Origin: an uncultured Candidatus Binatia bacterium
GTDB lineage: Bacteria; Desulfobacterota; Binatia; UBA9968; JAJDTQ01
DNA length: 64,000 bases
Reading direction: 5' to 3'
NCBI GenBank assembly: GCA_965213675.1
Contig: CBDCAF010000018.1
Span: 7,840-71,839, forward strand
The translations under genes were made by a program, and so were the position numbers. This document shows, piece after piece, positions 1 to 64,000 of this stretch; position 1 is the first letter of the stretch; every line of letters begins with the position of its first letter. Below the pieces are notes generated by a model. That model was not told the DNA's origin and searched no databases. It saw nothing but the letters and a program-made list of their open reading frames with translations.

Positions 1-583
1 CCCGGCCGATGGCGATGCGCGCGCCCGCCACGATGTAGGGGAGGGTGCTCGGCAGGATGACCTTGAGATAGAGATCGCGCTCCTTGCCGCCCAGGGACCG
101 GACCACGTTGATGAGCAGCGTGTCCACGGAGCGGACGCCGGCGAAGGCGTTGAAGATGAAGGGGAACACCGCCAGCAGGAAGATCAGGATGGCCTTGCCC
201 TTGACACCCACGCCGAACATCACGATGAGCAGCGGCGCCAGCGCCACCAGCGGGCTCGCGTACATGGCGGTGAGGAACGGGTCCAGCGCGAACGCCACGC
301 GGCGGCGCCATCCCATCACCACCCCCAGCGGAATGCCGACCACCACCGCGCCGGCGAATCCGTACACGAACGGCCTGCCACTGACGTAGAGGTCCTTCCA
401 CAACTCGCCGCTCAGGATCAGGTCGCCCGTGGCCGCCCACATCAGCGACGGCTTGGTGATGAAGAATGGGTTGAAGACGAAGACGTAGGTGAGCAGGAAC
501 TCCCACACCAGGAAGAAGCCCGCCACCGCCCCCGCCCCCAACAGGAAGCGCACGGTGCCTTCCGAAAGTCCCTTGATCCCCAT
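1..583 (-). CDS. ABC transporter permease, NitT/TauT (nitrate/sulfonate/taurine) family; 3' end lies outside the window
   Basis: Own translation of the minus strand from ATG 583: MGIKGLSEGTVRFLLGAGAVAGFFLVWEF...PLVALAPLLIVMFGVGVKGKAILIFLLAVFPFIFNAFAGVRSVD. Hydrophobic permease pattern. Starts 1 nt after the stop of the upstream ATPase gene. Missing from the ORF track because there is no stop inside the window. Confidence 0.8.
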   Translation of the reverse strand, partial: MGIKGLSEGTVRFLLGAGAVAGFFLVWEFLLTYVFVFNPFFITKPSLMWAATGDLILSGELWKDLYVSGRPFVYGFAGAVVVGIPLGVVMGWRRRVAFALDPFLTAMYASPLVALAPLLIVMFGVGVKGKAILIFLLAVFPFIFNAFAGVRSVDTLLINVVRSLGGKERDLYLKVILPSTLPYIVAGARIAIGR

Positions 584-584
584 G

Positions 585-1361
585 CTACTCCCTCGGGTTC
601 AGCTCGTCCTTGAGGGTGTTCCAGATGTCGAGCTTGATGTCGTTGAACTCGGGTGTCAGGCGCATCTCGTAGTCCCGCGGCCGCGGCAGGTGGATCTTGA
701 TGATCCGTTTGGTCCGGCCCGGCCGCGCGGTCATCACGATGACGCGGTCCGAGAGGTAGGCCGCTTCCTCGATGCTGTGGGTGACGAACAGCACGGTCTT
801 CTTGTGCTTGTCCCAGATCTGCAGCAACTCCGCCTGCATGAGGTCCCGGGTCTGCGCGTCCAGCGCGGCGAAGGGCTCGTCCATGAGCAGCACTTCGGGA
901 TCCGTGGCCAGCGCCCGGGCAAGCCCCACCCGCTGTTTCATGCCGCCCGACAGCTCGTGCGGAAAGTGTCCTTCGAATCCCGTGAGGCCCACCAGGTTGA
1001 TGAGTTCCTGGGCGCGCGGCCGGCGCGAGGCCACCGATTCTCCCTTGAGTTCCGGTCCCAACTCCACGTTGGCCATGACCGTGCGCCACGGCAGCAGGCC
1101 GAACTCCTGAAAGACCATCGCCCGCTCCACCCCCGGCCCGGTAATCTTCTTGCCGCCGATCTCCATTTCGCCGGCGTCGGGCTTGAGCAGCCCCAGGAGC
1201 ACGTTCAGGAACGTGCTCTTGCCGCAGCCCGACGGCCCCACGATGGAGACGAACTCGCCGCTGCTCAGCTCGATGTGGAAATCCTTGAGTGCCGTCACCG
1301 GATTGCGGTTCTTGGGCGTGAAGGTCAGCGTGATGTCGGTGGAGCGGATGTAGGGTTCCAT
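585..1361 (-). CDS. ABC transporter ATP-binding protein, NitT/TauT family
   Basis: ORF 585..1475 trimmed to MEPYIRSTDITLTF. Walker A GPSGCGKST, signature LSGGMKQRVGLARAL, Walker B LLMDEPFAALD. Confidence 0.9.
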   Translation of the reverse strand: MEPYIRSTDITLTFTPKNRNPVTALKDFHIELSSGEFVSIVGPSGCGKSTFLNVLLGLLKPDAGEMEIGGKKITGPGVERAMVFQEFGLLPWRTVMANVELGPELKGESVASRRPRAQELINLVGLTGFEGHFPHELSGGMKQRVGLARALATDPEVLLMDEPFAALDAQTRDLMQAELLQIWDKHKKTVLFVTHSIEEAAYLSDRVIVMTARPGRTKRIIKIHLPRPRDYEMRLTPEFNDIKLDIWNTLKDELNPRE

Positions 1362-1547
1362 TGGCCCGAAACTACTATAACGGCATCGGGGTGACAAGGG
1401 AGATTCCCAGCCCACGGCAACCCTCGTTTCGGCCCCGGGCGGCCAGCGCAAGCAGGCCGCGCCCCATGACCGCAAACCGGGGGCGACCGCCGGTCGCCCC
1501 TACGGGAACGTCCTGTGGCGCAAGCTCCTGGGCTGGGGATGGTTGCC

Positions 1548-2261
1548 CTACACCCCGAGATAGCGGTGCCGCACGTCCTCGGCGCTGGCCAGTTCGGCGG
1601 AGTCGCCGGTCCAGACGATCCGCCCCTTTTCCATGATGTAGTGGCGGTCCGCGATTCGCATCAGGGCTCCGTGGTTGCTGTCGATGAGGAGGATGGCCTG
1701 CCCCACGGCCTTGAGCCGGTCCAGGCAGCGCCAGATGTCGGCGCAAACGAGCGGGGCCAGCCCCTCGGTGGCCTCGTCCAGAAGGATCAAACGCGCGTTG
1801 GTCATGAGCGCGCGGCCGATGGCGAGCATCTGCTGCTCGCCGCCCGACAAGGCGCGGCCGTACAGGTTCCCGCGCGCCTCCAGCGCGGGGAACATCTCGT
1901 AGATGCGTTCCACGGTCCAGGGGTCCGCGCCGGGACCTTGGGAAGCGGCGCCGTATCCGCCCGCCACCACCAGGTTCTCGCGCACGGTCAGGTTGGGGAA
2001 GACCTGCCGCCCCTCTGGCACCAGACCGATGCCGGCCCGGGCCGCCATGTAGCTCGGCTTGTTCTGGATTTCGACGTCCTGAAAACGGATCCTTCCTGCC
2101 CGCGGCGGCGTCAGTCCCATGATGGAGCGCACGGTGGTGGTCTTGCCCATGCCGTTGCGGCCCATCAGGGTTACTATCTCGCCGGCGTCCACCCGCAGGC
2201 TCACGTCGAACAGGATCTGGCTCGCGCCGTAGAATGTCTGGATGCCTTCGAGTTCCAGCAT
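1548..2261 (-). CDS. livF: Branched-chain amino acid ABC transporter ATP-binding protein LivF-like
   Basis: Trimmed to MLELEGIQTFYG. Motifs GRNGMGKTT, LSGGEQQMLAIGRAL, LLDEATEGLAP. Last gene of a liv-type operon. Confidence 0.85.
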   Translation of the reverse strand: MLELEGIQTFYGASQILFDVSLRVDAGEIVTLMGRNGMGKTTTVRSIMGLTPPRAGRIRFQDVEIQNKPSYMAARAGIGLVPEGRQVFPNLTVRENLVVAGGYGAASQGPGADPWTVERIYEMFPALEARGNLYGRALSGGEQQMLAIGRALMTNARLILLDEATEGLAPLVCADIWRCLDRLKAVGQAILLIDSNHGALMRIADRHYIMEKGRIVWTGDSAELASAEDVRHRYLGV

Positions 2262-2301
2262 CGGGTTATTCCTGGAATCGCGCTGCTCCTGGCGCAAGGT
2301 C

Positions 2302-3051
2302 CTAGGCGTCCTCCCCCAGGTACGCCTCCCGCACTACCCGGTTGGCGCGGATGGCGTTCGGAGAGCCGGTGGCTACTTCGCATCCGCTTACCAGCACGGT
2401 GACACGATCCGCCAGGGTGAACACCGCGTCCATGTCGTGCTCCACCAACAGCATGGCCACGTGTCCCTTGAGTTCGCTCAGCAGCTCCACCATGCGCCGG
2501 GCTTCGTCCGGACCCATTCCGGCCATGGGTTCGTCCAGCAGGAGCAGCGTGGGGCGGGTGGCCAGCGCCATGGCGATCTCCAGTTGCCGCTGCTCGCCGT
2601 GAGCGAGGTTGCGCGCGAGGATCCCGCCGCGTGGGTCCAGGCCCACCTGCTCCAGGGCGTGGCGGGCGGGAGCCCGCAATGACGGGTCCGACCGCGCAGG
2701 ACGCCAGAAGCGGAAGGAGTGGCCGTCGTGGGCCTGCACCGCCATGGCGACATTGTCTTCGGCAGTGAATCCGCCGAATACCGACGTGATCTGGAACGAC
2801 CGCGCCAGTCCCAGCCGCGCGCGCTCGTGCATGGACCTTCGGGTAATGTCGCATCCGTCGAGGCGGATGGCGCCCTGGTCCGGCGCCACCTCCCCGGAAA
2901 GCTGCTTGATGGCCGTGGTCTTGCCCGCCCCGTTGGGGCCGATGAGCGCGTGGATCTCGCCGTGGACCACGTCCAGGGACAGGGAGTCCGTGGCCTTGAT
3001 GGCCCCGTAGGTTTTGGTGAGGGCGCGGGCGGAGAGCAGCGGTTCAGTCAT
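2302..3051 (-). CDS. livG: Branched-chain amino acid ABC transporter ATP-binding protein LivG-like
   Basis: Motifs GPNGAGKTT, LAHGEQRQLEIAMAL, LLLDEPMAGM. Overlaps the livM stop by 8 nt. Confidence 0.85.
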   Translation of the reverse strand: MTEPLLSARALTKTYGAIKATDSLSLDVVHGEIHALIGPNGAGKTTAIKQLSGEVAPDQGAIRLDGCDITRRSMHERARLGLARSFQITSVFGGFTAEDNVAMAVQAHDGHSFRFWRPARSDPSLRAPARHALEQVGLDPRGGILARNLAHGEQRQLEIAMALATRPTLLLLDEPMAGMGPDEARRMVELLSELKGHVAMLLVEHDMDAVFTLADRVTVLVSGCEVATGSPNAIRANRVVREAYLGEDA

Positions 3052-4093
3052 GGCCGTTTTTCTCTTCCTCGAACCAGCCCCAGATGCCGCGGCGGGCGAA
3101 AAGCACCACCAGGACCAGCACCGGCCCCAAAATGATCATCCAATGTTCCATGTACGCCGACAGCACCTCCTCCATGAGGAGCAGCGCCGCGGCGCCGATG
3201 ACCGGTCCGGCCAACGTGCCCATGCCGCCGAGGATGACCATCACCATGATCTCGCCCGAGACGGTCCAGTGCATCAGCGCGGGGTCCACGAACCCCATGT
3301 AGTTGGCCATGAGCGCGCCTGCGAGACCCGCCGCGGCGCCGGCCAGGACGAAGGCCGTGAGCTTGTAGCGGTAGACGGGGAAGCCGAGGGCATACATCCG
3401 CTCCTCGTTCTCCTTGCACCCTTGCAGCACCATGCCAAAACGGGAGCGCACCAGCCGCCGGCCCAGGAACAGGAAGGCGGCCAGGATGAGCAGGCACACG
3501 TAGTAGAACGCGGGCTCGTTTTCCAGGGCGAGGCCCGGAAGTCGGTTCCGCTGGGCGATGCTCAGTCCGTCGTCGCCGCCGTAGACCTCCAACGACACGA
3601 AAAAGTAGTAGAGCATCTGCGCGAACGCCAGCGTGATCATGATGAAGTACATTCCGCTGGTGCGCAGACTGACGGCGCCGATGAAAAGGGCCAGCAGCGC
3701 GGCGGTCGCTGTAGCCAACGGCCAGACCACCAGGGTGTTCTCGAACCACGGGAGGGTAAATGGCCACGCCGGGCCCGCGCCGCCGGTTCCATGGAAGGAC
3801 AGGATGGCGACCACGTAGGCGCCGGCGCCGAAGTAGGCGGAGTGGCCGAAGCTGACCATGCCGCCGAAACCCAGGATAAGGTCCAGGCTTGCCGCCGCCA
3901 GGGCAAAGATCAGGATGCGGGTCACCAATCCGATGAGGAAGGACTCGTCCAGCGACTCCGCCACGGGCGGCAGTACGAGCAGCGCGGCGGCGATGAGGCT
4001 GGCGAGCGCGGCTTTCGTCCAACGCCGGTAGCCGCCAGTTCCACCCGCGGCTACCGAACGGGAATGCGTGGCCGTTTCGAGTGAATCCTGCAT
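3044..4093 (-). CDS. livM: Branched-chain amino acid ABC transporter permease LivM-like
   Basis: ORF 3044..4450 trimmed to MQDSLETATH. Multi-TM sequence ...ASLDLILGFGGMVSFGHSAYFGAGAYV... The upstream part of the ORF is P/A/R-rich read-through. Confidence 0.8.
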   Translation of the reverse strand: MQDSLETATHSRSVAAGGTGGYRRWTKAALASLIAAALLVLPPVAESLDESFLIGLVTRILIFALAAASLDLILGFGGMVSFGHSAYFGAGAYVVAILSFHGTGGAGPAWPFTLPWFENTLVVWPLATATAALLALFIGAVSLRTSGMYFIMITLAFAQMLYYFFVSLEVYGGDDGLSIAQRNRLPGLALENEPAFYYVCLLILAAFLFLGRRLVRSRFGMVLQGCKENEERMYALGFPVYRYKLTAFVLAGAAAGLAGALMANYMGFVDPALMHWTVSGEIMVMVILGGMGTLAGPVIGAAALLLMEEVLSAYMEHWMIILGPVLVLVVLFARRGIWGWFEEEKNGHD

Positions 4094-4214
4094 GAGAAAG
4101 GCCGGCGCTCCCAAGCCGGGGTCCGGAAGTCTTCGCGGTGGACGCCGAACCGCGGGCATCCTTGGCTTGGCTTCCCAAGTGAAGGGAGTCCTGAAGCGAT
4201 GTGCGCGCCGCGCA

Positions 4215-5144
4215 TCACCGGTAACCGCCATACACCGGCAGCAGGCCGCGGGGCCGCCATACCAGGATGGCGGCCATGAAGATGTAGATGGACATGGAGG
4301 ACAGGGACGCGCCGACGCCGTTGGCGGTGGCGGGATCGAAAACGAGCCGCAGGGAGGCCGGCAGGAAGGCCCGGCCCATGATGTCGATGAACCCCACCAG
4401 AATGGAACCGACGAGCGCGCCGCGCACGGAGCCGATGCCGCCGATGACAATCACGACGAAGGTCAGGATGAGGATGTTCTCGCCCATGCCGACCTCCACG
4501 GCCCATACCGGGCCGGCCATGGCCCCGGCGAGTCCGGCCAGGAGCGCGCCGAGCCCGAACACCAGCGTGTACAGGAGGGGCACGTTGACGCCCAGCGCGC
4601 CAATGATCTCCTGGTTGCTGGCGCTGGCGCGGATCATCATGCCCATGCGCGTGCGCACGATGAGCCAGTACAGCGAGAAGGCCACCAGTCCCCCCACGAC
4701 GATGATGGCCAGCCGGTACAGTGGGTAGTCCACGCCGGGAATGATCTGCACCGACCCCGAGAGTGCCGCGGGAACGTCAAGAAACAGCGCGCGCGGGCCC
4801 CAGATGATCTTGGTCAACTCGTTGAAGAAGAGAATCAGTCCAAAGGTGGCGAGGACTTGGTCCAGGTGGTCGCGTCTGTAGAGTGTACGCAACGCCACCC
4901 GCTCCACCGCCATGCCCACCGCCGCCGAGGCGCACAACGTGACCGCCAGGGCCAGCAGAAAGGACCCGGTGAGTTGGTACACGGTGGCGCACACGTACGC
5001 GCCAACCATGTATAGCGAACCGTGGGCCAGGTTGATCATCCCCATGATGCCGAACACCAAGGTCAGCCCGGAGGCCATGAGGAAGAGCATGACCCCGAAC
5101 TGGAGGCCGTTCAGCACCTGCTCGAGGACGAGAAGGATGGGCAT
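4215..5144 (-). CDS. livH: Branched-chain amino acid ABC transporter permease LivH-like
   Basis: MPILLVLEQVLNGLQFGVMLFLMASGLTLVFGIMGMINLAHGSLYMVGAY, a typical LivH N-terminus. Confidence 0.85.
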   Translation of the reverse strand: MPILLVLEQVLNGLQFGVMLFLMASGLTLVFGIMGMINLAHGSLYMVGAYVCATVYQLTGSFLLALAVTLCASAAVGMAVERVALRTLYRRDHLDQVLATFGLILFFNELTKIIWGPRALFLDVPAALSGSVQIIPGVDYPLYRLAIIVVGGLVAFSLYWLIVRTRMGMMIRASASNQEIIGALGVNVPLLYTLVFGLGALLAGLAGAMAGPVWAVEVGMGENILILTFVVIVIGGIGSVRGALVGSILVGFIDIMGRAFLPASLRLVFDPATANGVGASLSSMSIYIFMAAILVWRPRGLLPVYGGYR

Positions 5145-5297
5145 GGGTCGCGAGACTGGCTGGCCTCCCGCCGGGATTCCGGGCTTGACCCGGAAAGTTC
5201 CGATTCAAGCCCGGAACCACAGGCGGGGGCGGTGTATGGACTGCCGGTGTCCCGGCTGGCAGGTCGGAGCCGGCGACACCGGGCCGATGGCGGGCCG

Positions 5298-6470
5298 CTA
5301 CATCTTGCACTGGCCGGCGTAGGCGTCCGCGTGGTCCGAGAAAGCCTTGCCGACGGTCTTGTTGGTCAGCACTCCCCCTTCGCGCACCACCTCGCGGACG
5401 TGGATGTCCTGCACCGGATGGTGATTGGGCCCGAACCGGAAATTTCCGCGCACCGACTGAAAGTCGGCCGTGCGCAGGGCCGCGCGAAAGGCGTCCTTGT
5501 CGTCGACCTTGCCGCCGGTGCTCTCGAGCGCCGCGCCGATCAGTTGCGCCGCGTCATAGCCCTGGCTGGCGTACAGCGACGGGAGCCGGTTGTGGGCCTT
5601 TTGGAAACCGGCCACGAAGGCCCTGTTGGCGGCGTTGTCGATATCCTTGTTCCACTGGGACGAGTTGATCACGCCCAGCGCGGCGTCGCCCACCGCCCCG
5701 AGGATGGTCTGATCGAAGGAGAACGCCGGACCGAACAGCGGAGTCTTCCCGGTCAGCCCCGCCTGATGGTATTGCTTGATGAAGCTGATGCCCATGCCGC
5801 CGGGCAGGAAGAAGAACACCGCGTCCGGGTTGGCCGCACGCAACGCCGCAATCTCCGCGGCGTAGTCCGTCTGACCCAGCTTGGTGTAGACCTCGCCGGC
5901 CAGCTTGCCCTTGTAGAAGCGCTTGAAGCCGCGCAGGGCGTCCTTGCCCGCGGGGTAGTTGGGCGCCAGGATGTAGGCGTTCTTGAAGCCTTTCCGTGCC
6001 ACGTATTGGCCCATGGCCTCGTGCAGGTTATCGTTCTGCCATGCCACGTTGAAGTAGTTGGGATGGCATTTCTCGCCCGCCAGAAGCGACGGCCCGGCGT
6101 TGGGGCTGATGTAGAAGATTCCGGCCTCCACCACCTTGGGCACCACCGCGATGGCGAGGTTGGACCAGATGATACCGGTCATGACGTCGACCTTGTCGCG
6201 CTTCATGAAGCGGTTGGCCACCTGCAGCGCCTTGCCCGACTTGCGCGCGTCGTCCTCCACCAGCAGCTCCACCGCCGTGCCGCCGAGCTTGCCGCCTCCT
6301 TGGTCCACGGCCAGCTTGAAACCGTCGCGTACGTCCACGCCGAGGGCGCTTCCGCCGCCGGACAGCGTGGTGATCATGCCGATCTTTACCTGGGCCGCCA
6401 GCGTGGCCGGTATGCCGATCAAGAGCGCCGCAGTGAGCGACGTTACGATCATTCTGATTGTCTTGCGCAT
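5298..6470 (-). CDS. Periplasmic branched-chain amino acid-type substrate-binding protein (LivJ/LivK family)
   Basis: Signal peptide MRKTIRMIVTSLTAALLIGIPATLAAQ followed by VKIGMITTLSGGGSALGVDVRDGFKLAV. First gene of the liv-type operon. Confidence 0.85.
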   Translation of the reverse strand: MRKTIRMIVTSLTAALLIGIPATLAAQVKIGMITTLSGGGSALGVDVRDGFKLAVDQGGGKLGGTAVELLVEDDARKSGKALQVANRFMKRDKVDVMTGIIWSNLAIAVVPKVVEAGIFYISPNAGPSLLAGEKCHPNYFNVAWQNDNLHEAMGQYVARKGFKNAYILAPNYPAGKDALRGFKRFYKGKLAGEVYTKLGQTDYAAEIAALRAANPDAVFFFLPGGMGISFIKQYHQAGLTGKTPLFGPAFSFDQTILGAVGDAALGVINSSQWNKDIDNAANRAFVAGFQKAHNRLPSLYASQGYDAAQLIGAALESTGGKVDDKDAFRAALRTADFQSVRGNFRFGPNHHPVQDIHVREVVREGGVLTNKTVGKAFSDHADAYAGQCKM

Positions 6471-6585
6471 TCGAATGCCCCCTTTTCAGAGTTCCGCGAA
6501 CATAGCGGGAACATGTGTGTATCGTCAAATTCGTTTCAATCCGGCGCTGAGCCAAGCGCCAAGGCTTCGAGACCGCGCGGGCGGC

Positions 6586-7842
6586 TCACGGCCCGAGTGC
6601 GCCGATGGGGATCACCCCTACATCGTGGCCGTCGTAACCCGCGTACCCGTATCCGTTCGGTACGATGACCGCGAGCGCCGACGGCCTGTCATGGTCGCTG
6701 TGCTCCATGCGCTGGGCGAGTTTGCGGAGGTTCCTGGCGCCGTCTTCGACCCATCGTTCGCCCAGCTTGACCTCGAACGCCGCCCACCGTCCGTCCGCCG
6801 TCTCCACCACCGCGTCCACCTCCAGACCTTCCTTCTCCCGGTAGTGGGACACCCGTGCGTCCACCGCCTGCGCGTATACGCGGAGGTCGCGGATGACCAT
6901 GGACTCGAAAAGGAGACCGAGAAACTCAAGGTCGGCCATCAGACGCGCTGGCGTGGCCCGCAAGGCCGCGACGGCCAGAGACGGATCCACAAAGTGTCTG
7001 ATCGGCGTGCCCCGGAGCGTCGTGCGCGAGCGAAGGCGCGGTGACCACGCCGGTTGGTTCTCCAGGATCATGAGCCGGTGGAGGGCGTCGAGATACTCGG
7101 CGACCGTGTCGGCGCGCAGGGGCCGGCCGTCGTCGCCCACGTCCGCGGCCAGCCTCGACATGGCCACGGGCGTGGCGACGTTGCGCGCGAGCGAACGCAG
7201 AAGACGGCCGACCTTGTCGGGGTCGCGGGCCTTGCCGGTGACTCGCGATATGTCGGTGCGCCGGACTTCGTCGAGGTAGCCGCGGTTTGCGCGCATCGTC
7301 TGCGGCAGCGTCTTGCCGATGTTGCCCGGCCAGCCCCCGGCGCACAGCAACTCGGCGACGCCTCGGACCGGCAAACCGGTTTGGGGCGCTCGTTGCGGAT
7401 TGCCGCCCAGGAGCGCTTCAAGCGAGATGTTCCCGGTGGAACGTCCCATCTCGTACAACGACAGCGGGCGCATGCGCAGCCGGGTGAAGCGGCCGGCGCC
7501 GCTGTGGCGGGTGATGTCGTCGGTGGGAACGGCGGAGCCCGTGAGGATGAACTGGCCGGGTGCGGCGCGCCGGTCCACTTCCCTGCGGACATGGTTCCAG
7601 ATGGCGGGTTCCAGTTGCCATTCATCGATCAGTCGCGGCGCCGCGCCATCCAGGAGGGCCGTGGGATCGGCGCCGGCCATGCGCCGCGCGTTGATGTCGA
7701 TGTCCAGCAATACCTGGCTCTGCGACGCCTGCATGGCGGTGGCGGTCTTGCCTGAAGCCTTGGGACCCTCCACCAGGACGGCCCCGGTGGCGTTCAACAG
7801 TTCCGCCAGTTCGGCGTCAACGATACGCGGGATGTAGGCCAT
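6586..7842 (-). CDS. AAA-type ATPase with C-terminal DUF4143-like region (orphan ATP-binding protein)
   Basis: Walker A VEGPKASGKT, later FILTGSA. The overall pattern matches the widespread AAA_14/DUF4143 architecture (from memory). Confidence 0.7.
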   Translation of the reverse strand: MAYIPRIVDAELAELLNATGAVLVEGPKASGKTATAMQASQSQVLLDIDINARRMAGADPTALLDGAAPRLIDEWQLEPAIWNHVRREVDRRAAPGQFILTGSAVPTDDITRHSGAGRFTRLRMRPLSLYEMGRSTGNISLEALLGGNPQRAPQTGLPVRGVAELLCAGGWPGNIGKTLPQTMRANRGYLDEVRRTDISRVTGKARDPDKVGRLLRSLARNVATPVAMSRLAADVGDDGRPLRADTVAEYLDALHRLMILENQPAWSPRLRSRTTLRGTPIRHFVDPSLAVAALRATPARLMADLEFLGLLFESMVIRDLRVYAQAVDARVSHYREKEGLEVDAVVETADGRWAAFEVKLGERWVEDGARNLRKLAQRMEHSDHDRPSALAVIVPNGYGYAGYDGHDVGVIPIGALGP

Positions 7843-7906
7843 GGTTCGAGCCCGGCCAGTGGACGGTTCACGGGAACACCTTGCCCGTGTCTGTCGCGAG
7901 TCGCGT

Positions 7907-8044
7907 GACCGGTGATTCAGCGGAAGTATAACCGGGGATTTGGCGTATTATCAACCGGTGGTTTGGCGGAATTACAACCGGGGATTTAGCGTATTATAAA
8001 CCGATGATTCGGCGCACATCCTGCGAGGGATTGGGCGGAAGTCC
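7907..8044. repeat. Six tandem 23-bp direct repeats, consensus about AACCGGKGATTTGGCGNAWTAT
   Basis: Units at 7907, 7930, 7953, 7976, 7999 and 8022 read directly: gaccggtgattcagcggaagtat / aaccggggatttggcgtattatc / aaccggtggtttggcggaattac / aaccggggatttagcgtattata / aaccgatgattcggcgcacatcc / tgcgagggattgggcggaagtcc. Confidence 0.85.
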
Positions 8045-8104
8045 GGCAGATCCGGGAGCCGCTCCGTCGCGTACGTTTCGATGAAAGAGCGGCCCCCGGA
8101 CGTT

Positions 8105-9133
8105 TCAGTTCGCCTCCTGGTACAAGTCCAGGGCCTTCACCACCGGGGAGTCGCTCATGGACAGCAGGATGGCGTCGCTGTCGGCGGATGTGTTGGCGTG
8201 GGCGTGCTGGTTCCATAGCGGCACGACGAAAGAATCGCCTTGGCGCCATTCGAAGACCTGGCCGCCAATGATGGTCGTGCCCTGGCCGCGGTAGGCGTGG
8301 TAGATCACGGTGCTCGTATGGCGGTGGGGCAGGGTTTCGTGACCGGGTTCCAGGAGTTGAACGGCGCACTGGACCGTGGGCATGGTGGGGCCGCCGGTGA
8401 CGGGGTTCAGGAACTCCAGCAGGTAGCCGTCGTAGGGGTCCCGGCCGGCCTTGTTGTGCCGGAGCCGTTCGAGGCTGCGGGCGGTGTCGGCCCACTTGTA
8501 ATGGAAGAACTGCCGCGGCGGCTTCATGGCGGGGCGCGCGTGGCCGTAGAAACCCGCGGTTTCCTCGCTGGTGGCCTCGGCGCTCTGTTGTTCCTGATGG
8601 TAGGGCTCGAAATAGAGTTGGTGCAGCGCCTGCGTGAGCGGAATGTCGAGTCCATCGAGCCAGATGATGGGCGCGCCGGAGTCGTTGACGTGGTCATGCC
8701 ACGTGAGTTGGGGCGTCAGGATCAGGTCGCCTTCTTCCATCACGCACTTCTGGCCGTTGACCGTGGTGTAGGCGTCCCGGCCTTGCAGCACGAAGCGGAA
8801 GGCTGCGGCGGTGTGACGGTGCGTGCGTGCGTACTCGCCGTGTTTCACGTACTGGAACGAAAAGTGAATGGTGTGGGTGGTGCCATGGCCGCCGGGGATG
8901 CCCGGGTTGAGGAGCCTGATGGTGCGGCGCTCCGCGTCGTCCAGGTTCACCACGTCCCCGGCCCGAATCATGCTTTCGTGCACGTCCTCCCAGCGCCAAA
9001 GGTATGGCTGCACCTGAGTGACGGGGTAGGGCGGCAGGTCCTCCAATCCCAGGCTCCAATGGCCTTCGAGACTCTTCCCGGCCATGTCCCGGTTGAGCTG
9101 GTCGATGGAATCGGTGATCCGTTCCTGTTTCAT
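8105..9133 (-). CDS. Gentisate 1,2-dioxygenase-family bicupin
   Basis: Trimmed to MKQERITDS. Sequences YLWRWEDV, RTIRLLNPG, HRHTAAAFRFVLQG, WLDGLDIPL and a second cupin half with HRHTSTVIYH. Confidence 0.8.
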   Translation of the reverse strand: MKQERITDSIDQLNRDMAGKSLEGHWSLGLEDLPPYPVTQVQPYLWRWEDVHESMIRAGDVVNLDDAERRTIRLLNPGIPGGHGTTHTIHFSFQYVKHGEYARTHRHTAAAFRFVLQGRDAYTTVNGQKCVMEEGDLILTPQLTWHDHVNDSGAPIIWLDGLDIPLTQALHQLYFEPYHQEQQSAEATSEETAGFYGHARPAMKPPRQFFHYKWADTARSLERLRHNKAGRDPYDGYLLEFLNPVTGGPTMPTVQCAVQLLEPGHETLPHRHTSTVIYHAYRGQGTTIIGGQVFEWRQGDSFVVPLWNQHAHANTSADSDAILLSMSDSPVVKALDLYQEAN

Positions 9134-9515
9134 GTCGTCTCCTCGAGGTCGGACTGGGCACGGCGTCAGAATACACCAGCGGCGGCACAAGGGAAACGCT
9201 CGCCGTCTTTCCGGGAGTCTCTCGATCTCCCCCGGGCACTGGACGACATCGGCGCATTGTTGCATTCGACGGCACGGCCGGTTATGTCCATTTCCAGGAG
9301 CCTGTCGGATCCGATCCAGGGTAGCGGCGACCGGCCGGTCGCCGCTACGGGAGATCGTTCAGTCACAATCATTCGGTCACAGTCGTTCCTGTCCCAGTAA
9401 TTGCGGCGTAATTACTGGGACAGGAACGAACCCCATCCGGCCCTCGACGCGGACGCTCGGTCAGCGTGGGATCACCCTGTCGTTGACGCGGGCATCGTTG
9501 ACACAGGACAACATC

Positions 9516-10493
9516 ATGCTGGTGATTTCGAAGAAGCAGGTAGAGGAGTTGCTCGACCTTGACGAGTTGATCGGCGCGCTGGAACAGGCGCACGTTCAGT
9601 TCTCGGCGGGCCGGGTGGTGATGCCCGTGCGCTTGGTGGTGCCGTTGCCCGAGATTCAGGGACGCATCACGAGCATGCCGGCGTTCATGAGCGAGGCGAG
9701 GGCGCTGGGGATCAAGATCATCTCCTACTTCCGCGACAACCCGAAACAGGGACTGCCGCCGATCCTGGCCAGCATCTCGCTTTACAGCGCCGAGACCGGC
9801 AACATCGAAGTGTTGATGGATGGCGTTTACATCACCGCCATTCGTACGGCCTGCGCTTCCGCCATGGCCACGAAGGCGCTGGCGCGCGTGGACACGCCGG
9901 TGCTGGGGATCCTCGGCGCCGGCACCCAGGCGCGCACCCACATCCGGGCGCTGAGCCGGGTGCGTTCCATCGAACGGGTCCTCATCTGGAGCCCGTCCCG
10001 CGTCAATGCCATCTACGTGAAGGAAGAATTGCAGGACGAGTTGGGCCTCCCCATCGAGCCGCAGGAATCCGCCGAGGCGGTGGTGCGCGGCGCGGACATC
10101 CTCACCGCGGTGACCGACTCGGCCGAGCCCATCCTGAACGCCGGCTGGCTCAAGCCCGGCGCCCACATCAACGCCGTCGGTTCGCACCGGCCCGGGGCCC
10201 GGGAGATGGGCGGCGACACGGTTCAAATGTCCACGGTGTTCGTGGACTCCGTGGACGCCATCAATACCGAGTGCGGCGACATCCTGCTGGCGATCAAGGA
10301 AGGCGCCATCGCGCCGAATCACGTGCGCGGCGAGATCGGCGAGGTGCTCGCCGGCGCCAAGCCCGGCCGCACGAGTGACGATGAGATCACGATGTACAAA
10401 TCGGTGGGCATCGCGGCCCAGGACGTGGCCGCGGCGAGCCTGGTCCACCGGCGCGCTGTCGAGCGGGGCGTGGGCACCGAGGTGGAGATGTAG
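9516..10493 (+). CDS. Ornithine cyclodeaminase / mu-crystallin family protein
   Basis: Trimmed to MLVISKKQVEELLD. Contains YITAIRTACASAMATKAL and the Rossmann motif LGILGAGTQAR. Confidence 0.85.
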   Translation: MLVISKKQVEELLDLDELIGALEQAHVQFSAGRVVMPVRLVVPLPEIQGRITSMPAFMSEARALGIKIISYFRDNPKQGLPPILASISLYSAETGNIEVLMDGVYITAIRTACASAMATKALARVDTPVLGILGAGTQARTHIRALSRVRSIERVLIWSPSRVNAIYVKEELQDELGLPIEPQESAEAVVRGADILTAVTDSAEPILNAGWLKPGAHINAVGSHRPGAREMGGDTVQMSTVFVDSVDAINTECGDILLAIKEGAIAPNHVRGEIGEVLAGAKPGRTSDDEITMYKSVGIAAQDVAAASLVHRRAVERGVGTEVEM

Positions 10494-10528
10494 GGAGCTG
10501 CGATCGATTGCGCTTTTGGACACGGCGT

Positions 10529-10610
10529 CCTTCAACTTCGCTCCGCTATGCGCAGGACGAACGGGAAGGAATCCCGCAACCGTTCGTCCTGAGCGAAGCG
10601 AAGTCGAAGG
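10529..10610. repeat. Long imperfect hairpin (REP-C type) in the intergenic spacer
   Basis: Inner perfect 12-bp stem caggacgaacgg (10553-10564) / ccgttcgtcctg (10580-10591). Outer arms cttcaacttcgctccgct / agcgaagcgaagtcgaag. Confidence 0.8.
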
Positions 10611-10630
10611 ATGCCCGTTCCGGAACACAC

Positions 10631-11821
10631 ATGATGGACCCCAACGAAGCCAGACAACGCATCGAGGAAGGGCTCGACCTGGACGAGGTCCGGCGCCTGC
10701 TGGTCACGCTGCTACAGACTCCAAGCCCGCAAACCGAGTTGCTGGAGCGGGAGCCGCAGGTGCTCGCGTTGATCCGGGACGTGGTGCGCCCGGAACTCGC
10801 AGCGGAAGGGGTCGACACCACCATCGACGACATGGGCAACCTCATCGCCCGCTTGCCCGGCGCAGGCTCGGCCTCCGGGCTGGTGCTCGTCTCCTACGCC
10901 ATGAACGCCGCTCCCAGCACCATGCCGAATCCGTATTCCGGGGAAATGGTAGACGGCGCGCCCTACGGCCTCGAAGGGCCGTGCGGCTGGGGTCGGGGCG
11001 CGTGCGAGCAGAAGGGCAGTTTGGCGGCCATGCTGAGCGCGGTGAAGCTCATCGCCCGCAGCGGCTGGGAGTTGCCCGGCGATCTCTACTTCGTCACCAG
11101 CACCGCGGGGGAAAGCGGCAAGCACGAGTCCCTCGATTACGTGCTGTCCAGCGGCGCCATCGATGCGCGCTGGGGCCTCATCGACGGACCGCCGGAGATC
11201 CAGTTGGGCAACAAGGGGCGCATTGACGTGCGCATCGTGGTGCGCGGCCGGCAAGCTCACAGCAGCCGCCCGTGGGACGGCATCAACGCCGTGGACGGCG
11301 CCGTCAAGGTGCTTGAGAAGCTCGCGCCGTTGATGCCCCATCCCGAGGACAAGAGCCACCCGGAATTGGGCCGGGTGTCGCTCACCCCCACGGATATCGA
11401 GAGCTTCCCGAAATCGACGCATACCATTCCCGGCGAGTGCCGCATTCGCATGGACCGGCGGCTGCTGCCCGGCGACGACGCCGACCGCGCCGTACAGCAA
11501 GTCGCGGATGCCATCGGCGACATCGAGCCCTACGAGATCTCGCTGGAAAAGGAAGAATTCATGTACCCGTGCGAGGTGAGCAAGGATGCCGGCGTGGTGG
11601 TGGCCTTGGCCGGCGCCATCCGGACCATGTTGGGACGGGAGCCGGAATACAGCTTTTCCACCGCGGCGAACGACACCGGCCTGCTCAATGTCCGCGGCAT
11701 CGAGACCGTGAATTATGGCTCCCGCGCCGTCCGCTTCCAGCACACGGACAACGACCTGGTTCCGCTCAAGAGCGTCATCGAGGCCGCCAAGGTATTCCTG
11801 TTCATGGCGCTGCAGCGTTGA
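10631..11821 (+). CDS. M20-family metallopeptidase / deacylase (ArgE/DapE-like)
   Basis: Trimmed to MMDPNEARQRIEE. Contains DDMGNLIARLPG, GRGACEQKGSLAAMLSAV, SHPELGRVSLTPT. Confidence 0.75.
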   Translation: MMDPNEARQRIEEGLDLDEVRRLLVTLLQTPSPQTELLEREPQVLALIRDVVRPELAAEGVDTTIDDMGNLIARLPGAGSASGLVLVSYAMNAAPSTMPNPYSGEMVDGAPYGLEGPCGWGRGACEQKGSLAAMLSAVKLIARSGWELPGDLYFVTSTAGESGKHESLDYVLSSGAIDARWGLIDGPPEIQLGNKGRIDVRIVVRGRQAHSSRPWDGINAVDGAVKVLEKLAPLMPHPEDKSHPELGRVSLTPTDIESFPKSTHTIPGECRIRMDRRLLPGDDADRAVQQVADAIGDIEPYEISLEKEEFMYPCEVSKDAGVVVALAGAIRTMLGREPEYSFSTAANDTGLLNVRGIETVNYGSRAVRFQHTDNDLVPLKSVIEAAKVFLFMALQR

Positions 11822-11838
11822 CGTCAATGCTCGGAACC

Positions 11839-11945
11839 GTCATTCCCGCGAGACAGGCTGTGTCGAAACACCATCCGAGAGAAGCAACGGCCCCCCGAAT
11901 CGTCATTCCCGCGAAGGCGGGAAACCAAGTGCGGCGGGGAATGGC
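11839..11945. repeat. REP-B palindromic repeat cluster (GTCATTCCCGCGAAGGCGGGAA type)
   Basis: gtcattcccgcga at 11839, gtcattcccgcgaaggcgggaaacc at 11902, inverse gcggggaatggc at 11934. Confidence 0.75.
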
Positions 11946-12017
11946 GCAAGGGCAGTGCCGGGCGGAATGCATGCAAGGTATTGAAACGGTTTCAGGCAAT
12001 CTCCAGGAGGCGCCATC

Positions 12018-12896
12018 ATGCCAATGACCGAGGCCAGGTTCATCGACGTGGACGGGGTGCGCACACGCTACTTCGAACAGGGCACGGGTGAGCCGTTGGT
12101 GCTGTGGCACGGCAGTCACTTCGGCACCACCGATGCCTGCGACAGTGCGCTGGACTGGGAACTCAACTTCGACGCCTTGGCCGAGTCGTTTCGGGTGATC
12201 GCTGTCGACAAGCTCGGCCAGGGACACACCGGCAACCCCAAGACCGACGATGGCTATACCCCCGCGGCGGTAGTCGAGCACGCCCACGGGTTCCTCAAGG
12301 CCATGGACCTCCAGGACGTTCACCTCTGCGGCCATTCCCGTGGCGGATACCTGGTGGCGCGGCTCACGCTGCTGCACCCCGGGATCGTCAAGTCCTGCAT
12401 CATCGTGGACAGCGGCACCCTGTCGCCGGGTCCGTCGCTCACCGAACTGGTGATGGCCGGGCGCCCCAAACCCTACCTCAGCCGCGAGAGCCAGCGCTGG
12501 GTGGTGGAACACTATTCCCACGGCACGTCGCACATCACCGGCGGTTGGATCGACGCCGCCGTGGAGATCGCCAGCCTGCCCAAGTACCAGGACTCCGTCC
12601 GCAAGATGAGCGGCGAGGGCCTGAAGGACAAGCTCTTCATGCCGAATCTGGTCCTCGACAAGGAGGAGTGCCTCGCGTGGATGATGGAGGGGCGGCTCAC
12701 GACCCCGACCCTGGTGGTGTGGGGCTACAACGACCCCACGGCCCGGTATCAGCGGGGTCTGACGCTCTTCGATTACGTCGCCAACAGCACCGAGAACGCG
12801 CAACTCCACGTCATCAACAAGGCCGGACACTTCTGTTACCGGGAACAGCCCGAGCAGTTCAACCAGGCCGTGACGGGGTTCATCAAGAGCCTTTGA
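12018..12896 (+). CDS. Alpha/beta-fold hydrolase (meta-cleavage-product hydrolase-like)
   Basis: Contains LVLWHGS and the nucleophile elbow GHSRGG. C-terminal INKAGHFCYREQPEQF. Confidence 0.8.
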   Translation: MPMTEARFIDVDGVRTRYFEQGTGEPLVLWHGSHFGTTDACDSALDWELNFDALAESFRVIAVDKLGQGHTGNPKTDDGYTPAAVVEHAHGFLKAMDLQDVHLCGHSRGGYLVARLTLLHPGIVKSCIIVDSGTLSPGPSLTELVMAGRPKPYLSRESQRWVVEHYSHGTSHITGGWIDAAVEIASLPKYQDSVRKMSGEGLKDKLFMPNLVLDKEECLAWMMEGRLTTPTLVVWGYNDPTARYQRGLTLFDYVANSTENAQLHVINKAGHFCYREQPEQFNQAVTGFIKSL

Positions 12897-13056
12897 GCAC
12901 GGGTGGGCGTAGCGCACCGAGGAAATGGGGCACGACCGTGTGCGCTTCTGCAGGGCACGACCTGCTCGCCTTGGGCCGCAGGTTGTCGGCGGTAGGGTTG
13001 GAAGTGGCGTTACCCGCCACCGCCAGAAACCGGATCACGATGCCGGACGGCCTGTT

Positions 13057-13764
13057 TCAGAGCTGCAAGGGCACGGCCTTGCCGAGAGCAATGGCACGCT
13101 CGGTGACCTTGGCCAGGTAGGCGAGCACCTCGACGCCGGTCCTCACGGATTGGCGCAGCACGCGGCCGTACTCGGGATCGATTTCGTCCGCGGGGCGGAT
13201 TGCGCTACAGTCTCCGCGCTGAATCACGAACAACAGCACGGCGCGGTGGCCGTCCTGTCGCAGTCGCATGAGTTCTTGAAGGTGTTTGGCGCCACGCAGG
13301 CTCACGGCATCCGGAAACGCGGCGACCCGATCCACCGCGAGGGTGACATTCTTCACCTCGACGAAACACCTTTCGCTCGGCCGTTGCGGATGCCCTTCGA
13401 GCAGAAAGTCGAGGCGCGTGCCGGGTCGCGTGGCGAACTCGGGACGAAGCTTCTCATACCCCCGCAACTCATCGATTCGTCCTGTCTCAATGCCTTCCCG
13501 CGCCAGCCGGTTGGCCGCCAGCGTGTTGATCCCCACCAGCGTCCGGCCCACCCGGATGATCTCCCAGGTGTAGTTCAGTTTCCGGCCCCGGCCGCTCTGA
13601 TCCGACAGGTAGACCCTGCTGCCCGGCGCGTTGCAGCCCATCATGCTGCCCGTGTTCGTGCAGTGCGCCGTCACCACCGTGCCGTCCTCAAGACGAACAT
13701 CAGCGAGGAACCGCTTGTAGCGCTCGACGAGGACGCCGGAGATCAAGGGAGAAGGAAAACGCAT
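13057..13764 (-). CDS. sfsA: Sugar fermentation stimulation protein A homologue (SfsA nuclease-like)
   Basis: Trimmed to MRFPSPLISGVLVERYKRFLADV. Contains HCTNTGSM and CFVEVKNVTL. Confidence 0.85.
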   Translation of the reverse strand: MRFPSPLISGVLVERYKRFLADVRLEDGTVVTAHCTNTGSMMGCNAPGSRVYLSDQSGRGRKLNYTWEIIRVGRTLVGINTLAANRLAREGIETGRIDELRGYEKLRPEFATRPGTRLDFLLEGHPQRPSERCFVEVKNVTLAVDRVAAFPDAVSLRGAKHLQELMRLRQDGHRAVLLFVIQRGDCSAIRPADEIDPEYGRVLRQSVRTGVEVLAYLAKVTERAIALGKAVPLQL

Positions 13765-13961
13765 GGCCGGAAAATTGAACCTCACCCCGGACTTGATCCA
13801 GGGTTGCATGGATTCGTTGCCAATCGGGCCACTATGTTTGACAGGGTATGGACTCTCCCAAAATTGAGCCGACTCCAGCAGTTCGTCTTGGCAGGGTCGA
13901 GAAAACGGATTTGCATCGCCTCATCAAGCCTGACGGACTCCAGTTTCTGCCCGTGGAGCGT

Positions 13962-14831
13962 TCAGTGAGTGCCGTCGAGGCACTGCTTGGCGGCGCGGCG
14001 CAGCAGTACGCTGATGAGGTGGCGCTTGTACTCGGCGCTGCCTTCGCGGTCGTCGGTCAGGGCGGCTTCGTCGGCGAGGGCTTCGGCGGCTGCGAGTAGC
14101 CGCTGTTCTGTCGACTCGGTGGCGCCGGCGATGAGGTCATCGGCGGCGGTGGAGCGGCAGGGGGTGGGGCTGACGCAGCCGACGGCGCAGCGGGCGGCGC
14201 GAATTTCGCGGCCGTCGTCGTTCAGGTCGAGCACCAGGGCCAAGCCCAGGAGCGGGCGCTCGTGGACCTGGAACTTGAGGTAGGCGGCGCGCTGTGTGGG
14301 AGCGGGCAGCGGCACGTCCACGCCGGTCAGGACCTCGTCCTGGGCCAGGGAGTTTTCGTAGGCGCCGGACAGAAGCTCGTTCATCGCGACGGTGCGTTCC
14401 CCGCCCTTGCCTTGTGCCCGCACGGTGGCATTCAGGGCCAGCAGCAGGGTTGCGGGATCGGAGTGGGGTTCGGCGAAAGCGAGGTTGCCGCCCAGGGTGC
14501 CGCTGGCGCGCACACGCACGTTGGCGACGTTGGCGGCCATCCCGGCCATCACGGGCAGCGATTCCTGGATCACGGTGGAGCGCTCGATGGTCCGGTGGGT
14601 GGCGCCGGCGCCGATGTGGATATGTCCGTCCCGGCGCTCGATGCGGTCCAGGCCGGTCACGGCCTTGATGTCGATCAGGTGCTCATAGCGCAGCAGGTCG
14701 TGGCGCATGGCCAGCAGCAGTTCGGTGCCGCCGGCGTACAGGGCGCCGGCGTCGCCGTAGTGGTCGAGCATGGCCGCGGCCTCGTCGAGGTCGGCGGGCC
14801 GGTGGATGTTGAAACGTCTGAGCGGCATCAT
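13962..14831 (-). CDS. Xanthine dehydrogenase/CO dehydrogenase-family FAD-binding (medium) subunit
   Basis: Contains YAGGTELLLAMRHDL, IGAGATHRTIE, ASGTLGGNLAFAEPHSD. Confidence 0.85.
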   Translation of the reverse strand: MMPLRRFNIHRPADLDEAAAMLDHYGDAGALYAGGTELLLAMRHDLLRYEHLIDIKAVTGLDRIERRDGHIHIGAGATHRTIERSTVIQESLPVMAGMAANVANVRVRASGTLGGNLAFAEPHSDPATLLLALNATVRAQGKGGERTVAMNELLSGAYENSLAQDEVLTGVDVPLPAPTQRAAYLKFQVHERPLLGLALVLDLNDDGREIRAARCAVGCVSPTPCRSTAADDLIAGATESTEQRLLAAAEALADEAALTDDREGSAEYKRHLISVLLRRAAKQCLDGTH

Positions 14832-14943
14832 GACGGGTACTCTCCACGGGTCGCGTGACGGAGACCATCCCGTGTCGGGTGTCCAGGGACGGGCGGCACG
14901 AAACTGCGTTGACCGCGCGCGGTTCGTTCAGGCGCGGCCGGCA

Positions 14944-17244
14944 TCATTTCTGGTTGTCTCCACGGCTGGCGCGCGTTTCGCGGATCGCGCGCCAGACCTT
15001 CTCCGGCGTGAGCGGCGCCCGGCGTATGCGCGCGCCGGTGGCGTTGTAAACGGCGTTGGCGATGTTGGCAGGCAGCGAGTTGAGCGACGCTTCACCACCG
15101 CCCTTGGCGCCGTAGGGTCCCACCCCGTCGCGGTTCTGCACCAGTTCCAGCTTCACGGTTCGCGGCATGTCGGAGAACCGCGGCAGGCGGTACTCCAGCA
15201 GGTTGCCGTTGAGGAGCTGGTTGCGGTCGAACTCGAGCTCCTCGAACATGCCGATGCCCATGCCGGTGGTGGCGGCGCCGATGTCCTGGCCCTCGGCCAG
15301 GGCCGGGTTGATGGCCAGGCCCACGTCGCCGCAAGTGCCGAGCTTCTCCATGGTCACCTTGCCGGTCTCCTCGTCCACGGACACCTCGATGCCCGTGGAG
15401 GCGGCTTCCCAGAAAACCGGCAACTGCGCGAAATCCTTGTCCTTGCGGATGTAGGCGCGGCCGATGACCTCCCCGTCGGGCAGGCGGTAGTAGCGCGTGA
15501 GCACCTCGGACCAGGTGAGGCGCGCCTCGCCGCAGGTGACGCCGCCGCGAACGGTCTGGATTTCCGATTCCTGGACGCCCAGCACATCAGCGGCCATGCG
15601 CACCATCTGCTCGATGGCCTCCCGGCTGGCCTCCTGCACCGCCCGGCCCATGAGGGTGGTGGTGCGGCTGGCTCCGGTGGAACGGTCGTAGGGAGTGATG
15701 GCGGTATCGGAGGACACCACCCGCACCAGGTCGAAGGGAATGCCCAATTCCTCAGCGGCAATCTGCGGCAACACCGTGTGGCTTCCCTGGCCAAGCTCCG
15801 TGCTGCCGATCATCAGCGAAGCCGAGCCGTCGGCGTGCACACGCACGGCCGTGGATGTGAGGGGGTAGGCGCCGGCGTCGCTGGCAGAGCAGCCGATGCT
15901 GCGCCCGTGGCCGCTCGGCAGCGGTTCCTTCCAGCCGATGTTGTCGGCGACGATCTTGAGGTCCTCGGTCAGGGTGCCGTCGAAGGGGCGCATGCCGGGA
16001 AAGAACTCCTGCTTGGGCCGCGCCGCGTTGTGCATGCGGAACTCGTAGGGGTCCATGCCGATCTTGGCCGCGAGTTCGTCGATCTGGGACTCGCCGGCCA
16101 TGGTCACCTGGGCGCAGCCGAAGCCCCGGAAGGAGCTGGCCGGCACCGTGTTGGTGTAGACCATGTGGTTGTCGATCTGGACGTTGGGGATGGCGTAGGG
16201 TCCGACGCAGCGGTTGGACGACTTTTCGCACACCAGAGGGCTGTTCTCAGCGTAGGCGCCGGTGTTCATGTAGATCTTGGCTTGGCGCGCGATGATCTTG
16301 CCGTCGGCGTCCACCGCGGTGCGCATCCAGGTGAGGGCGTCGTCGCCCCGGGTGGTGAGCATGGCCTCTTCCACGCTGAGCTGGAGCTTCACCGGGCGGC
16401 GCGCTTTCCATGCGCACGCCGAAACCAGCGGCTCGATCTTCGTATAGGATTTGCTGCCGTAGCCGCCGCCCACGAACGGCACGATCAGGCGGATCTGGCT
16501 CACCGGCATGTCGAAGATGGTCTTCAGATCGTGGCGCACCATGAAGGGGTGCTGCGCCGAGGAGTATATGGTGACGCTGTCGTCGCCCACCTCGGCGATG
16601 GCCACGTAGGGCTCCATGGCGTAGGCATAGGCCATGGGAAAGTAGTACTCGCCCTCCGCCACGGCCGCGGCCGTGGCGAACGCCTCGTCCACGTCCCCCC
16701 ACTTGATGTGGTGTTCCTGGCACAGGTTGCTGCCCCGGCCCGCGGTGACCTCTCCTTCGAACCCGCGCAGCGCCCCGGCTTCGAACTGGCGCTGGTGGAG
16801 CAGCGGCGCATCCGGCGCCAGCGATTCCTGGGGCTCCATCACTGCCGGCAACTCCTCGTACTCGACGTGGATCAATTCCAGCGCCTCGTAGGCGGTGAGT
16901 TCGTCTTCGGCGATGACCGCGGCTACGGGTTCGCCCGCGTAGCGCACCTTGTCGATGGCCACCAGGGGGTGGTCCTTGACGGCGTGTCCGAAATAGGGAT
17001 TCAGCCCCTCCAAATCGTCGCCCCGCAGCACGTTGTACACGCCGGGATGGGCCTCGGCCCGGGATGTGTCCATGGAGACGATGGTCGCGTGGGCGTAGGG
17101 GCTCCGCAGCACCTTGGCGTAGGCCATGCCCGCGAGTTTGACGTCGCTCACGTAGAGCGCCCGGCCCGATACCTTGGCGCGGCCGTCCCGGCGCGGCACC
17201 GAGTGGTTGACCACTTTGAAGTCGCGGCTATTGTCCTCACTCAT
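14944..17244 (-). CDS. Xanthine dehydrogenase-family molybdopterin-binding (large) subunit, substrate unknown
   Basis: Trimmed to MSEDNSRDFKVVNHSVPRRDGRAKVSG. Contains GGGYGSKS, SSFRGFGCAQ, ELGQGSHT. No AYxCSFR CODH signature. Confidence 0.85.
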   Translation of the reverse strand: MSEDNSRDFKVVNHSVPRRDGRAKVSGRALYVSDVKLAGMAYAKVLRSPYAHATIVSMDTSRAEAHPGVYNVLRGDDLEGLNPYFGHAVKDHPLVAIDKVRYAGEPVAAVIAEDELTAYEALELIHVEYEELPAVMEPQESLAPDAPLLHQRQFEAGALRGFEGEVTAGRGSNLCQEHHIKWGDVDEAFATAAAVAEGEYYFPMAYAYAMEPYVAIAEVGDDSVTIYSSAQHPFMVRHDLKTIFDMPVSQIRLIVPFVGGGYGSKSYTKIEPLVSACAWKARRPVKLQLSVEEAMLTTRGDDALTWMRTAVDADGKIIARQAKIYMNTGAYAENSPLVCEKSSNRCVGPYAIPNVQIDNHMVYTNTVPASSFRGFGCAQVTMAGESQIDELAAKIGMDPYEFRMHNAARPKQEFFPGMRPFDGTLTEDLKIVADNIGWKEPLPSGHGRSIGCSASDAGAYPLTSTAVRVHADGSASLMIGSTELGQGSHTVLPQIAAEELGIPFDLVRVVSSDTAITPYDRSTGASRTTTLMGRAVQEASREAIEQMVRMAADVLGVQESEIQTVRGGVTCGEARLTWSEVLTRYYRLPDGEVIGRAYIRKDKDFAQLPVFWEAASTGIEVSVDEETGKVTMEKLGTCGDVGLAINPALAEGQDIGAATTGMGIGMFEELEFDRNQLLNGNLLEYRLPRFSDMPRTVKLELVQNRDGVGPYGAKGGGEASLNSLPANIANAVYNATGARIRRAPLTPEKVWRAIRETRASRGDNQK

Positions 17245-17741
17245 CCGCGCGCCTCCTTCATCACCGCCGCCGCCTTGCGGATGGCCTTCACGATGGGCAC
17301 GTATCCGGTGCAGCGGCAGAGGTTGCCGTCCATGTGGTGAATGATCTCGTCGTCGGTGGGATCGGGGTTGTCGTCCAGCAGCGCCTTGGCGGACAGGATC
17401 ATGCCCGGCGTGCAAAAGCCGCATTGGAACGCGAACTCGTCGATGAAGCACTGCTGGATGGGATGCAGCGTGCGGTCACGGTCCTCGAGCCCCTCGATGG
17501 TGGTGACGGCACGCCCTTGGGCCTCGTAAGCCAGGTAGGTGCAGGAGCTCACCGGCAGGCCGTCCACCAGCACCGTGCAGGCGCCGCACACCTGCACCTC
17601 GCACGAGATCTTGGCGCCGGTGAGATTCAGGCGGTTCCGCAACACCTCCGAAAGGGTCTGCTGCGGCTCGCACTCCACGGCCACGTCCTTGCCGTTGAGT
17701 TCGAACCGCAACTCCACCAGGGCGGATCTGTTCCTAGACAT
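17241..17741 (-). CDS. [2Fe-2S]-binding (small) subunit of the XDH/CODH-family enzyme
   Basis: Contains CEVQVCGACTV and FQCGFCTPGM...CRCTGY. 4-nt overlap with the large subunit start. Confidence 0.9.
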   Translation of the reverse strand: MSRNRSALVELRFELNGKDVAVECEPQQTLSEVLRNRLNLTGAKISCEVQVCGACTVLVDGLPVSSCTYLAYEAQGRAVTTIEGLEDRDRTLHPIQQCFIDEFAFQCGFCTPGMILSAKALLDDNPDPTDDEIIHHMDGNLCRCTGYVPIVKAIRKAAAVMKEARG

Positions 17742-18756
17742 AATGCGGGATGATCTCCTCGGACCAGAGCAGCATTTCCTTGTACATGGTATCCATGTCC
17801 GGATAGATGAGCTTCAACTCGAAGTGCTGCACACCGGCCTCGATGAACTCGTCGATACGCCGGCGCACATCGTCCACCGAACCGATGATGTGCCGGTCCA
17901 GGGCGAACTGAATGTTGTCCACATCGCGCTCGTAGGTGTGGGAGCTTTCGCGGATGGTGGGCAGGGCCAAGGTCATGGCCTCGTCCCGGGTGCGCGCGAT
18001 GCAGGCCAGTTTCTCCACCGCGATCTTGATCCCCGCAGGGTCCCGGCCGGCGTCCTCGGCCGCCTTGTTGAGAATGTCGCAGCCTCGCGCCATCTCTTTG
18101 GGCGACAACCATCCAGGGATCCAGCCCTCACCGTAGCGCCCGGCCCGCACCGCGGCCTGATCCATCCAGCCGCCCACCCACACCGGCGGAAACGGCTTCT
18201 GGAGCGGCTTGGGATGGATCTCGGCGTTCTCGAACTTGAGGTACTTGCCCTCGTACGAGGCCATGGGTTGGGTCCAGATGGCCTTCATGGCTTCGATGTA
18301 CTCGTCGGTGCGGTTGCCCCGCCCCTTGATGGGCACCTCGAACACATCGAACTCGCTGGAGTCGCGGGTGGCCTTGGAACCCAAGCCGACGCCCACCAGG
18401 AGCCTCCCGTCGCACAGGTGGTCCAGGGTGGCGCACTGCTTGGCCGCGTAGATGGGGTTGCGCAGGGGCATTACCAGACAGGCCACGCCGATCTGGATGT
18501 TCTTCGTCTTGGCCGCCAAGTAGGACATGGTGGTCATGCATTCGAAGAAGTTGGCCTCCTGGGCGTCCGTGAGGGCCTCTGCGGCCCCGGACGAGATGTG
18601 GTGCCGGTGCATCTCCGAGCTCCACACCACGTGGTCGTGGAGCCAGATGGTGTCGAAGCCCAACTCCTCCGAGTTCTGCGCGGCCTTGACGATGTTCTCC
18701 TTGCTGGAGAGCGGCCCCGAGTTGGGCACCCGGATGCCGAATTCGAATTTACCCAT
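17734..18756 (-). CDS. LLM-class (luciferase-like) flavin-dependent oxidoreductase
   Basis: Contains FGIRVPNSGP, GFDTIWLHDHV, GRLLVGVGLG. Overlaps the start of the 2Fe-2S subunit gene by 8 nt. Confidence 0.8.
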   Translation of the reverse strand: MGKFEFGIRVPNSGPLSSKENIVKAAQNSEELGFDTIWLHDHVVWSSEMHRHHISSGAAEALTDAQEANFFECMTTMSYLAAKTKNIQIGVACLVMPLRNPIYAAKQCATLDHLCDGRLLVGVGLGSKATRDSSEFDVFEVPIKGRGNRTDEYIEAMKAIWTQPMASYEGKYLKFENAEIHPKPLQKPFPPVWVGGWMDQAAVRAGRYGEGWIPGWLSPKEMARGCDILNKAAEDAGRDPAGIKIAVEKLACIARTRDEAMTLALPTIRESSHTYERDVDNIQFALDRHIIGSVDDVRRRIDEFIEAGVQHFELKLIYPDMDTMYKEMLLWSEEIIPHYV

Positions 18757-18796
18757 GGTTAGCTCCTCAAACCAACGTGACCGTGATGCTGTTCCC

Positions 18797-18960
18797 TAGT
18801 GTCGCGTCCCGCAAATACCTGCGATAATTTGCTGGTCTTTTGTTGCCGTCGGCTGCGTTGCTCTTCCTCGCGTGGTGTCCGCCACTGCTCGTCATCGCGC
18901 CTTGCCGACAGCAAAAAATCCTGCGCAACTTATCGCAGGTATTTGCGGGACGCGACACTG
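18797..18960. repeat. MITE-like element bounded by a perfect 30-bp terminal inverted repeat (REP-A family)
   Basis: agtgtcgcgtcccgcaaatacctgcgataa at 18798-18827, and its exact reverse complement at 18930-18959. The arms continue imperfectly inward. Confidence 0.85.
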
Positions 18961-18967
18961 GCCGCCT

Positions 18968-19062
18968 CCGTCATTCACGCTCAAGCGGGTGTGATTCCCT
19001 GCCCCACCCCGCCTGGATTCCCGCCCCCGATCGGGGTCGAGGGCAAGCTTTCGCGGGAATGG
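18968..19062. repeat. REP-B-like repeat adjoining the MITE-like element
   Basis: ccgtcattcacgc, ggattcccgcc and tttcgcgggaatgg read directly. Confidence 0.6.
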
Positions 19063-19085
19063 AACACTCTTCCATGCCCGCGACG

Positions 19086-20000
19086 CTAGGGCTCGGTAAT
19101 GCCGATGCGGTCGTATTTCAAGTGGCGGTTGTACCAGTCCACCACCTCGCCGGCGATCTGGTCGAAATAGTCGTTGTAGACGCCGTAGTGGGTAGTCTTT
19201 TTCAGCATGACGAGCTTTTTGGGCTCGCCCGCTTTCTCGTACATGCGGATGGAATGTTCCTCGGGCGTGGTGGCGTCGTTCTCCACGGCGATGAACAGCA
19301 CGCCCCGCGGCGAGATCTTGTGCACGACGTCCTCCGGGCAGTAGTCCAGGATGGCATCGGCGCACTGGAGCGGCATCTGGTTGGGAATCTTGGACGCGAC
19401 TTCCTTCTTGATGTTGGTGGTCTTGCGCTCCGGGGTCTGGACCATGATCTCCTCGCGCGCAGCCACCAGTTCGCCGGCGCCTGTGCGCACCCGCACCCGG
19501 CGATCCTCCTCGATGCGCTTGAGATAGTCGATCCACTCGTATTCCCGGCGCATGGAATGAAGCCAGTCGCGGCCGCGGCACACGCCGAGGTAGCAGACCA
19601 CGCATTTGACCCGGCTGTCGGTGGCGCCCACCAGAACGGCGTTGCCGCCGCCGGTGCCGCCCGAACCGTAGGTGGCGATGCGGTCGGAGTCCACGTCGTC
19701 GCGGGTCTCCATGTAGGTAATGGCATTGCGGATGTCCTCCGCTTGCCAGGTGGGCATGACCCAGCCCTTCTGCGGACCTTCGCTCTGCCCCCAGCCACGA
19801 TAGTCGAAGCACAGGCACGCGTAACCCGCCGCGCACAACCGCTCGAACATCAGGATGTAGTGCTTGGCGTCCTTGAGGCCCAGGAACCCGGGGCCTTGGA
19901 CGATGCCCGGCCAGGGCTGTCCCTGATCGTCGTCCGGCAGGTAGATGGTGCCGTGGACCTTGTAGCCTTCGCTGAAGAAAGTGATGTCCTCTGTTCGCAT
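19086..20000 (-). CDS. Alpha/beta hydrolase (dienelactone-hydrolase-like)
   Basis: Trimmed to MRTEDITFFSEGYKVHGTIYLP. Contains FDYRGWGQSEG and YGSGGTGGGNAVL. Confidence 0.7.
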   Translation of the reverse strand: MRTEDITFFSEGYKVHGTIYLPDDDQGQPWPGIVQGPGFLGLKDAKHYILMFERLCAAGYACLCFDYRGWGQSEGPQKGWVMPTWQAEDIRNAITYMETRDDVDSDRIATYGSGGTGGGNAVLVGATDSRVKCVVCYLGVCRGRDWLHSMRREYEWIDYLKRIEEDRRVRVRTGAGELVAAREEIMVQTPERKTTNIKKEVASKIPNQMPLQCADAILDYCPEDVVHKISPRGVLFIAVENDATTPEEHSIRMYEKAGEPKKLVMLKKTTHYGVYNDYFDQIAGEVVDWYNRHLKYDRIGITEP

Positions 20001-20033
20001 GTGGCTCTCCCCCAAAACCAGTCCCAAGAAGAC

Positions 20034-20093
20034 AGTGTCGCGCGCTGCGAGTTCCCGCGACAAGTTGCGCAGGAATCTACGGGACACGACACT
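20034..20093. repeat. REP-A family hairpin copy
   Basis: agtgtcgcgcgctgcgagttcccgcgacaa...ttgcgcaggaatctacgggacacgacact. The right arm matches the REP-A consensus in reverse. Confidence 0.7.
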
Positions 20094-20186
20094 TGCCGCC
20101 GGTGTTGTTGCCCGGCCTCCGGCCACCCTATTGCGCAGGGTGGCGCTTGCGTGGGCGGTGTTCCAACCCGCCCGCGCCGCAGGCTC

Positions 20187-21176
20187 CTAGGCGCGCACCG
20201 CCGGCAGGACTTCTTTGCCCAGCAGTTCGATTTGCTCGTACCAGTCCGCGTAACGGAACCGGAGGTCATAGACGATGTGGTTGAGGCCGCCCTCTTCGTA
20301 GCGCTGGGTGTCCCGGACGATGTCTTCCGGCGTGCCCGCCAGCAAGAGTCCCTCGATGTCTTCGAGCTTCGAGAAGGTGCCGGACTCGGGCTTCACCCAG
20401 GTCGGCTTCTTGTTGCCCTCGTTGATGAGACCCGGCGCGTTGACCTTGCTCACGGCGGTGTCCTTGTCCCTGGCGATGCTGGTGATGGGGATGGCGCCGG
20501 TGGTGACCATGGGCTTGCCGGCCTTGTCGCACAGGTCGTGCAGGTACTTGATGCACTTGTGGAAAGTGCGCAGCGGGATGCGTCCGGGCATCCAGCCGTC
20601 GCAGTAGTCCACCGCGCGCCGACACGATGCCGGGGTACCGCCGCCATACCAGATGGGAATGGGCGCCAAGGGCGTGGGCTTGAGTTGGACATCCTTGAAG
20701 GAGAAGTAGTCGTCCTCATAGTCGACCGTCTCACCGCTCCACAGGCGCCGCACGAGGTTGGAGTTGACCTTGGCGAGGTTGAAACGGTCCTCCCGAGTGT
20801 TCTTCAGCCCGGCCGCGGCAAATTCGTGCTGGAACGTACCCGCGCCGATGCCCATGATGACCTTGCCTTCAGACAGGACGCTCAGGGCCGCCATGCACTG
20901 GGCCAGGTGAATCGGATGTCTGTGCGAGATCATCGTGCCCGTGCCCAGGGTGAGCTTTTTGCACACCGACGAGATCGCCGACAGGATGGCGACGCACTCG
21001 ATGTGCGTGTTGTCCGTGCCCTCCATGCCGTGGGGCTCGAAGACCAGGTGGTCGCGGACCCAGACGGAGTCGAAACCCAGCGACTCGGCCAGTTTCGATC
21101 CCTCGATGCACTTCTCCACAGATCCTTGATCTCCGAAATGGGGCAACAGCAGTCCGAACTTCAATTGGGTCGCCAT
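20187..21176 (-). CDS. LLM-class flavin-dependent oxidoreductase
   Basis: Trimmed to MATQLKFGLLLPHFG. Contains GFDSVWVRDHLVF and GKVIMGIGAG. Confidence 0.8.
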   Translation of the reverse strand: MATQLKFGLLLPHFGDQGSVEKCIEGSKLAESLGFDSVWVRDHLVFEPHGMEGTDNTHIECVAILSAISSVCKKLTLGTGTMISHRHPIHLAQCMAALSVLSEGKVIMGIGAGTFQHEFAAAGLKNTREDRFNLAKVNSNLVRRLWSGETVDYEDDYFSFKDVQLKPTPLAPIPIWYGGGTPASCRRAVDYCDGWMPGRIPLRTFHKCIKYLHDLCDKAGKPMVTTGAIPITSIARDKDTAVSKVNAPGLINEGNKKPTWVKPESGTFSKLEDIEGLLLAGTPEDIVRDTQRYEEGGLNHIVYDLRFRYADWYEQIELLGKEVLPAVRA

Positions 21177-21453
21177 GCGCAAAACCTCCTTGCGGTCACT
21201 GATGGTAAGATGACTTGGCAGCAGCCGGGGCGGCACCGCGGGACCGTTCCATGATCCGTCGAGTCGCGGGGTTTCCCGAGCGTCGTTCAAGGCTTGATAC
21301 AGCCTGATATAGATAGTCGGCGGTAACGAAGTCTGTCAAGCGCGCGGAGCCGGGCTGGCGTCACGGTCAAGCACGAACAGAAACCGCTGCGCCAAGCACC
21401 AACAGAAACTGGCAGGGCCGACCGGCGTTCGCCCACGCGGCGCAGACACCACA

Positions 21454-22488
21454 CTAGCACTTGTCGTCCGCACTCGAGATCTGGTGCGCGGCCACCGCGG
21501 CGCGGGCTTGGGCGAGGTAGCTTCGGCTTACCGGGATCGTGTGGCCGCCGGTGAGGCGCAGGACGGGGCGCTGATCGCGTTTGCCCCAGCCCTCCACGTG
21601 GTCAAAGGCGATCCAGTGCGAACGATGCACGCGCATGCCCCGGCTCCCGAGCTCTTCGACGGCGTCCGTGAAACGCATGAGAAGCTCGCAGCGACCCGAG
21701 GTGGTGACGACGGTCACGTAGTGGTCGTTCATCGTGAGGTGGATGACGTCCTGGCCGATCTCGGCGGGCAAGCGATCAGCCAGGGCCGATGCGGCGCCGG
21801 CAGGGGCGGTGGCGGAGTGCGCCGGTGCGGGTTGGGGCTTAGTCCGTTCGGTTTCGAGGGCGCCGCGGGCCGGGGAGTCATCCAACGATCCCGCCGCCGT
21901 TTCCTGGACCTTCGCCTCTGCCGCGGCTTCCGAAACTCCCGCAGCCTCCGCAGTCGCCGTCTCGATTTGCTCCAGGCCGTTGGGCTTCACGGGCACACGC
22001 TTGAGGCGTCGGGTCAACAGGCAGTGGACCATGGCGCTGCACAACAGGGTCGAGAACAACACGGAAGCGTAAACCGTGGTCAGGTGGAATTCGGAAAGCT
22101 GCCTGAACGAAACCGTGTCCACGCCATAGATGATGGCGGTGGAGGCTGGGGTGGTCAGGAGGGCGGCTCCAGCGACCGCCAGCGCCACGTGCAGCGGGGA
22201 TCGCCTGCGCGTGAGATAGAGTGTCACCACGTACTCGGCGTGGCACATGAACACGCACAGCGCGGCGCCGAAGCCGGTAAACGCCAAGCGCTGGACCCAA
22301 GGGGCCTCACGGGCCCCCACGGGACAGAGGGTCAGGTAAGCCCCGAGATAGACGGTCATCATGATGGCGACCCGCCCCAGCAGCCAAGGACGCAACGCCT
22401 CGCGATACGCGTACTGCCTTGACGGTCCGCCCGCATCGGTGAGGCGATTGTCCTCAATTGGTGAAGAAATAGTCCCGGAGTTGTCCAT
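21454..22488 (-). CDS. Membrane protein with C-terminal LytTR DNA-binding domain
   Basis: N-terminal TM helices. C-terminal IHLTMNDHYVTVVTTSGRCELLMRFTDAV...VHRSHWI...IPVSRSY. Start codon uncertain. Confidence 0.65.
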   Translation of the reverse strand: MDNSGTISSPIEDNRLTDAGGPSRQYAYREALRPWLLGRVAIMMTVYLGAYLTLCPVGAREAPWVQRLAFTGFGAALCVFMCHAEYVVTLYLTRRRSPLHVALAVAGAALLTTPASTAIIYGVDTVSFRQLSEFHLTTVYASVLFSTLLCSAMVHCLLTRRLKRVPVKPNGLEQIETATAEAAGVSEAAAEAKVQETAAGSLDDSPARGALETERTKPQPAPAHSATAPAGAASALADRLPAEIGQDVIHLTMNDHYVTVVTTSGRCELLMRFTDAVEELGSRGMRVHRSHWIAFDHVEGWGKRDQRPVLRLTGGHTIPVSRSYLAQARAAVAAHQISSADDKC

Positions 22489-22834
22489 GGCGTCGGCACA
22501 CCCTTACGCCCGCTTTGACCTCCGCCGTGGCCAGGGATGCACTCCCCGGCATGAGGCCCGACGCAGGCCGTTTGAAACAGGACGACCGATTGATACAGAC
22601 GTATTTGGTATCCTCCGCCATGTCAACGCGCCGCGTCAACGGTCTGGTGTTTGCGACACGGCCGCCCCTCCAGGATGGCTCCGGCGCTGAAACCCGGATC
22701 ATTCCGCGGGTGCGTTCTTGCAGGTGCATGCGGAAGTCCGGTGTCCTTTGCGTCAGTCCCGGATGCCCCCTTCTGTCATTCCCGCGCTGTGCGTTCTTGT
22801 GGCGTGCCGGGATTTTGTCTAAGTGTCTGAGTCT

Positions 22835-22997
22835 AGGAGCCTGTCGGGTTTGTCGAATCGTAGCGAGAGGCAGAGGGATGGAGGCCAGTTTCGGGCGGAT
22901 TTGAGGACAAGATTGGTAATATTGGACGAAAATCCAACCGGCAATGGACCCATTCCCCTGCCTCGCAGCAGATTCTTGATAAACCCGACAGGCCCCT
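22835..22997. repeat. About 160-bp element with long imperfect inverted arms (about 47 bp each)
   Basis: aggagcctgtcgggtttgtcgaatcgtagcgagaggcagagggatgg (22835-22881) versus the reverse complement of 22950-22997, aggggcctgtcgggtttatcaagaatctgctgcgaggcaggggaatgg. Confidence 0.75.
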
Positions 22998-23032
22998 AGT
23001 GTCGTGTCCCGCAAATTACTGCGATAATTTGC
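22998..23032. repeat. Solo REP-A copy
   Basis: agtgtcgtgtcccgcaaattactgcgataatttgc, differing at 3 positions from the copy at 18798. Confidence 0.8.
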
Positions 23033-23112
23033 CGGTATGGATACGACGCCAGGAAATGCTGAAACATGGCTTTGCGCGGGCCGTCAGCCCAGCGTGGCCC
23101 AGGGAGGAATTC

Positions 23113-24060
23113 ATGAGCGACTTTTACAGCGAATGGCTGAACACCACGGATCGGAACGAGCAGTTTGTCGAAAACGCGCCGCGGGTGGCGCGCCACACCG
23201 AACTGGATTGGGTCCAGACGCGACAGGACGCCAGGGCGGCGTTGATGATCGCGCCCGAGCGAGGCTTTCCCACCGGCGGGAGCATGATGATGCGGGCGGA
23301 GATTCCCGTGGGTTGGCACACCGGGCGTCACAGCCACGGCGAGGAAGCCATCTACGTGGAAAGCGGCACGGGCTTCATGGTGCTGGACGGCAAGCGCTAC
23401 GACTTCGGGCCGGGCACGGTCCTGCACGTGCCCTATCGGTCCGAGCACCAGTTGTTCAACACCGGCGACGTGCCGGTGGGCTACATCTCCGGGCTGGCCT
23501 GGCACCTGGAGGCCTCGATGTACATGGGCCGCATGGATCAGTTCGAGGACTGCGGCGCCAACAATCCGGAGGCGCTGACCGCCATCGGACCGGAAGAGTC
23601 GCAGGACTGGCCGGAAGACGGCCGGCGTATCTCCATGCACCAGGACCAGCACGAGCTTTCGGCCGAGTCCAAGCACGGCGCCACCTACTTCCTCATGGGC
23701 CGCAGCGGCAGCCGCAATGGTTTCAAGGCCACGGCCGCGGCCATCAGTTCCATCTTCGTTGAGTTGCCGCGCTCCAAGAGCCACAGCCACGCGCACCCCG
23801 AGGCATACCTCTACGCGCTCAAAGGGGCGGGCTACTCGGAGATCGGCGGCAAGCAGTACAACTGGGAGCAGGGCGACGCCGTGCACGTGCCGCCCGGCAT
23901 GATGCACCACCAGCACTTCAACCCCAGCGATGGCGAGACCCGTGAGCTCCGCTTCGAGTTCGGCATCCGCTACTGGCTGGTGGATCAGTGGAAGGGCTAC
24001 ACCACCATCGACAAGCACCTGCGCGCCATGTCCATGGACGAGGACGACGAGGACAAGTAG
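23113..24060 (+). CDS. Bicupin-domain protein
   Basis: Trimmed to MSDFYSEWLNT. First cupin HSHGEEAIYVESG...HQLFNTG, second cupin HAHPEAYLYALKG...HHQHFN. Confidence 0.7.
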   Translation: MSDFYSEWLNTTDRNEQFVENAPRVARHTELDWVQTRQDARAALMIAPERGFPTGGSMMMRAEIPVGWHTGRHSHGEEAIYVESGTGFMVLDGKRYDFGPGTVLHVPYRSEHQLFNTGDVPVGYISGLAWHLEASMYMGRMDQFEDCGANNPEALTAIGPEESQDWPEDGRRISMHQDQHELSAESKHGATYFLMGRSGSRNGFKATAAAISSIFVELPRSKSHSHAHPEAYLYALKGAGYSEIGGKQYNWEQGDAVHVPPGMMHHQHFNPSDGETRELRFEFGIRYWLVDQWKGYTTIDKHLRAMSMDEDDEDK

Positions 24061-24130
24061 CCCGGAAGGATTCTCTCCGTGGCGGGCGCGGGTCCGGTGG
24101 GCGCAGGATGACGAACAGGGCGACGTGACG

Positions 24131-24155
24131 GCAGCGGACGGTATCTGTCCGCTGC
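24131..24155. terminator. Hairpin between convergent genes (possible bidirectional terminator, no U-tract)
   Basis: gcagcggac-ggtatct-gtccgctgc, a 9-bp perfect stem. Confidence 0.35.
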
Positions 24156-24184
24156 CTGGACAGGACGAGCGCGCGCGCCAACCA

Positions 24185-26239
24185 TTATTCGCGGATTCCC
24201 GCCAAGTCCAGCAGAAATGCGTATTCCAGGGCGATCTCGCGATAGCGCTTGAAGCGCCCGGACGCGCCGCCGTGCCCGGCTTCCATGTTGGTCTTGAGCA
24301 ACAGGCGGTTGGGGTCGGTCTTGACCGCGCGCAGCTTGGCCACCCATTTGGCAGGCTCCCAGTACTGCACCTGAGAGTCGTGCAGTCCGGTGGTCACGAG
24401 CATGTGGGGGTAGTCCCGGGCCGCGACGTTGTCGTAGGGTGAGTACGACAGTATGTAGTTGTAGAATTCCTTGTCGTTGGGGTTGCCCCACTCGTCGTAC
24501 TCGCCGGTGGTGAGAGGAATGTCGGGGTCCAGCATGGTGGTGACCACATCCACGAACGGCACCTGCGCCACCACGCCCTGGAACAGGTCCGGCCGCAGGT
24601 TCACCACCGCCCCCATCAGCAGGCCGCCGGCGCTTCCACCCATGGCGAACAGCCGCTCCCGCGAGGTATAGCCCTCCGCGATCAGATGCTCGGCGCACGC
24701 GACGAAGTCCGTGAAGGTGTTCTTCTTCCGGAGCAGCCTGCCGTCCTCGTACCACGCCCGCCCCATCTCTTCGCCGCCGCGGATGTGCGCGATGGCGAAG
24801 ACGAAGCCACGGTCGAGCAGGCTCAGGCGCGCCGAGCCGAAGCCGGCGTCCAGGCTGTGGCCGTAGGAGCCGTAGCCGTAGAGCAGCAGCGGCGCGCGGC
24901 CGTCGCGCGCCGTCCCCTTCCGGTACACCAGCGAAATGGGCACCCGGGCGCCGTCCGCGGCGGTGGCGTGAAGCCGCTCGGTGCGGTATTGCCCGCTGTC
25001 GAAACCGCCCAGGACCTCCTCTTGCTTGAGCAGGGTCTTCTCCCGCGTCACCATGTCGTAGTCGTAGATGGAGCTGGGCGTAGTCATGGAGGTGTAGCCG
25101 TAGCGCAGTACCGTGGTGTCGAACTCCGGGTTGACGCTTGTGCCCGCGGCATAGGCGGGCTCGCCGAACTCCAGGTAGTGCTCCTCCGAGCCGTCCCACG
25201 GGATGATGCGGATGCGCATGAGCCCGTCGTGGCGTTCCTCCAGCACCAAGTGGTCCTGGAACACCTCGAAGCCCTCCAGCAACACGTCGGGCCGGTGCGG
25301 AATGACTTCCTTCCAATGGTCCTTGCCGGTGTGGTCCAAGGGCGTGGACACGAGCCGGAAATTGCGGGCTTCGTGATTGGTGTGGATGAAGAAGCGGTCC
25401 TCGAAATGGTCCACGGCGTGTTCGTGTCCCCGCTCCCGCGGCAGGAATACGGTGAACGCGCCGGTGGGGTCGCTGGCGTCGAGGTAGCGGTACTCGTTGC
25501 TCAGGGTCTGCGCGGAGACGATCATCAGGTAGCGCTTGGACTTGGTCTTGAACACGTGGGCCGAGAAGGTGTCGTCGGTTTCTTCGTAAACGAGCACGTC
25601 GTCATCCGGGTCGGTTCCCAGCGCGTGGCGGTAGATGCGGCAGGAGCGCAGGGTCTCGGGGTCCTGCTTGGCGTAGAACAGGGTTCGGTCGTCGTTTGCC
25701 CAGGTGATGTTGCTGGTCACCTCGGGGATGACGTCGGAAAGGGTCGCGCCGGTGGCGAGATCCTTGAATCGGACGGTGTAGATGCGCCGCCCCTGGGTGT
25801 CCTCGGTGTACGCCAGCAGACCCTGGCCGAAGCTCACCGCGATCCTCCCCACCGAGTAGAACTCGTGGCCCTCGGCGAGGACATTCACGTCGAGCATCAT
25901 CTCTTCCGGATTGTCCAGGGACTCGCGCTTGCGCGCATACAGCGGATACTCCTGGCCCTCCTGGAAACGGGTGTAGTAATAGTAGTCGTCCCGCCGGTAG
26001 GGCACCGACATGTCCGTCTGCTTGATGCGCCCCTTGATCTCTTCGAACAGCGCCTCCTCGAGCTCCTGAACGTGGGCCATGGCCGCCGCGGTGTGGGCGT
26101 TTTCCGCTTCCAGGTAGGCCACCGTGTCGGGGTTCTCGCGTTCCCTCAGCCAGTAATAGTCATCGATGCGCACGTGACCGTGATGCTCGAGCCTTTTGGG
26201 AGAAATCTTGGCCGTGGGTGGATTGAGGAAGCGTTCCAT
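24185..26239 (-). CDS. ptrB: Oligopeptidase B (protease II), S9 prolyl-oligopeptidase family
   Basis: Contains DDYYWLRERENPDTVAYLEAENAH and the catalytic Ser motif GGSAGGLL. C-terminal ...EAGHGGASGRF. Confidence 0.9.
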   Translation of the reverse strand: MERFLNPPTAKISPKRLEHHGHVRIDDYYWLRERENPDTVAYLEAENAHTAAAMAHVQELEEALFEEIKGRIKQTDMSVPYRRDDYYYYTRFQEGQEYPLYARKRESLDNPEEMMLDVNVLAEGHEFYSVGRIAVSFGQGLLAYTEDTQGRRIYTVRFKDLATGATLSDVIPEVTSNITWANDDRTLFYAKQDPETLRSCRIYRHALGTDPDDDVLVYEETDDTFSAHVFKTKSKRYLMIVSAQTLSNEYRYLDASDPTGAFTVFLPRERGHEHAVDHFEDRFFIHTNHEARNFRLVSTPLDHTGKDHWKEVIPHRPDVLLEGFEVFQDHLVLEERHDGLMRIRIIPWDGSEEHYLEFGEPAYAAGTSVNPEFDTTVLRYGYTSMTTPSSIYDYDMVTREKTLLKQEEVLGGFDSGQYRTERLHATAADGARVPISLVYRKGTARDGRAPLLLYGYGSYGHSLDAGFGSARLSLLDRGFVFAIAHIRGGEEMGRAWYEDGRLLRKKNTFTDFVACAEHLIAEGYTSRERLFAMGGSAGGLLMGAVVNLRPDLFQGVVAQVPFVDVVTTMLDPDIPLTTGEYDEWGNPNDKEFYNYILSYSPYDNVAARDYPHMLVTTGLHDSQVQYWEPAKWVAKLRAVKTDPNRLLLKTNMEAGHGGASGRFKRYREIALEYAFLLDLAGIRE

Positions 26240-26401
26240 GCCACCACCTTAGCAGAGAATCAGGCGCGCTCACGAACGCGGCTCGGACTCGCATTCCGTT
26301 GCCGAACGCTATAGCCTGTGCGCGAACGAAGGGGTACGAAAAGGGGTACGAAGGGGACGCGTTCGACAAGGACACGAGGGTTTCCGGGCAAGGAGGGCAT
26401 C

Positions 26402-27457
26402 ATGGCGACCAGGGCGGTCAAGGAATTCGAGGTCCATCCCTACGTGCAGTTCATGAGCGACCGGTTCGGTGCGTATGACCGCTGGATCGAGTCCGAGGGG
26501 TTGCCCGTGGTGAGCGGCTCCCATGTCCAGGACGTGCGCCGCATGGAACTGGGCGCGTGGCCGCGCCGGGGCGGCAAGGGCGCTTACCTGTCGTTCTCCG
26601 ACCAGCGCGTGGCCGACGGCTACGTGTGCGAGATCGCGCCGGGTTCGAGCCTCGAGCCCCAACGGCACCTCTTCGAGGAGATCGTGCTCATCACCCAGGG
26701 GCGCGGCGCCACCACGGTATGGTACGACGAGGCGCGCAAGCGCGCCTTCGAGTGGGAGACCGGTAGTCTCTTCGCCATTCCGCTCAATGCCTGGCACCAG
26801 CACTTCAACGCCAGCGGACAGGAACCGGCGCGCTACTTCGCCCTTACGAGCGCCCCGGTGGTGTTCGAGCTCTACCGGGACCCGGATTTCATCTTCAACA
26901 CCGACCATGTCTTCAGGGACCGCTTCGATCCGGCCCAGGAGGACTTCTTCAGTCGTGAAGGAAGGTACAACACCGACTACTACGGCGGCATCCTGGAGAA
27001 CAATTTCATCAGCAATATCCGCGACATCAAGCTGGTCCCGCGGGAGAAGCGCGGCAAGGGCAACCGCAACATGTACATCCACATGGCCGGCAGCACCATG
27101 CTCGCGCATGTCTCCCAGTTCCCGGTGGGAACCTACAAGAAGGCGCACCGCCACGGCCCCGGCGCTCACATCTACATGCTCGACTCCACCGGCTACTCGC
27201 TCATGTGGCAGGAGGGCGAGAAGCCCCAGCGCTTCGACTGGCAGGAAGGCACGGTGATGTCGCCGCCGGCCGGGAGCTGGCACCAGCACTACAACACCGG
27301 CCCGGAGCCCTGTCGGTTCGTGGCGCTGCACGCCTCCACCGCGGTCCAGGGCGAGGAGCGTGGCGTCGAGCAGATCGAGTTCGAGGACGAGGACCGGGCG
27401 TTGCGGCAAATGTACCAGGACGAGTGCGCGCGCAACGGCGTCACGGCGCAGATGTGA
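26402..27457 (+). CDS. Bicupin-domain protein
   Basis: Trimmed to MATRAVKEFEVHPY. Contains QRHLFEEIVLITQG...WHQHFN and AHRHGPGAHIYML...WHQHYN. Confidence 0.7.
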   Translation: MATRAVKEFEVHPYVQFMSDRFGAYDRWIESEGLPVVSGSHVQDVRRMELGAWPRRGGKGAYLSFSDQRVADGYVCEIAPGSSLEPQRHLFEEIVLITQGRGATTVWYDEARKRAFEWETGSLFAIPLNAWHQHFNASGQEPARYFALTSAPVVFELYRDPDFIFNTDHVFRDRFDPAQEDFFSREGRYNTDYYGGILENNFISNIRDIKLVPREKRGKGNRNMYIHMAGSTMLAHVSQFPVGTYKKAHRHGPGAHIYMLDSTGYSLMWQEGEKPQRFDWQEGTVMSPPAGSWHQHYNTGPEPCRFVALHASTAVQGEERGVEQIEFEDEDRALRQMYQDECARNGVTAQM

Positions 27458-27602
27458 CCCGCGCGTGTGACCGCATGGCCGGCGCGGCGCGTGCCGCAAC
27501 GATGTCGCGCGCCGTGTCCTCCACCACGACGCATGTGTCCTACCGGTGACGCCGCCGGTGCGCCGGCGCGGGCCAGACCCGTCAAATGCGAAAGGAGCCG
27601 TC

Positions 27603-28058
27603 ATGAGCGAAGGCACGCCCAGGAGAGCCCGGGCCATGGGCATCAACCACGTGGTGCTGGAGGTAGGGGATCTGGACGAGGCGCTGGAGTTCTACGGCGC
27701 CATCTTCGACTTCAGCCTGCGCGGCCGGAGCGACCGCAACGCCTTCATCGACCTGGGCGACCAGTTCATCCAGTTGAGCTTGGGAAAGACCCAGGAGGCG
27801 GACGGGAAACGCCACTTCGGCTTTGTCGTGGACGACCGCGAGCCGGTGCGCGCCGCCCTCGCCCGCCTCGGGGTGCCGCCCCTGGACCAGCGCCTCAACT
27901 TCCGCGACCCGTGGGGCAACCGCATCGAGGTGGTGCCCTACAATGAAATTCAGTTCTCCAAGGCGCCCCACGTGCTCAGTGGCATGGGCCTCGGCGCATT
28001 GAAGAAGACGTCATCGGCCGCCGCGGAACTTGCAAAGAAGGGCATGGCGCCGGACTGA
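27603..28058 (+). CDS. VOC/glyoxalase-family protein
   Basis: AAGGAG RBS precedes the start. Contains MGINHVVLEVGDLDEALEFY and FRDPWGNRIEVV. Confidence 0.8.
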   Translation: MSEGTPRRARAMGINHVVLEVGDLDEALEFYGAIFDFSLRGRSDRNAFIDLGDQFIQLSLGKTQEADGKRHFGFVVDDREPVRAALARLGVPPLDQRLNFRDPWGNRIEVVPYNEIQFSKAPHVLSGMGLGALKKTSSAAAELAKKGMAPD

Positions 28059-28081
28059 GGCCGGCGCCGCCCTGCGTTCGC

Positions 28082-29119
28082 TCAGGACTGCGGCTTCTTG
28101 AAGCCGGTCAGGATTTGCAGGTACTCCTTGATGTCCGGAGGCATGTTGTTCAGCCCGGTCAGGGCCTCTCGGATGGCCGTGGGCGACACATAGGCGATGT
28201 TGAGGCGCGCCTTTCGGGTCTCCTTGAGGAATTCGGGGTTCTCCATCACCGCTTGGAAGGCCTTCCGCAGGATCGCGACCCGTTCCTTGGGCGTGCCCGG
28301 TGGCAGCGTGTAGACGCGGGTGATGGTGTTCTGCCGGTCCCACGCCTTGAAGGCCTTCGCATGCTGGCCCTTGAGCACGTCGGAGAACAGCGGGACGTCC
28401 TTCACCTCCGGGTCCTGATGACGCTTGGTGATGATGAAGGGAACGAACTTGTTGTCGCCGGTGGCGTCCAGCATGCCCCGCGCGGTGACCCTCATGGACT
28501 CCCACGTCCAGCACGCGCCGTCCACTTCGCCGGACTCCATGGCGAGGCGTATCTTGGAAGTGCCGCCGTAGCCCGGAATGCTCTTGAACTTGGTGCCCAG
28601 TTGCCGGTTCAGGAACAGAAACGGGTCGGTGGTGTTGCCGGGCGCGCGCGTGCCGCCCATGGTGACCTCTCTCCCTGACTTGACGACATCATCCAGGGTC
28701 TTGAGCCCCGACCGCGCCATCAGGCCGCACGTGACCGAGTCCGACGTGGGTGTGCCGATGTACTCGAACTCCTTGGGCTCGATCTGCACCTTTTTGTCGC
28801 CCATGGCGTGGGCGAAGATCAGTGCGGGGCTCCAGACGCCGAGGGTCGCTCCGTCGGGCTTGGCCTTTCTGAATACGAAGTTGGCCGTGATCAGGCTTCC
28901 GGCCCCGGGCAGATTCTGCACAATCGGCGTGGGGTTGCCTGGGATATACTGGCCGATGTGGCGGGCAATGTAGCGGGTATAGGTGTCATAGCCGCCCCCG
29001 GGGGTGAACCCCACCAGCATGCGCAGGTTCTTGCCCTTGTAGAATTCCTCCGCTCCTGCCGCGGCAGATCCCAGTACGAGCGCCAGCACCACGGCCAGTG
29101 ACTTGATCATGCGAGACAT
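28082..29119 (-). CDS. Periplasmic solute-binding protein (Bug/TctC-like)
   Basis: GGAGG RBS. Signal peptide MSRMIKSLAVVLALVLGSAAAGA. Contains GFTPGGGYDTYTR...NLPGAGSLI. Confidence 0.55.
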   Translation of the reverse strand: MSRMIKSLAVVLALVLGSAAAGAEEFYKGKNLRMLVGFTPGGGYDTYTRYIARHIGQYIPGNPTPIVQNLPGAGSLITANFVFRKAKPDGATLGVWSPALIFAHAMGDKKVQIEPKEFEYIGTPTSDSVTCGLMARSGLKTLDDVVKSGREVTMGGTRAPGNTTDPFLFLNRQLGTKFKSIPGYGGTSKIRLAMESGEVDGACWTWESMRVTARGMLDATGDNKFVPFIITKRHQDPEVKDVPLFSDVLKGQHAKAFKAWDRQNTITRVYTLPPGTPKERVAILRKAFQAVMENPEFLKETRKARLNIAYVSPTAIREALTGLNNMPPDIKEYLQILTGFKKPQS

Positions 29120-29467
29120 CGGTAACCTCCTTGAAGTGTTTGGGGTCTTCGGTCGGACAGAACCGGCTACCCGTAACAACACGCCATGGGAGTGTCAACA
29201 CTGGCGAGGCGGTCCAGCGAAGCCTGGCACTCCTCGTGTGCCGCACCTGCTTCACAGACCCACCGATTGGATGGCTATCCAGATGGATTTCGCGCCGAAC
29301 CACGGTCATCCGCTTTCGAACCGACCCAATTTGCACGCCTCGCAACGGCTTGTTAGGTTGCCAGCCATTGGCGGTGCTTCGGCGCCGGGTGCACGGATCC
29401 TCGAACGGGGATCCTCGATGCGGTGAGGCTGGCAGGGACGCAGCCCGCTGGAAAGGAGAACGGAAGG

Positions 29468-30349
29468 ATGCGCATTCGAACGACAGGGCGGTTTGCAGGA
29501 CGGTTCGTTTCGAAGGCAATCGTGGTCCTTGGAGTAGCGGTGACGGGTGTCAGCCTGTTGCTTGGCAGTGCCGGCGCCGCATCCCTTCTGGAAAAGGCCA
29601 AGGCCGGGGAGACCGTCCGGATCGGTTTCGCCAACGAGATTCCCTGGGCCTATCCGGGAGACAATAACGTGCCCAAGGGCTTCGTGAACGCCATTGCCAT
29701 CGGCGTGCTCAACGAGATGGGGATCACCAAGATCCAACCCGTGGTCACGGATTGGGGCGGACTGATTCCCGGTCTCAAGGCCAACCGGTTCGATGTCATT
29801 ACCGGCGGCATGTACATTCTCAAGAGCCGTTGTCAGAACATCAACTTCTCGGATCCCATCGGGATCTTCGGTGACGCGTTCATCGTTGCCAAGGGCAATC
29901 CCAAGAACCTGCACAACTACCAGGACATCAAGAAGCAGAACGCCGTCCTGGTGACCGGCGCCGGCTACAATATCGTGGAGGCGGCGAAGAAGGAGGGCGT
30001 GCCCACCGCCCAGGTCATGCAGGTGCCGGGTCCCACGGAGATCCTGGCGGCGGTCCGGGCCGGACGCGCGGACGCCGGCGGCGTGACGTTTTTCACGGCG
30101 AACGCGCTGGTGAAGAAGAGTGGCGGCGCGGTGGATGTCAGCGATCCTTCGAAACAGCCGGAGTGGACCTACAACTGGGTCGGCATCGGCTTCCGCAAGT
30201 CGGACACGGCCTTCCTGAAGGCGTTCAACGAAGCCTTGGCCAAGCACCTGGGCTCGGACAAGATGATGGCCGCGGTCAAGGAGTATAGCTACACCAAGGC
30301 GCAGCTTCCCGGTGACGGCAGCACGGCATTCGCCTGCGCCAACCGCTGA
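29468..30349 (+). CDS. Amino-acid/ectoine-type ABC transporter substrate-binding protein (EhuB-like)
   Basis: Signal peptide present. Contains VRIGFANEIPWAY and LKANRFDVITGGMYI. Confidence 0.7.
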   Translation: MRIRTTGRFAGRFVSKAIVVLGVAVTGVSLLLGSAGAASLLEKAKAGETVRIGFANEIPWAYPGDNNVPKGFVNAIAIGVLNEMGITKIQPVVTDWGGLIPGLKANRFDVITGGMYILKSRCQNINFSDPIGIFGDAFIVAKGNPKNLHNYQDIKKQNAVLVTGAGYNIVEAAKKEGVPTAQVMQVPGPTEILAAVRAGRADAGGVTFFTANALVKKSGGAVDVSDPSKQPEWTYNWVGIGFRKSDTAFLKAFNEALAKHLGSDKMMAAVKEYSYTKAQLPGDGSTAFACANR

Positions 30350-30554
30350 GCCCGCCGCGGCCCCGCCCACGGGGTCAGGCGGCAGCAGCCCGGCGGCCCA
30401 CGCGGTTCAAACACGCACCGGCCGCCGGGCCGCGATGGGCGGAGCGGCCCGGGCCCGGTCCCCGCTGCTTGAACCCGGTGTGCGACCGTGCGTGACCGCG
30501 ACCGCTGTTGATCCGGACGCGTGACCGCTCCTGCTCGCGCTGGCGGGGAACCCG

Positions 30555-31220
30555 ATGTCCTACTTCGACTTCCTCGCGACACACGGTTGGCGCTTGGCCG
30601 AAGGTGTCGTGGTGACGGCGCAGCAGACCGTGCTGGCGGCGGCGCTGGCGGTGGTCATCGCATTGGTGATGGGGCTGATGCGGCTTTCGCCCAACGCCGC
30701 GGTGCGCGGCACGGCCACGTGCTACATCGAGGTCTTCCGCGGCACCTCGCTCCTCATCCAGCTCTACTGGATCTTCTTCGTGTTGCCCCTGTTCGGGCTC
30801 ACCCTTGAGAAGTTCGTCGCGGGTTTCGTGGCGGTGGGGATGAACCTGGGCGCCTATGGGGCGGAGGTGGTGCGGGGCGCGATCCAGGCCGTGCCCCGGG
30901 GTCAATATGAGGCCGCGCTGGCGCTCAACCTGTCGCCCTGGACGCGGATGCAACGCATTATCCTGCCCCAGGCCTTCCTGATCATGCTCCCGCCCTGGGG
31001 CAACCTCCTGATCGAGCTCCTCAAGGCCACCGCGCTGGTGGCCCTGATTTCGGTGACCGACCTGATGTTTCAGGCCAAGCAGATCAACGGTTACACGTTT
31101 CTGTCGGCCGAGGCTTTCGGCACTGCGCTGGTGATCTACTACGTCATGGCGCGGCTCTTGATCTCGCCTTCCATGCGCTGGCTGGAGGGCATGATGGCGC
31201 GCAAGATGGGCCGGGCCTGA
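30555..31220 (+). CDS. Amino-acid ABC transporter permease (EhuC-like)
   Basis: Contains YIEVFRGTSLLIQLYWIFFVLP and QYEAALALNLSPW. Confidence 0.8.
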   Translation: MSYFDFLATHGWRLAEGVVVTAQQTVLAAALAVVIALVMGLMRLSPNAAVRGTATCYIEVFRGTSLLIQLYWIFFVLPLFGLTLEKFVAGFVAVGMNLGAYGAEVVRGAIQAVPRGQYEAALALNLSPWTRMQRIILPQAFLIMLPPWGNLLIELLKATALVALISVTDLMFQAKQINGYTFLSAEAFGTALVIYYVMARLLISPSMRWLEGMMARKMGRA

Positions 31221-31231
31221 TCGAGGCGGGG

Positions 31232-31903
31232 ATGTTCGACTGGCGCTGGGACTTCACGTTCGAGATTCTGCCGCAGCTCCTGTGGGCGACGCTCAACACG
31301 TTGATGGCCGCGGGCATCGGCTACGGCATCGCCTTGGTGCTGGGGCTGGTGTTCTGCCTGGCGCAACGTACGCCGTGGCGCGCCTTGACCCGGGTCGTGC
31401 GCGAGGCCGTGGAGTTCATCCGCTCGACCCCACTGGTGTTGCAGATCTTCTTCGTGTTCTATGTCGGTCCGCAGTTCGGCGTTCGGCTGTCGCCGTGGAC
31501 TTCGGGCATGATCGCCATCGGGCTCCACTACGCCGCCTACCTGTCGGAAGTATACCGGGGCGGTCTCGACGCCGTGCCCAAGGGGCAGTGGGAGGCGTGC
31601 CACGCGCTCCATCTGAGCACGACGCGAACCTATTTCCGGATCATCATCCCGCAGGCGCTACCGGCCGCCCTGCCCGGCATGGGCAACTATCTCGTGGGGA
31701 TATTCAAGGACACCCCCATGCTGTCGGTCATCGCCGTCACCGAACTCTTGCAGGCCGCCAACGCCATCGGCTCGGAGACCTATCGTTTCCTGGAACCCTA
31801 CACCATGGTCGGGGTGATATTTCTGGCGATCTCGTTGCCCGCGGCGGCCGGACTTCGCGCGTTCGAGGCCTGGGTGCGGCGGGCGCTGGGGATGAGTCGA
31901 TGA
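31232..31903 (+). CDS. Amino-acid ABC transporter permease (EhuD-like)
   Basis: Contains EFIRSTPLVLQIFFVFY and QWEACHALHLS. Confidence 0.8.
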   Translation: MFDWRWDFTFEILPQLLWATLNTLMAAGIGYGIALVLGLVFCLAQRTPWRALTRVVREAVEFIRSTPLVLQIFFVFYVGPQFGVRLSPWTSGMIAIGLHYAAYLSEVYRGGLDAVPKGQWEACHALHLSTTRTYFRIIIPQALPAALPGMGNYLVGIFKDTPMLSVIAVTELLQAANAIGSETYRFLEPYTMVGVIFLAISLPAAAGLRAFEAWVRRALGMSR

Positions 31904-32110
31904 AGCGCATTCCGAGCAGGGGCAGCCGGGCGCCGGCGCCTCGCGAACCGGCACGGAAGGTGCGCGTTTCGGGCCGCCCCGCGTCATCGGCTGCTGCCGG
32001 CCGTCTGCGTCCGGACCCACGGCAGCCGCACATGATCCCCTCGGGCCGGTCCGCGTTGTCAGTCCATTGCCGGCTGTTGCCGGTTCCCGCGATTGTCCCT
32101 GGAGGGTCCC

Positions 32111-32920
32111 GTGACTGATTCCGTCCATCCCACGAGCCTCGGCGCCGGCGGCCCCATGGTGCGCTTCAGCAAGGTCACGAAACGGTATGGGTCCCTCACC
32201 GTTCTGGATGCCTTGGACCTCGACGTCGCCGCCAACGAGATGGTGTGCATCATCGGGCCTTCCGGCGCGGGCAAGACCAGCGTGTTGCGCATGCTCATGA
32301 CCCTGGAGGAAATCGACGACGGCGTCATCTACGTGGAAGGCCAGCCGCTGACGCATATGGAGCGGGACGGCGTTCTGGTGAAGGCCAACACGGCGCACCT
32401 GCGCAAGCAGCGCATGAACATCGGCATGGTTTTTCAGCATTTCAATCTGTTCCCGCACATGACCGCGCTGGCGAACTGCATGGAGGCGCCGGTCCAGGTG
32501 CTGGGGCTCAGCCGGGACGAGGCGGAAGCGAGGGCGGTGGAATTGCTGGGCATGGTGGGGTTGGAGGACAAGAAGGACCAGCACCCGTCGCGCCTTTCCG
32601 GCGGCCAGCAACAGCGCGTGGCCATCGCCCGGGCCTTGGCCATGCGTCCCAAGGTCATGCTGCTGGACGAAGTCACCTCCGCCCTGGACCCCGAGGTCAT
32701 CGGCGAGGTGTTGAACGTCATCCGCCAACTCAACAGCGAGCATAGTCTCACCATGCTCATGGTGACCCACCAGATGGGCTTCGCCCGCGAGATCTCCGAC
32801 CGGGTCTGCTTCCTGTACGAGGGCAAGATCGCCGAGCAGGGGACCCCCGGCGAGATTTTCGAAAACCCGCGCAACGAGCGCACCCAGCAGTTCCTCGCGG
32901 CGGTACTTGAGGCGCGCTGA
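32111..32920 (+). CDS. Amino-acid ABC transporter ATP-binding protein (EhuA-like)
   Basis: GTG start at 32111 lies after GGAGGG. Alternative starts are 32093 and 32156. Contains GPSGAGKTS, LSGGQQQRVAIARAL, MLLDEVTSALD. Confidence 0.85.
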   Translation: MTDSVHPTSLGAGGPMVRFSKVTKRYGSLTVLDALDLDVAANEMVCIIGPSGAGKTSVLRMLMTLEEIDDGVIYVEGQPLTHMERDGVLVKANTAHLRKQRMNIGMVFQHFNLFPHMTALANCMEAPVQVLGLSRDEAEARAVELLGMVGLEDKKDQHPSRLSGGQQQRVAIARALAMRPKVMLLDEVTSALDPEVIGEVLNVIRQLNSEHSLTMLMVTHQMGFAREISDRVCFLYEGKIAEQGTPGEIFENPRNERTQQFLAAVLEAR

Positions 32921-33055
32921 CGCGAGCTCACCGGCTCGGTCTGCAACCGGACGTGACGATACAAGCTTCGTCGGCGGTCGCCTCTGTTCGGCGTACGCCC
33001 CTGTGGTTGGCCGTTGGCAGGAGACTATCCGTGTAGGGGCGACCGGCGGCGGCCC

Positions 33056-33916
33056 CTACACGCTGTGGTTGTCGCTCTTGTTGTGGACGGTCTCGTTGAG
33101 AGAACCCGTGCGGTAGCCCTGAAGGTCGATGCTGACGTAGGTGAACCCGGCGTCCTTGAAACGTTGGACGATCCCTTCTCGCACGTCCGGCAGCAGCAGC
33201 TTGTCGAACTCGTCCGGCGCCACCTCGATGCGCGCCAGCGCGTCATGGTAGCGCACCCGGTACACCCGGAAACCCAGTTCGCGCAGCACGCGCTCGCAGC
33301 GGTTCACCTGGGTGAGCTTCTCCGGGGTGATGGCGGTGCCGTAGGGAAAACGGCTGGACAGGCACGCCAGCGCGGGCTTGTCCCATACCGGGAGCCCCAT
33401 GCGCCGGGCGGCCTCGCGGATGTCGGCCTTGGTGAAACCCAACTCGTCCAGGGGCGAGCGCACGCCCCGCTCGCGCGCGGCCTTCCGGCCGGGGCGGTGG
33501 TCGCCGCGGTCGTCCAGGTTGAAGCCGTCCAGCACGTGCGGCATGCCCAAGGTCGCGGCCTCGTCGATGGCCTTGCCGTAAAGCTCGGTCTTGCAGAAAT
33601 AGCAGCGGTTGACGGGGTTGGCGGCGTAGCGCGGGTCGTCCAGTTCGTAGGTGTCGATGAGCAGGTGGCGGGCGCCGATGCTCTCGGCCAAGCCGCGGGC
33701 GTCGGCCCCCTCCTCGGGCGCGAGGCTGGGAGAGACTGCGGTGAGCGCCAGAGCGTTGTCGCCGAGAGCATCCACGGCCTCGGCGAGCAGGTAGCCGGAA
33801 TCGACCCCGCCCGAGAAGCAGACCACGGCCTGTCCCATCTCTCTCAGCAGCGCCTGAAGTTCGGCCACCTTTCGCGCCAGTTCGGCGTCCTCAAAAGGGT
33901 CATTCCCTGGCCCCAC
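33056..33916 (-). CDS. larE: LarE-like ATP-dependent sulfur transferase (PP-loop ATP pyrophosphatase)
   Basis: PP-loop VCFSGGVDSG, then CYFCK and LACLSSRFPYG. GTG start 33916 was chosen so the REP repeats stay intergenic. An alternative ATG is at 34015. Confidence 0.8.
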   Translation of the reverse strand: MGPGNDPFEDAELARKVAELQALLREMGQAVVCFSGGVDSGYLLAEAVDALGDNALALTAVSPSLAPEEGADARGLAESIGARHLLIDTYELDDPRYAANPVNRCYFCKTELYGKAIDEAATLGMPHVLDGFNLDDRGDHRPGRKAARERGVRSPLDELGFTKADIREAARRMGLPVWDKPALACLSSRFPYGTAITPEKLTQVNRCERVLRELGFRVYRVRYHDALARIEVAPDEFDKLLLPDVREGIVQRFKDAGFTYVSIDLQGYRTGSLNETVHNKSDNHSV

Positions 33917-33938
33917 TCCGTGAACCCCGCGCACCCTA

Positions 33939-33986
33939 CCGTCATTCACCCGCACCCCACCGTCGTTCCCGCGAAGGCGGGAATCC
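33939..33986. repeat. REP-B repeat
   Basis: ccgtcattcacccgcaccccaccgtcgttcccgcgaaggcgggaatcc. Confidence 0.75.
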
Positions 33987-34041
33987 AGGCGGGGTAGTGT
34001 GGGGGAGCCCTTCATCGACGTCGTGACCGATGTCAGCGCTC

Positions 34042-34605
34042 TTACGGCGTGGACTTCACCTTCGGCCGCTCCAGCAGCGTGTTGCACCAGCGTCTCACGT
34101 TGGGCAGGTCCTCGGTGATGGACGTCCGGTAGGCGTCCTGCCGGGTGAAGAACGGCACATACGTGATGTCCGCCAGCGAGTAGTCGTCGACGATGTAGTC
34201 GCGCCCGGCCATGCGCTCTTCCAGCGTCTCCAGGTGCTGCCGCAGCCGCTTCTTGTTCTTCTCCACCTCGTGGTCGTGGCGGATGTTGCCGGCCGCGGTC
34301 TGAAGCCGGGTGTTGCAGAAGTCGATCCAGATGCGTACCTCGGCGCGCTTGGCCAGATCCTTCGGCATCAACGGCACGTCGGGAAACTTCTCGTCCAGGT
34401 ACTCGTTGACGACCGCGGATTCGTAGATCACCGCGTCCCCGTCCACCAGCACCGGCACCTTGCCGTAGGGGTTCAGGGTGACCAGCTCTTCCGACTTGTT
34501 CCTCAGGTCGCACTCGACCAGTTCGTAAGGGATGTCTTTCTCTGCCAGGACAAGCCTTGTCCTGTGGGCATACGGTCAAGGACCGTAGGACAGTAGTCGC
34601 AACAT
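34042..34605 (-). CDS. Omega/Grx-like glutathione S-transferase with in-frame TGA (codon 10) at the catalytic-Cys position; candidate selenoprotein, otherwise a pseudogene
   Basis: Own translation: MLRLLSYGP-TGA-PYAHRTRLVLAEKDIPYELVECDLRNKSEELVTLNPYGKVPVLVDGDAVIYES... runs in one frame to the stop at 34042. GGAGGA RBS lies upstream of ATG 34605. Confidence 0.7.
34546..34564 (-). promoter_or_regulatory. SECIS-like hairpin 11 nt downstream of the in-frame UGA
   Basis: RNA CAGGACA-AGGCU-UGUCCUG read on the minus strand. The UGA is at 34578-34576. Confidence 0.5.
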
Positions 34606-34654
34606 GTCTTCCTCCTTCGAAGTTTGCGCTTCCACGTGGGCGCGGAAAAGACTT

Positions 34655-35041
34655 CTACGCGATGATCGGTTCCTTCACCGGAATGTGGCTGGGCCTCCGC
34701 GGCACCCGCGTGCGCGGCTTGCCGTCCACCTGGGAGTTGCCCGCGCCGAACAGCAGCAGACGGTCCCCGCCCGTGTTGCAGAGCTGGTACGGCTGGCCCG
34801 ACCTCAGCAGGATGGTGTCGTGGGGGTTCAGGACGAACTCATCCTCCGGCGTCCGCACCGTGCACTGGCCCTCGAGGACCATGAAGACATGGTCGTCGTT
34901 CTCGTGGTAGTGCATGTCGTCCTGCATGTTCGCTTCGCAGTTGATGGTCCAGAAATAGGTCAGGTCCGTGCGCCACAACGAAAGATGGCGGATGTCCGGG
35001 TTGGCCTTGGCCTCCGTGATGGGGTTTTTCACTTCGTACAT
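34655..35041 (-). CDS. Small cupin-domain protein
   Basis: Contains MHYHENDDHVFMVLEG...PYQLCNTG. Confidence 0.7.
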   Translation of the reverse strand: MYEVKNPITEAKANPDIRHLSLWRTDLTYFWTINCEANMQDDMHYHENDDHVFMVLEGQCTVRTPEDEFVLNPHDTILLRSGQPYQLCNTGGDRLLLFGAGNSQVDGKPRTRVPRRPSHIPVKEPIIA

Positions 35042-35077
35042 GCGCGTGTCCTCCCTCTGTCTCGAGTCGAATAGCCG

Positions 35078-35326
35078 CTATTTCGGCGCCACCAGCTTGC
35101 CGTGGGTGCCGTCGCAGTACGGCCGCGTCTTCGACCGCCAGCACGCGCAAATGGCCATGGTCCGGGGCTCGTCCACCGTGATTTCCCGGGGCGTGATGGA
35201 CGTCACCTTGTGCGACCCGTCGCAGAACGGAAAGTTCCGGGTCCGCCCGCACATGCAGTAGAAGCGGCTCTTGGATTCCTGCCGGACGATCACCGGCTCG
35301 ATCAGATCATCGTATGCCAGGCCCAT
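35078..35326 (-). CDS. CDGSH-type iron-sulfur domain protein (two CDGSH motifs)
   Basis: Contains CMCGRTRNFPFCDGSH and CACWRSKTRPYCDGTH. Confidence 0.85.
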   Translation of the reverse strand: MGLAYDDLIEPVIVRQESKSRFYCMCGRTRNFPFCDGSHKVTSITPREITVDEPRTMAICACWRSKTRPYCDGTHGKLVAPK

Positions 35327-35454
35327 TCGAATTCCTCCCTCGGCGTGGGACGTGCTGTTCCGCTGATCGGGCGGCCTCCAGCCCGTCTCCCGTATGCCCC
35401 TTCACCGTATACTCCACTTTGCCCCGGAGGGCCAGACGACGTTGTGCTCGTTGC

Positions 35455-36840
35455 CTATCTCAGCACGCTCATGACCGTCCGCGCATCGACGATGTGAATG
35501 CCGGTCCGGGCGTCCGCAGCCACGCTCTCCGGAACGAACAGGGCTTGGCAAACATCGGTGCCTTCAGCGCCGGCCAGGTCGCCCGAATGAACGTGCGCGG
35601 CGGCGGTGGCCGCAACCGGGCGCGACGTCGACTTGGCCTCGCCCACCAGCAATCGGTTCCCGTCAACCGAGCGCGCGACGATGTCGAGTTCCGGCGCATT
35701 GCCGCGCCAGTATCGTTGCGCGGGCTCCCACGGACCCAGCCGGCCCAGGGTCGTGTCGGAACGGTGAAGGAGGGGCACCGCCCCGCGGCACAATTCCTCC
35801 CAGGCAAGAGCCTCAAGGCCGCGCCGGTGCCGCCGCCAGTATGCGAGCCGCGTCTCCGGGGGCGTAGCGGCCAGCGCCGCTCGATGGGGTGCGACCACCC
35901 GAAACCACAGGCGCAGAAAGGGATCGTCTATCCGGTAGAGACTCCGTTTGCCGGACTTCGGGTCAGTTCCGAACGGCGTTTCGCGGCGCACCAGCCCCAT
36001 CTCCGTGAGCGATGCCAGCGGTCTCGACAGGCTGGAGGCGGGCTTGCCAAGACGGCCCGCGATCTCGGTGACCCGGTGCGCCCCGTTGCCGATGACGTCC
36101 AGCAAGGGGCGCAACGCCGTAGCTGGAGGGGTCTCCTCCCGCAACAGCCGATCAGGTTCTGCATGCAGGGGGCCCGCGGCGTCGAGAACCAGAGTGTCCA
36201 CCGCGGCTTCGATGTCGTTTCCGAAAGGTTCGGCAAGCTCCCAATAACGAGGTATGCCTCCCCACAGCGCATAGACGCTCACCAGGTCGTGATGCTTGTC
36301 GAAGGGGAAAGCCTCGGCGAGATGCCCCGCCGGCAGGGGGCGGACGCCAAAGGCTTCGGCAGCCCGGCCGTAGAGCGGAGCGGTAGCATCGAGTATCAAG
36401 CTGTGCATCATGCGCTGACTCGATCCGCACACGACCAGGCGCAACCGCCGCTCCGGGCGGTCCAACCAGTTCTGCAAGACCCCGGTTAGAGTGGGGTCCG
36501 CGTCGATGAGGTAGGGAAGCTCGTCCAGCACCCACGGACCTTGCCAGCCGGCGCGGTCGGCGTCGGCGGAAAGCCGCGTCAGAAACGAGCGCCAGTCCGG
36601 GTACTCGACGTCTGCAAAGCCGGGGAATCGTTCAGCGACTGCTTCCGCCAGGTAGCGCCGCTGTACCGGCGGGACGGACTGATCCGCGACCGTGTACAGG
36701 CCCCGGTGGCGCCGCGACCATTCAATGAGAAGGCGCGACTTGCCTATCCTGCGGCGTCCCCAGATGACGGCGAACGCTCCAGTCCGTGTCAGCACATTGT
36801 CCAACCGCTCCATCTCGCGGCTGCGATCGAGGAACTGCAT
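35455..36840 (-). CDS. ATP-binding protein, archaeal-type ATPase + DUF234-like architecture
   Basis: Trimmed to MQFLDRSREMERLDNVL. Walker A GRRRIGKSRLL, Walker B-like VLDELPYL, C-terminal wHTH-like region. Confidence 0.75.
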   Translation of the reverse strand: MQFLDRSREMERLDNVLTRTGAFAVIWGRRRIGKSRLLIEWSRRHRGLYTVADQSVPPVQRRYLAEAVAERFPGFADVEYPDWRSFLTRLSADADRAGWQGPWVLDELPYLIDADPTLTGVLQNWLDRPERRLRLVVCGSSQRMMHSLILDATAPLYGRAAEAFGVRPLPAGHLAEAFPFDKHHDLVSVYALWGGIPRYWELAEPFGNDIEAAVDTLVLDAAGPLHAEPDRLLREETPPATALRPLLDVIGNGAHRVTEIAGRLGKPASSLSRPLASLTEMGLVRRETPFGTDPKSGKRSLYRIDDPFLRLWFRVVAPHRAALAATPPETRLAYWRRHRRGLEALAWEELCRGAVPLLHRSDTTLGRLGPWEPAQRYWRGNAPELDIVARSVDGNRLLVGEAKSTSRPVAATAAAHVHSGDLAGAEGTDVCQALFVPESVAADARTGIHIVDARTVMSVLR

Positions 36841-36846
36841 TTCCTT

Positions 36847-36881
36847 ATTATGTAGAAGAACATTATGTTTGACAACATAAT
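36847..36881 (-). promoter_or_regulatory. Sigma70-like promoter for the ATPase gene overlapping an 8+4+8 palindrome
   Basis: On the minus strand: TTGTCA, 17 nt, CATAAT, 6 nt, ATG(36840). Palindrome attatgtt-tgac-aacataat at 36862-36881. The only strongly AT-rich stretch in this area. Confidence 0.4.
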
Positions 36882-36892
36882 AATCGGCAAGT

Positions 36893-39800
36893 TTGGCCAA
36901 TTCTCGCAACTTCAGCGAATATGATAAAGCAACTACAGACTTGCCCGCACCGCTTGAGAGAACGCCCTTGGAAGACGCCGCCCGACTATTACCCGAACGT
37001 TTCCCCGACGTCGGGGAACTCGTCGAAGTGCGTTCACGCCGCTGGCTGGTGGAGGCGGTGGAGTCGGAATCGGGCCGCGTCAGCCTTGCCTGCGCGGACG
37101 ACGACGCCCAAGGGCAGACCCTGGAGGTCTACTGGGAATTCGAGATCGACCGGCGCATCCTTGAGGTGGAGGCGTGGAACGCCATCGGCGCCAAGGGGTT
37201 CGACGCGCCCCGCCACTTCAGCGCGTTCCTCCACACGTTGCGCTGGAACTGCGTCACCGCCACCGACCCGAATCTCTTCCAGTCGCCGTTCCGGGCCGGC
37301 ATCAAGATCGACGCCTACCAGATGGAGCCGCTCCGCAAGGCGCTTCGGCTGCCACGGGTCAATCTGTTCATCGCGGACGATACCGGCCTCGGCAAGACCA
37401 TTGAGGCCGGTCTCATCGCGCGGGAATTGTTGCTACGCAAGAAGGTCAAGACGATGGTCGTCGCCGCGCCGGCCTCCGTGCTGGAGCAGTGGAAGGCCGA
37501 GATGGAAGAGCGTTTCGGTCTGCTGTTCGTGATCCTCGACCGCGCTTACCTCACGCAGGTCCGGCAGGAACGCGGCTTCGGCGTGAATCCCTGGCGTACC
37601 CATAGCAGGTTCCTGGTGTCCCACAACCTGCTCATTGACCCGACCTACGCCGATCCGATGCGTGAGTGGCTCGGGGCTCTTCTGCCCGGCAGCCTGCTCA
37701 TCCTCGACGAGGCCCACCATGCCGCGCCGTCGAGCGGCGGGCGTTACGGCATCGAGTCGAAGTTCACCCGGGCGGTCCGTGATGTTGGCGGCCGGTTCGA
37801 ACACCGTCTGTTTCTGTCCGCCACTCCCCACAACGGCCACTCCAACAGCTTCTCCACGCTGCTTGAGCTGCTTGATCCGTACCGTTTTACCCGCGGCGTG
37901 CCGGTGCGGGGAAAGAAGGACCTCGACGAGGTCATGGTCCGGCGCATCAAGGAAGACATCCGCGAGGTGCAGGGCGGCTTCCCCAGACGGCACGTGGAGC
38001 CGGTTCGGATCGATGGCCTGCCGGACGACGCACCGGAACTCGTTTTGTCGAGGCTCCTTGACGAATATCGCGGCTTGCGGGAGCAGCGGCTGGCCGGCGC
38101 CAGGCCGCGAGCCCAGGCCATGGCCGGTTTGCTCGTGGTGGGGCTGCAACAGAAGCTCCTGTCATCCATCGAAGCGTTCGCCATCTCGCTCGCGCGGCAT
38201 CGCAGGACGATTGAGCGACTTTGGGCGCAAGACACTGAAGACGGTCAGAACGTCCCGGATACACGGGTTGAGACCGTGGCGACCGAACCATTTCTGAAAC
38301 TGTTCGCAAAACCGCCGGACGCGGACGACGAACGCGCGGAACAGACCGACGAAGAGAACGCGGCCGAGGAAGAGGCGCAGATCACGGCCATCAACGAGAC
38401 TGCCGAGCTAGGTACCCCCACGGATGAAGGAGCAAAGGCGGCTTGGGATAAGGAGCAGGCCCTCCTGACTCGTATGCACGAAGTCGCCGATGGCGCCCGC
38501 GGCCGCCCTGACGCCAAGACCCGCCGCCTGATCGACTGGATCTACGACAACCTCTGTCCCGACCGCCCGCGCTGGAACGAACGGCGGGTGCTGATCTTCA
38601 CCGAGAACGTGATCGGCACGAAACGGTACTTGCGCGAGATGCTGGAGCAGGCCATTGCCGGCACCGACTTCGCCGAGGAGCGCATCGAGACCATTGACGG
38701 CCAGACCGCCGGCGCCAGGCGCAAGGAGATTCAACGTCGCTTCAACGCCGATCCGGCCCACGATCCGTTACGCATCCTCATTGCCACAGACGCGGCGCGC
38801 GAGGGGCTGAACTTCCAGGCGCACTGCACCGACCTGTTCCACTTCGACCTGCCCTGGAACCCTGGCCGCATCGAACAGCGCAACGGCCGCATCGACCGCA
38901 AGCTGCAACCGGCCCCGGAGGTGCGCTGCCACTACTTCGTGCTGCCGCAGCGCGCCGAGGACCGGGTACTTGAAGTGCTGGTTCGGAAGACCGCCACCAT
39001 CAGGCAGCAGCTCGGCAGTCTCTCCAAAGTGATCGATGACGAGGTGGAGCGCCGGCTGCGCGAAGGCATCCGTCACGGAGACGTGGAGCGCATCGCGCGC
39101 GACATTGAGGCGGCCGATCTCGACCGTGAAAGGCGACGAGTAGCGGCCGAGGAACTGGAAGCCGCCCGCGAACGGCAGGACGACTTGAAGGGGCAGATCG
39201 AACGATGCCGCGGGCTGCTGGACCAGTCCCGCCGCTGGGTGCAGTTCGAGGCGCAACCCTTTCGCAACGCTCTGTCCTGTTCCCTGGAGATGCTGGGTGC
39301 GGAGCCGTTGAAGGAAACACGTACCGACGATGGCGGGGTGGTCTGGACGCTGCCGCCGCTGGCGGGCAAGGCGCGGGCGGATGCAAGTTGGACCGCCACA
39401 CTGGACACGTTGCGCGCGCCGCGCAAGACCGACCAGAAGCTCGCGGAATGGCGGCAGCAGGCGCCGATTCGTCCGGTGGTGTTCGAGGATGCGGGTGTGC
39501 TCACCGACGACACCGTGCATTTGCACCTGGAACAACGCATGGCGCAACGGCTGCTGGCGCGCTTTCGCTCCCAGGGCTTCGTCTACCATGACCTGTCCCG
39601 CGCCTGTCTCGTGCAGGCCGCGGACTCCGTCCCTCGGGTGATTCTGCTGGGGCGGCTGTGTCTCTTCGGACGCCATGCCGAGCGTCTGCACGAGGAGTTG
39701 ATCCCGGTGGCGGCCCGCTGGGTCGAGCCGTCGCGCCGCAACGGGCCGCTCAGGGCCTATGCCGAGGAGGCGGAAGCACGAACGCTGGAACGCCTGGAGA

Positions 39801-40234
39801 CGGCCTTGCAGAGCGCACGAGGCCCGAACGAGACGATTCACCGCAGGCTGCGCGACATTGCCGCTCAGGATATCGAAGACCTGCTGCCGCAACTCGAAGA
39901 CCGCGCCGAGGGTGTGGCCCGGAGCGCTGGGGACAGGCTTCGCGCACGTGGCGAAAGGGAGGGACAGCAGCTTCGGGAGACCCTGGAACGTCAGCGCCGG
40001 CGAGTGGAAACGGAACTCGGCAAGCACGAGGGCCGCGGAACCCAGCTCACGCTGGAGTTCAGTGAAGCCGAGAAGCGCCAGCTTCAGGCCGACATCGCGT
40101 CGTGGCGCGTGCGTCTGGACCGGTTCGACAAGGACCTTAAGACCGAACCGGCCCGGATCCGCGAGTTCTACGAAGTGCGGGCACAACGAGTCGAGCCCAT
40201 CGGCTTGGTGTACCTGTGGCCGGACACCGGTTGA
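36893..40234 (+). CDS. drmD: SNF2-family helicase, DISARM class 1 DrmD-like
   Basis: Contains DDTGLGKTIEAG, LILDEAHHAAP, LSATPHNG, IATDAAREGLNFQ, DLPWNPGRIEQRNGRIDR. TTG start, with no earlier in-frame start. Confidence 0.8.
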   Translation: MANSRNFSEYDKATTDLPAPLERTPLEDAARLLPERFPDVGELVEVRSRRWLVEAVESESGRVSLACADDDAQGQTLEVYWEFEIDRRILEVEAWNAIGAKGFDAPRHFSAFLHTLRWNCVTATDPNLFQSPFRAGIKIDAYQMEPLRKALRLPRVNLFIADDTGLGKTIEAGLIARELLLRKKVKTMVVAAPASVLEQWKAEMEERFGLLFVILDRAYLTQVRQERGFGVNPWRTHSRFLVSHNLLIDPTYADPMREWLGALLPGSLLILDEAHHAAPSSGGRYGIESKFTRAVRDVGGRFEHRLFLSATPHNGHSNSFSTLLELLDPYRFTRGVPVRGKKDLDEVMVRRIKEDIREVQGGFPRRHVEPVRIDGLPDDAPELVLSRLLDEYRGLREQRLAGARPRAQAMAGLLVVGLQQKLLSSIEAFAISLARHRRTIERLWAQDTEDGQNVPDTRVETVATEPFLKLFAKPPDADDERAEQTDEENAAEEEAQITAINETAELGTPTDEGAKAAWDKEQALLTRMHEVADGARGRPDAKTRRLIDWIYDNLCPDRPRWNERRVLIFTENVIGTKRYLREMLEQAIAGTDFAEERIETIDGQTAGARRKEIQRRFNADPAHDPLRILIATDAAREGLNFQAHCTDLFHFDLPWNPGRIEQRNGRIDRKLQPAPEVRCHYFVLPQRAEDRVLEVLVRKTATIRQQLGSLSKVIDDEVERRLREGIRHGDVERIARDIEAADLDRERRRVAAEELEAARERQDDLKGQIERCRGLLDQSRRWVQFEAQPFRNALSCSLEMLGAEPLKETRTDDGGVVWTLPPLAGKARADASWTATLDTLRAPRKTDQKLAEWRQQAPIRPVVFEDAGVLTDDTVHLHLEQRMAQRLLARFRSQGFVYHDLSRACLVQAADSVPRVILLGRLCLFGRHAERLHEELIPVAARWVEPSRRNGPLRAYAEEAEARTLERLETALQSARGPNETIHRRLRDIAAQDIEDLLPQLEDRAEGVARSAGDRLRARGEREGQQLRETLERQRRRVETELGKHEGRGTQLTLEFSEAEKRQLQADIASWRVRLDRFDKDLKTEPARIREFYEVRAQRVEPIGLVYLWPDTG

Positions 40235-40239
40235 GACCC

Positions 40240-43200
40240 ATGCCTGCGCCCGACCCACACACCCGCGCCCATCTCGAATGGCTCGGCTTCATCCAGCCGA
40301 ACGGCCTCGTGGTCTCCGCTCCGGCCCTGGTCAAGGCTGGGGCCATCCTCAACCGGCACGATGTCGAAGGGCAGGAGTTGCTGGACGCTTGGTTGAACCA
40401 ACGCGATGGATCGCCTGCGCGCCCTCGGGAACAGTGCCTCCAGGACTTCCGCGTATTCGCGAAGACCATCCTCGGCTGGGGTTTCTCGCCCAAGGGATAC
40501 GCGGGTACGGAGGAGACCCCTATCCCGGCGGCACTTAAGGTTCCTCTCCCCGACTACGGAGAGACGCTGCGTCCGGACTTCGCGGTGTGCGAGCGCGACC
40601 CGCAGGCCGGGGAATTGCCGTGGCAGTTGCTCGTGCAGGTGCTGGAAGAGGGTGAAGGCTTCGACAGGCCGACCGCCGGCGGACTGAAAACCTCTCCGCA
40701 GGATCGAATGGAGCGCCTCCTCCGCAGCACCGGAGTTCCTGCTGGTGTGCTCTTCAACGGCGCTGCGCTACGTCTCGTCTCGGCCCCGCGCGGCGAAAGC
40801 TCCGGCTGGATGGACTTTCGTTTGGCCGACATGGCCCAGACCGCGGGGCGGCCTCTGTGCGCGGCGTTGCGCCTTCTTTTGTGTGAGCAACGCCTGTTGA
40901 CAGGGCCGAAGGAACATCGCCTGGCGGCGCTGCTCGCCGACAGCCGCCGGTATCAGAACGAGGTCAGCGAGCGGCTTTCCGAGCAGGTCATGCACGCACT
41001 CTATGACCTCCTTCGAGGGTTCCAGGCGGCCCAGGACGAATCCCGCGGAGAGCTGCTGCGGGAACCGCTCTCCGCGGAAGGCGACCCCAACGACATCTAT
41101 CGCGGCCTTCTCGCCGTCATCCTCCGCCTCGTCTTTCTGCTCTACGCCGAGGAGCGCCGCATGCTTCCGGGCGGCGAGACCTTCATCCAGCACTATTCGG
41201 TTGGCGGCCTCTACCAGCGCCTGCGCGAGGAGGCGGCCTTGCACCCGGATACCATGGATCAGCGCTACGGCGCGTGGGCGCAGCTTCTCGTGCTGTTCCG
41301 CCTTATTCACGACGGGGCGGGTGGGCACAAGACCGGAGGCAGCGTCAGCCTTCCGGAACGCCGCGGCGTTTTGTTCAACCCGGATCGGTATCCGTTCCTC
41401 GAGGGCCGTCACAGCGGCGGCGGCCGGCAGATCACCGAGCGGGTCCAGCCGCCGCTGGTCTCCGACGGCGCCGTCTACCGGGTGCTGGAGAAGCTGGTAG
41501 TCCTCGACGGCGAGCGCATTTCCTACCGCACCCTGGACGTGGAACAGATCGGGTCCGTTTACGAGGTCATCATGGGCTTCCGTCTGGAGACCGCCACCGG
41601 CCGGTCCATGTCCGTCAAGTCCGCCAAGAAGCTTGGGGCGCCGAGCACCGTCGATCTCGACGAGTTGGCGAGACAGCCCGGCGAACGTCGTGGGAAATGG
41701 CTCCAGGACCGCGTGGACCGCACCCTCACCGACACCGTCAGGAAGGGACTGCGGGCAGCCGATACGGTGGATGACCTTCACTTGGCGCTGGACCGGGTGC
41801 TGGACAAGGACGCCACGCCGGACCTCGTCACTCCCGGCTCCCTGGTGCTGCAACCCAGTGATGAGCGCCGCCGCTCGGGCTCCAACTACACGCCGCGGGA
41901 ACTCACCGAACCGATTGTCCGCCACACTCTGGAGCCCCTGCTCAATCGGCTTCGCGGCGAGGATGGACAGGCACCGTCTCCCGCCCGGATTCTCGACCTC
42001 AAGATTTGCGATCCGGCCATGGGTTCCGGCGCCTTTCTGGTGGAAACCTGTCGCCAGCTCGCGGATGCGCTCACCGAGGCATGGCACAAGCACGATGAGA
42101 CGCCGGTAATCCCGCCTGACGAAGACGAGGGGATCCATGCCCGCCGTCTGGTCGCCCAGAAGTGCCTCTACGGCATCGACCGGAATCCCATGGCTGTGGA
42201 CCTGGCCAAGACCTCGCTGTGGCTCAGCACGTTGGCGCGGGACCACCCGCTCACCTTCCTGGACCACGCGTTCCGCCATGGCGACGCCCTCGTCGGATTG
42301 ACCCGGAAACAGGCCGAGGCGTTCCACTGGATCCCGGATAGACCTCCTGAAGAGGGTTTCGAGATCATGAGGGTGCGGGAACACATGACGGAGTTGGCCG
42401 CGCTGCGCCAGCGCATCAGGGACGCGGGCGAGGATGTCTCCGATCAAGAACTGCACGACATCTGGCAAGATGCGCGCGACGAGCTTGGCGCCGTCCGGCT
42501 CTACGGCGATCTGGCGCTGGCGGCGTTCTTCGCTGAAACCAAACGGGGGCCAAGGGAAGGGAAGAGGCGCGAATTCGCCGCAGCCGCCTGGGGTGGTCAG
42601 GCCGAGCGCTACCTGGGATGGATCGGGGACCAGCGCGGCAGCGACCCGCCGCTCGCTCCTTTCCACTGGGAAATCGAGTTCCCCGAGGTGTTCGAGCGCG
42701 AGAATCCGGGGTTCGACGCGTTCGTCGGGAACCCGCCGTTCGCCGGGAAAAATAGCGTCGTCGCTGGTAACGTCGTGGGTTATCCCGACTGGCTCAAGAC
42801 CGTCCACAGAGAGAGCCACGGCAACGCCGACCTTGTAGCGCACTTCTACCGGCGTGCGTTCAACCTCCTGCGTGAAGGGGGCGCGTTCGGTCTGATTGCC
42901 ACCAACACCATCGCCCAAGGCGATACCCGTTCCACCGGACTGCGCTGGATTTGCGAGAACAACGGCTCGATCTTCCGCGCCACCAAACGGGTCAAGTGGC
43001 CCGGCGACGCGGCCGTGGTGGTCAGCGTGCTGCACGTCGCCAAGGGCGAATTTGCAGGAACCAAGGTGCTCGACGGCAGGGATGTGGAGAACATCACCGC
43101 GTTCCTCTTCCACAAGGGCGGCCACGCCGACCCGGCGCGCCTCGAAGCGAACGCCGGCAAGAGCTTCCAGGGAAGCATCGTCCTCGGAATGGGCTTCACC

Positions 43201-45390
43201 TTTGACGACACGGACAAGAAGGGCGTCGCCAACCCGCTGTCGGAGATGCAGCGGCTGATCGAAGCAGACCCGCGCAACGGCGAGCGCATCTTCCCGTACA
43301 TCGGTGGCGAGGAGGTGAACACCAGCCCGACCCACGCCCATCACCGATACGTGATCAACTTTGAGGACTTTCCGTTGCGGAGGGAGGACCTGGGAAAGCA
43401 GTGGGCGGACGCGGGGGAAGACTTGCGCCGCACATGGCTGCGGCGCGGGGTGGTCCCGCTGGACTATCCGGAGCCGGTGGCAGCGGATTGGCCGGATTTG
43501 CTGGCGATTGTGGATGAGCGAGTGAGGCCGGAGCGAAGCAAGCTCACGAAGAATCCCATCGGTCGAAAGCGAGCGGAGTTCTGGTGGCGTTACGGCTCGA
43601 CGGCAAACGAACTCTACGCCGCCAGCGCCAGTCAGCCTCGAGTTTTGGTGATTTCGAGATACGGACAAGTTGCTGCATTCACGTTCTTGCCCGCCGGCGC
43701 TGTCTATAGCGATTCATGCATCATATTCCCGGTCGACACCTATGCCGCCCTGTGCGTCCTCCAGTCCCGCCCCCACGAGATCTGGGTGCGCTTCTTTGGC
43801 TCGTCGATGAAGGACGACCTCCGCTACACGCCATCCGACTGCTTCGAGACTTTCGCTTTTCCTGATGATTGGGCAACGGCCACGGCGCTGGAGGCCGCAG
43901 GCAAGGCGTATTTTGAGCACCGAGTGACGCTGATGCTCTGTAACGGTGAGGGTCTGACCAGAACCTTAAACCGCTTTCATGACCCCTACGATGGCAATCC
44001 GAATATCATCCGTCTCCGAGAACTCCACGCCGCCATGGACCGCGCCGTCCTCGACGCCTACGGCTGGACCGACATCCCCACCGACTGTGATTTCCTCCTC
44101 GACTACGAAATCGACGAGGCTACTTGGGGCGTGAAGAAAAAGCCGTACCGCTATCGCTGGCCCGACAAAATTTGCGACGAAGTCCTTGCTCGCCTTCTCG
44201 CCCTCAATGTTGAGCGTTCCGAAGAGGAAGCCCGTGCACGGCTGGTGCAGAAGCCGGTCCGAAAGAAACGCCATCGCGTCCTGATGGTGGCAGAACAACC
44301 TCCTCTCTGGGATCGTCCAATGACTGACCAGACTCCACAGCGGTTCACGCCGTTGGTGAAGCGCTCTCGTCCCAAGCCTTCGACGATCTATCCGGTTCTC
44401 TGGAAATTTGCGTGTGAGCGCCAGCGGGTCTATCTACGGCGCGTCGCAGGCGACCCAAGCCCGTGGACTACGGACACTGTGCTGTCAGAATACAAGTTCA
44501 CGAATGCCTTCAGAGCCGCTGACAGGGTGAGTCAGTACCTGATTCAGTTGATCTATTCTGATGCTAAGGCCAGCGGCGCCAACGTGTTTCTGAGAGCCCT
44601 TTTATTCAAGGTCTTCAACAAGATCGAGACGTGGGACAGGGTCGTTAACGGACTCGGCATGCCTGTCGCTCACGAGTTCGACTACGCGGCGTGCGACGAT
44701 TTGCTTGTCAATCTTCGTCGGCAGGGGGCGCCGATTTACTCCGCCGCTTACATCATGCCATCGGGAGGACGAGTCGGGATGCCGAAGCACCGGATGCATC
44801 TCGAACTGATTCGCAGAATGCTTGATGAACGCCTTCCGGAGAAGCTGCAGGAGTCGAAGTCGCTGGCTGAAGCCTACGAGATGGTTCTTTTGTATCCCAC
44901 GTTGGGACCCTTTCTCGCTTTCCAGTACGTTATCGACCTAAATTATTCGACCCTGATGAACCACTCGGAACAGAGATTCGTGGTTGCCGGCCCCGGCGCC
45001 TTGGATGGACTGTCCAAGTGCTTCGAGTCGCTTGGGGAGTATGATCCGGCCGACGCCATCCTATGGTTGTCCGACATCCAAGCGGACGAGTTCGCGCGGT
45101 ATGGACTCGAATTCGGGGGTCTATGGGGACGCCCGCTTCAGCCGATCGATGTCCAGAATCTGTTCTGTGAGGTCTCGAAGTACACTCGGGTGACACATCC
45201 AGAGATAAGAGGCCTGACCAAGCGTAAACGCATCAAGCAAAGATTTGCGATGACAGGGCCGCTCGCCAAGCCCTTCTTCCCGCCCAAATGGGGCTTGAAT
45301 CAACGAATTGACGAGTGGCTCCCGCGCCGAACGGGTGCAACTCTCGAACAACGCGAGCTTTTCTTCCCAACCCCAGCCAGGCCTACGTGA
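40240..45390 (+). CDS. drmMI: N6-adenine DNA methyltransferase (Eco57I/type IIG-like), DISARM DrmMI-like, fused to an extra C-terminal domain of about 356 aa (from 44320)
   Basis: SAM motif ICDPAMGSGAFLVE and catalytic FVGNPPFAGKN. ATG lies 5 nt after the drmD stop. The C-terminal part has no methylase motifs: LWKFACERQRVYLRR...PWTTDTVLSEYKFTNAFRAADRVSQYL. Confidence 0.8.
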   Translation: MPAPDPHTRAHLEWLGFIQPNGLVVSAPALVKAGAILNRHDVEGQELLDAWLNQRDGSPARPREQCLQDFRVFAKTILGWGFSPKGYAGTEETPIPAALKVPLPDYGETLRPDFAVCERDPQAGELPWQLLVQVLEEGEGFDRPTAGGLKTSPQDRMERLLRSTGVPAGVLFNGAALRLVSAPRGESSGWMDFRLADMAQTAGRPLCAALRLLLCEQRLLTGPKEHRLAALLADSRRYQNEVSERLSEQVMHALYDLLRGFQAAQDESRGELLREPLSAEGDPNDIYRGLLAVILRLVFLLYAEERRMLPGGETFIQHYSVGGLYQRLREEAALHPDTMDQRYGAWAQLLVLFRLIHDGAGGHKTGGSVSLPERRGVLFNPDRYPFLEGRHSGGGRQITERVQPPLVSDGAVYRVLEKLVVLDGERISYRTLDVEQIGSVYEVIMGFRLETATGRSMSVKSAKKLGAPSTVDLDELARQPGERRGKWLQDRVDRTLTDTVRKGLRAADTVDDLHLALDRVLDKDATPDLVTPGSLVLQPSDERRRSGSNYTPRELTEPIVRHTLEPLLNRLRGEDGQAPSPARILDLKICDPAMGSGAFLVETCRQLADALTEAWHKHDETPVIPPDEDEGIHARRLVAQKCLYGIDRNPMAVDLAKTSLWLSTLARDHPLTFLDHAFRHGDALVGLTRKQAEAFHWIPDRPPEEGFEIMRVREHMTELAALRQRIRDAGEDVSDQELHDIWQDARDELGAVRLYGDLALAAFFAETKRGPREGKRREFAAAAWGGQAERYLGWIGDQRGSDPPLAPFHWEIEFPEVFERENPGFDAFVGNPPFAGKNSVVAGNVVGYPDWLKTVHRESHGNADLVAHFYRRAFNLLREGGAFGLIATNTIAQGDTRSTGLRWICENNGSIFRATKRVKWPGDAAVVVSVLHVAKGEFAGTKVLDGRDVENITAFLFHKGGHADPARLEANAGKSFQGSIVLGMGFTFDDTDKKGVANPLSEMQRLIEADPRNGERIFPYIGGEEVNTSPTHAHHRYVINFEDFPLRREDLGKQWADAGEDLRRTWLRRGVVPLDYPEPVAADWPDLLAIVDERVRPERSKLTKNPIGRKRAEFWWRYGSTANELYAASASQPRVLVISRYGQVAAFTFLPAGAVYSDSCIIFPVDTYAALCVLQSRPHEIWVRFFGSSMKDDLRYTPSDCFETFAFPDDWATATALEAAGKAYFEHRVTLMLCNGEGLTRTLNRFHDPYDGNPNIIRLRELHAAMDRAVLDAYGWTDIPTDCDFLLDYEIDEATWGVKKKPYRYRWPDKICDEVLARLLALNVERSEEEARARLVQKPVRKKRHRVLMVAEQPPLWDRPMTDQTPQRFTPLVKRSRPKPSTIYPVLWKFACERQRVYLRRVAGDPSPWTTDTVLSEYKFTNAFRAADRVSQYLIQLIYSDAKASGANVFLRALLFKVFNKIETWDRVVNGLGMPVAHEFDYAACDDLLVNLRRQGAPIYSAAYIMPSGGRVGMPKHRMHLELIRRMLDERLPEKLQESKSLAEAYEMVLLYPTLGPFLAFQYVIDLNYSTLMNHSEQRFVVAGPGALDGLSKCFESLGEYDPADAILWLSDIQADEFARYGLEFGGLWGRPLQPIDVQNLFCEVSKYTRVTHPEIRGLTKRKRIKQRFAMTGPLAKPFFPPKWGLNQRIDEWLPRRTGATLEQRELFFPTPARPT

Positions 45391-46462
45391 TTTCGCGGTA
45401 AAGAAGTTGCCGTTGATTCATGTCGAGCGTTACGTGTCCTCCCTCGTGTTCCCGGAGAGACCTGAACACGCGATATCCTTTGAGAATGGCGGTTTCCCAC
45501 CGCCATAGGGGAAGTTTGGCGACCTCGAAGCCTTGTATGAACTCCTTTACGGCCTTGAGCAGGTCATAGTCGACCTGGTCGATATTGTCGTAGTAGTTCA
45601 TTTTCTTTGCCCGGCTGAATACAATGGCGGATACGGCCTCTTCGATAATTCTCGCCCGCGCACCGTCCTCGTTCTCGTCCACCAGTGGATCGCTCTTCCG
45701 CTTGCACTTCAGTAGGTGTCTTATGACAGGTGACCATCCGAGGTACACGGCGTAAGCGAAATGGAAAACATCGTGAAACCGGTAGAAGTCAGGCTGTCCG
45801 ATATTGTCCGTCAGGCGATCCCCGAAGTTCAGTCCGTTACACCGGAGTATGGCCGTCACCTTGCTGTCCCGCTGGACTTGGCGAAAGTCGATATCGAGTT
45901 TACGTGGGAGCTGTTCCTCTTCCGGGAAGCCCTCATCGAAGAAAGGTGGGACGACATACCTCTCGGGCCATCGGCTCTGCGTCTTTTCCTGGTTCGTTCG
46001 CGCGGCCTCGTAGAGGTCGACGCCGGCGCCTTCCGCAACGTGAAATAGGGCGTCCCAGGTTGGCCCAAGCCTTCCGGAATCCATTCGGTCACGGTTTTGC
46101 ACTGCACTGAGTAATTCGCCCGCCGCAACCCCGAGGGCCACTCCATCCCCCAAGGGTCCTGGGCTTCGCCCCGATAGGGCCTGCGCTCGCTTGTTCGCAC
46201 GGTTCAGTGCCGACGGATCAAGAATGGCGGAGAGGCGCGCCAAGTACCAAAGACAATCTCCGATTTCTTCGACGAGCCGCTTACGGTATGCGGGATAGGC
46301 GTCGGTTTCACGTTGTTCCTTTTTCAATTCGGCGAGAACACTCCCCGCTTCACCGAAAAGACCTGCCGCAAGGATGAGGGCGTGGTTCGGTTTGTCGACG
46401 AGTTGATCCGTTCGCTTTGCAGACTTGGCGTATTCAATGAGCCAAGACATCGGCTTTCTCAT
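45383..46462 (-). CDS. MazG-like (all-alpha NTP pyrophosphohydrolase) domain protein with a C-terminal extension
   Basis: Contains LAAGLFGEAGSVLAELKKEQRE...RLVEEIGDCLWYLARLS. C-terminal region has FGDRLTDNIGQPDFYRFHDVFHFAYAVYLGWSPV. The stop overlaps the drmMI 3' end by 8 nt. Confidence 0.65.
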   Translation of the reverse strand: MRKPMSWLIEYAKSAKRTDQLVDKPNHALILAAGLFGEAGSVLAELKKEQRETDAYPAYRKRLVEEIGDCLWYLARLSAILDPSALNRANKRAQALSGRSPGPLGDGVALGVAAGELLSAVQNRDRMDSGRLGPTWDALFHVAEGAGVDLYEAARTNQEKTQSRWPERYVVPPFFDEGFPEEEQLPRKLDIDFRQVQRDSKVTAILRCNGLNFGDRLTDNIGQPDFYRFHDVFHFAYAVYLGWSPVIRHLLKCKRKSDPLVDENEDGARARIIEEAVSAIVFSRAKKMNYYDNIDQVDYDLLKAVKEFIQGFEVAKLPLWRWETAILKGYRVFRSLREHEGGHVTLDMNQRQLLYREIT

Positions 46463-47228
46463 GTGCTTCCTTCAAGGAACGGAGATCGTCGAGCAGTTTC
46501 TGTAGCCGTCTTTCCGACCCCTCAAGGGTGGCATAAGACGAGTGGACCACCAGGGTGCCCATGTCCTGCCCGGTCTCTTTGGCGACACAATCCTGGAGGC
46601 GGGCCAAACCAAGCAGGTTGCCTGGTACCTTGTATCGGTAGTCATGGCTCCGGTAGAATGCTGTCAGGTGGACCGCACCAACGAAGAGCTTGAACGAAAG
46701 GTGGGAGAGACAAGGATCGCCCCGTCGGCGTTTACCGTCTTTCACCGTGTTGTAGAGGGGCATGTCGTATTCCCCTTCGGCGACATTAATGTCGTAACGG
46801 GATTTCATGGTTCCCTTGGTCGAAAGCTCCTTCTTCATATTGTCTATCATCTCCTTCAAGGGGTTCATGTCCGTGCCATCGGCTGTCTTTCGTCGAACCA
46901 GCCGATAGGCGTAGGTGTCCCAAAGGATCTTTGGATGCCGCTTGATCGCCGGAAAGGTCTTATCGGGGTAGTCGTCGTAGACGCCCTTCAGTCCCCGCCT
47001 GCGATATTCTGACAAGGGAAAGATCGTTTCGGCCACCGAGTGAATCGGTAGTTGGTTTTCGCCCATAAAGAAGTCATCGAGTTTTTGCTCTGCGGCCTTG
47101 GGATAGCCCCTCTTTCCCGGTTCTCCGATCTCCAGCACAAGGTTCAGCATGGGACCGTTGGACAACAGGAACTCGGCGGCGTCAACCCAGGCATCCATCC
47201 AGGCAGCGGTCTGGATCAATTTTGCCAT
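46434..47228 (-). CDS. Thymidylate synthase-fold (ThyA / pyrimidine hydroxymethylase-like) protein
   Basis: GDPCLSHLSFKLFVGAVHLTAFYRSHDYRYKVPGNLLGLARLQDCVAKETG aligns with E. coli ThyA [56 protein letters not shown] RBS. Confidence 0.65.
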   Translation of the reverse strand: MAKLIQTAAWMDAWVDAAEFLLSNGPMLNLVLEIGEPGKRGYPKAAEQKLDDFFMGENQLPIHSVAETIFPLSEYRRRGLKGVYDDYPDKTFPAIKRHPKILWDTYAYRLVRRKTADGTDMNPLKEMIDNMKKELSTKGTMKSRYDINVAEGEYDMPLYNTVKDGKRRRGDPCLSHLSFKLFVGAVHLTAFYRSHDYRYKVPGNLLGLARLQDCVAKETGQDMGTLVVHSSYATLEGSERRLQKLLDDLRSLKEAHEKADVLAH

Positions 47229-47857
47229 CACGTCACCTCCTCCGTGAGGGCCAGTAGGTCGCGTAGATGACGGGCGAGGAAGGCGTCGTCGAGCCATGCA
47301 TGGCCGTTGTCACCCCATTCGGCACCCCAGCTATTCCTGACCAGGAAGCACCGCGATGTATCGGCGGTCCCCAAACCGACCGCTACGACTGCGTGAAGAC
47401 CTCGGATCGGGCCGTCGTGCGAGATTAACCAAAGAGGTGTAGGCGACAAAAAGTCGTCTGGTATGGAAATGCCGAGAACAGGCGTTTGCCCAGCGTTTAG
47501 CAGGGTTTCGACCTCATCTGCGGTAGCATCCTTCTGAACGCTCTTGCGTGGGTACAGTCGCACGCCTGCCGGTGGCATCCAGCCGAGAGGCAAACCGTCG
47601 GGATAGTAGGGGCAGTCTGCTTCCGCGGGCTGCCCAGGGTCTTGCAGGGCACGAGATGTCTCCAGGAATGCTGCGCCATCCGTCGGATTGTGGACCGACG
47701 CAAAGTAGTGGAGATACTCCGGCGAGAGCGCCATCTTGGAGCCGCGCACGCGTTCGTGTGCGCTCGTGCAGGCAAATGATAGACATGTGGGCCGGGCGCC
47801 CTGGTCCCGAATCGGGCCGAGGCTTTGCCGGTGGTCGACGAGAACGGTGATGTTCAT
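47228..47857 (-). CDS. Papain-family (C1) cysteine peptidase without a signal peptide
   Basis: Contains IRDQGARPTCLSFA (Gln/Cys), GLHAVVAVGLG (His), VRNSWGAEWGDNGHAWL (Asn). Its ATG overlaps the upstream stop (ATGA). Confidence 0.75.
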   Translation of the reverse strand: MNITVLVDHRQSLGPIRDQGARPTCLSFACTSAHERVRGSKMALSPEYLHYFASVHNPTDGAAFLETSRALQDPGQPAEADCPYYPDGLPLGWMPPAGVRLYPRKSVQKDATADEVETLLNAGQTPVLGISIPDDFLSPTPLWLISHDGPIRGLHAVVAVGLGTADTSRCFLVRNSWGAEWGDNGHAWLDDAFLARHLRDLLALTEEVT

Positions 47858-48837
47858 GCTGCATTTGCCAGTGCGTCGAGTTTGGCTTTTCTCGGGAAGC
47901 CGCCGGATTCCTTTCCATGAGCATCGATTTTGATCGCGATATGGTCGAGTGTCGCGCCGCTCCATGGGCGGGCGTGTTCAAAGGCGAGTCGATGTGTGCC
48001 AGGAGTATTGAAACGGACATACACGACACGGGCTGAAGGCCGTCCATAGACTCTGTCCGAGTCTGCTGTGTGCTCTGCGATGACCTCGGAGCTGGCTCCG
48101 GTGTCGATGAGCCTCCAGATGTAGCCGGCGGAAACGTTGTCCTCCAGATGGACTGCGAAGAGATCGTCGGGTCCGGCTTCGAGAAACGTGTCGGTGTCAC
48201 CACAGGTCAAAGCCCAGACGTCGGCCCAGGAGTTCGTGATCAGTTCTGCGGGTGCCAACGCCCGCTTCAGTTCCTTGACCGGCGTCGCTTCGAGTTGTTT
48301 GGCTTCCGCGCGCGTAAGGACCTTGGACGTTACCAAACCCCAGCATGCGGCTTGGTAGCTGATGCCCAAGCGAAGGGAAAGTTGGTAGATGTTGCGCGGT
48401 TGATGCAGCTCTTGCCTTTTCCAGCCATGGCGTGTGGCGGATTCTACCATGAGCTGTTTTGATGCCAGCAGCTCCGAGGCAAAGGTGTCAGCGGCCACCT
48501 CCTCAATCGCACGTGACCCTGAAGCGTGACGTCCCGCGAACCCAACGGTTTTATCCAGGCTTGACTCATGCCCCAGCACCCAGTGTCCGAGCTCGTGGGC
48601 CAGTGTAAACCGCTGAACGGCCAGTCCCATGCGACTCGTAACGATGATGCCTCGGGCACCCTTGCCAGCGGGAACAACGGCGCCCCAAAGATGATCCAGC
48701 GGCCGAAAGACGAGGGGGATGTCCCGCGTGGTGATCGCGCTGACAATGTCGAAACTGGTGCGGTCACTCTTGGCAGTTGAGGCGAGAATCTTGGCTGCTT
48801 CTCTGACGGCTCGCAAAGTCTCGTTACGTCTGTTCAT
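47854..48837 (-). CDS. ImmA/IrrE-type Zn metallopeptidase domain fused to a chagasin-like (I42) cysteine-peptidase inhibitor domain
   Basis: HEXXH motif LAHELGHWVLGH. The C-terminus FAVHLEDNVSAGYIWRL...PGTHRLAFEHARPWSGA matches chagasin NPTTGFAW...AGTHAVNLTYMRPWTGP. Confidence 0.75.
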   Translation of the reverse strand: MNRRNETLRAVREAAKILASTAKSDRTSFDIVSAITTRDIPLVFRPLDHLWGAVVPAGKGARGIIVTSRMGLAVQRFTLAHELGHWVLGHESSLDKTVGFAGRHASGSRAIEEVAADTFASELLASKQLMVESATRHGWKRQELHQPRNIYQLSLRLGISYQAACWGLVTSKVLTRAEAKQLEATPVKELKRALAPAELITNSWADVWALTCGDTDTFLEAGPDDLFAVHLEDNVSAGYIWRLIDTGASSEVIAEHTADSDRVYGRPSARVVYVRFNTPGTHRLAFEHARPWSGATLDHIAIKIDAHGKESGGFPRKAKLDALANAA

Positions 48838-49186
48838 CCGGTTTCCTCGACCGCAGGAATTGGGCGAAACGAAGAACCTCCTCCCGGTCGGTCACCGACA
48901 GTTCAGCGGTCGCCCGTGCTACCAGTCGTACCGACTCCGGCTCCGGGCTCTCCAGATCGGGTCCGGTGAGGCTCTCCATGTTGGTCTGATAGAGCGTGGC
49001 AAGGCGCTGAAGTTCCAATGCATCGACACGTCGCGCCCGATTCTCCATGAGTGAAATGGCGGATCTGGGAAGGCCGAGATGTGCGGCAACCTCTTCCTGG
49101 GTGAACCCGCAGTATTCCCGCGCCTCCTTTAGCCGCGTGCTCAGGGTGCCACGCTTGGCTGGCTGGCCGTGATTATCGTCGTTCAT
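48824..49186 (-). CDS. XRE-family helix-turn-helix transcriptional regulator
   Basis: Contains LKEAREYCGFTQEEVAAHLGLPRSAISLMENRARRV. 14-nt overlap with the ImmA-like gene. Confidence 0.85.
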   Translation of the reverse strand: MNDDNHGQPAKRGTLSTRLKEAREYCGFTQEEVAAHLGLPRSAISLMENRARRVDALELQRLATLYQTNMESLTGPDLESPEPESVRLVARATAELSVTDREEVLRFAQFLRSRKPDEQT

Positions 49187-49220
49187 TTACCACCTCCAAT
49201 CGGATGGGTTGGCGTCAAGC

Positions 49221-49616
49221 TCAGGAGATCTTTCTCATCATTTCGGGTACAAGATGATCGATCATGTCGTCGATGCTCTGGTAACCTCCAGGACGAATCA
49301 GCCGAACGTCAATGGGGCGACCTAGGTATCGCTGAAAAATCGGAGAGCTGCGGGCCACAGCCTTTGAGTCCAACTCAGGCATGGAATCCCACAGGTCGGA
49401 GTTGCTCCTGTCACTGACCATTCCGTTACGACTCGCTTCCACTTGTAAATCCCAGTCTCCCATCTCCTGACTCGCCCATTCCCTGAGTTCTTTTCTCAAG
49501 AGGGCCTCCTTGTTCGGCCCACGGCCCCTCACGGTCCTCAGCGTGGAGGTATCCCAGAACGAAAGGGGAATCTGGGATGAAGATTTAGGGGCTTGGGTAG
49601 GGATTTTGTGTTCCAT
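49221..49616 (-). CDS. Hypothetical protein; the C-terminal half resembles a phosphopantetheine carrier domain
   Basis: ELDSKAVARSSPIFQRYLGRPIDVRLI..GYQSIDDMIDHLV resembles the PCP/ACP pattern GxDS[LK]xAV...F...L...SI..L..HL. Located 34 nt downstream of the PPTase gene. Confidence 0.45.
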   Translation of the reverse strand: MEHKIPTQAPKSSSQIPLSFWDTSTLRTVRGRGPNKEALLRKELREWASQEMGDWDLQVEASRNGMVSDRSNSDLWDSMPELDSKAVARSSPIFQRYLGRPIDVRLIRPGGYQSIDDMIDHLVPEMMRKIS

Positions 49617-49650
49617 AACGGAACAAGATTAGCACCGTAATGTTCGAAAG

Positions 49651-50322
49651 TCAAACATTGCGTTGGGGCAATTCCGGCTGTTGTGACAACAAGGCAACTG
49701 AGCCCACCCAGGGACGGACGGCGGTGGTGCAGCAAACCTCTACAGCGATTCGGTCGAAATGAGCAACGCCGTTCATCATCCCTTGTGGCGCAACTTCCTT
49801 CCACGAGAGTCGTACGTTGTCGTAGCCGAATCGGACACCAAGAACAGGGTTCAAAGCCTTGAAAACGGCTTCCTTCACCGACAGTAGGATCACCGAGCCT
49901 GCAACACCCCAGTCCAGAGGCAACTCGTCGGACGCGATCAGTCCTTTGATTGACAGGAGTTCCCGACCGCGGTCCAGAGTCTCGATGTCGATGCCGACGG
50001 ACCTCACGTGACTGATCCGAGATAGCCCAGCCACAACTTTGGTGCCTTTATGGCTCACGCTCCCCGTGTAACCCGGTGGCCAGTCTCGGGCGCCGGAGGC
50101 GAGGTGCCCTGGCTCATTGGCAGACAGCCCAGCACTCTCCAGCAGATTGGTCAGACAGGTCGCCGTGGCCTTCCGTCTCGCGCGTTCCACGACGGGGACA
50201 CGTTCAGCGGACAGGACGTCCTGAGGGCCTGGTAGCCAATGCGCAAAAGAACCGCCCCTGATGCTCACTTCAGGTGCCAAGCGTTTGAGTTCGTCAACGA
50301 GGGGGTCACGTTGCAGATACAT
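49651..50322 (-). CDS. 4'-phosphopantetheinyl transferase (EntD/Sfp-type)
   Basis: Trimmed to MYLQRDPLVDEL. Contains WPPGYTGSVSHKG, VGIDIE, LSVKEAVFKAL. Confidence 0.75.
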   Translation of the reverse strand: MYLQRDPLVDELKRLAPEVSIRGGSFAHWLPGPQDVLSAERVPVVERARRKATATCLTNLLESAGLSANEPGHLASGARDWPPGYTGSVSHKGTKVVAGLSRISHVRSVGIDIETLDRGRELLSIKGLIASDELPLDWGVAGSVILLSVKEAVFKALNPVLGVRFGYDNVRLSWKEVAPQGMMNGVAHFDRIAVEVCCTTAVRPWVGSVALLSQQPELPQRNV

Positions 50323-50504
50323 GGTTTGATTTTTGCCGTTTACGGGTCTGCGTGGGGTCGATATCGGTTGGGTGCCGTGACGACGGCTGGCTTCTCGTTG
50401 TCTCCCGTGCCCCAGTTCTTCCGCTTGGGGCATATCGTCTCATCGGGTAACCTATTCTATAGGCCGCCGGTTCCGTGGGCGAGCCCCCATTGGACGCGAT
50501 CCTG

Positions 50505-50903
50505 ATGGAAGCCAAACTCAAGCACCTTGAATTTATCCAGGGCGTAGTGAATCGCCTAGCGTCTGACTCCTTCCGAATGAAGGGCTGGGCGGTGGCCTTG
50601 GTTGCTGCGTTCTTTGTCCTGTTGGCAAGGGAAGGACGGATCGAATTTGCCCCGATAGCCGTGGTTCCCGTGCTTGTCTTCTGGGGACTCGACGGCTACT
50701 TCCTGTGGCAGGAACGTCTCTTCCGTGCCCTGTACGATCACGTTCGGCGTGTGAGTGAAGTCGACATTGACTTCTCCATGGATGTCGGCCCGTTTCGAAT
50801 GGGCTGGCGACGAACTTGGTTGGGCGCAACATTCTCGAAAACGCTGATCTTCTTCTACGGCGCGTTGACCATCGCTGTCGGCTTGGTGACGTGCATCTAC
50901 TGA
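50505..50903 (+). CDS. Small integral membrane protein (about 3 TM helices)
   Basis: Contains GWAVALVAAFFVLLA, IAVVPVLVFWGLDGYFLW, LIFFYGALTIAVGLVTCIY. An alternative GTG start is at 50475. Confidence 0.6.
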   Translation: MEAKLKHLEFIQGVVNRLASDSFRMKGWAVALVAAFFVLLAREGRIEFAPIAVVPVLVFWGLDGYFLWQERLFRALYDHVRRVSEVDIDFSMDVGPFRMGWRRTWLGATFSKTLIFFYGALTIAVGLVTCIY

Positions 50904-50922
50904 CCGCGAGGAGACACATCCA

Positions 50923-51420
50923 ATGACACGCAGGGTGTTCTACAGCTTTCACTACAACGCCGACAACTGGCGAGCTGCCATGGTGCGCAATATCGGCAGT
51001 ATCGAAGGGAGCAGCCCCGCATCGGACAACGACTGGGAGGCCGTGAAGAGGGGCGGGGAAGCAGCGATCAGGAAATGGATCGCCAACCAAATGCAATACC
51101 GCTCCTGTACAGTCGTACTGGTCGGGTCGAATACTGCGAACCGCAAGTGGATCAACCACGAAATCGTCAAGTCGTGGGATGACGGTATGGGTGTGATAGG
51201 GATCCACATTCACGGGCTGAAGGATGCCGACGGCAATACGTCAGCCCGAGGAGCCAATCCGTTTGACTTCATCACGCTTGGAGATTCTGCGAAGCGGCTA
51301 TCATCCATAGTGAGGTGTTGTGTTCCCGGCGGCAGCAATAGTCAGGAGAAATATGCCTGGATCTCGAAGCACCTCGCGAATGCAGTAGAAGAAGCCATAA
51401 AAATACGAAACAATAATTGA
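50923..51420 (+). CDS. ThsB-like TIR domain protein (DUF1863 / MTH538 TIR-like)
   Basis: Contains RVFYSFHYNADNWRAAMVRN, CTVVLVGSNTANRKWINHEI, GVIGIHIHGL. Confidence 0.7.
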   Translation: MTRRVFYSFHYNADNWRAAMVRNIGSIEGSSPASDNDWEAVKRGGEAAIRKWIANQMQYRSCTVVLVGSNTANRKWINHEIVKSWDDGMGVIGIHIHGLKDADGNTSARGANPFDFITLGDSAKRLSSIVRCCVPGGSNSQEKYAWISKHLANAVEEAIKIRNNN

Positions 51421-52673
51421 AGACCGCTATCGTCTGTATGAAAGCATCCATCGAGCAACCCAACCCTGGAGCCGATCCCGGAACGATCACGCGCGTAGCC
51501 CTGCGTAACTACAAAAGCATTGCCGCCTGCGATGTCGAGTTGACGCCGCTCACTGTCCTCGTGGGTCCCAACGGTTCCGGCAAGAGTAATTTCCTTGACG
51601 CCCTGTGCTTTGCGGCGCAGGCATTGCGTTTTTCTCTGCACCATGCTGTACACGAGCGCGGTGGGATCAACGAGGTGCGCCGGCTTTCCCACGGCCATCC
51701 CAACCGCTTTGGCATCCGTCTGGATTTCCGTTTGTCCGACGCAACAGGGTGGTACGCGTTCAAGATCGGAGTGCGACGGAACGGCGGCTGTGTCGTACAC
51801 CGCGAGGAATGTGCTATCCAACACGCCGACCCTGGAGAAAGGCAGTATTTCCGAATAGGCGACGGTCGTCTACTGTCTACCTCCATCCCACACCCGCCGC
51901 CGACAGGTGGAAGTGACCGACTTTACCTACAGTCGGCCTCAGGATTTCGAGCGTTCCGGCCGATTTACGATATGTTGGCGGGAATGGGGTTCTACAATCT
52001 CAAGCCGGACCGGATTCGAGACTTCCAGTCGCCGGACCGCGGGGATCTCCTCAAACGGAATGGAAGCAACATCGCCAGCGTTCTCGCCAACCTTGAGTCA
52101 CGTTCCCCAGAGGTTGCAACACGGGTCGGCCAATACCTGTCCAAGGTCGTCCCGGGAACGGTCGGCGTGGCGTCGAAGACGGTCGGACCCAAGCTGACCC
52201 TGGAGTTTTGTCAGCAGGTGCGTGGCGATCCGCACCCTCGGCGGTTTCTTGCCAACAACGCTTCAGAAGGGACGTTGCGGGTCGTCGGGGTACTCGTAGC
52301 GCTTTGTCAGAGTATCGGAGTGGAATCGGGGAACGTGAAACTGGTCGGCATCGAAGAACCGGAAGGCACCCTTCACCCTGCGGCTGCCGGAGTGCTGTCC
52401 GACATACTGCGCGAGGCGAGCGAGCGTGTGCAGGTTGTCGTCACCAGCCAGAGTGCGGACTTGTTGGATCGGAAAACGATTCCATTGGAATCCATCCTGG
52501 CGGTCGTCTCCGAGGACAATGAGACGAAAATTGCCCGGCTTGATGCGGCAGGCCACACGGCACTCCGGGAAGATATGTTCACGGCGGGGGAGATGCTTCG
52601 GATGAATCAGCTTACGCCGAATCCAAAGCAGGTGGCGCCCGTTCACCTGGACCTCTTCCGTAAGGAGGAGTAG
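51417..52673 (+). CDS. ABC/SMC-type AAA ATPase (AAA_21/COG4637-like)
   Basis: Walker A LVGPNGSGKSNFLDAL, signature-like ASEGTLRVVGVL, Walker B LVGIEEPEGTLHP. The TTG start overlaps the TIR stop by 4 nt. An alternative ATG is at 51438. Confidence 0.75.
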   Translation: MKTAIVCMKASIEQPNPGADPGTITRVALRNYKSIAACDVELTPLTVLVGPNGSGKSNFLDALCFAAQALRFSLHHAVHERGGINEVRRLSHGHPNRFGIRLDFRLSDATGWYAFKIGVRRNGGCVVHREECAIQHADPGERQYFRIGDGRLLSTSIPHPPPTGGSDRLYLQSASGFRAFRPIYDMLAGMGFYNLKPDRIRDFQSPDRGDLLKRNGSNIASVLANLESRSPEVATRVGQYLSKVVPGTVGVASKTVGPKLTLEFCQQVRGDPHPRRFLANNASEGTLRVVGVLVALCQSIGVESGNVKLVGIEEPEGTLHPAAAGVLSDILREASERVQVVVTSQSADLLDRKTIPLESILAVVSEDNETKIARLDAAGHTALREDMFTAGEMLRMNQLTPNPKQVAPVHLDLFRKEE

Positions 52674-52698
52674 GGGAAGGTGTCAAGGAGGCGTGTTC

Positions 52699-53049
52699 AT
52701 GCCGCGCAACACATCGGTTTCTCTCGGGTATCACTTCATCGGTTTCATCGACGAGCGTGTGCAGTCCGGTCGTTACAACTCGGCAAGCGATGTGGTGCGC
52801 GCCGGGCTGCGGCTGTTGGAAGAGCACGAAGCCAAGGTTGAGGCTCTGAGGGAAGCCCTCATCGAAGGCGAGCAATCCGGTCCGGCGACACCGTTTGACT
52901 TCGACGCGTTCATTACCCGCAAGAAGACTACTCAGGACGGTCAAGAGGGCCGTCCTGAGACCCAGTCCGAGTTTGCCAGCCAAGACCGCTACCCGGCCGG
53001 CCATGAAACGGGACGCCTGAACCGAGACGACATTGACGAAGGCGGTTAG
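52699..53049 (+). CDS. parD: ParD-family (RHH) antitoxin-like protein with an atypical C-terminal tail of about 35 aa
   Basis: Contains MPRNTSVSLGYHFIGFIDERVQSGRYNSASDVVRAGLRLLEEHEAKVEALREALIEGEQSGPATPFDFDAF. Confidence 0.8.
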   Translation: MPRNTSVSLGYHFIGFIDERVQSGRYNSASDVVRAGLRLLEEHEAKVEALREALIEGEQSGPATPFDFDAFITRKKTTQDGQEGRPETQSEFASQDRYPAGHETGRLNRDDIDEGG

Positions 53050-53058
53050 TTTCCTACA

Positions 53059-53298
53059 ATGAGCACCATGATTGACCCGAAGGCATGCGCCTTCCAGGAA
53101 GATCGCGCTGCGGCTGAAGTCGAAGCTGCCCTGGCGGCGGCCAAGGAAGACGCCAAGAGAGTCAGGGCAGAGTTTGTCGATAGTTTGCCGCCAGACTCTC
53201 TCGCATACGATGCCGAATGGACTACCGGGTACGGCAGCGAGGGTCGCTTGATCTTCACGATAACCTCCGTATGCGTGACTACCCCAGAGAAGCGGTGA
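53059..53298 (+). CDS. Hypothetical small protein (weak call)
   Basis: ATG lies 9 nt after the parD-like stop. No recognisable motif. Confidence 0.25.
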   Translation: MSTMIDPKACAFQEDRAAAEVEAALAAAKEDAKRVRAEFVDSLPPDSLAYDAEWTTGYGSEGRLIFTITSVCVTTPEKR

Positions 53299-53461
53299 AC
53301 CAAGTGACTGCCGACCTGCGAAGGCGACTCGTCGGCACAAGAGTCGATGCATGTGGTGTATGGGTGGTCACCATCATCCTGCGGCCCAGGCCGTCGGGTT
53401 GATCCCATGCCTAGAGATCCACGCCAATTGACAACCGCGGACCATCCCGTACGTTCAAGGC

Positions 53462-53842
53462 ATGACCTACCGAGAGCCATTGCCCCCTGGATGTCCGCCG
53501 AACCCCGCGGACGAAATCAACCTGCCACGTGAGCTGTTCCGGTTGGTGCGGAGCCTTCCACCCGCCGCAGAGGACTTCAGATCGTGGCGCGCGGAACAAC
53601 CGCAACGCGGTTTACCGAAGGAGTTGACGGAGTGCCAAGCCCGGGGACTGTCGGTCTATGCAGAGCGCTACGACCTGGAGAGCATCTTGAAGCTCCCGAA
53701 GTTCCGCGGACGTTGGATCTGTCGCCTGCGGCTGGGAGCGGGCGCGGGCCGGATTCAACAGACGGGGAGACCTTCGCACCATACTTGGTGGCCGCTGGCT
53801 GATTACGATTTCCTCGGCCAGTGTCACGTGGAAACGGCATGA
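53462..53842 (+). CDS. Hypothetical protein translationally coupled to drmA
   Basis: 126 aa. Its stop overlaps the drmA ATG (ATGA at 53839-53842). Composition resembles the flanking DISARM genes. No motif recognised. Confidence 0.55.
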   Translation: MTYREPLPPGCPPNPADEINLPRELFRLVRSLPPAAEDFRSWRAEQPQRGLPKELTECQARGLSVYAERYDLESILKLPKFRGRWICRLRLGAGAGRIQQTGRPSHHTWWPLADYDFLGQCHVETA

Positions 53843-56800
53843 GTACGATCCGTTACACCGCCAGTCTGCTGTACTACGACGGCCCACAGATCATCGAAGC
53901 CCGCGACGATGAGGGTCACGATTATCTGGCGTTGTTGGTGGAGAGTGACGGGGAAGACCGCTATCTGGCCGTGGAGGTTGCCGCTGATCGGTTGCACCAA
54001 TTTCGCAATGGTTCGCTGGACTTGAGGACGCTGCTGACCGAGTCGGCGAAGAATGGGTGGTATCTGACGACGACCGCGGATCTCGATCAACCGTTGACGA
54101 TTGTGCGCCAGCAGACGCCGGTCGGGGAAAGCGGATTTCTTCCCGCGGACGGCTTTGTGCTGCATGAATTGGGCTCGCCCGTTGAGCGCAAGCAAGAGAG
54201 CGTTGAGATGCCCACGAGACCGCCGAAGCTTGCCGACTCCGCTGAAGCGCGCGCCGAAATCACCCGCGCCCTCCGCCTGGACCTCGTCGGCCCCGGCGCG
54301 GACGGCTATCTCGCCGACGAGCAACTCCCCGGTTGGGTGCGTCCGTCCAACTGGTACCTCACCGGCTTCCTTGTTCCACGCTATGCCGGCTTTGAGCAGC
54401 GCGCCGATGCGGACTCGGACGATGAGATGGAGCCGGAGGTCTGCGAGGACATAGGCGCTGGCGACGACTCCAGCGAAGACCGTCGTGCCGCCAAGGCGGG
54501 GTTCTTTCCGTCGTCCATGGGTTTGAGCTTTCTCGCGGCGCCGGGGACCGACCGTGTCACCGCGGTCGTGCGCTGGGGCGACTACCGGAAGGTCGAGGGC
54601 AAGGTTTCCGCTGAAGAGGGAAGCGAATTGCCGGTTCGGTGGCAACGCACGCGGTGCGAAGCAACCCTGTCCATGGTCTTGCCGGAAGACAATTCGCCGC
54701 GGCATCTGCCTGTGCCCCACTCACGGGGCCTCGAAGTCCACGTCGTGGCCCGGACCATGGACGCGAGCCTCTTTGCCGGGAAGATCGCTCGGGACACGCG
54801 CTCCGTCTCCGTATTTCTGGTCAACGCCCGAGCACCGGCCGAGGACGACCGGCGGGACGAGGCATTTGCCTTTCAAGCACAGATCGAAGTGCAGTCCGAT
54901 GTCCCTTTCGCCGTGCGGCCCGACCTTCGCCCTGTATCGGGCGACAACTGGGATGAACGGGTGGCCGACCTGCACTATGCCGATGTTCCCGAGTATGCTT
55001 CCGGGCACGGCGTGGCAGCGACTTGGGAGGTCCGGGGCGGCGCCTGTCATGCCTTGCGAACGGACTGGACGCCCATCGCGGAAGTGGAGCATACCGAGCC
55101 GCTCACACACCTTGCCCGAACCGAACTGGACATGACTGCGCTGGGCCGGCTCGCCGATGGCGAGGCCGTGCGAACGGCTCTGATGCCGCTGGTATCCGGA
55201 TACCGTGAGTGGGTCGAAGCGCATGCACTCGGAGACCTCCCGGAGCAGCGGAAAGAGGTCGCTCGGGAGTTGCTGCACCGTGCCCGCCTGGCGGCAAGGC
55301 GCATGGAAAAGGGCATCGGCGTACTGGCCTCCGATGTGGAGGCGCGAGATGCTTTCTGCATGGCCAACCGGGCCGTCGCTGCGGCATTGGCGCGGCGCAT
55401 CGAAGACCCTCCCCGGTGGCGCGCCTTCCAACTCGCATTCGTGCTGTTGAACCTGCCCGGAATCGCCGACCCTTCCGATCCCGAGCGCGAGATCGTCGAC
55501 CTGCTGTTTTTTCCCACCGGCGGCGGCAAGACCGAGGCGTATCTCGGTCTGGCGGCCTTCACCATGGCGTTGCGGCGGCTGCGCAACCCTGCGGACAACG
55601 GACGCGCTGGCGCCGGCGTCAGCGTCATCATGCGGTATACGCTACGCCTGTTGACACTGGACCAACTCGGTCGCGCCGCCGCGCTGGTGTGCGCGATGGA
55701 ACTTGAACGTAAACGCGATGTTGAACGCTACGGCGTGTGGCCGTTCGAGATCGGCCTGTGGGTCGGCAAGGCGGGCACTCCCAACTGGCTCGGCAAGAAG
55801 GGCGACCGCAATTCGGATTCCGCGCGTGCCAAGGTCAACCGGTACAAGGACAATCCGCAGGCTCGGCCCATACCCATCCCGCTGGAGAACTGTCCCTGGT
55901 GTGCCCACAGGTTCACGCCCGATTCCTTTGCGCTGCTGCCGAACGCCGACGCGCCCACGGATTTGCGCATTTCTTGCTCGAACTGGGAATGCGAGTTTTC
56001 CGGCGACCCGCCGCTTCCTATCGTTGCTGTGGACGAGCCCCTGTACCGGCGTCTGCCGGCCTTTCTGATTGCCACGGTGGACAAGTTCGCGTCTCTGCCT
56101 TGGGTTGGACAGTCCGGGGCGCTGCTCGGCGGCGCGGACCGCTTCGATGACGAAGGGTTCTACGGCGCCGCCGACCCGCGAACAGGGAATCCGCTCACGA
56201 CGCCGTTGTTGCCGCCCGATCTGGTGATTCAGGACGAGATGCACCTCATCTCCGGGCCGCTCGGCACCATGACCGGCTTGTACGAGGCGGCCATCGAGAC
56301 GCTGTGCGTGCGCGAGGCGGAGGGCCGGATCGTAAGGCCGAAGATCGTCGCCTCTACCGCCACCGTGCGGCAGGCCCACGAGCACATCCAGGCGCTTTTC
56401 GCCCGGCCCGACACCCAGGTGTTTCCGCCGCCGGGGCCGGACCGTCGCGATTCGTTCTTCGCCCGCACGGTCCCGGCCGCTGAGAAGAACGCTCGTCAGT
56501 ACGTTGGCGTCGTGGCCCAGGGGCGCAACCCCAAGGTGGTGATGCGCCGGGTGCTGCTGGCGCTGATGGCCGCGGCGGAGCGCGTCTGGCGGGACGCCGG
56601 CGGCCCGGGCAACAAGCAAAATCCCGCCGACCCGTACATGACGGCTCTCGGCTACTTCAACAGCCTGCGGGAACTCGGCGGGGCACGGCGGATTCTGGAA
56701 GAGGAAGTGCAGAATACGCTGAAGGGCTACAGCAACCGCAAGCGGCTCAATGAAGCGACGAGTCTGTTCCGTGATCGCACACGGTTCTCGGACGTAGTGG

Positions 56801-57621
56801 AGCTCACGTCGCGGGTCAGCGCCGACCAGGTGGCCGTGGCGCGCCGGCGGCTGGAACGTCCCTTTTTTGATGACGAGCACAACGAGCGGGTGGACTGCGC
56901 CATCGCCACCAACATGATTTCCGTGGGACTGGATATCCAGCGGCTGGGGTTGATGGTGGTGAACGGACAACCGAAGACTCATGCCGAGTACATTCAGGCC
57001 ACCAGCAGGGTGGGGCGGGACGACAGCCGCCCGGGGCTCGTGGTCACGCTCTATAACGTCCACAAACCGCGGGACCGGTCCCACTACGAGCAGTTCCTGA
57101 ACTACCACAACACGTTCTATCGTTCGGTGGAGGTCGTCAGCGTGACCCCCTTCGCCGCGCGGGCGCTGGACCGAGGTTTCGCGGGCGCGCTGGTCGGACT
57201 GGCCCGGCATGGCCGTTCGCGGATGACGCCACGGACTGGCGCGCAGGACATCGAAGCAGAGCGCGCGGTGCTGGAGCCCCTGCTGCTTCACGCTTTCGAG
57301 GAGCGAGTGCGCGGCCAGCCGGTTCAGGACGACGCGGAACGCGACGAGCGGCTGCGCAGCGTTCGGCGTCGCGTCGGCGACCTGCTCGATTCCTGGACCG
57401 CCATTTGGCAGGACTACCGTGCCAGCGGCGCGGCCATGCAGTACCAGCGTTATGAACGGGGGGGCGTGGAGAAACCGTTGCTCAGGGACATGCTGGATGC
57501 GGATTTCGAGTCGGAGCACCACAGGAAGTTTTGCGCCAACCGCTCGCTCCGCGATGTCGAGCCCGCGGTGGACCTTTACGTGCAGGACCTCCCAAGCGCC
57601 CTGGATGGGGGCGGTGGATGA
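53839..57621 (+). CDS. drmA: DEAD/DEAH-type helicase, DISARM DrmA-like
   Basis: Contains LFFPTGGGKTEAYLGLAAF, VIQDEMHLISGPLG, ASTATV, IATNMISVGLDIQRLGLMVVNGQPKTHAEYIQATSRVGR. Confidence 0.8.
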   Translation: MSTIRYTASLLYYDGPQIIEARDDEGHDYLALLVESDGEDRYLAVEVAADRLHQFRNGSLDLRTLLTESAKNGWYLTTTADLDQPLTIVRQQTPVGESGFLPADGFVLHELGSPVERKQESVEMPTRPPKLADSAEARAEITRALRLDLVGPGADGYLADEQLPGWVRPSNWYLTGFLVPRYAGFEQRADADSDDEMEPEVCEDIGAGDDSSEDRRAAKAGFFPSSMGLSFLAAPGTDRVTAVVRWGDYRKVEGKVSAEEGSELPVRWQRTRCEATLSMVLPEDNSPRHLPVPHSRGLEVHVVARTMDASLFAGKIARDTRSVSVFLVNARAPAEDDRRDEAFAFQAQIEVQSDVPFAVRPDLRPVSGDNWDERVADLHYADVPEYASGHGVAATWEVRGGACHALRTDWTPIAEVEHTEPLTHLARTELDMTALGRLADGEAVRTALMPLVSGYREWVEAHALGDLPEQRKEVARELLHRARLAARRMEKGIGVLASDVEARDAFCMANRAVAAALARRIEDPPRWRAFQLAFVLLNLPGIADPSDPEREIVDLLFFPTGGGKTEAYLGLAAFTMALRRLRNPADNGRAGAGVSVIMRYTLRLLTLDQLGRAAALVCAMELERKRDVERYGVWPFEIGLWVGKAGTPNWLGKKGDRNSDSARAKVNRYKDNPQARPIPIPLENCPWCAHRFTPDSFALLPNADAPTDLRISCSNWECEFSGDPPLPIVAVDEPLYRRLPAFLIATVDKFASLPWVGQSGALLGGADRFDDEGFYGAADPRTGNPLTTPLLPPDLVIQDEMHLISGPLGTMTGLYEAAIETLCVREAEGRIVRPKIVASTATVRQAHEHIQALFARPDTQVFPPPGPDRRDSFFARTVPAAEKNARQYVGVVAQGRNPKVVMRRVLLALMAAAERVWRDAGGPGNKQNPADPYMTALGYFNSLRELGGARRILEEEVQNTLKGYSNRKRLNEATSLFRDRTRFSDVVELTSRVSADQVAVARRRLERPFFDDEHNERVDCAIATNMISVGLDIQRLGLMVVNGQPKTHAEYIQATSRVGRDDSRPGLVVTLYNVHKPRDRSHYEQFLNYHNTFYRSVEVVSVTPFAARALDRGFAGALVGLARHGRSRMTPRTGAQDIEAERAVLEPLLLHAFEERVRGQPVQDDAERDERLRSVRRRVGDLLDSWTAIWQDYRASGAAMQYQRYERGGVEKPLLRDMLDADFESEHHRKFCANRSLRDVEPAVDLYVQDLPSALDGGGG

Positions 57622-59447
57622 ACGGCAACGAACGCGGGCAGATACGCCGCAGCCAGGTCATCACGACGTTCGGGCCGGGCGCGTTGATCGACCTGCCGCG
57701 ACACTCCGCCATCGTCGGCGGACTGGAGACCTGGAGCCCGGACCTGGAGGAAATAGCCGAACCGCGGCTCACGGCGAAGCTGATGCAGATGACGGGGGTT
57801 CCCCACCCCCGGCTCTACGCTCCTCCACCGGAGCAGCGGAGGCCGTTGGACAAGAAGCGGAACATCGGCGCGTGGCGCTTTCCGGAGTGGTTCGTGGTGC
57901 AGGAGGGCAACTGGGACGGCCGGAACTCCCGCTCCCGGCGTCTCGTGCATCGCAAGGCGCTGAACCCCAAGGGAAGATTCGAGATCCTCGACGACAACGG
58001 CAGGCGTGCCGGCAACGACGTGGTGGCCACCCGTTTTGTCCGCGCCTGCGCCCGAGGCCATGTGGACGACATCGACTGGTACGCCTTCGTGCACGGCGGC
58101 AACGACCCATGCCGGCGACAGTTGTGGCTGGACGAACGCGGCACCAGCGGCGACCTGGCGGAACAAGTCGTTCGTTGTGAATGCCGTAAGCAGCGGCGCA
58201 TGTACGAGGCCACGCGGTTTGAGGATTTCCCCTTGGGGGTTTGCAGTGGCGCGCGGCTCTGGCTGGGCCGCCACGCCAGGGAGGAATGCCATGAGCCGAG
58301 CCGGCTGCTGATCCGCACCGCGTCGAACGCCTGGTTCCCTCAGGTCGTGAGCGTGCTGTCGTTGCCGGACCGAGGCAGTAAGGTGGAACAGGCGGTCGAA
58401 GCGATCTGGGACCGGCTGCAGATCGTTGACGATGCCGCCGGTCTCGGCTTCGTGAAGAAATACCCGGAGGTGGCCACGCGGCTGGCGCCGTTCCCGGACC
58501 AGGATGTGCTGGACGTGATCGCGGCCCGCCATGCCGGAGGGTCCGCCGGTTCGCGCCCCATCAAACGCGCCGAGATGGATGTCCTGCTCGCGGCAGCCGA
58601 GGGTTACGGCGATGACATGGCTGTCGACCCCGACTTCCACGCCCGCCGCCTGCCGGACTCGGCTTGGCGCCGTTCGGGGCGGTTCGATGCCGTCGAAGCA
58701 GTGATCCAGGTCCACCGGCTTCGGGAAGTGCTGGCGCTAGCCGGGTTCACGCGACTGGAAGCCGTGATGCCCGACGTGGACGGGGAGTACGACGCCACCG
58801 TCGAGCGGGCCGACATCGCACGGGAGCCGCAGTGGTTCCCCGCGGTCGAAAACCGCGGCGAGGGCATCGTGGTGCAACTCCGGGCCGAAAACGTGCGGGA
58901 GTGGCTGGGACGGGATGCGGTCAAGACACGGCTCGATATCCTGATGGCCGGACACGACGCCTGGGCGGAGAAACAGAGCGGAAGGCGCTCCACACCGCCA
59001 CAGTTTCCGGGCGGACCGTACGTGCTCCTGCACACGCTGGCGCATCTGCTGATTCAATCATTGTCCCTGCGGTGCGGCTACCCGGCCGCTTCCATTCGCG
59101 AACGCATCTTCGTCGATCCGGCCGGCGCCCGGCATGCTTTGCTTCTCTATACCGCGACGCCGGACGCCGAAGGCACCTTGGGCGGTCTCGTGCAGCAGGC
59201 GCGCGATGTCGAAGCGCATCTCCGCCAGTCTCTGGAAGCCGGAGCGCTGTGCTCCAACGATCCCGTCTGCGCCGAGCACGTACCCGGCGACAGCATGGAA
59301 GAACGTTGGCTGCACGGCGCCGCCTGCCACGGCTGCGCGCTCATCGCGGAGCCTTCCTGCGAGATGCGCAACGAGTACCTGGATCGCGCGCTGGTGGTGC
59401 CGACCCTCCAGGCGCGGGCCGCGGCTTTTTTTGACGTCCTCGTCTGA
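57618..59447 (+). CDS. drmB: DUF1998-domain protein, DISARM DrmB-like
   Basis: The ATG overlaps the drmA stop (ATGA). Contains RRSQVITTFGPGALIDL, LLHTLAHLLIQ, PDAEGTLGGLV and the C-terminal Cys cluster CHGCALIAEPSCEMRNEYLDR. Confidence 0.8.
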   Translation: MNGNERGQIRRSQVITTFGPGALIDLPRHSAIVGGLETWSPDLEEIAEPRLTAKLMQMTGVPHPRLYAPPPEQRRPLDKKRNIGAWRFPEWFVVQEGNWDGRNSRSRRLVHRKALNPKGRFEILDDNGRRAGNDVVATRFVRACARGHVDDIDWYAFVHGGNDPCRRQLWLDERGTSGDLAEQVVRCECRKQRRMYEATRFEDFPLGVCSGARLWLGRHAREECHEPSRLLIRTASNAWFPQVVSVLSLPDRGSKVEQAVEAIWDRLQIVDDAAGLGFVKKYPEVATRLAPFPDQDVLDVIAARHAGGSAGSRPIKRAEMDVLLAAAEGYGDDMAVDPDFHARRLPDSAWRRSGRFDAVEAVIQVHRLREVLALAGFTRLEAVMPDVDGEYDATVERADIAREPQWFPAVENRGEGIVVQLRAENVREWLGRDAVKTRLDILMAGHDAWAEKQSGRRSTPPQFPGGPYVLLHTLAHLLIQSLSLRCGYPAASIRERIFVDPAGARHALLLYTATPDAEGTLGGLVQQARDVEAHLRQSLEAGALCSNDPVCAEHVPGDSMEERWLHGAACHGCALIAEPSCEMRNEYLDRALVVPTLQARAAAFFDVLV

Positions 59448-59480
59448 TACGCCATGAAATCGTCACTTCCGCCTCGCCCC

Positions 59481-59600
59481 CGTCATTCCCGCGAAAGCGG
59501 GAATCCAGGGGCGGTGGTGGGGCAGCCAGACCGATGAACCCCATCCCTGTATTCCCGCTTTCGCGGGAATGACGGAAGAGGGGTGCGGGAATGACGGAGG
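59481..59600. repeat. REP-B repeat cluster: two mutually inverted hairpins plus a half-site
   Basis: cgtcattcccgcgaaagcgggaat (59481-59504), attcccgctttcgcgggaatgacg (59551-59574), gcgggaatgacgg (59585-59597). Confidence 0.85.
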
Positions 59601-59739
59601 GATGGAGACGGATGGAGATGACCCTCGAATATGCCTGGGTGTACGGGTACGTTAGTTGACATCCCCTCCGCCCATATACTACGCTTTGCTTCCAGCCTCG
59701 GCATGGCTTTCCGGACGACATTGTAGGCGGCGATGCTTC

Positions 59740-60150
59740 ATGGGTAGCGAGACACTCTGGCCGCTGGGCCTTTACTTTCTGATGGCTCTCGTTGTGGCGG
59801 GAAGCATGATCGGGCTGTCGTTCGTCCTCGGCGAGCGGCACTCGGATCGCGCCACCGGGCAGCCCTACGAGTCCGGCATCCTCTCCACCGGCTCGGCGCG
59901 TGTGCGCCTTTCCGTGAAGTTCTACATCGTCGCGATGCTCTTCGTGATCTTCGACCTGGAAGCGGTTTTCATCTTCGCTTACGCCGTGGCTCACGAAGAG
60001 GTGGGTTGGTCGGGCTATGTCGGCATGGTGATATTCGTGGCGGTGCTGGTGGTGGGGCTGATCTATGAGTACCGCATGGGCGCGCTCGACTGGGAGCCCC
60101 TCCGTCTGAGACGGGCCAGGGCCGGTCGGGAAAGGATCGGTATTTCATGA
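59740..60150 (+). CDS. nuoA: NADH-quinone oxidoreductase subunit A
   Basis: Trimmed to [17 protein letters not shown]. Contains [22 protein letters not shown]. Confidence 0.9.
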
Positions 60151-60779
60151 AGTGGTCGCTGTCCAAACCCCAGGCCGCGCAGGAACCGGGGAAGGGCGCC
60201 TTCGACGACGCCATGCAGCGGCTCCTGGTGATGGCGCGCCTGGACGACCTGGTGCGCTGGGGGCGCAAGAATTCGATGTGGCCCTTCCACTTCGGGCTCT
60301 CCTGCTGCTTCGTGGAAATGGCCACGAGCCTCACCAGCAAGTTCGACGTGGCCCGCTTCGGCGCCGAGGTCATTCGCGGTACGCCCCGGGAGGCCGACGT
60401 CATCGTGATCGCCGGCACCCCCTTCATCAAGATGGCGCCGGTGGTGCGGCGACTCTACGAGCAGATGATGGAGCCCCGCTGGGTGATCTCCATGGGCGCC
60501 TGCGCCAACTCCGGCGGCATGTACGACATCTACAGCGTGGTCCAGGGAGTGGACAAGATCCTTCCCGTGGACGTGTACGTGCCGGGGTGCCCGCCCGCTC
60601 CGTGGGCGTTTCTGGAGGCGTTGACGCTCTTGCAGAAGGCCGTGGGCAACGAGCGCCGGCCCCTGAGCTGGATGGTGGGCCCCCAGGGTGTGGAGAAGGC
60701 GGAACTGCCCGCCATGCGCGACGTGAAGCGGCCCGACCGGGTTCGAGCCACCAGCCTGCGTACGCCGAACGAAGTCTGA
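60147..60779 (+). CDS. nuoB: NADH-quinone oxidoreductase subunit B
   Basis: Contains [30 protein letters not shown] overlap with nuoA. Confidence 0.95.
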
Positions 60780-60893
60780 GTCTTCCGGTATCGCATTGAG
60801 GCCGATGAACACGGTGTATTCGACTTCCAGCAGGAATGACCGAATGATCGGCGCGACGCCTGCCTGGCGGGGAAAGGCGAGCGGGTCCGGACG

Positions 60894-62636
60894 ATGAGTG
60901 ACGCCGCGGTCGCCGAGCTCGAAGACCGTTTCGGCGCCGAAGCCTTCACGGTGCAGGAGACCGGTTCCGGTCTGCCCACCCTGTGGACGTCGCGGGACAA
61001 CCTCCCGGCATTCCTGAAGTTTCTCAAGACCGAGGTGCCGCGTCCCTTCGGCACGTTGTACGACCTTACGGCCATCGACGAACGCTTCCGCAAACACCGC
61101 GACGGCCAGCCCGAGAGCGACTTCACGGTCCTTTACCATCTCCTCTCCTACGACCGTAACGAGGATCTGTGCATCAAGGTGCCGCTGCCGGACGGTGACG
61201 CCGCGTTGCCCACGGCCACCGGCCTGTGGCCCTCGGCCAACTGGTACGAGCGCGAGGTCTGGGACATGTTCGGCGTGCGCTTCGACGGACACCCGGCGTT
61301 GCGCCGTATCCTCATGCCGCTCACTTGGCAAGGCCATCCGCTGCGCAAGGAGCACCCGGCCCGGGCCACCGAAATGGGGCCATTCCAGCTTTCCGACGAG
61401 CGTCAGGACCGGGAACAGGAGGCGCTGCGTTTCCGCCCCGAGGACTGGGGCATGAAGCGCACCCGCGAGGGCTCGGACTTCATGTTTCTGAACGTCGGTC
61501 CGCAGCATCCCGGCACTCACGGGGTCATCCGCATCATCCTGCAGCTCGACGGCGAGGAGATCGTCGACTGCCTGCCGGAGATCGGCTTCCATCACCGTGG
61601 CGCGGAGAAGATGGGCGAGCGCCAGTCGTGGCATTCGTTCATCCCCTACACCGATCGCATCGATTACCTTGGCGGGGTGATGAACAACCTCGCGTACGTG
61701 CTGTCGGTGGAGCAGTTGGCCGGCATCGACGTGCCGCATCGCGCCCAGGTGATTCGCGTGATGATGTGCGAGCTGTTCCGCATTGCCAGTCACTTGGTGT
61801 GGTACGGCACCTTCGCCCAGGACGTGGGTTCTCTTTCCGCGGTCTTCTACATGTTCAACGACCGCGAGCGCATCTTCGACATCGTACAGGCGGTGTGCGG
61901 CGGGCGCATGCACCCGAGCTGGTTCCGCATCGGCGGCGTCGCCCACGACCTGCCCAAGGGCTGGCAGGCCATGGTGAGGGACTTCGTCGACTACATGCCG
62001 GACCGGCTTGCGGAATACGACAGGCTCGTGATGCAGAACCGCATCTTCAAGGCGCGCACCCAGGGCATTGGCGCGTATTCGGCGGCGGAAGCCATCGACT
62101 GGGGCGTCACCGGCCCGGGTCTCCGCGCCTGCGGCTTCGAGTGGGACTTCCGCAAGAAACGGCCCTACTCGGGCTACGACCAGTTCGACTTCGACGTTCC
62201 CGTTGCCTGGAAGGGCGACTGCTATGACCGCGCGCTGGTGCGCATCGAGGAGATGCGCCAGAGCCTGCGCATCATCGATCAGTGTCTCAAGAACATGCCC
62301 GCCGGGCACTACAAGTCGGATCATCCCCTGGCCACGCCGCCGCGCAAGGAGCGCACGATGCACGACATCGAGACGCTCATCAATCACTTCCTCAGCGTGA
62401 GCTGGGGCCCGGTGATCCCGGCCGGCGAATCCTTCGTGGGCATCGAGGCGACCAAGGGCAACAACGGCTACCGCCTGGTGAGCGACGGCGGCACGATCCC
62501 GTACCGGGTGCGCATCCGCACGCCGTCCTTCGCCCACATGCAGATGGTCCCGCTCATGAGCCGCGGCGTCATGGTGCCCGATCTGCTGGCGATTCTGGGG
62601 AGCATCGACTTCGTGCTGGCGGACATAGACCGATGA
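60894..62636 (+). CDS. nuoC: NADH-quinone oxidoreductase fused subunit C/D
   Basis: The C part has [19 protein letters not shown]. The D part has [32 protein letters not shown]. Confidence 0.95.
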
Positions 62637-62661
62637 ACAGCGAAGTCCGGGGGCACGGGAC

Positions 62662-63168
62662 ATGGCGAAGTCGAAGGACAGGGACGCGATGCTGACCGAA
62701 GACGAGCGCAGGAAGATCCGGGAGGAGGCCGCCCACTACGACCATCCACAGGCCGCGTGCGTGGAGGCGCTGAAGATCGTCCAGGAGCACCACCGCTGGG
62801 TGTCGGACGAGCATCTGAAGGAAGTGGCCGCGCTCCTCGACATGAGTCCGGAGGCGCTGGATAGTGTCGCCACGTTCTACAATCTGATCTTCCGCAGGCC
62901 CGTGGGCGAGAACGTCATCCTTTTGTGCGACAGCGTGAGTTGCTGGATTCTGGGCTACGACGGCATCCGTACCCATCTCAAGGAGCGCCTCGGCGTGGAG
63001 TCGGGAGAGACCACCACGGACGGCAAGTTCACGCTTCTTCCCATGGCCTGTCTGGGCACCTGTGACCGGGGGCCGGCGATGATGGTGGGTAACGAGCTTT
63101 ACCGTAATCTCGACAACGACAAGGTGGACGAGATTCTCGCCCGCTACCGGCACTCGTCGGGCGCCTGA
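62662..63168 (+). CDS. nuoE: NADH-quinone oxidoreductase subunit E
   Basis: Contains VATFYNLIF, LLCDSVSCW, MACLGTCDRGPAMMV. Confidence 0.9.
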   Translation: MAKSKDRDAMLTEDERRKIREEAAHYDHPQAACVEALKIVQEHHRWVSDEHLKEVAALLDMSPEALDSVATFYNLIFRRPVGENVILLCDSVSCWILGYDGIRTHLKERLGVESGETTTDGKFTLLPMACLGTCDRGPAMMVGNELYRNLDNDKVDEILARYRHSSGA

Positions 63169-63182
63169 GCGGACTGGACGAC

Positions 63183-64000
63183 ATGGCGAACGCATCATCC
63201 ATGGACAAGCCCCTGACGGGCGACTTGCGGCCGGACGGCGCGGTCCTCGACCTGCCCGCCTATGAAAAGGCGGGCGGTTACGAGGCGTTGCGCAGGGTGC
63301 TCAAGGAGATGGCTCCGGCGGACGTCCTCAAGGAGGTGACCGACTCCAGGCTGCGGGGGCGCGGCGGCGCGGGCTTCCCCACCGGCCAGAAGTGGAGCTT
63401 TGTGCCCATGGGCGAGAACGCGCCCACCACCAAGTATCTCGTCGCCAACGCCGACGAGATGGAGCCGGGGACCTTCAAGGACCGCCTGATCCTGGAAGGG
63501 AATCCGCACCTGCTCATCGAGGGGATGATCCTCGCGGCCTACACCATCCAGTCGACCCAAGGCTACATCTTCCTGCGCTGGGCCTACAAGCTCGCGGCGG
63601 AGCGCATCACCCGCGCGTTGGCGGAAGCCTACGACAAGGGCTACCTGGGCGAGAACATCCTGGGCTCGGGTCACAGCTTCGAGCTGCGCCTGCACACCAG
63701 CGCCGGGCGCTACATGTGCGGCGAGGAGACCGGGCTCCTGAACGCGCTGGAGGGCAAGCGCGCCAATCCCCGCGCCAAGCCGCCGTTCCCTCAGGTGAGC
63801 GGCCTGTGGGGCAAGCCCACCATCGTCCAGAACGTCGAGACCCTGTGCAACGTGGCGCCGATCCTGCGCAACGGCGCCCAGTGGTACCTGGGCCTGAGCC
63901 GCAGCGAGGACGGCGGCACCAAGCTCTATGGCGCGAGCGGCAAGGTGCGGCGGCCCGGGGTGTGGGAGCTGCCCTTGGGCACCACCATCCGCGAGATTCT
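63183..64000 (+). CDS. nuoF: NADH-quinone oxidoreductase subunit F, 5' part (continues beyond the window)
   Basis: Own translation: MANASSMDKPLTGD...RLRGRGGAGFPTGQKWSF...ANADEMEPGTFKDR...RYMCGEETGLLNALEG. Confidence 0.9.
   Translation, partial: MANASSMDKPLTGDLRPDGAVLDLPAYEKAGGYEALRRVLKEMAPADVLKEVTDSRLRGRGGAGFPTGQKWSFVPMGENAPTTKYLVANADEMEPGTFKDRLILEGNPHLLIEGMILAAYTIQSTQGYIFLRWAYKLAAERITRALAEAYDKGYLGENILGSGHSFELRLHTSAGRYMCGEETGLLNALEGKRANPRAKPPFPQVSGLWGKPTIVQNVETLCNVAPILRNGAQWYLGLSRSEDGGTKLYGASGKVRRPGVWELPLGTTIREI

Follow-up and report, generated by a model that had tools for sequence, protein, structure and literature searches.

A putative two-gene Thoeris-type module of ThsB and a small membrane protein, with an orphan HEC-01-type ATPase, in the cargo of a class-1 DISARM locus

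Introduction

Genes for a small membrane protein, a TIR protein and an ABC-type ATPase lie almost end to end in a 64,000-nucleotide stretch of DNA from an uncultured Candidatus Binatia bacterium (the window, by which we mean the whole stretch analyzed), and the question that they raise is whether they form one defence system or belong to two. An initial annotation had taken them for a coupled three-gene cassette, in which the membrane protein could be the effector of a TIR-based module and the ATPase its sensor or regulator.

A preprint of December 2025 defines type V Thoeris as ThsB together with a three-TM effector, ThsF, that is activated by 3'cADPR; ThsB makes the 3'cADPR, which triggers effector toxicity, and ThsF, whose family is named there as DUF2270 (Pfam PF10028), is described as a ring-shaped homo-oligomer, a heptamer in AF3, with positively charged pockets between protomers (Yirmiya et al., 10.64898/2025.12.03.692087). 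PDC-M50 is a candidate system that was derived from genes lying inside BREX, DISARM or type I RM systems, and HEC-01, an ABC ATPase with a TOPRIM/DUF4276 protein, gave no defence against the phages that its authors tested (Payne et al., 10.1101/2024.01.29.577857).

Results

Gene layout

The three co-directional open reading frames are present as annotated (Table 1), and the gap of 19 nt between the membrane and TIR genes was confirmed on the sequence. The membrane ORF starts at ATG 50505, in line with a conserved N-terminus, M-E/D-x-K-x-K-H-L, in the family alignment and with sibling gene calls of 132 aa. The 4-nt TTGA overlap proposed for the TIR and ATPase genes holds if the ATPase is read from its first possible start, TTG 51417, and gives way to a 17-nt gap with ATG 51438. 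The latter start was chosen by gene callers in three sibling contigs, giving proteins of 410–411 aa, and both the PADLOC HEC-01A model and the ATPase homologue in locus L046 start at about residue 23 of the 418-aa ORF. In a promoter and terminator scan, terminator-like sites were absent from both intergenic gaps, the signal being at background level.

A divergent spacer of 182 bp had been described between this cassette and a seven-gene cluster on the minus strand. Its length hinges on which minus-strand start is chosen, and the full ORF, which extends to 50433, would leave 71 nt. The suggested co-regulation with that cluster found no support, as none of its seven proteins occurs in any of 80 loci with related TIR genes.

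Table 1. Coordinates of the cargo genes and of the DISARM genes around them in the window
Feature	Coordinates	Strand	Description
DISARM class-1 drmD (36893–40234) and drmMI (40216–45390)	36893..45390	+	Upstream of cargo; PADLOC DrmD 2.8e-303, DrmMI E 0
Candidate membrane effector gene	50505..50903	+	132 aa, three predicted TM helices; PDC-M50A / ThsF-like
GGAG, Shine-Dalgarno-like	50909..50912	+	In the 19-nt spacer, ~8 nt before TIR ATG 50923; read from sequence
ThsB-type TIR gene	50923..51420	+	165 aa; Pfam ThsB_TIR, PADLOC ThsB1 and PDC-M50B
HEC-01A-type ABC ATPase gene	51438..52673	+	411 aa (ATG 51438) or 418 aa (TTG 51417)
ParD-type antitoxin ORF	52693..53049	+	Pfam ParD_antitoxin 3.6e-35, residues 3–79; no ParE partner
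DISARM drmA (53821–57621) and drmB (57531–59447)	53821..59447	+	Downstream of cargo; PADLOC DrmA 2.6e-277, DrmB 2.7e-80

Genomic setting

The membrane–TIR pair and the ATPase are low-GC cargo embedded in a class-1 DISARM locus, in the slot between drmMI and drmA; the cargo region has 56–60% GC and its flanks about 65%. The block of membrane, TIR, ATPase and ParD genes is kept in sibling contigs, which do not count as independent evidence because they are 86–88% identical in DNA. The ParD-type ORF is 78 aa long in the sibling gene calls and reads on to 118 aa in the window; it sits where relatives carry a TOPRIM gene.

The TIR protein

The ThsB-like assignment of the TIR protein was borne out by HMM comparison, which placed it in the TIR family (Pfam ThsB_TIR, E 3e-27). 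It matches the PADLOC model of ThsB1 over its full length (3e-67) and that of PDC-M50B with residues 1–163 against model positions 1–160 of 162 (1.5e-62). The glutamate in the motif NHEI is E80, which is invariant in 15 homologues together with 61 other columns. Altogether 5149 homologues were found, and 65–79% identity is retained across many phyla, from Patescibacteria to Proteobacteria. The protein is presumed to be both the phage sensor and the maker of a signal molecule.

The membrane protein

The three-TM protein annotated at about 130 aa has 132 aa, and AlphaFold2 models it as three long helices (residues 2–43, 46–82 and 112–131 of the monomer; mean pLDDT 77.6) with three hydrophobic segments. 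Its 142-aa ORF matches PADLOC PDC-M50A with residues 11–139 against model positions 1–129 of 134 (E 1.7e-45). Pfam and NCBIfam assigned it to no family, and a Foldseek search of the monomer model against the PDB returned nothing at E ≤ 0.001. The family is large: a profile search of 1.84 billion representatives gave 4819 at 50% identity with E ≤ 1e-3.

We ran Pfam on 35 membrane homologues, two family consensus sequences and the homologues found on plasmids (see below). All matches were weak and sub-threshold, to DUF2270, DUF3278, 8xMP and others. PF10028 (DUF2270) was matched by four of the 35 homologues and by a family consensus at E 0.009–0.02, scoring about 15 bits where the cut-off is 25, and the consensus (E 0.018) had comparably weak matches to other small membrane families. 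Among the best 150 of the 4819 family matches, which reach E 1e-32, nothing linked the family to DUF2270. An effector of SLATT type was considered and set aside, there being no Pfam SLATT match and, in one homologue, a weak match to DUF4231 (E 0.066).

Fused forms of this membrane module exist as well, with a SLOG sensor domain (P0312) and with a HIT hydrolase (in Rathayibacter, L084). The membrane and TIR genes are both under strong purifying selection, with dN/dS of 0.09–0.19; for the membrane gene the values against sibling contigs are 0.09–0.18.

Partners of the TIR subfamily in 80 loci

The survey covered 80 unrelated genomes, from many phyla, that carry this TIR subfamily. A gene of the membrane family lies near the TIR gene in 56 of the 80 loci, and in 48 it is the immediate neighbour on the same strand; the elements identified between the two are an extra ThsB gene (L035, L038, L079) or an IS element (L046). 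In 12 of the 80 the membrane gene is replaced, at the same position directly upstream of the TIR gene, by canonical ThsA with SIR2_2 and STALD domains (PADLOC ThsA, 1e-169 to 2e-201), and the TIR proteins so paired are 65–72% identical to that of the window. A SLOG cluster-3 protein takes the place of the effector in three of the 80 loci, and in one (L039) the TIR gene adjoins a short pAgo. No other membrane-protein partner of the subfamily was found in the 80 loci.

In a tree, the ThsA-paired TIR proteins are scattered among the membrane-paired ones, and the two kinds are up to 91% identical (L014 and L041 versus L024). Because ThsA takes the same place beside TIR proteins so alike, the membrane protein appears to be an interchangeable Thoeris effector, and the role of effector first proposed for it thus gains from both its frequent pairing and its exchange with SIR2-SLOG ThsA. 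Within this ThsB subfamily a SIR2-SLOG effector has been replaced by a membrane effector time and again, and the repeated swapping of the two argues for a shared signal that both effectors read. The window itself is without ThsA, as annotated: tblastn with five ThsA, SLOG and SIR2 proteins found no relative anywhere in it, and the genes next to the TIR gene carry no SIR2 or SLOG domain.

The ATPase

The SMC/ABC-like character of the third protein is upheld by matches to AAA_21, AAA_15 and SMC_N and by an intact Walker A motif (GPNGSGKS) and IEEPE. Its closest model is PADLOC HEC-01A (PDLC04178), which residues 23–416 match at positions 8–396 of 399 with E 7.2e-150. It shares an ABC-type ATPase fold family with PARIS, Gabija and Septu, and the models of AriA, GajA and Old match it weakly; membership of those systems was rejected, the matches being 1e-13 to 1e-22 versus 7e-150 for HEC-01A, and AriB, GajB and PtuB being absent.

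Relatives of the ATPase carry a DUF4276/TOPRIM (HEC-01B) gene directly downstream in each of the six assessable loci (L046, L088, L089, L090, L094 and L096). The window is like HEC-01 in its ATPase and unlike it in missing the TOPRIM partner, of which tblastn with the L046 protein found neither gene nor remnant (nothing better than E 0.76). A close homologue of the ATPase occurs in one of the 80 independent TIR loci. Conversely, the membrane–TIR pair is found in one of about six non-redundant ATPase loci, in a different order. In L088, a sibling DISARM locus, the order is ATPase, TOPRIM, membrane, TIR. The ATPases of L046 and L088 have their own DUF4276/TOPRIM partner and so form complete HEC-01 systems.

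The ORF has stayed intact in every sibling contig, its dN/dS being 0.31–0.34, two to three times that of its neighbours. By its sequence, the ATPase is a HEC-01 A subunit and a putative leftover of another defence system, the DUF4276 gene having apparently been lost in this lineage. If the ATPase is such a leftover, the locus adds one more instance of a system described recently and not a new three-gene one. The neighbourhood survey thus spoke against both the coupled three-gene cassette and the ATPase as sensor or regulator of the TIR module, the ATPase accompanying only one of the 80 TIR loci, having a partner of its own and standing in a different order in L088. A functional link may exist all the same, because the membrane–TIR pair has a HEC-01 ATPase as neighbour in the window, in L046 and in L088, three lineages in all.

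Relation to known systems

The PADLOC comparison upheld the pair as Thoeris-like, matched as PDC-M50, and removed its novelty, since the pair is already catalogued. As in PDC-M50, two adjacent proteins match the A and B models and the setting is the inside of a DISARM locus, between drmMI and drmA; PDC-M50 differs in being a two-gene candidate with neither an ATPase nor a proposed mechanism.

The pair resembles type V Thoeris as a two-gene operon (here with a 19-nt gap) of a ThsB TIR protein and a small three-TM effector, and in that such TIR proteins are found with SIR2-SLOG ThsA too. It differs in two respects: (i) the membrane protein falls under the Pfam DUF2270 threshold, and (ii) the TIR protein belongs to another sequence cluster than the three tested type V TIR proteins. 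Because of the sub-threshold match, the identity of the membrane protein with validated ThsF rests on neighbourhood and table evidence. Table S1 of the preprint gives the label "DUF2270 - Type V" to TIR proteins 66–68% identical to that of the window; the effector labels in this table are representative-based and, by the preprint's own warning, noisy (10.64898/2025.12.03.692087). Homologues of the validated type V ThsB of B. thuringiensis DAR 81934 (39.5–48.6% identical) adjoin proteins of the membrane family on five plasmids, from Priestia, Terribacillus, Klebsiella and C. botulinum. In a homology search seeded with the Priestia protein, the named matches were all "hypothetical protein"; none carried a Pfam domain, and the ThsF of B. 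thuringiensis was not recovered.

With type I Thoeris, which combines ThsB with the SIR2-SLOG protein ThsA, the pair shares its ThsB subfamily, and because of this the signal is probably also 3'cADPR; unlike type I, the window has no ThsA, and its effector would act on the membrane and not by depleting NAD+. Type II Thoeris, which pairs ThsB with TM-Macro and uses a His-ADPR signal, is alike in that a TIR-made signal activates a membrane-spanning killing effector, and differs in TIR subfamily and signal. Assignment to type II was rejected, the 132-aa protein having no Macro domain and being too small for one.

Discussion

We consider it quite probable that the genes at 50505–50903 and 50923–51420 form a self-contained two-gene module for abortive infection, of Thoeris type, and that the ATPase is a separate component of HEC-01 type whose TOPRIM gene has been lost. 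For this pair we infer the identity of the signal, ligand binding and pore formation by analogy. The ThsB-type TIR protein would detect the phage and use NAD+ to make a cyclic ADP-ribose signal, for which 3'cADPR is the most likely candidate. The membrane protein could bind this signal on its cytoplasmic face, for which we propose the N-terminal amphipathic helix and the loop of residues 69–111, where most of the invariant polar residues lie. If it behaves as in type V Thoeris, its three TM helices would probably assemble into a ring-shaped homo-oligomer, which, once signal-bound, would open or disrupt the membrane and so stop phage replication.

That all three genes are one system, in which the ATPase senses or regulates, the TIR protein signals and the membrane protein kills, is what their layout invites: the genes are packed tightly (19 nt between the first two, no more than 17 nt between the next) and terminator-like sites are missing from the gaps, sibling contigs retain the block from membrane gene to ParD, the ATPase is encoded by an intact ORF whose dN/dS (0.31–0.34) is well below 1, and a homologous ATPase adjoins the pair in L046 and L088. 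Yet 55 of the 56 membrane–TIR loci are without a close ATPase homologue, the L046 and L088 ATPases have a DUF4276/TOPRIM partner of their own and stand in another order in L088, and the siblings, 86–88% identical in DNA, are not independent; moreover, type V Thoeris was validated as a system of two genes (10.64898/2025.12.03.692087). We hold this reading to be highly improbable, and note that close packing within a defence island is no evidence that genes share one system. It is scarcely more probable that the ATPase was kept after the loss of TOPRIM and recruited by the Thoeris pair, either as a further sensor of infection or to gate TIR activity, a reading that arises because the ORFs are intact in the siblings, dN/dS is about 0.3 and no more than 17 nt separate the gene from thsB upstream of it. 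If it were true, this lineage would hold a three-component Thoeris variant.

Other readings concern the pair itself. The TIR protein could be the NAD+-depleting effector, as in some CBASS, Pycsar and pAgo contexts, with the membrane protein as anchor, sensor or immunity factor. Bacterial TIR proteins can be NADase effectors (10.64898/2025.12.03.692087), the 132-aa membrane protein has no recognizable nucleotide-binding domain, and in L039 the TIR gene stands beside a short pAgo. Against this, SIR2-SLOG ThsA, the receptor for a TIR-made signal, is the partner of TIR proteins from the same subfamily that are up to 91% identical; ThsB models cover the TIR protein over its full length; the membrane module is fused elsewhere to SLOG and HIT effector domains; and type V ThsB makes 3'cADPR, which triggers the toxicity of its effector (10.64898/2025.12.03.692087). 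Taken together, this makes a TIR effector very unlikely. We judge unlikely, to a lesser degree, that the membrane family is distinct from validated ThsF, the true DUF2270, in which case the pair would be a further Thoeris type, possibly with a different ligand, lumped under "DUF2270" in the preprint. No family member exceeds the PF10028 cut-off (best single-member E 0.0088), the Table S1 labels are noisy and representative-based, and the type V system of Bacillus sp. 1NLA3E is not activated by 3'cADPR (10.64898/2025.12.03.692087). However, homologues of the B. thuringiensis ThsB adjoin members of this very family on the five plasmids, ThsF has three membrane-spanning helices like the protein of the window (10.64898/2025.12.03.692087), and the 80 loci offer no alternative membrane partner beside the TIR subfamily.

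On the preferred reading, a two-gene Thoeris-type module beside an orphan HEC-01-type ATPase, the membrane–TIR pair adds little to the kinds of system known: it is already catalogued as PDC-M50 and probably falls within the type V Thoeris of the December 2025 preprint. The drmMI–drmA slot of DISARM is a hotspot of cargo shuffling. The gain is comparative, in that a very strongly conserved ThsB subfamily swaps SIR2-SLOG and membrane effectors, the membrane module being found in SLOG and HIT fusions as well.

Gene organization and protein identities

As initially annotated, the ORF listing of the window contains three co-directional genes for a membrane protein, a ThsB-type TIR protein and an ABC-type ATPase (Table), and the description is essentially correct save for one overlap. 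The membrane-protein gene starts at ATG 50505, with an N-terminus (M-E/D-x-K-x-K-H-L) common to 35 homologues, and gene calls in sibling contigs give 132 aa. The 19-nt gap before the TIR gene is present, with a GGAG preceding the TIR start. The reported 4-nt TTGA overlap between the TIR and ATPase genes holds only for the first possible ATPase start, TTG 51417; it gives way to a 17-nt gap with ATG 51438, where gene calling places the start for three sibling contigs (410–411 aa), and the ATPase matches to the best PADLOC model and to the homologue in a Spirochaetia MAG (locus L046) both begin near residue 23. The ThsB hallmark is borne out by a Pfam ThsB_TIR match (3e-27) with an invariant Glu in "NHEI", and the whole 64 kb holds no ThsA, SIR2 or SLOG relative, as had been noted.

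All three proteins match PADLOC models over nearly their full length, and since HEC-01 comprises an ABC ATPase and a TOPRIM protein (Payne et al., bioRxiv 10.1101/2024.01.29.577857), the annotation points to two separate modules: a two-gene PDC-M50 and half of a HEC-01.

Features of the window, with matches and dN/dS against sibling contigs L097–L099
Feature	Position	Strand	Match	dN/dS
drmD	36893-40234		PADLOC	
drmMI	40216-45390		PADLOC	
Seven-gene cluster	45383-50433	minus		
Membrane-protein ORF	50475/50505-50903	plus	PDC-M50A, 1.7e-45 (best PADLOC match)	0.09-0.18
TIR ORF	50923-51420	plus	ThsB1, 3e-67; PDC-M50B, 1.5e-62 (PADLOC)	0.13-0.19
ATPase ORF	51417-52673	plus	HEC-01A (PDLC04178), 7e-150 (best PADLOC match)	0.31-0.34
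ParD antitoxin	52693-53049 (with the ~400 nt after it, 52693-53460)		ParD, 3.6e-35 (Pfam)	0.11-0.18
126-aa protein	53462-53842		PD-T4-10_A, 5e-5 (weak)	
DrmA ORF N-terminus	53821 to ~54200		PD-T4-10_B and DUF6575 (weak, first ~85 residues)	
drmA	53821-57621		PADLOC	
drmB	57531-59447		PADLOC	
nuoA-/nuoB-like genes	59656-60779		ORF translations	

Effector exchange beside conserved TIRs

The TIR family is very large (5149 proteins at E <= 1e-10) and conserved to an unusual degree, with identities of 65–79% across Latescibacterota, Proteobacteria, Patescibacteria, Actinomycetota, Nitrospirota, Planctomycetota and others. We searched the ORFs of 80 TIR loci, from a collection with one genome per species, using a membrane-family HMM and the ATPase sequence as queries. 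A membrane-family gene is present in 56 loci, and in 48 it is directly adjacent, on the same strand and within 60 nt; of the remaining eight, four have an identified element in between (an extra ThsB in L035, L038 and L079, an IS element in L046). Twelve loci instead carry a canonical ThsA directly upstream of the TIR (470–486 aa; SIR2_2 + STALD; PADLOC ThsA 1e-169 to 2e-201), and three have a SLOG cluster-3 protein upstream. In a neighbour-joining tree of 81 TIRs, those paired with ThsA are scattered among the membrane-paired ones; the TIRs of L014 and L041 (ThsA) are 90–91% identical to that of L024 (membrane), and those of L065 (ThsA) and L069 (membrane) share 84% identity. The effector has therefore been replaced repeatedly beside almost unchanged TIRs. 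This exchange supports the proposal that the membrane protein acts as effector of the TIR module, and is strong comparative evidence that it is a Thoeris effector, one that would read the same TIR product as ThsA.

In several loci the membrane gene and the gene for the 165-aa TIR are separated by another, divergent ThsB of 124, 146 or 223 aa: L035, L053, L072 and L075 (Patescibacteria), L038 and L052 (Nitrospira), and L079. The 146-aa type is the sole TIR of the sibling locus L088. A transposase gene (416 aa) splits the membrane effector gene in L046 (4963-6977); downstream of it the TIR gene is retained, as is a full HEC-01 (ATPase + DUF4276). By ORF reading, the TIR of L001 is followed by Gabija-like genes for a GajA-like ATPase-TOPRIM protein and a UvrD-like helicase. 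In L039 (475-2341) a short pAgo (PADLOC pAgo_I 2.5e-176) precedes a member of the ThsB subfamily by 136 nt, which hints that the subfamily also serves in a pAgo context.

The ATPase and the DISARM cargo

With drmD and drmMI upstream and drmA and drmB downstream, the three genes are cargo embedded in a class-1 DISARM system, the setting from whose mining the PDC and HEC candidates were defined (Payne et al., bioRxiv 10.1101/2024.01.29.577857). The surrounding stretch has a GC content of 56–60% against a background of ~65%.

The initial annotation treated the ATPase as part of a coupled three-gene cassette, possibly a PARIS-, Septu- or Gabija-like sensor. The order membrane protein–TIR–ATPase–ParD is indeed kept in sibling contigs L097–L099, which are not independent evidence because they are 86–88% identical in DNA. 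Among the 80 TIR loci, a close ATPase homologue occurs near the TIR in one, L046. Of the nine loci with ATPase homologues in a metagenome scan, L088, L089, L090, L094 and L096 have a DUF4276 gene directly 3' of the ATPase, as does L046. The L046 partner, scanned directly, matches Pfam DUF4276 (1.5e-10) and PADLOC HEC-01B (3e-72), and the five others are closely homologous to it (phmmer 5e-54 to 1e-82). No DUF4276 gene or remnant was found in the window, where a ParD antitoxin gene occupies that place. In L088, whose drmMI is 91% identical in DNA to that of the window, the cargo runs ATPase (79% identical), TOPRIM, membrane protein (81%) and a different ThsB (44%), and then continues with the same small gene and drmA. 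The DUF4276 partnership and the L088 order indicate that the ATPase and the membrane–TIR pair are reshuffled neighbours and not an operon of fixed architecture; the coupled cassette is not upheld, and synteny from both sides makes the sensor role unlikely. The ATPase is an orphan HEC-01A in the DISARM cargo slot. As judged by dN/dS, it evolves under relaxed constraint, though not neutrally, and because its ORF is intact and the ratio is ~0.3, it may, with low probability, retain some activity alone or with its neighbours.

Co-regulation with the divergent seven-gene cluster, also suggested initially, finds no support from comparison: the 80 TIR loci contain none of its seven proteins, and the cluster is absent from L088 and present in L097. 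It encodes a PPTase-like protein (weak Pfam matches), a 131-aa protein of unknown type, a CapH-like HTH protein, a CapP-like M78 peptidase carrying a fused I42 inhibitor domain of the chagasin type, a papain-like C1 peptidase, a ThyA-like protein and MazG + MazG_C (1.8e-78). Among these products the two regulators alone match PADLOC models, and the cluster appears to be a distinct candidate defence operon with CapH/CapP-style regulation.

The ParD ORF (118 aa, 78 aa in siblings) has no recognisable ParE, and the ~400 nt 3' of it hold no recognised gene in the window and ORFs of 121 and 182 aa in L098 and L099. The ORF of the 126-aa protein overlaps that of DrmA by 22 nt; homologues of the PD-T4-10_A-like and B-like pieces form a free-standing pair in L001 (11334-12885; 127 and 404 aa), and the B-like domain appears to be fused to DrmA in the window. 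Judged from the ORF translations, drmB is followed directly by the nuoA-/nuoB-like genes, so that DISARM abuts core metabolism genes; a DrmC (PLD) gene is not evident.

The membrane protein and type V Thoeris

The charge distribution suggests a cytoplasmic N-terminal amphipathic helix (residues 1–26), TM1 (~27–43) with a short outer loop, TM2 (~48–68), a cytoplasmic Arg-rich loop (69–111) and TM3 (~112–131). Seven of nine invariant residues (Q12, R17, W28, W60, D63, E70 and S111) lie in or border the two predicted cytoplasmic parts. The AF2 monomer consists of three long helices (pLDDT 77.6), and no solved structure resembling it was found. The module recurs as the C-terminal part of P0312, a SLOG (LD_cluster2) fusion protein, and of a HIT-domain protein between two TIR genes in Rathayibacter, consistent with an output module that acts on membranes and is shared by several Thoeris types. 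The SLOG fusions noted are P0312 and P0279 (LD_cluster2 1.7e-15); in the HIT fusion (plasmid NZ_CP047175.1, 1533-4033) the full membrane module follows the hydrolase, and the arrangement resembles type XI Thoeris.

Type V Thoeris consists of ThsB and ThsF, a DUF2270 (PF10028) protein with three membrane-spanning helices, modelled by AlphaFold3 as a ring-shaped, channel-like homo-heptamer with basic inter-protomer pockets; the system of B. thuringiensis DAR 81934 protects against phage, its TIR produces 3'cADPR, supplied 3'cADPR is toxic to system-bearing cells, and the Tad1 sponge abolishes defence (Yirmiya et al., bioRxiv 10.64898/2025.12.03.692087). Table S1 of that preprint labels TIRs of the window's subfamily "DUF2270 - Type V" (motif NRKWINHEI, cluster 2661146773). 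Of four retrieved, three are 66–68% and the fourth 55% identical to the window TIR, with identities of up to 78–91% to TIRs of the surveyed loci. In Priestia megaterium p1, Terribacillus, two Klebsiella plasmids and C. botulinum p6CSt, plasmid-borne homologues (39.5–48.6% identical) of the ThsB validated in B. thuringiensis directly adjoin proteins of the window's membrane family. The preprint also describes one TIR cluster divided among SIR2-SLOG, caspase and DUF2270 partners (bioRxiv 10.64898/2025.12.03.692087), the same pattern as in our survey. The identification is weakest in direct sequence comparison: Pfam gives no match for the window protein, and homologues and family consensus reach at most ~15 bits against PF10028 (cut-off 25), scoring about equally against other small membrane families. 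We nevertheless consider it highly likely that the protein belongs to the ThsF family. By analogy, ThsB would sense infection and make 3'cADPR, which an oligomeric membrane protein would bind at cytoplasmic inter-protomer pockets, permeabilising the membrane and aborting infection.

The membrane–TIR pair is thus a genuine Thoeris-type module of two genes, well conserved, whose effector is a membrane protein; it is already on record as PDC-M50, and very probably as type V Thoeris too. The main value of the locus lies in how cleanly it documents the exchange of effectors and the shuffling of cargo within DISARM.
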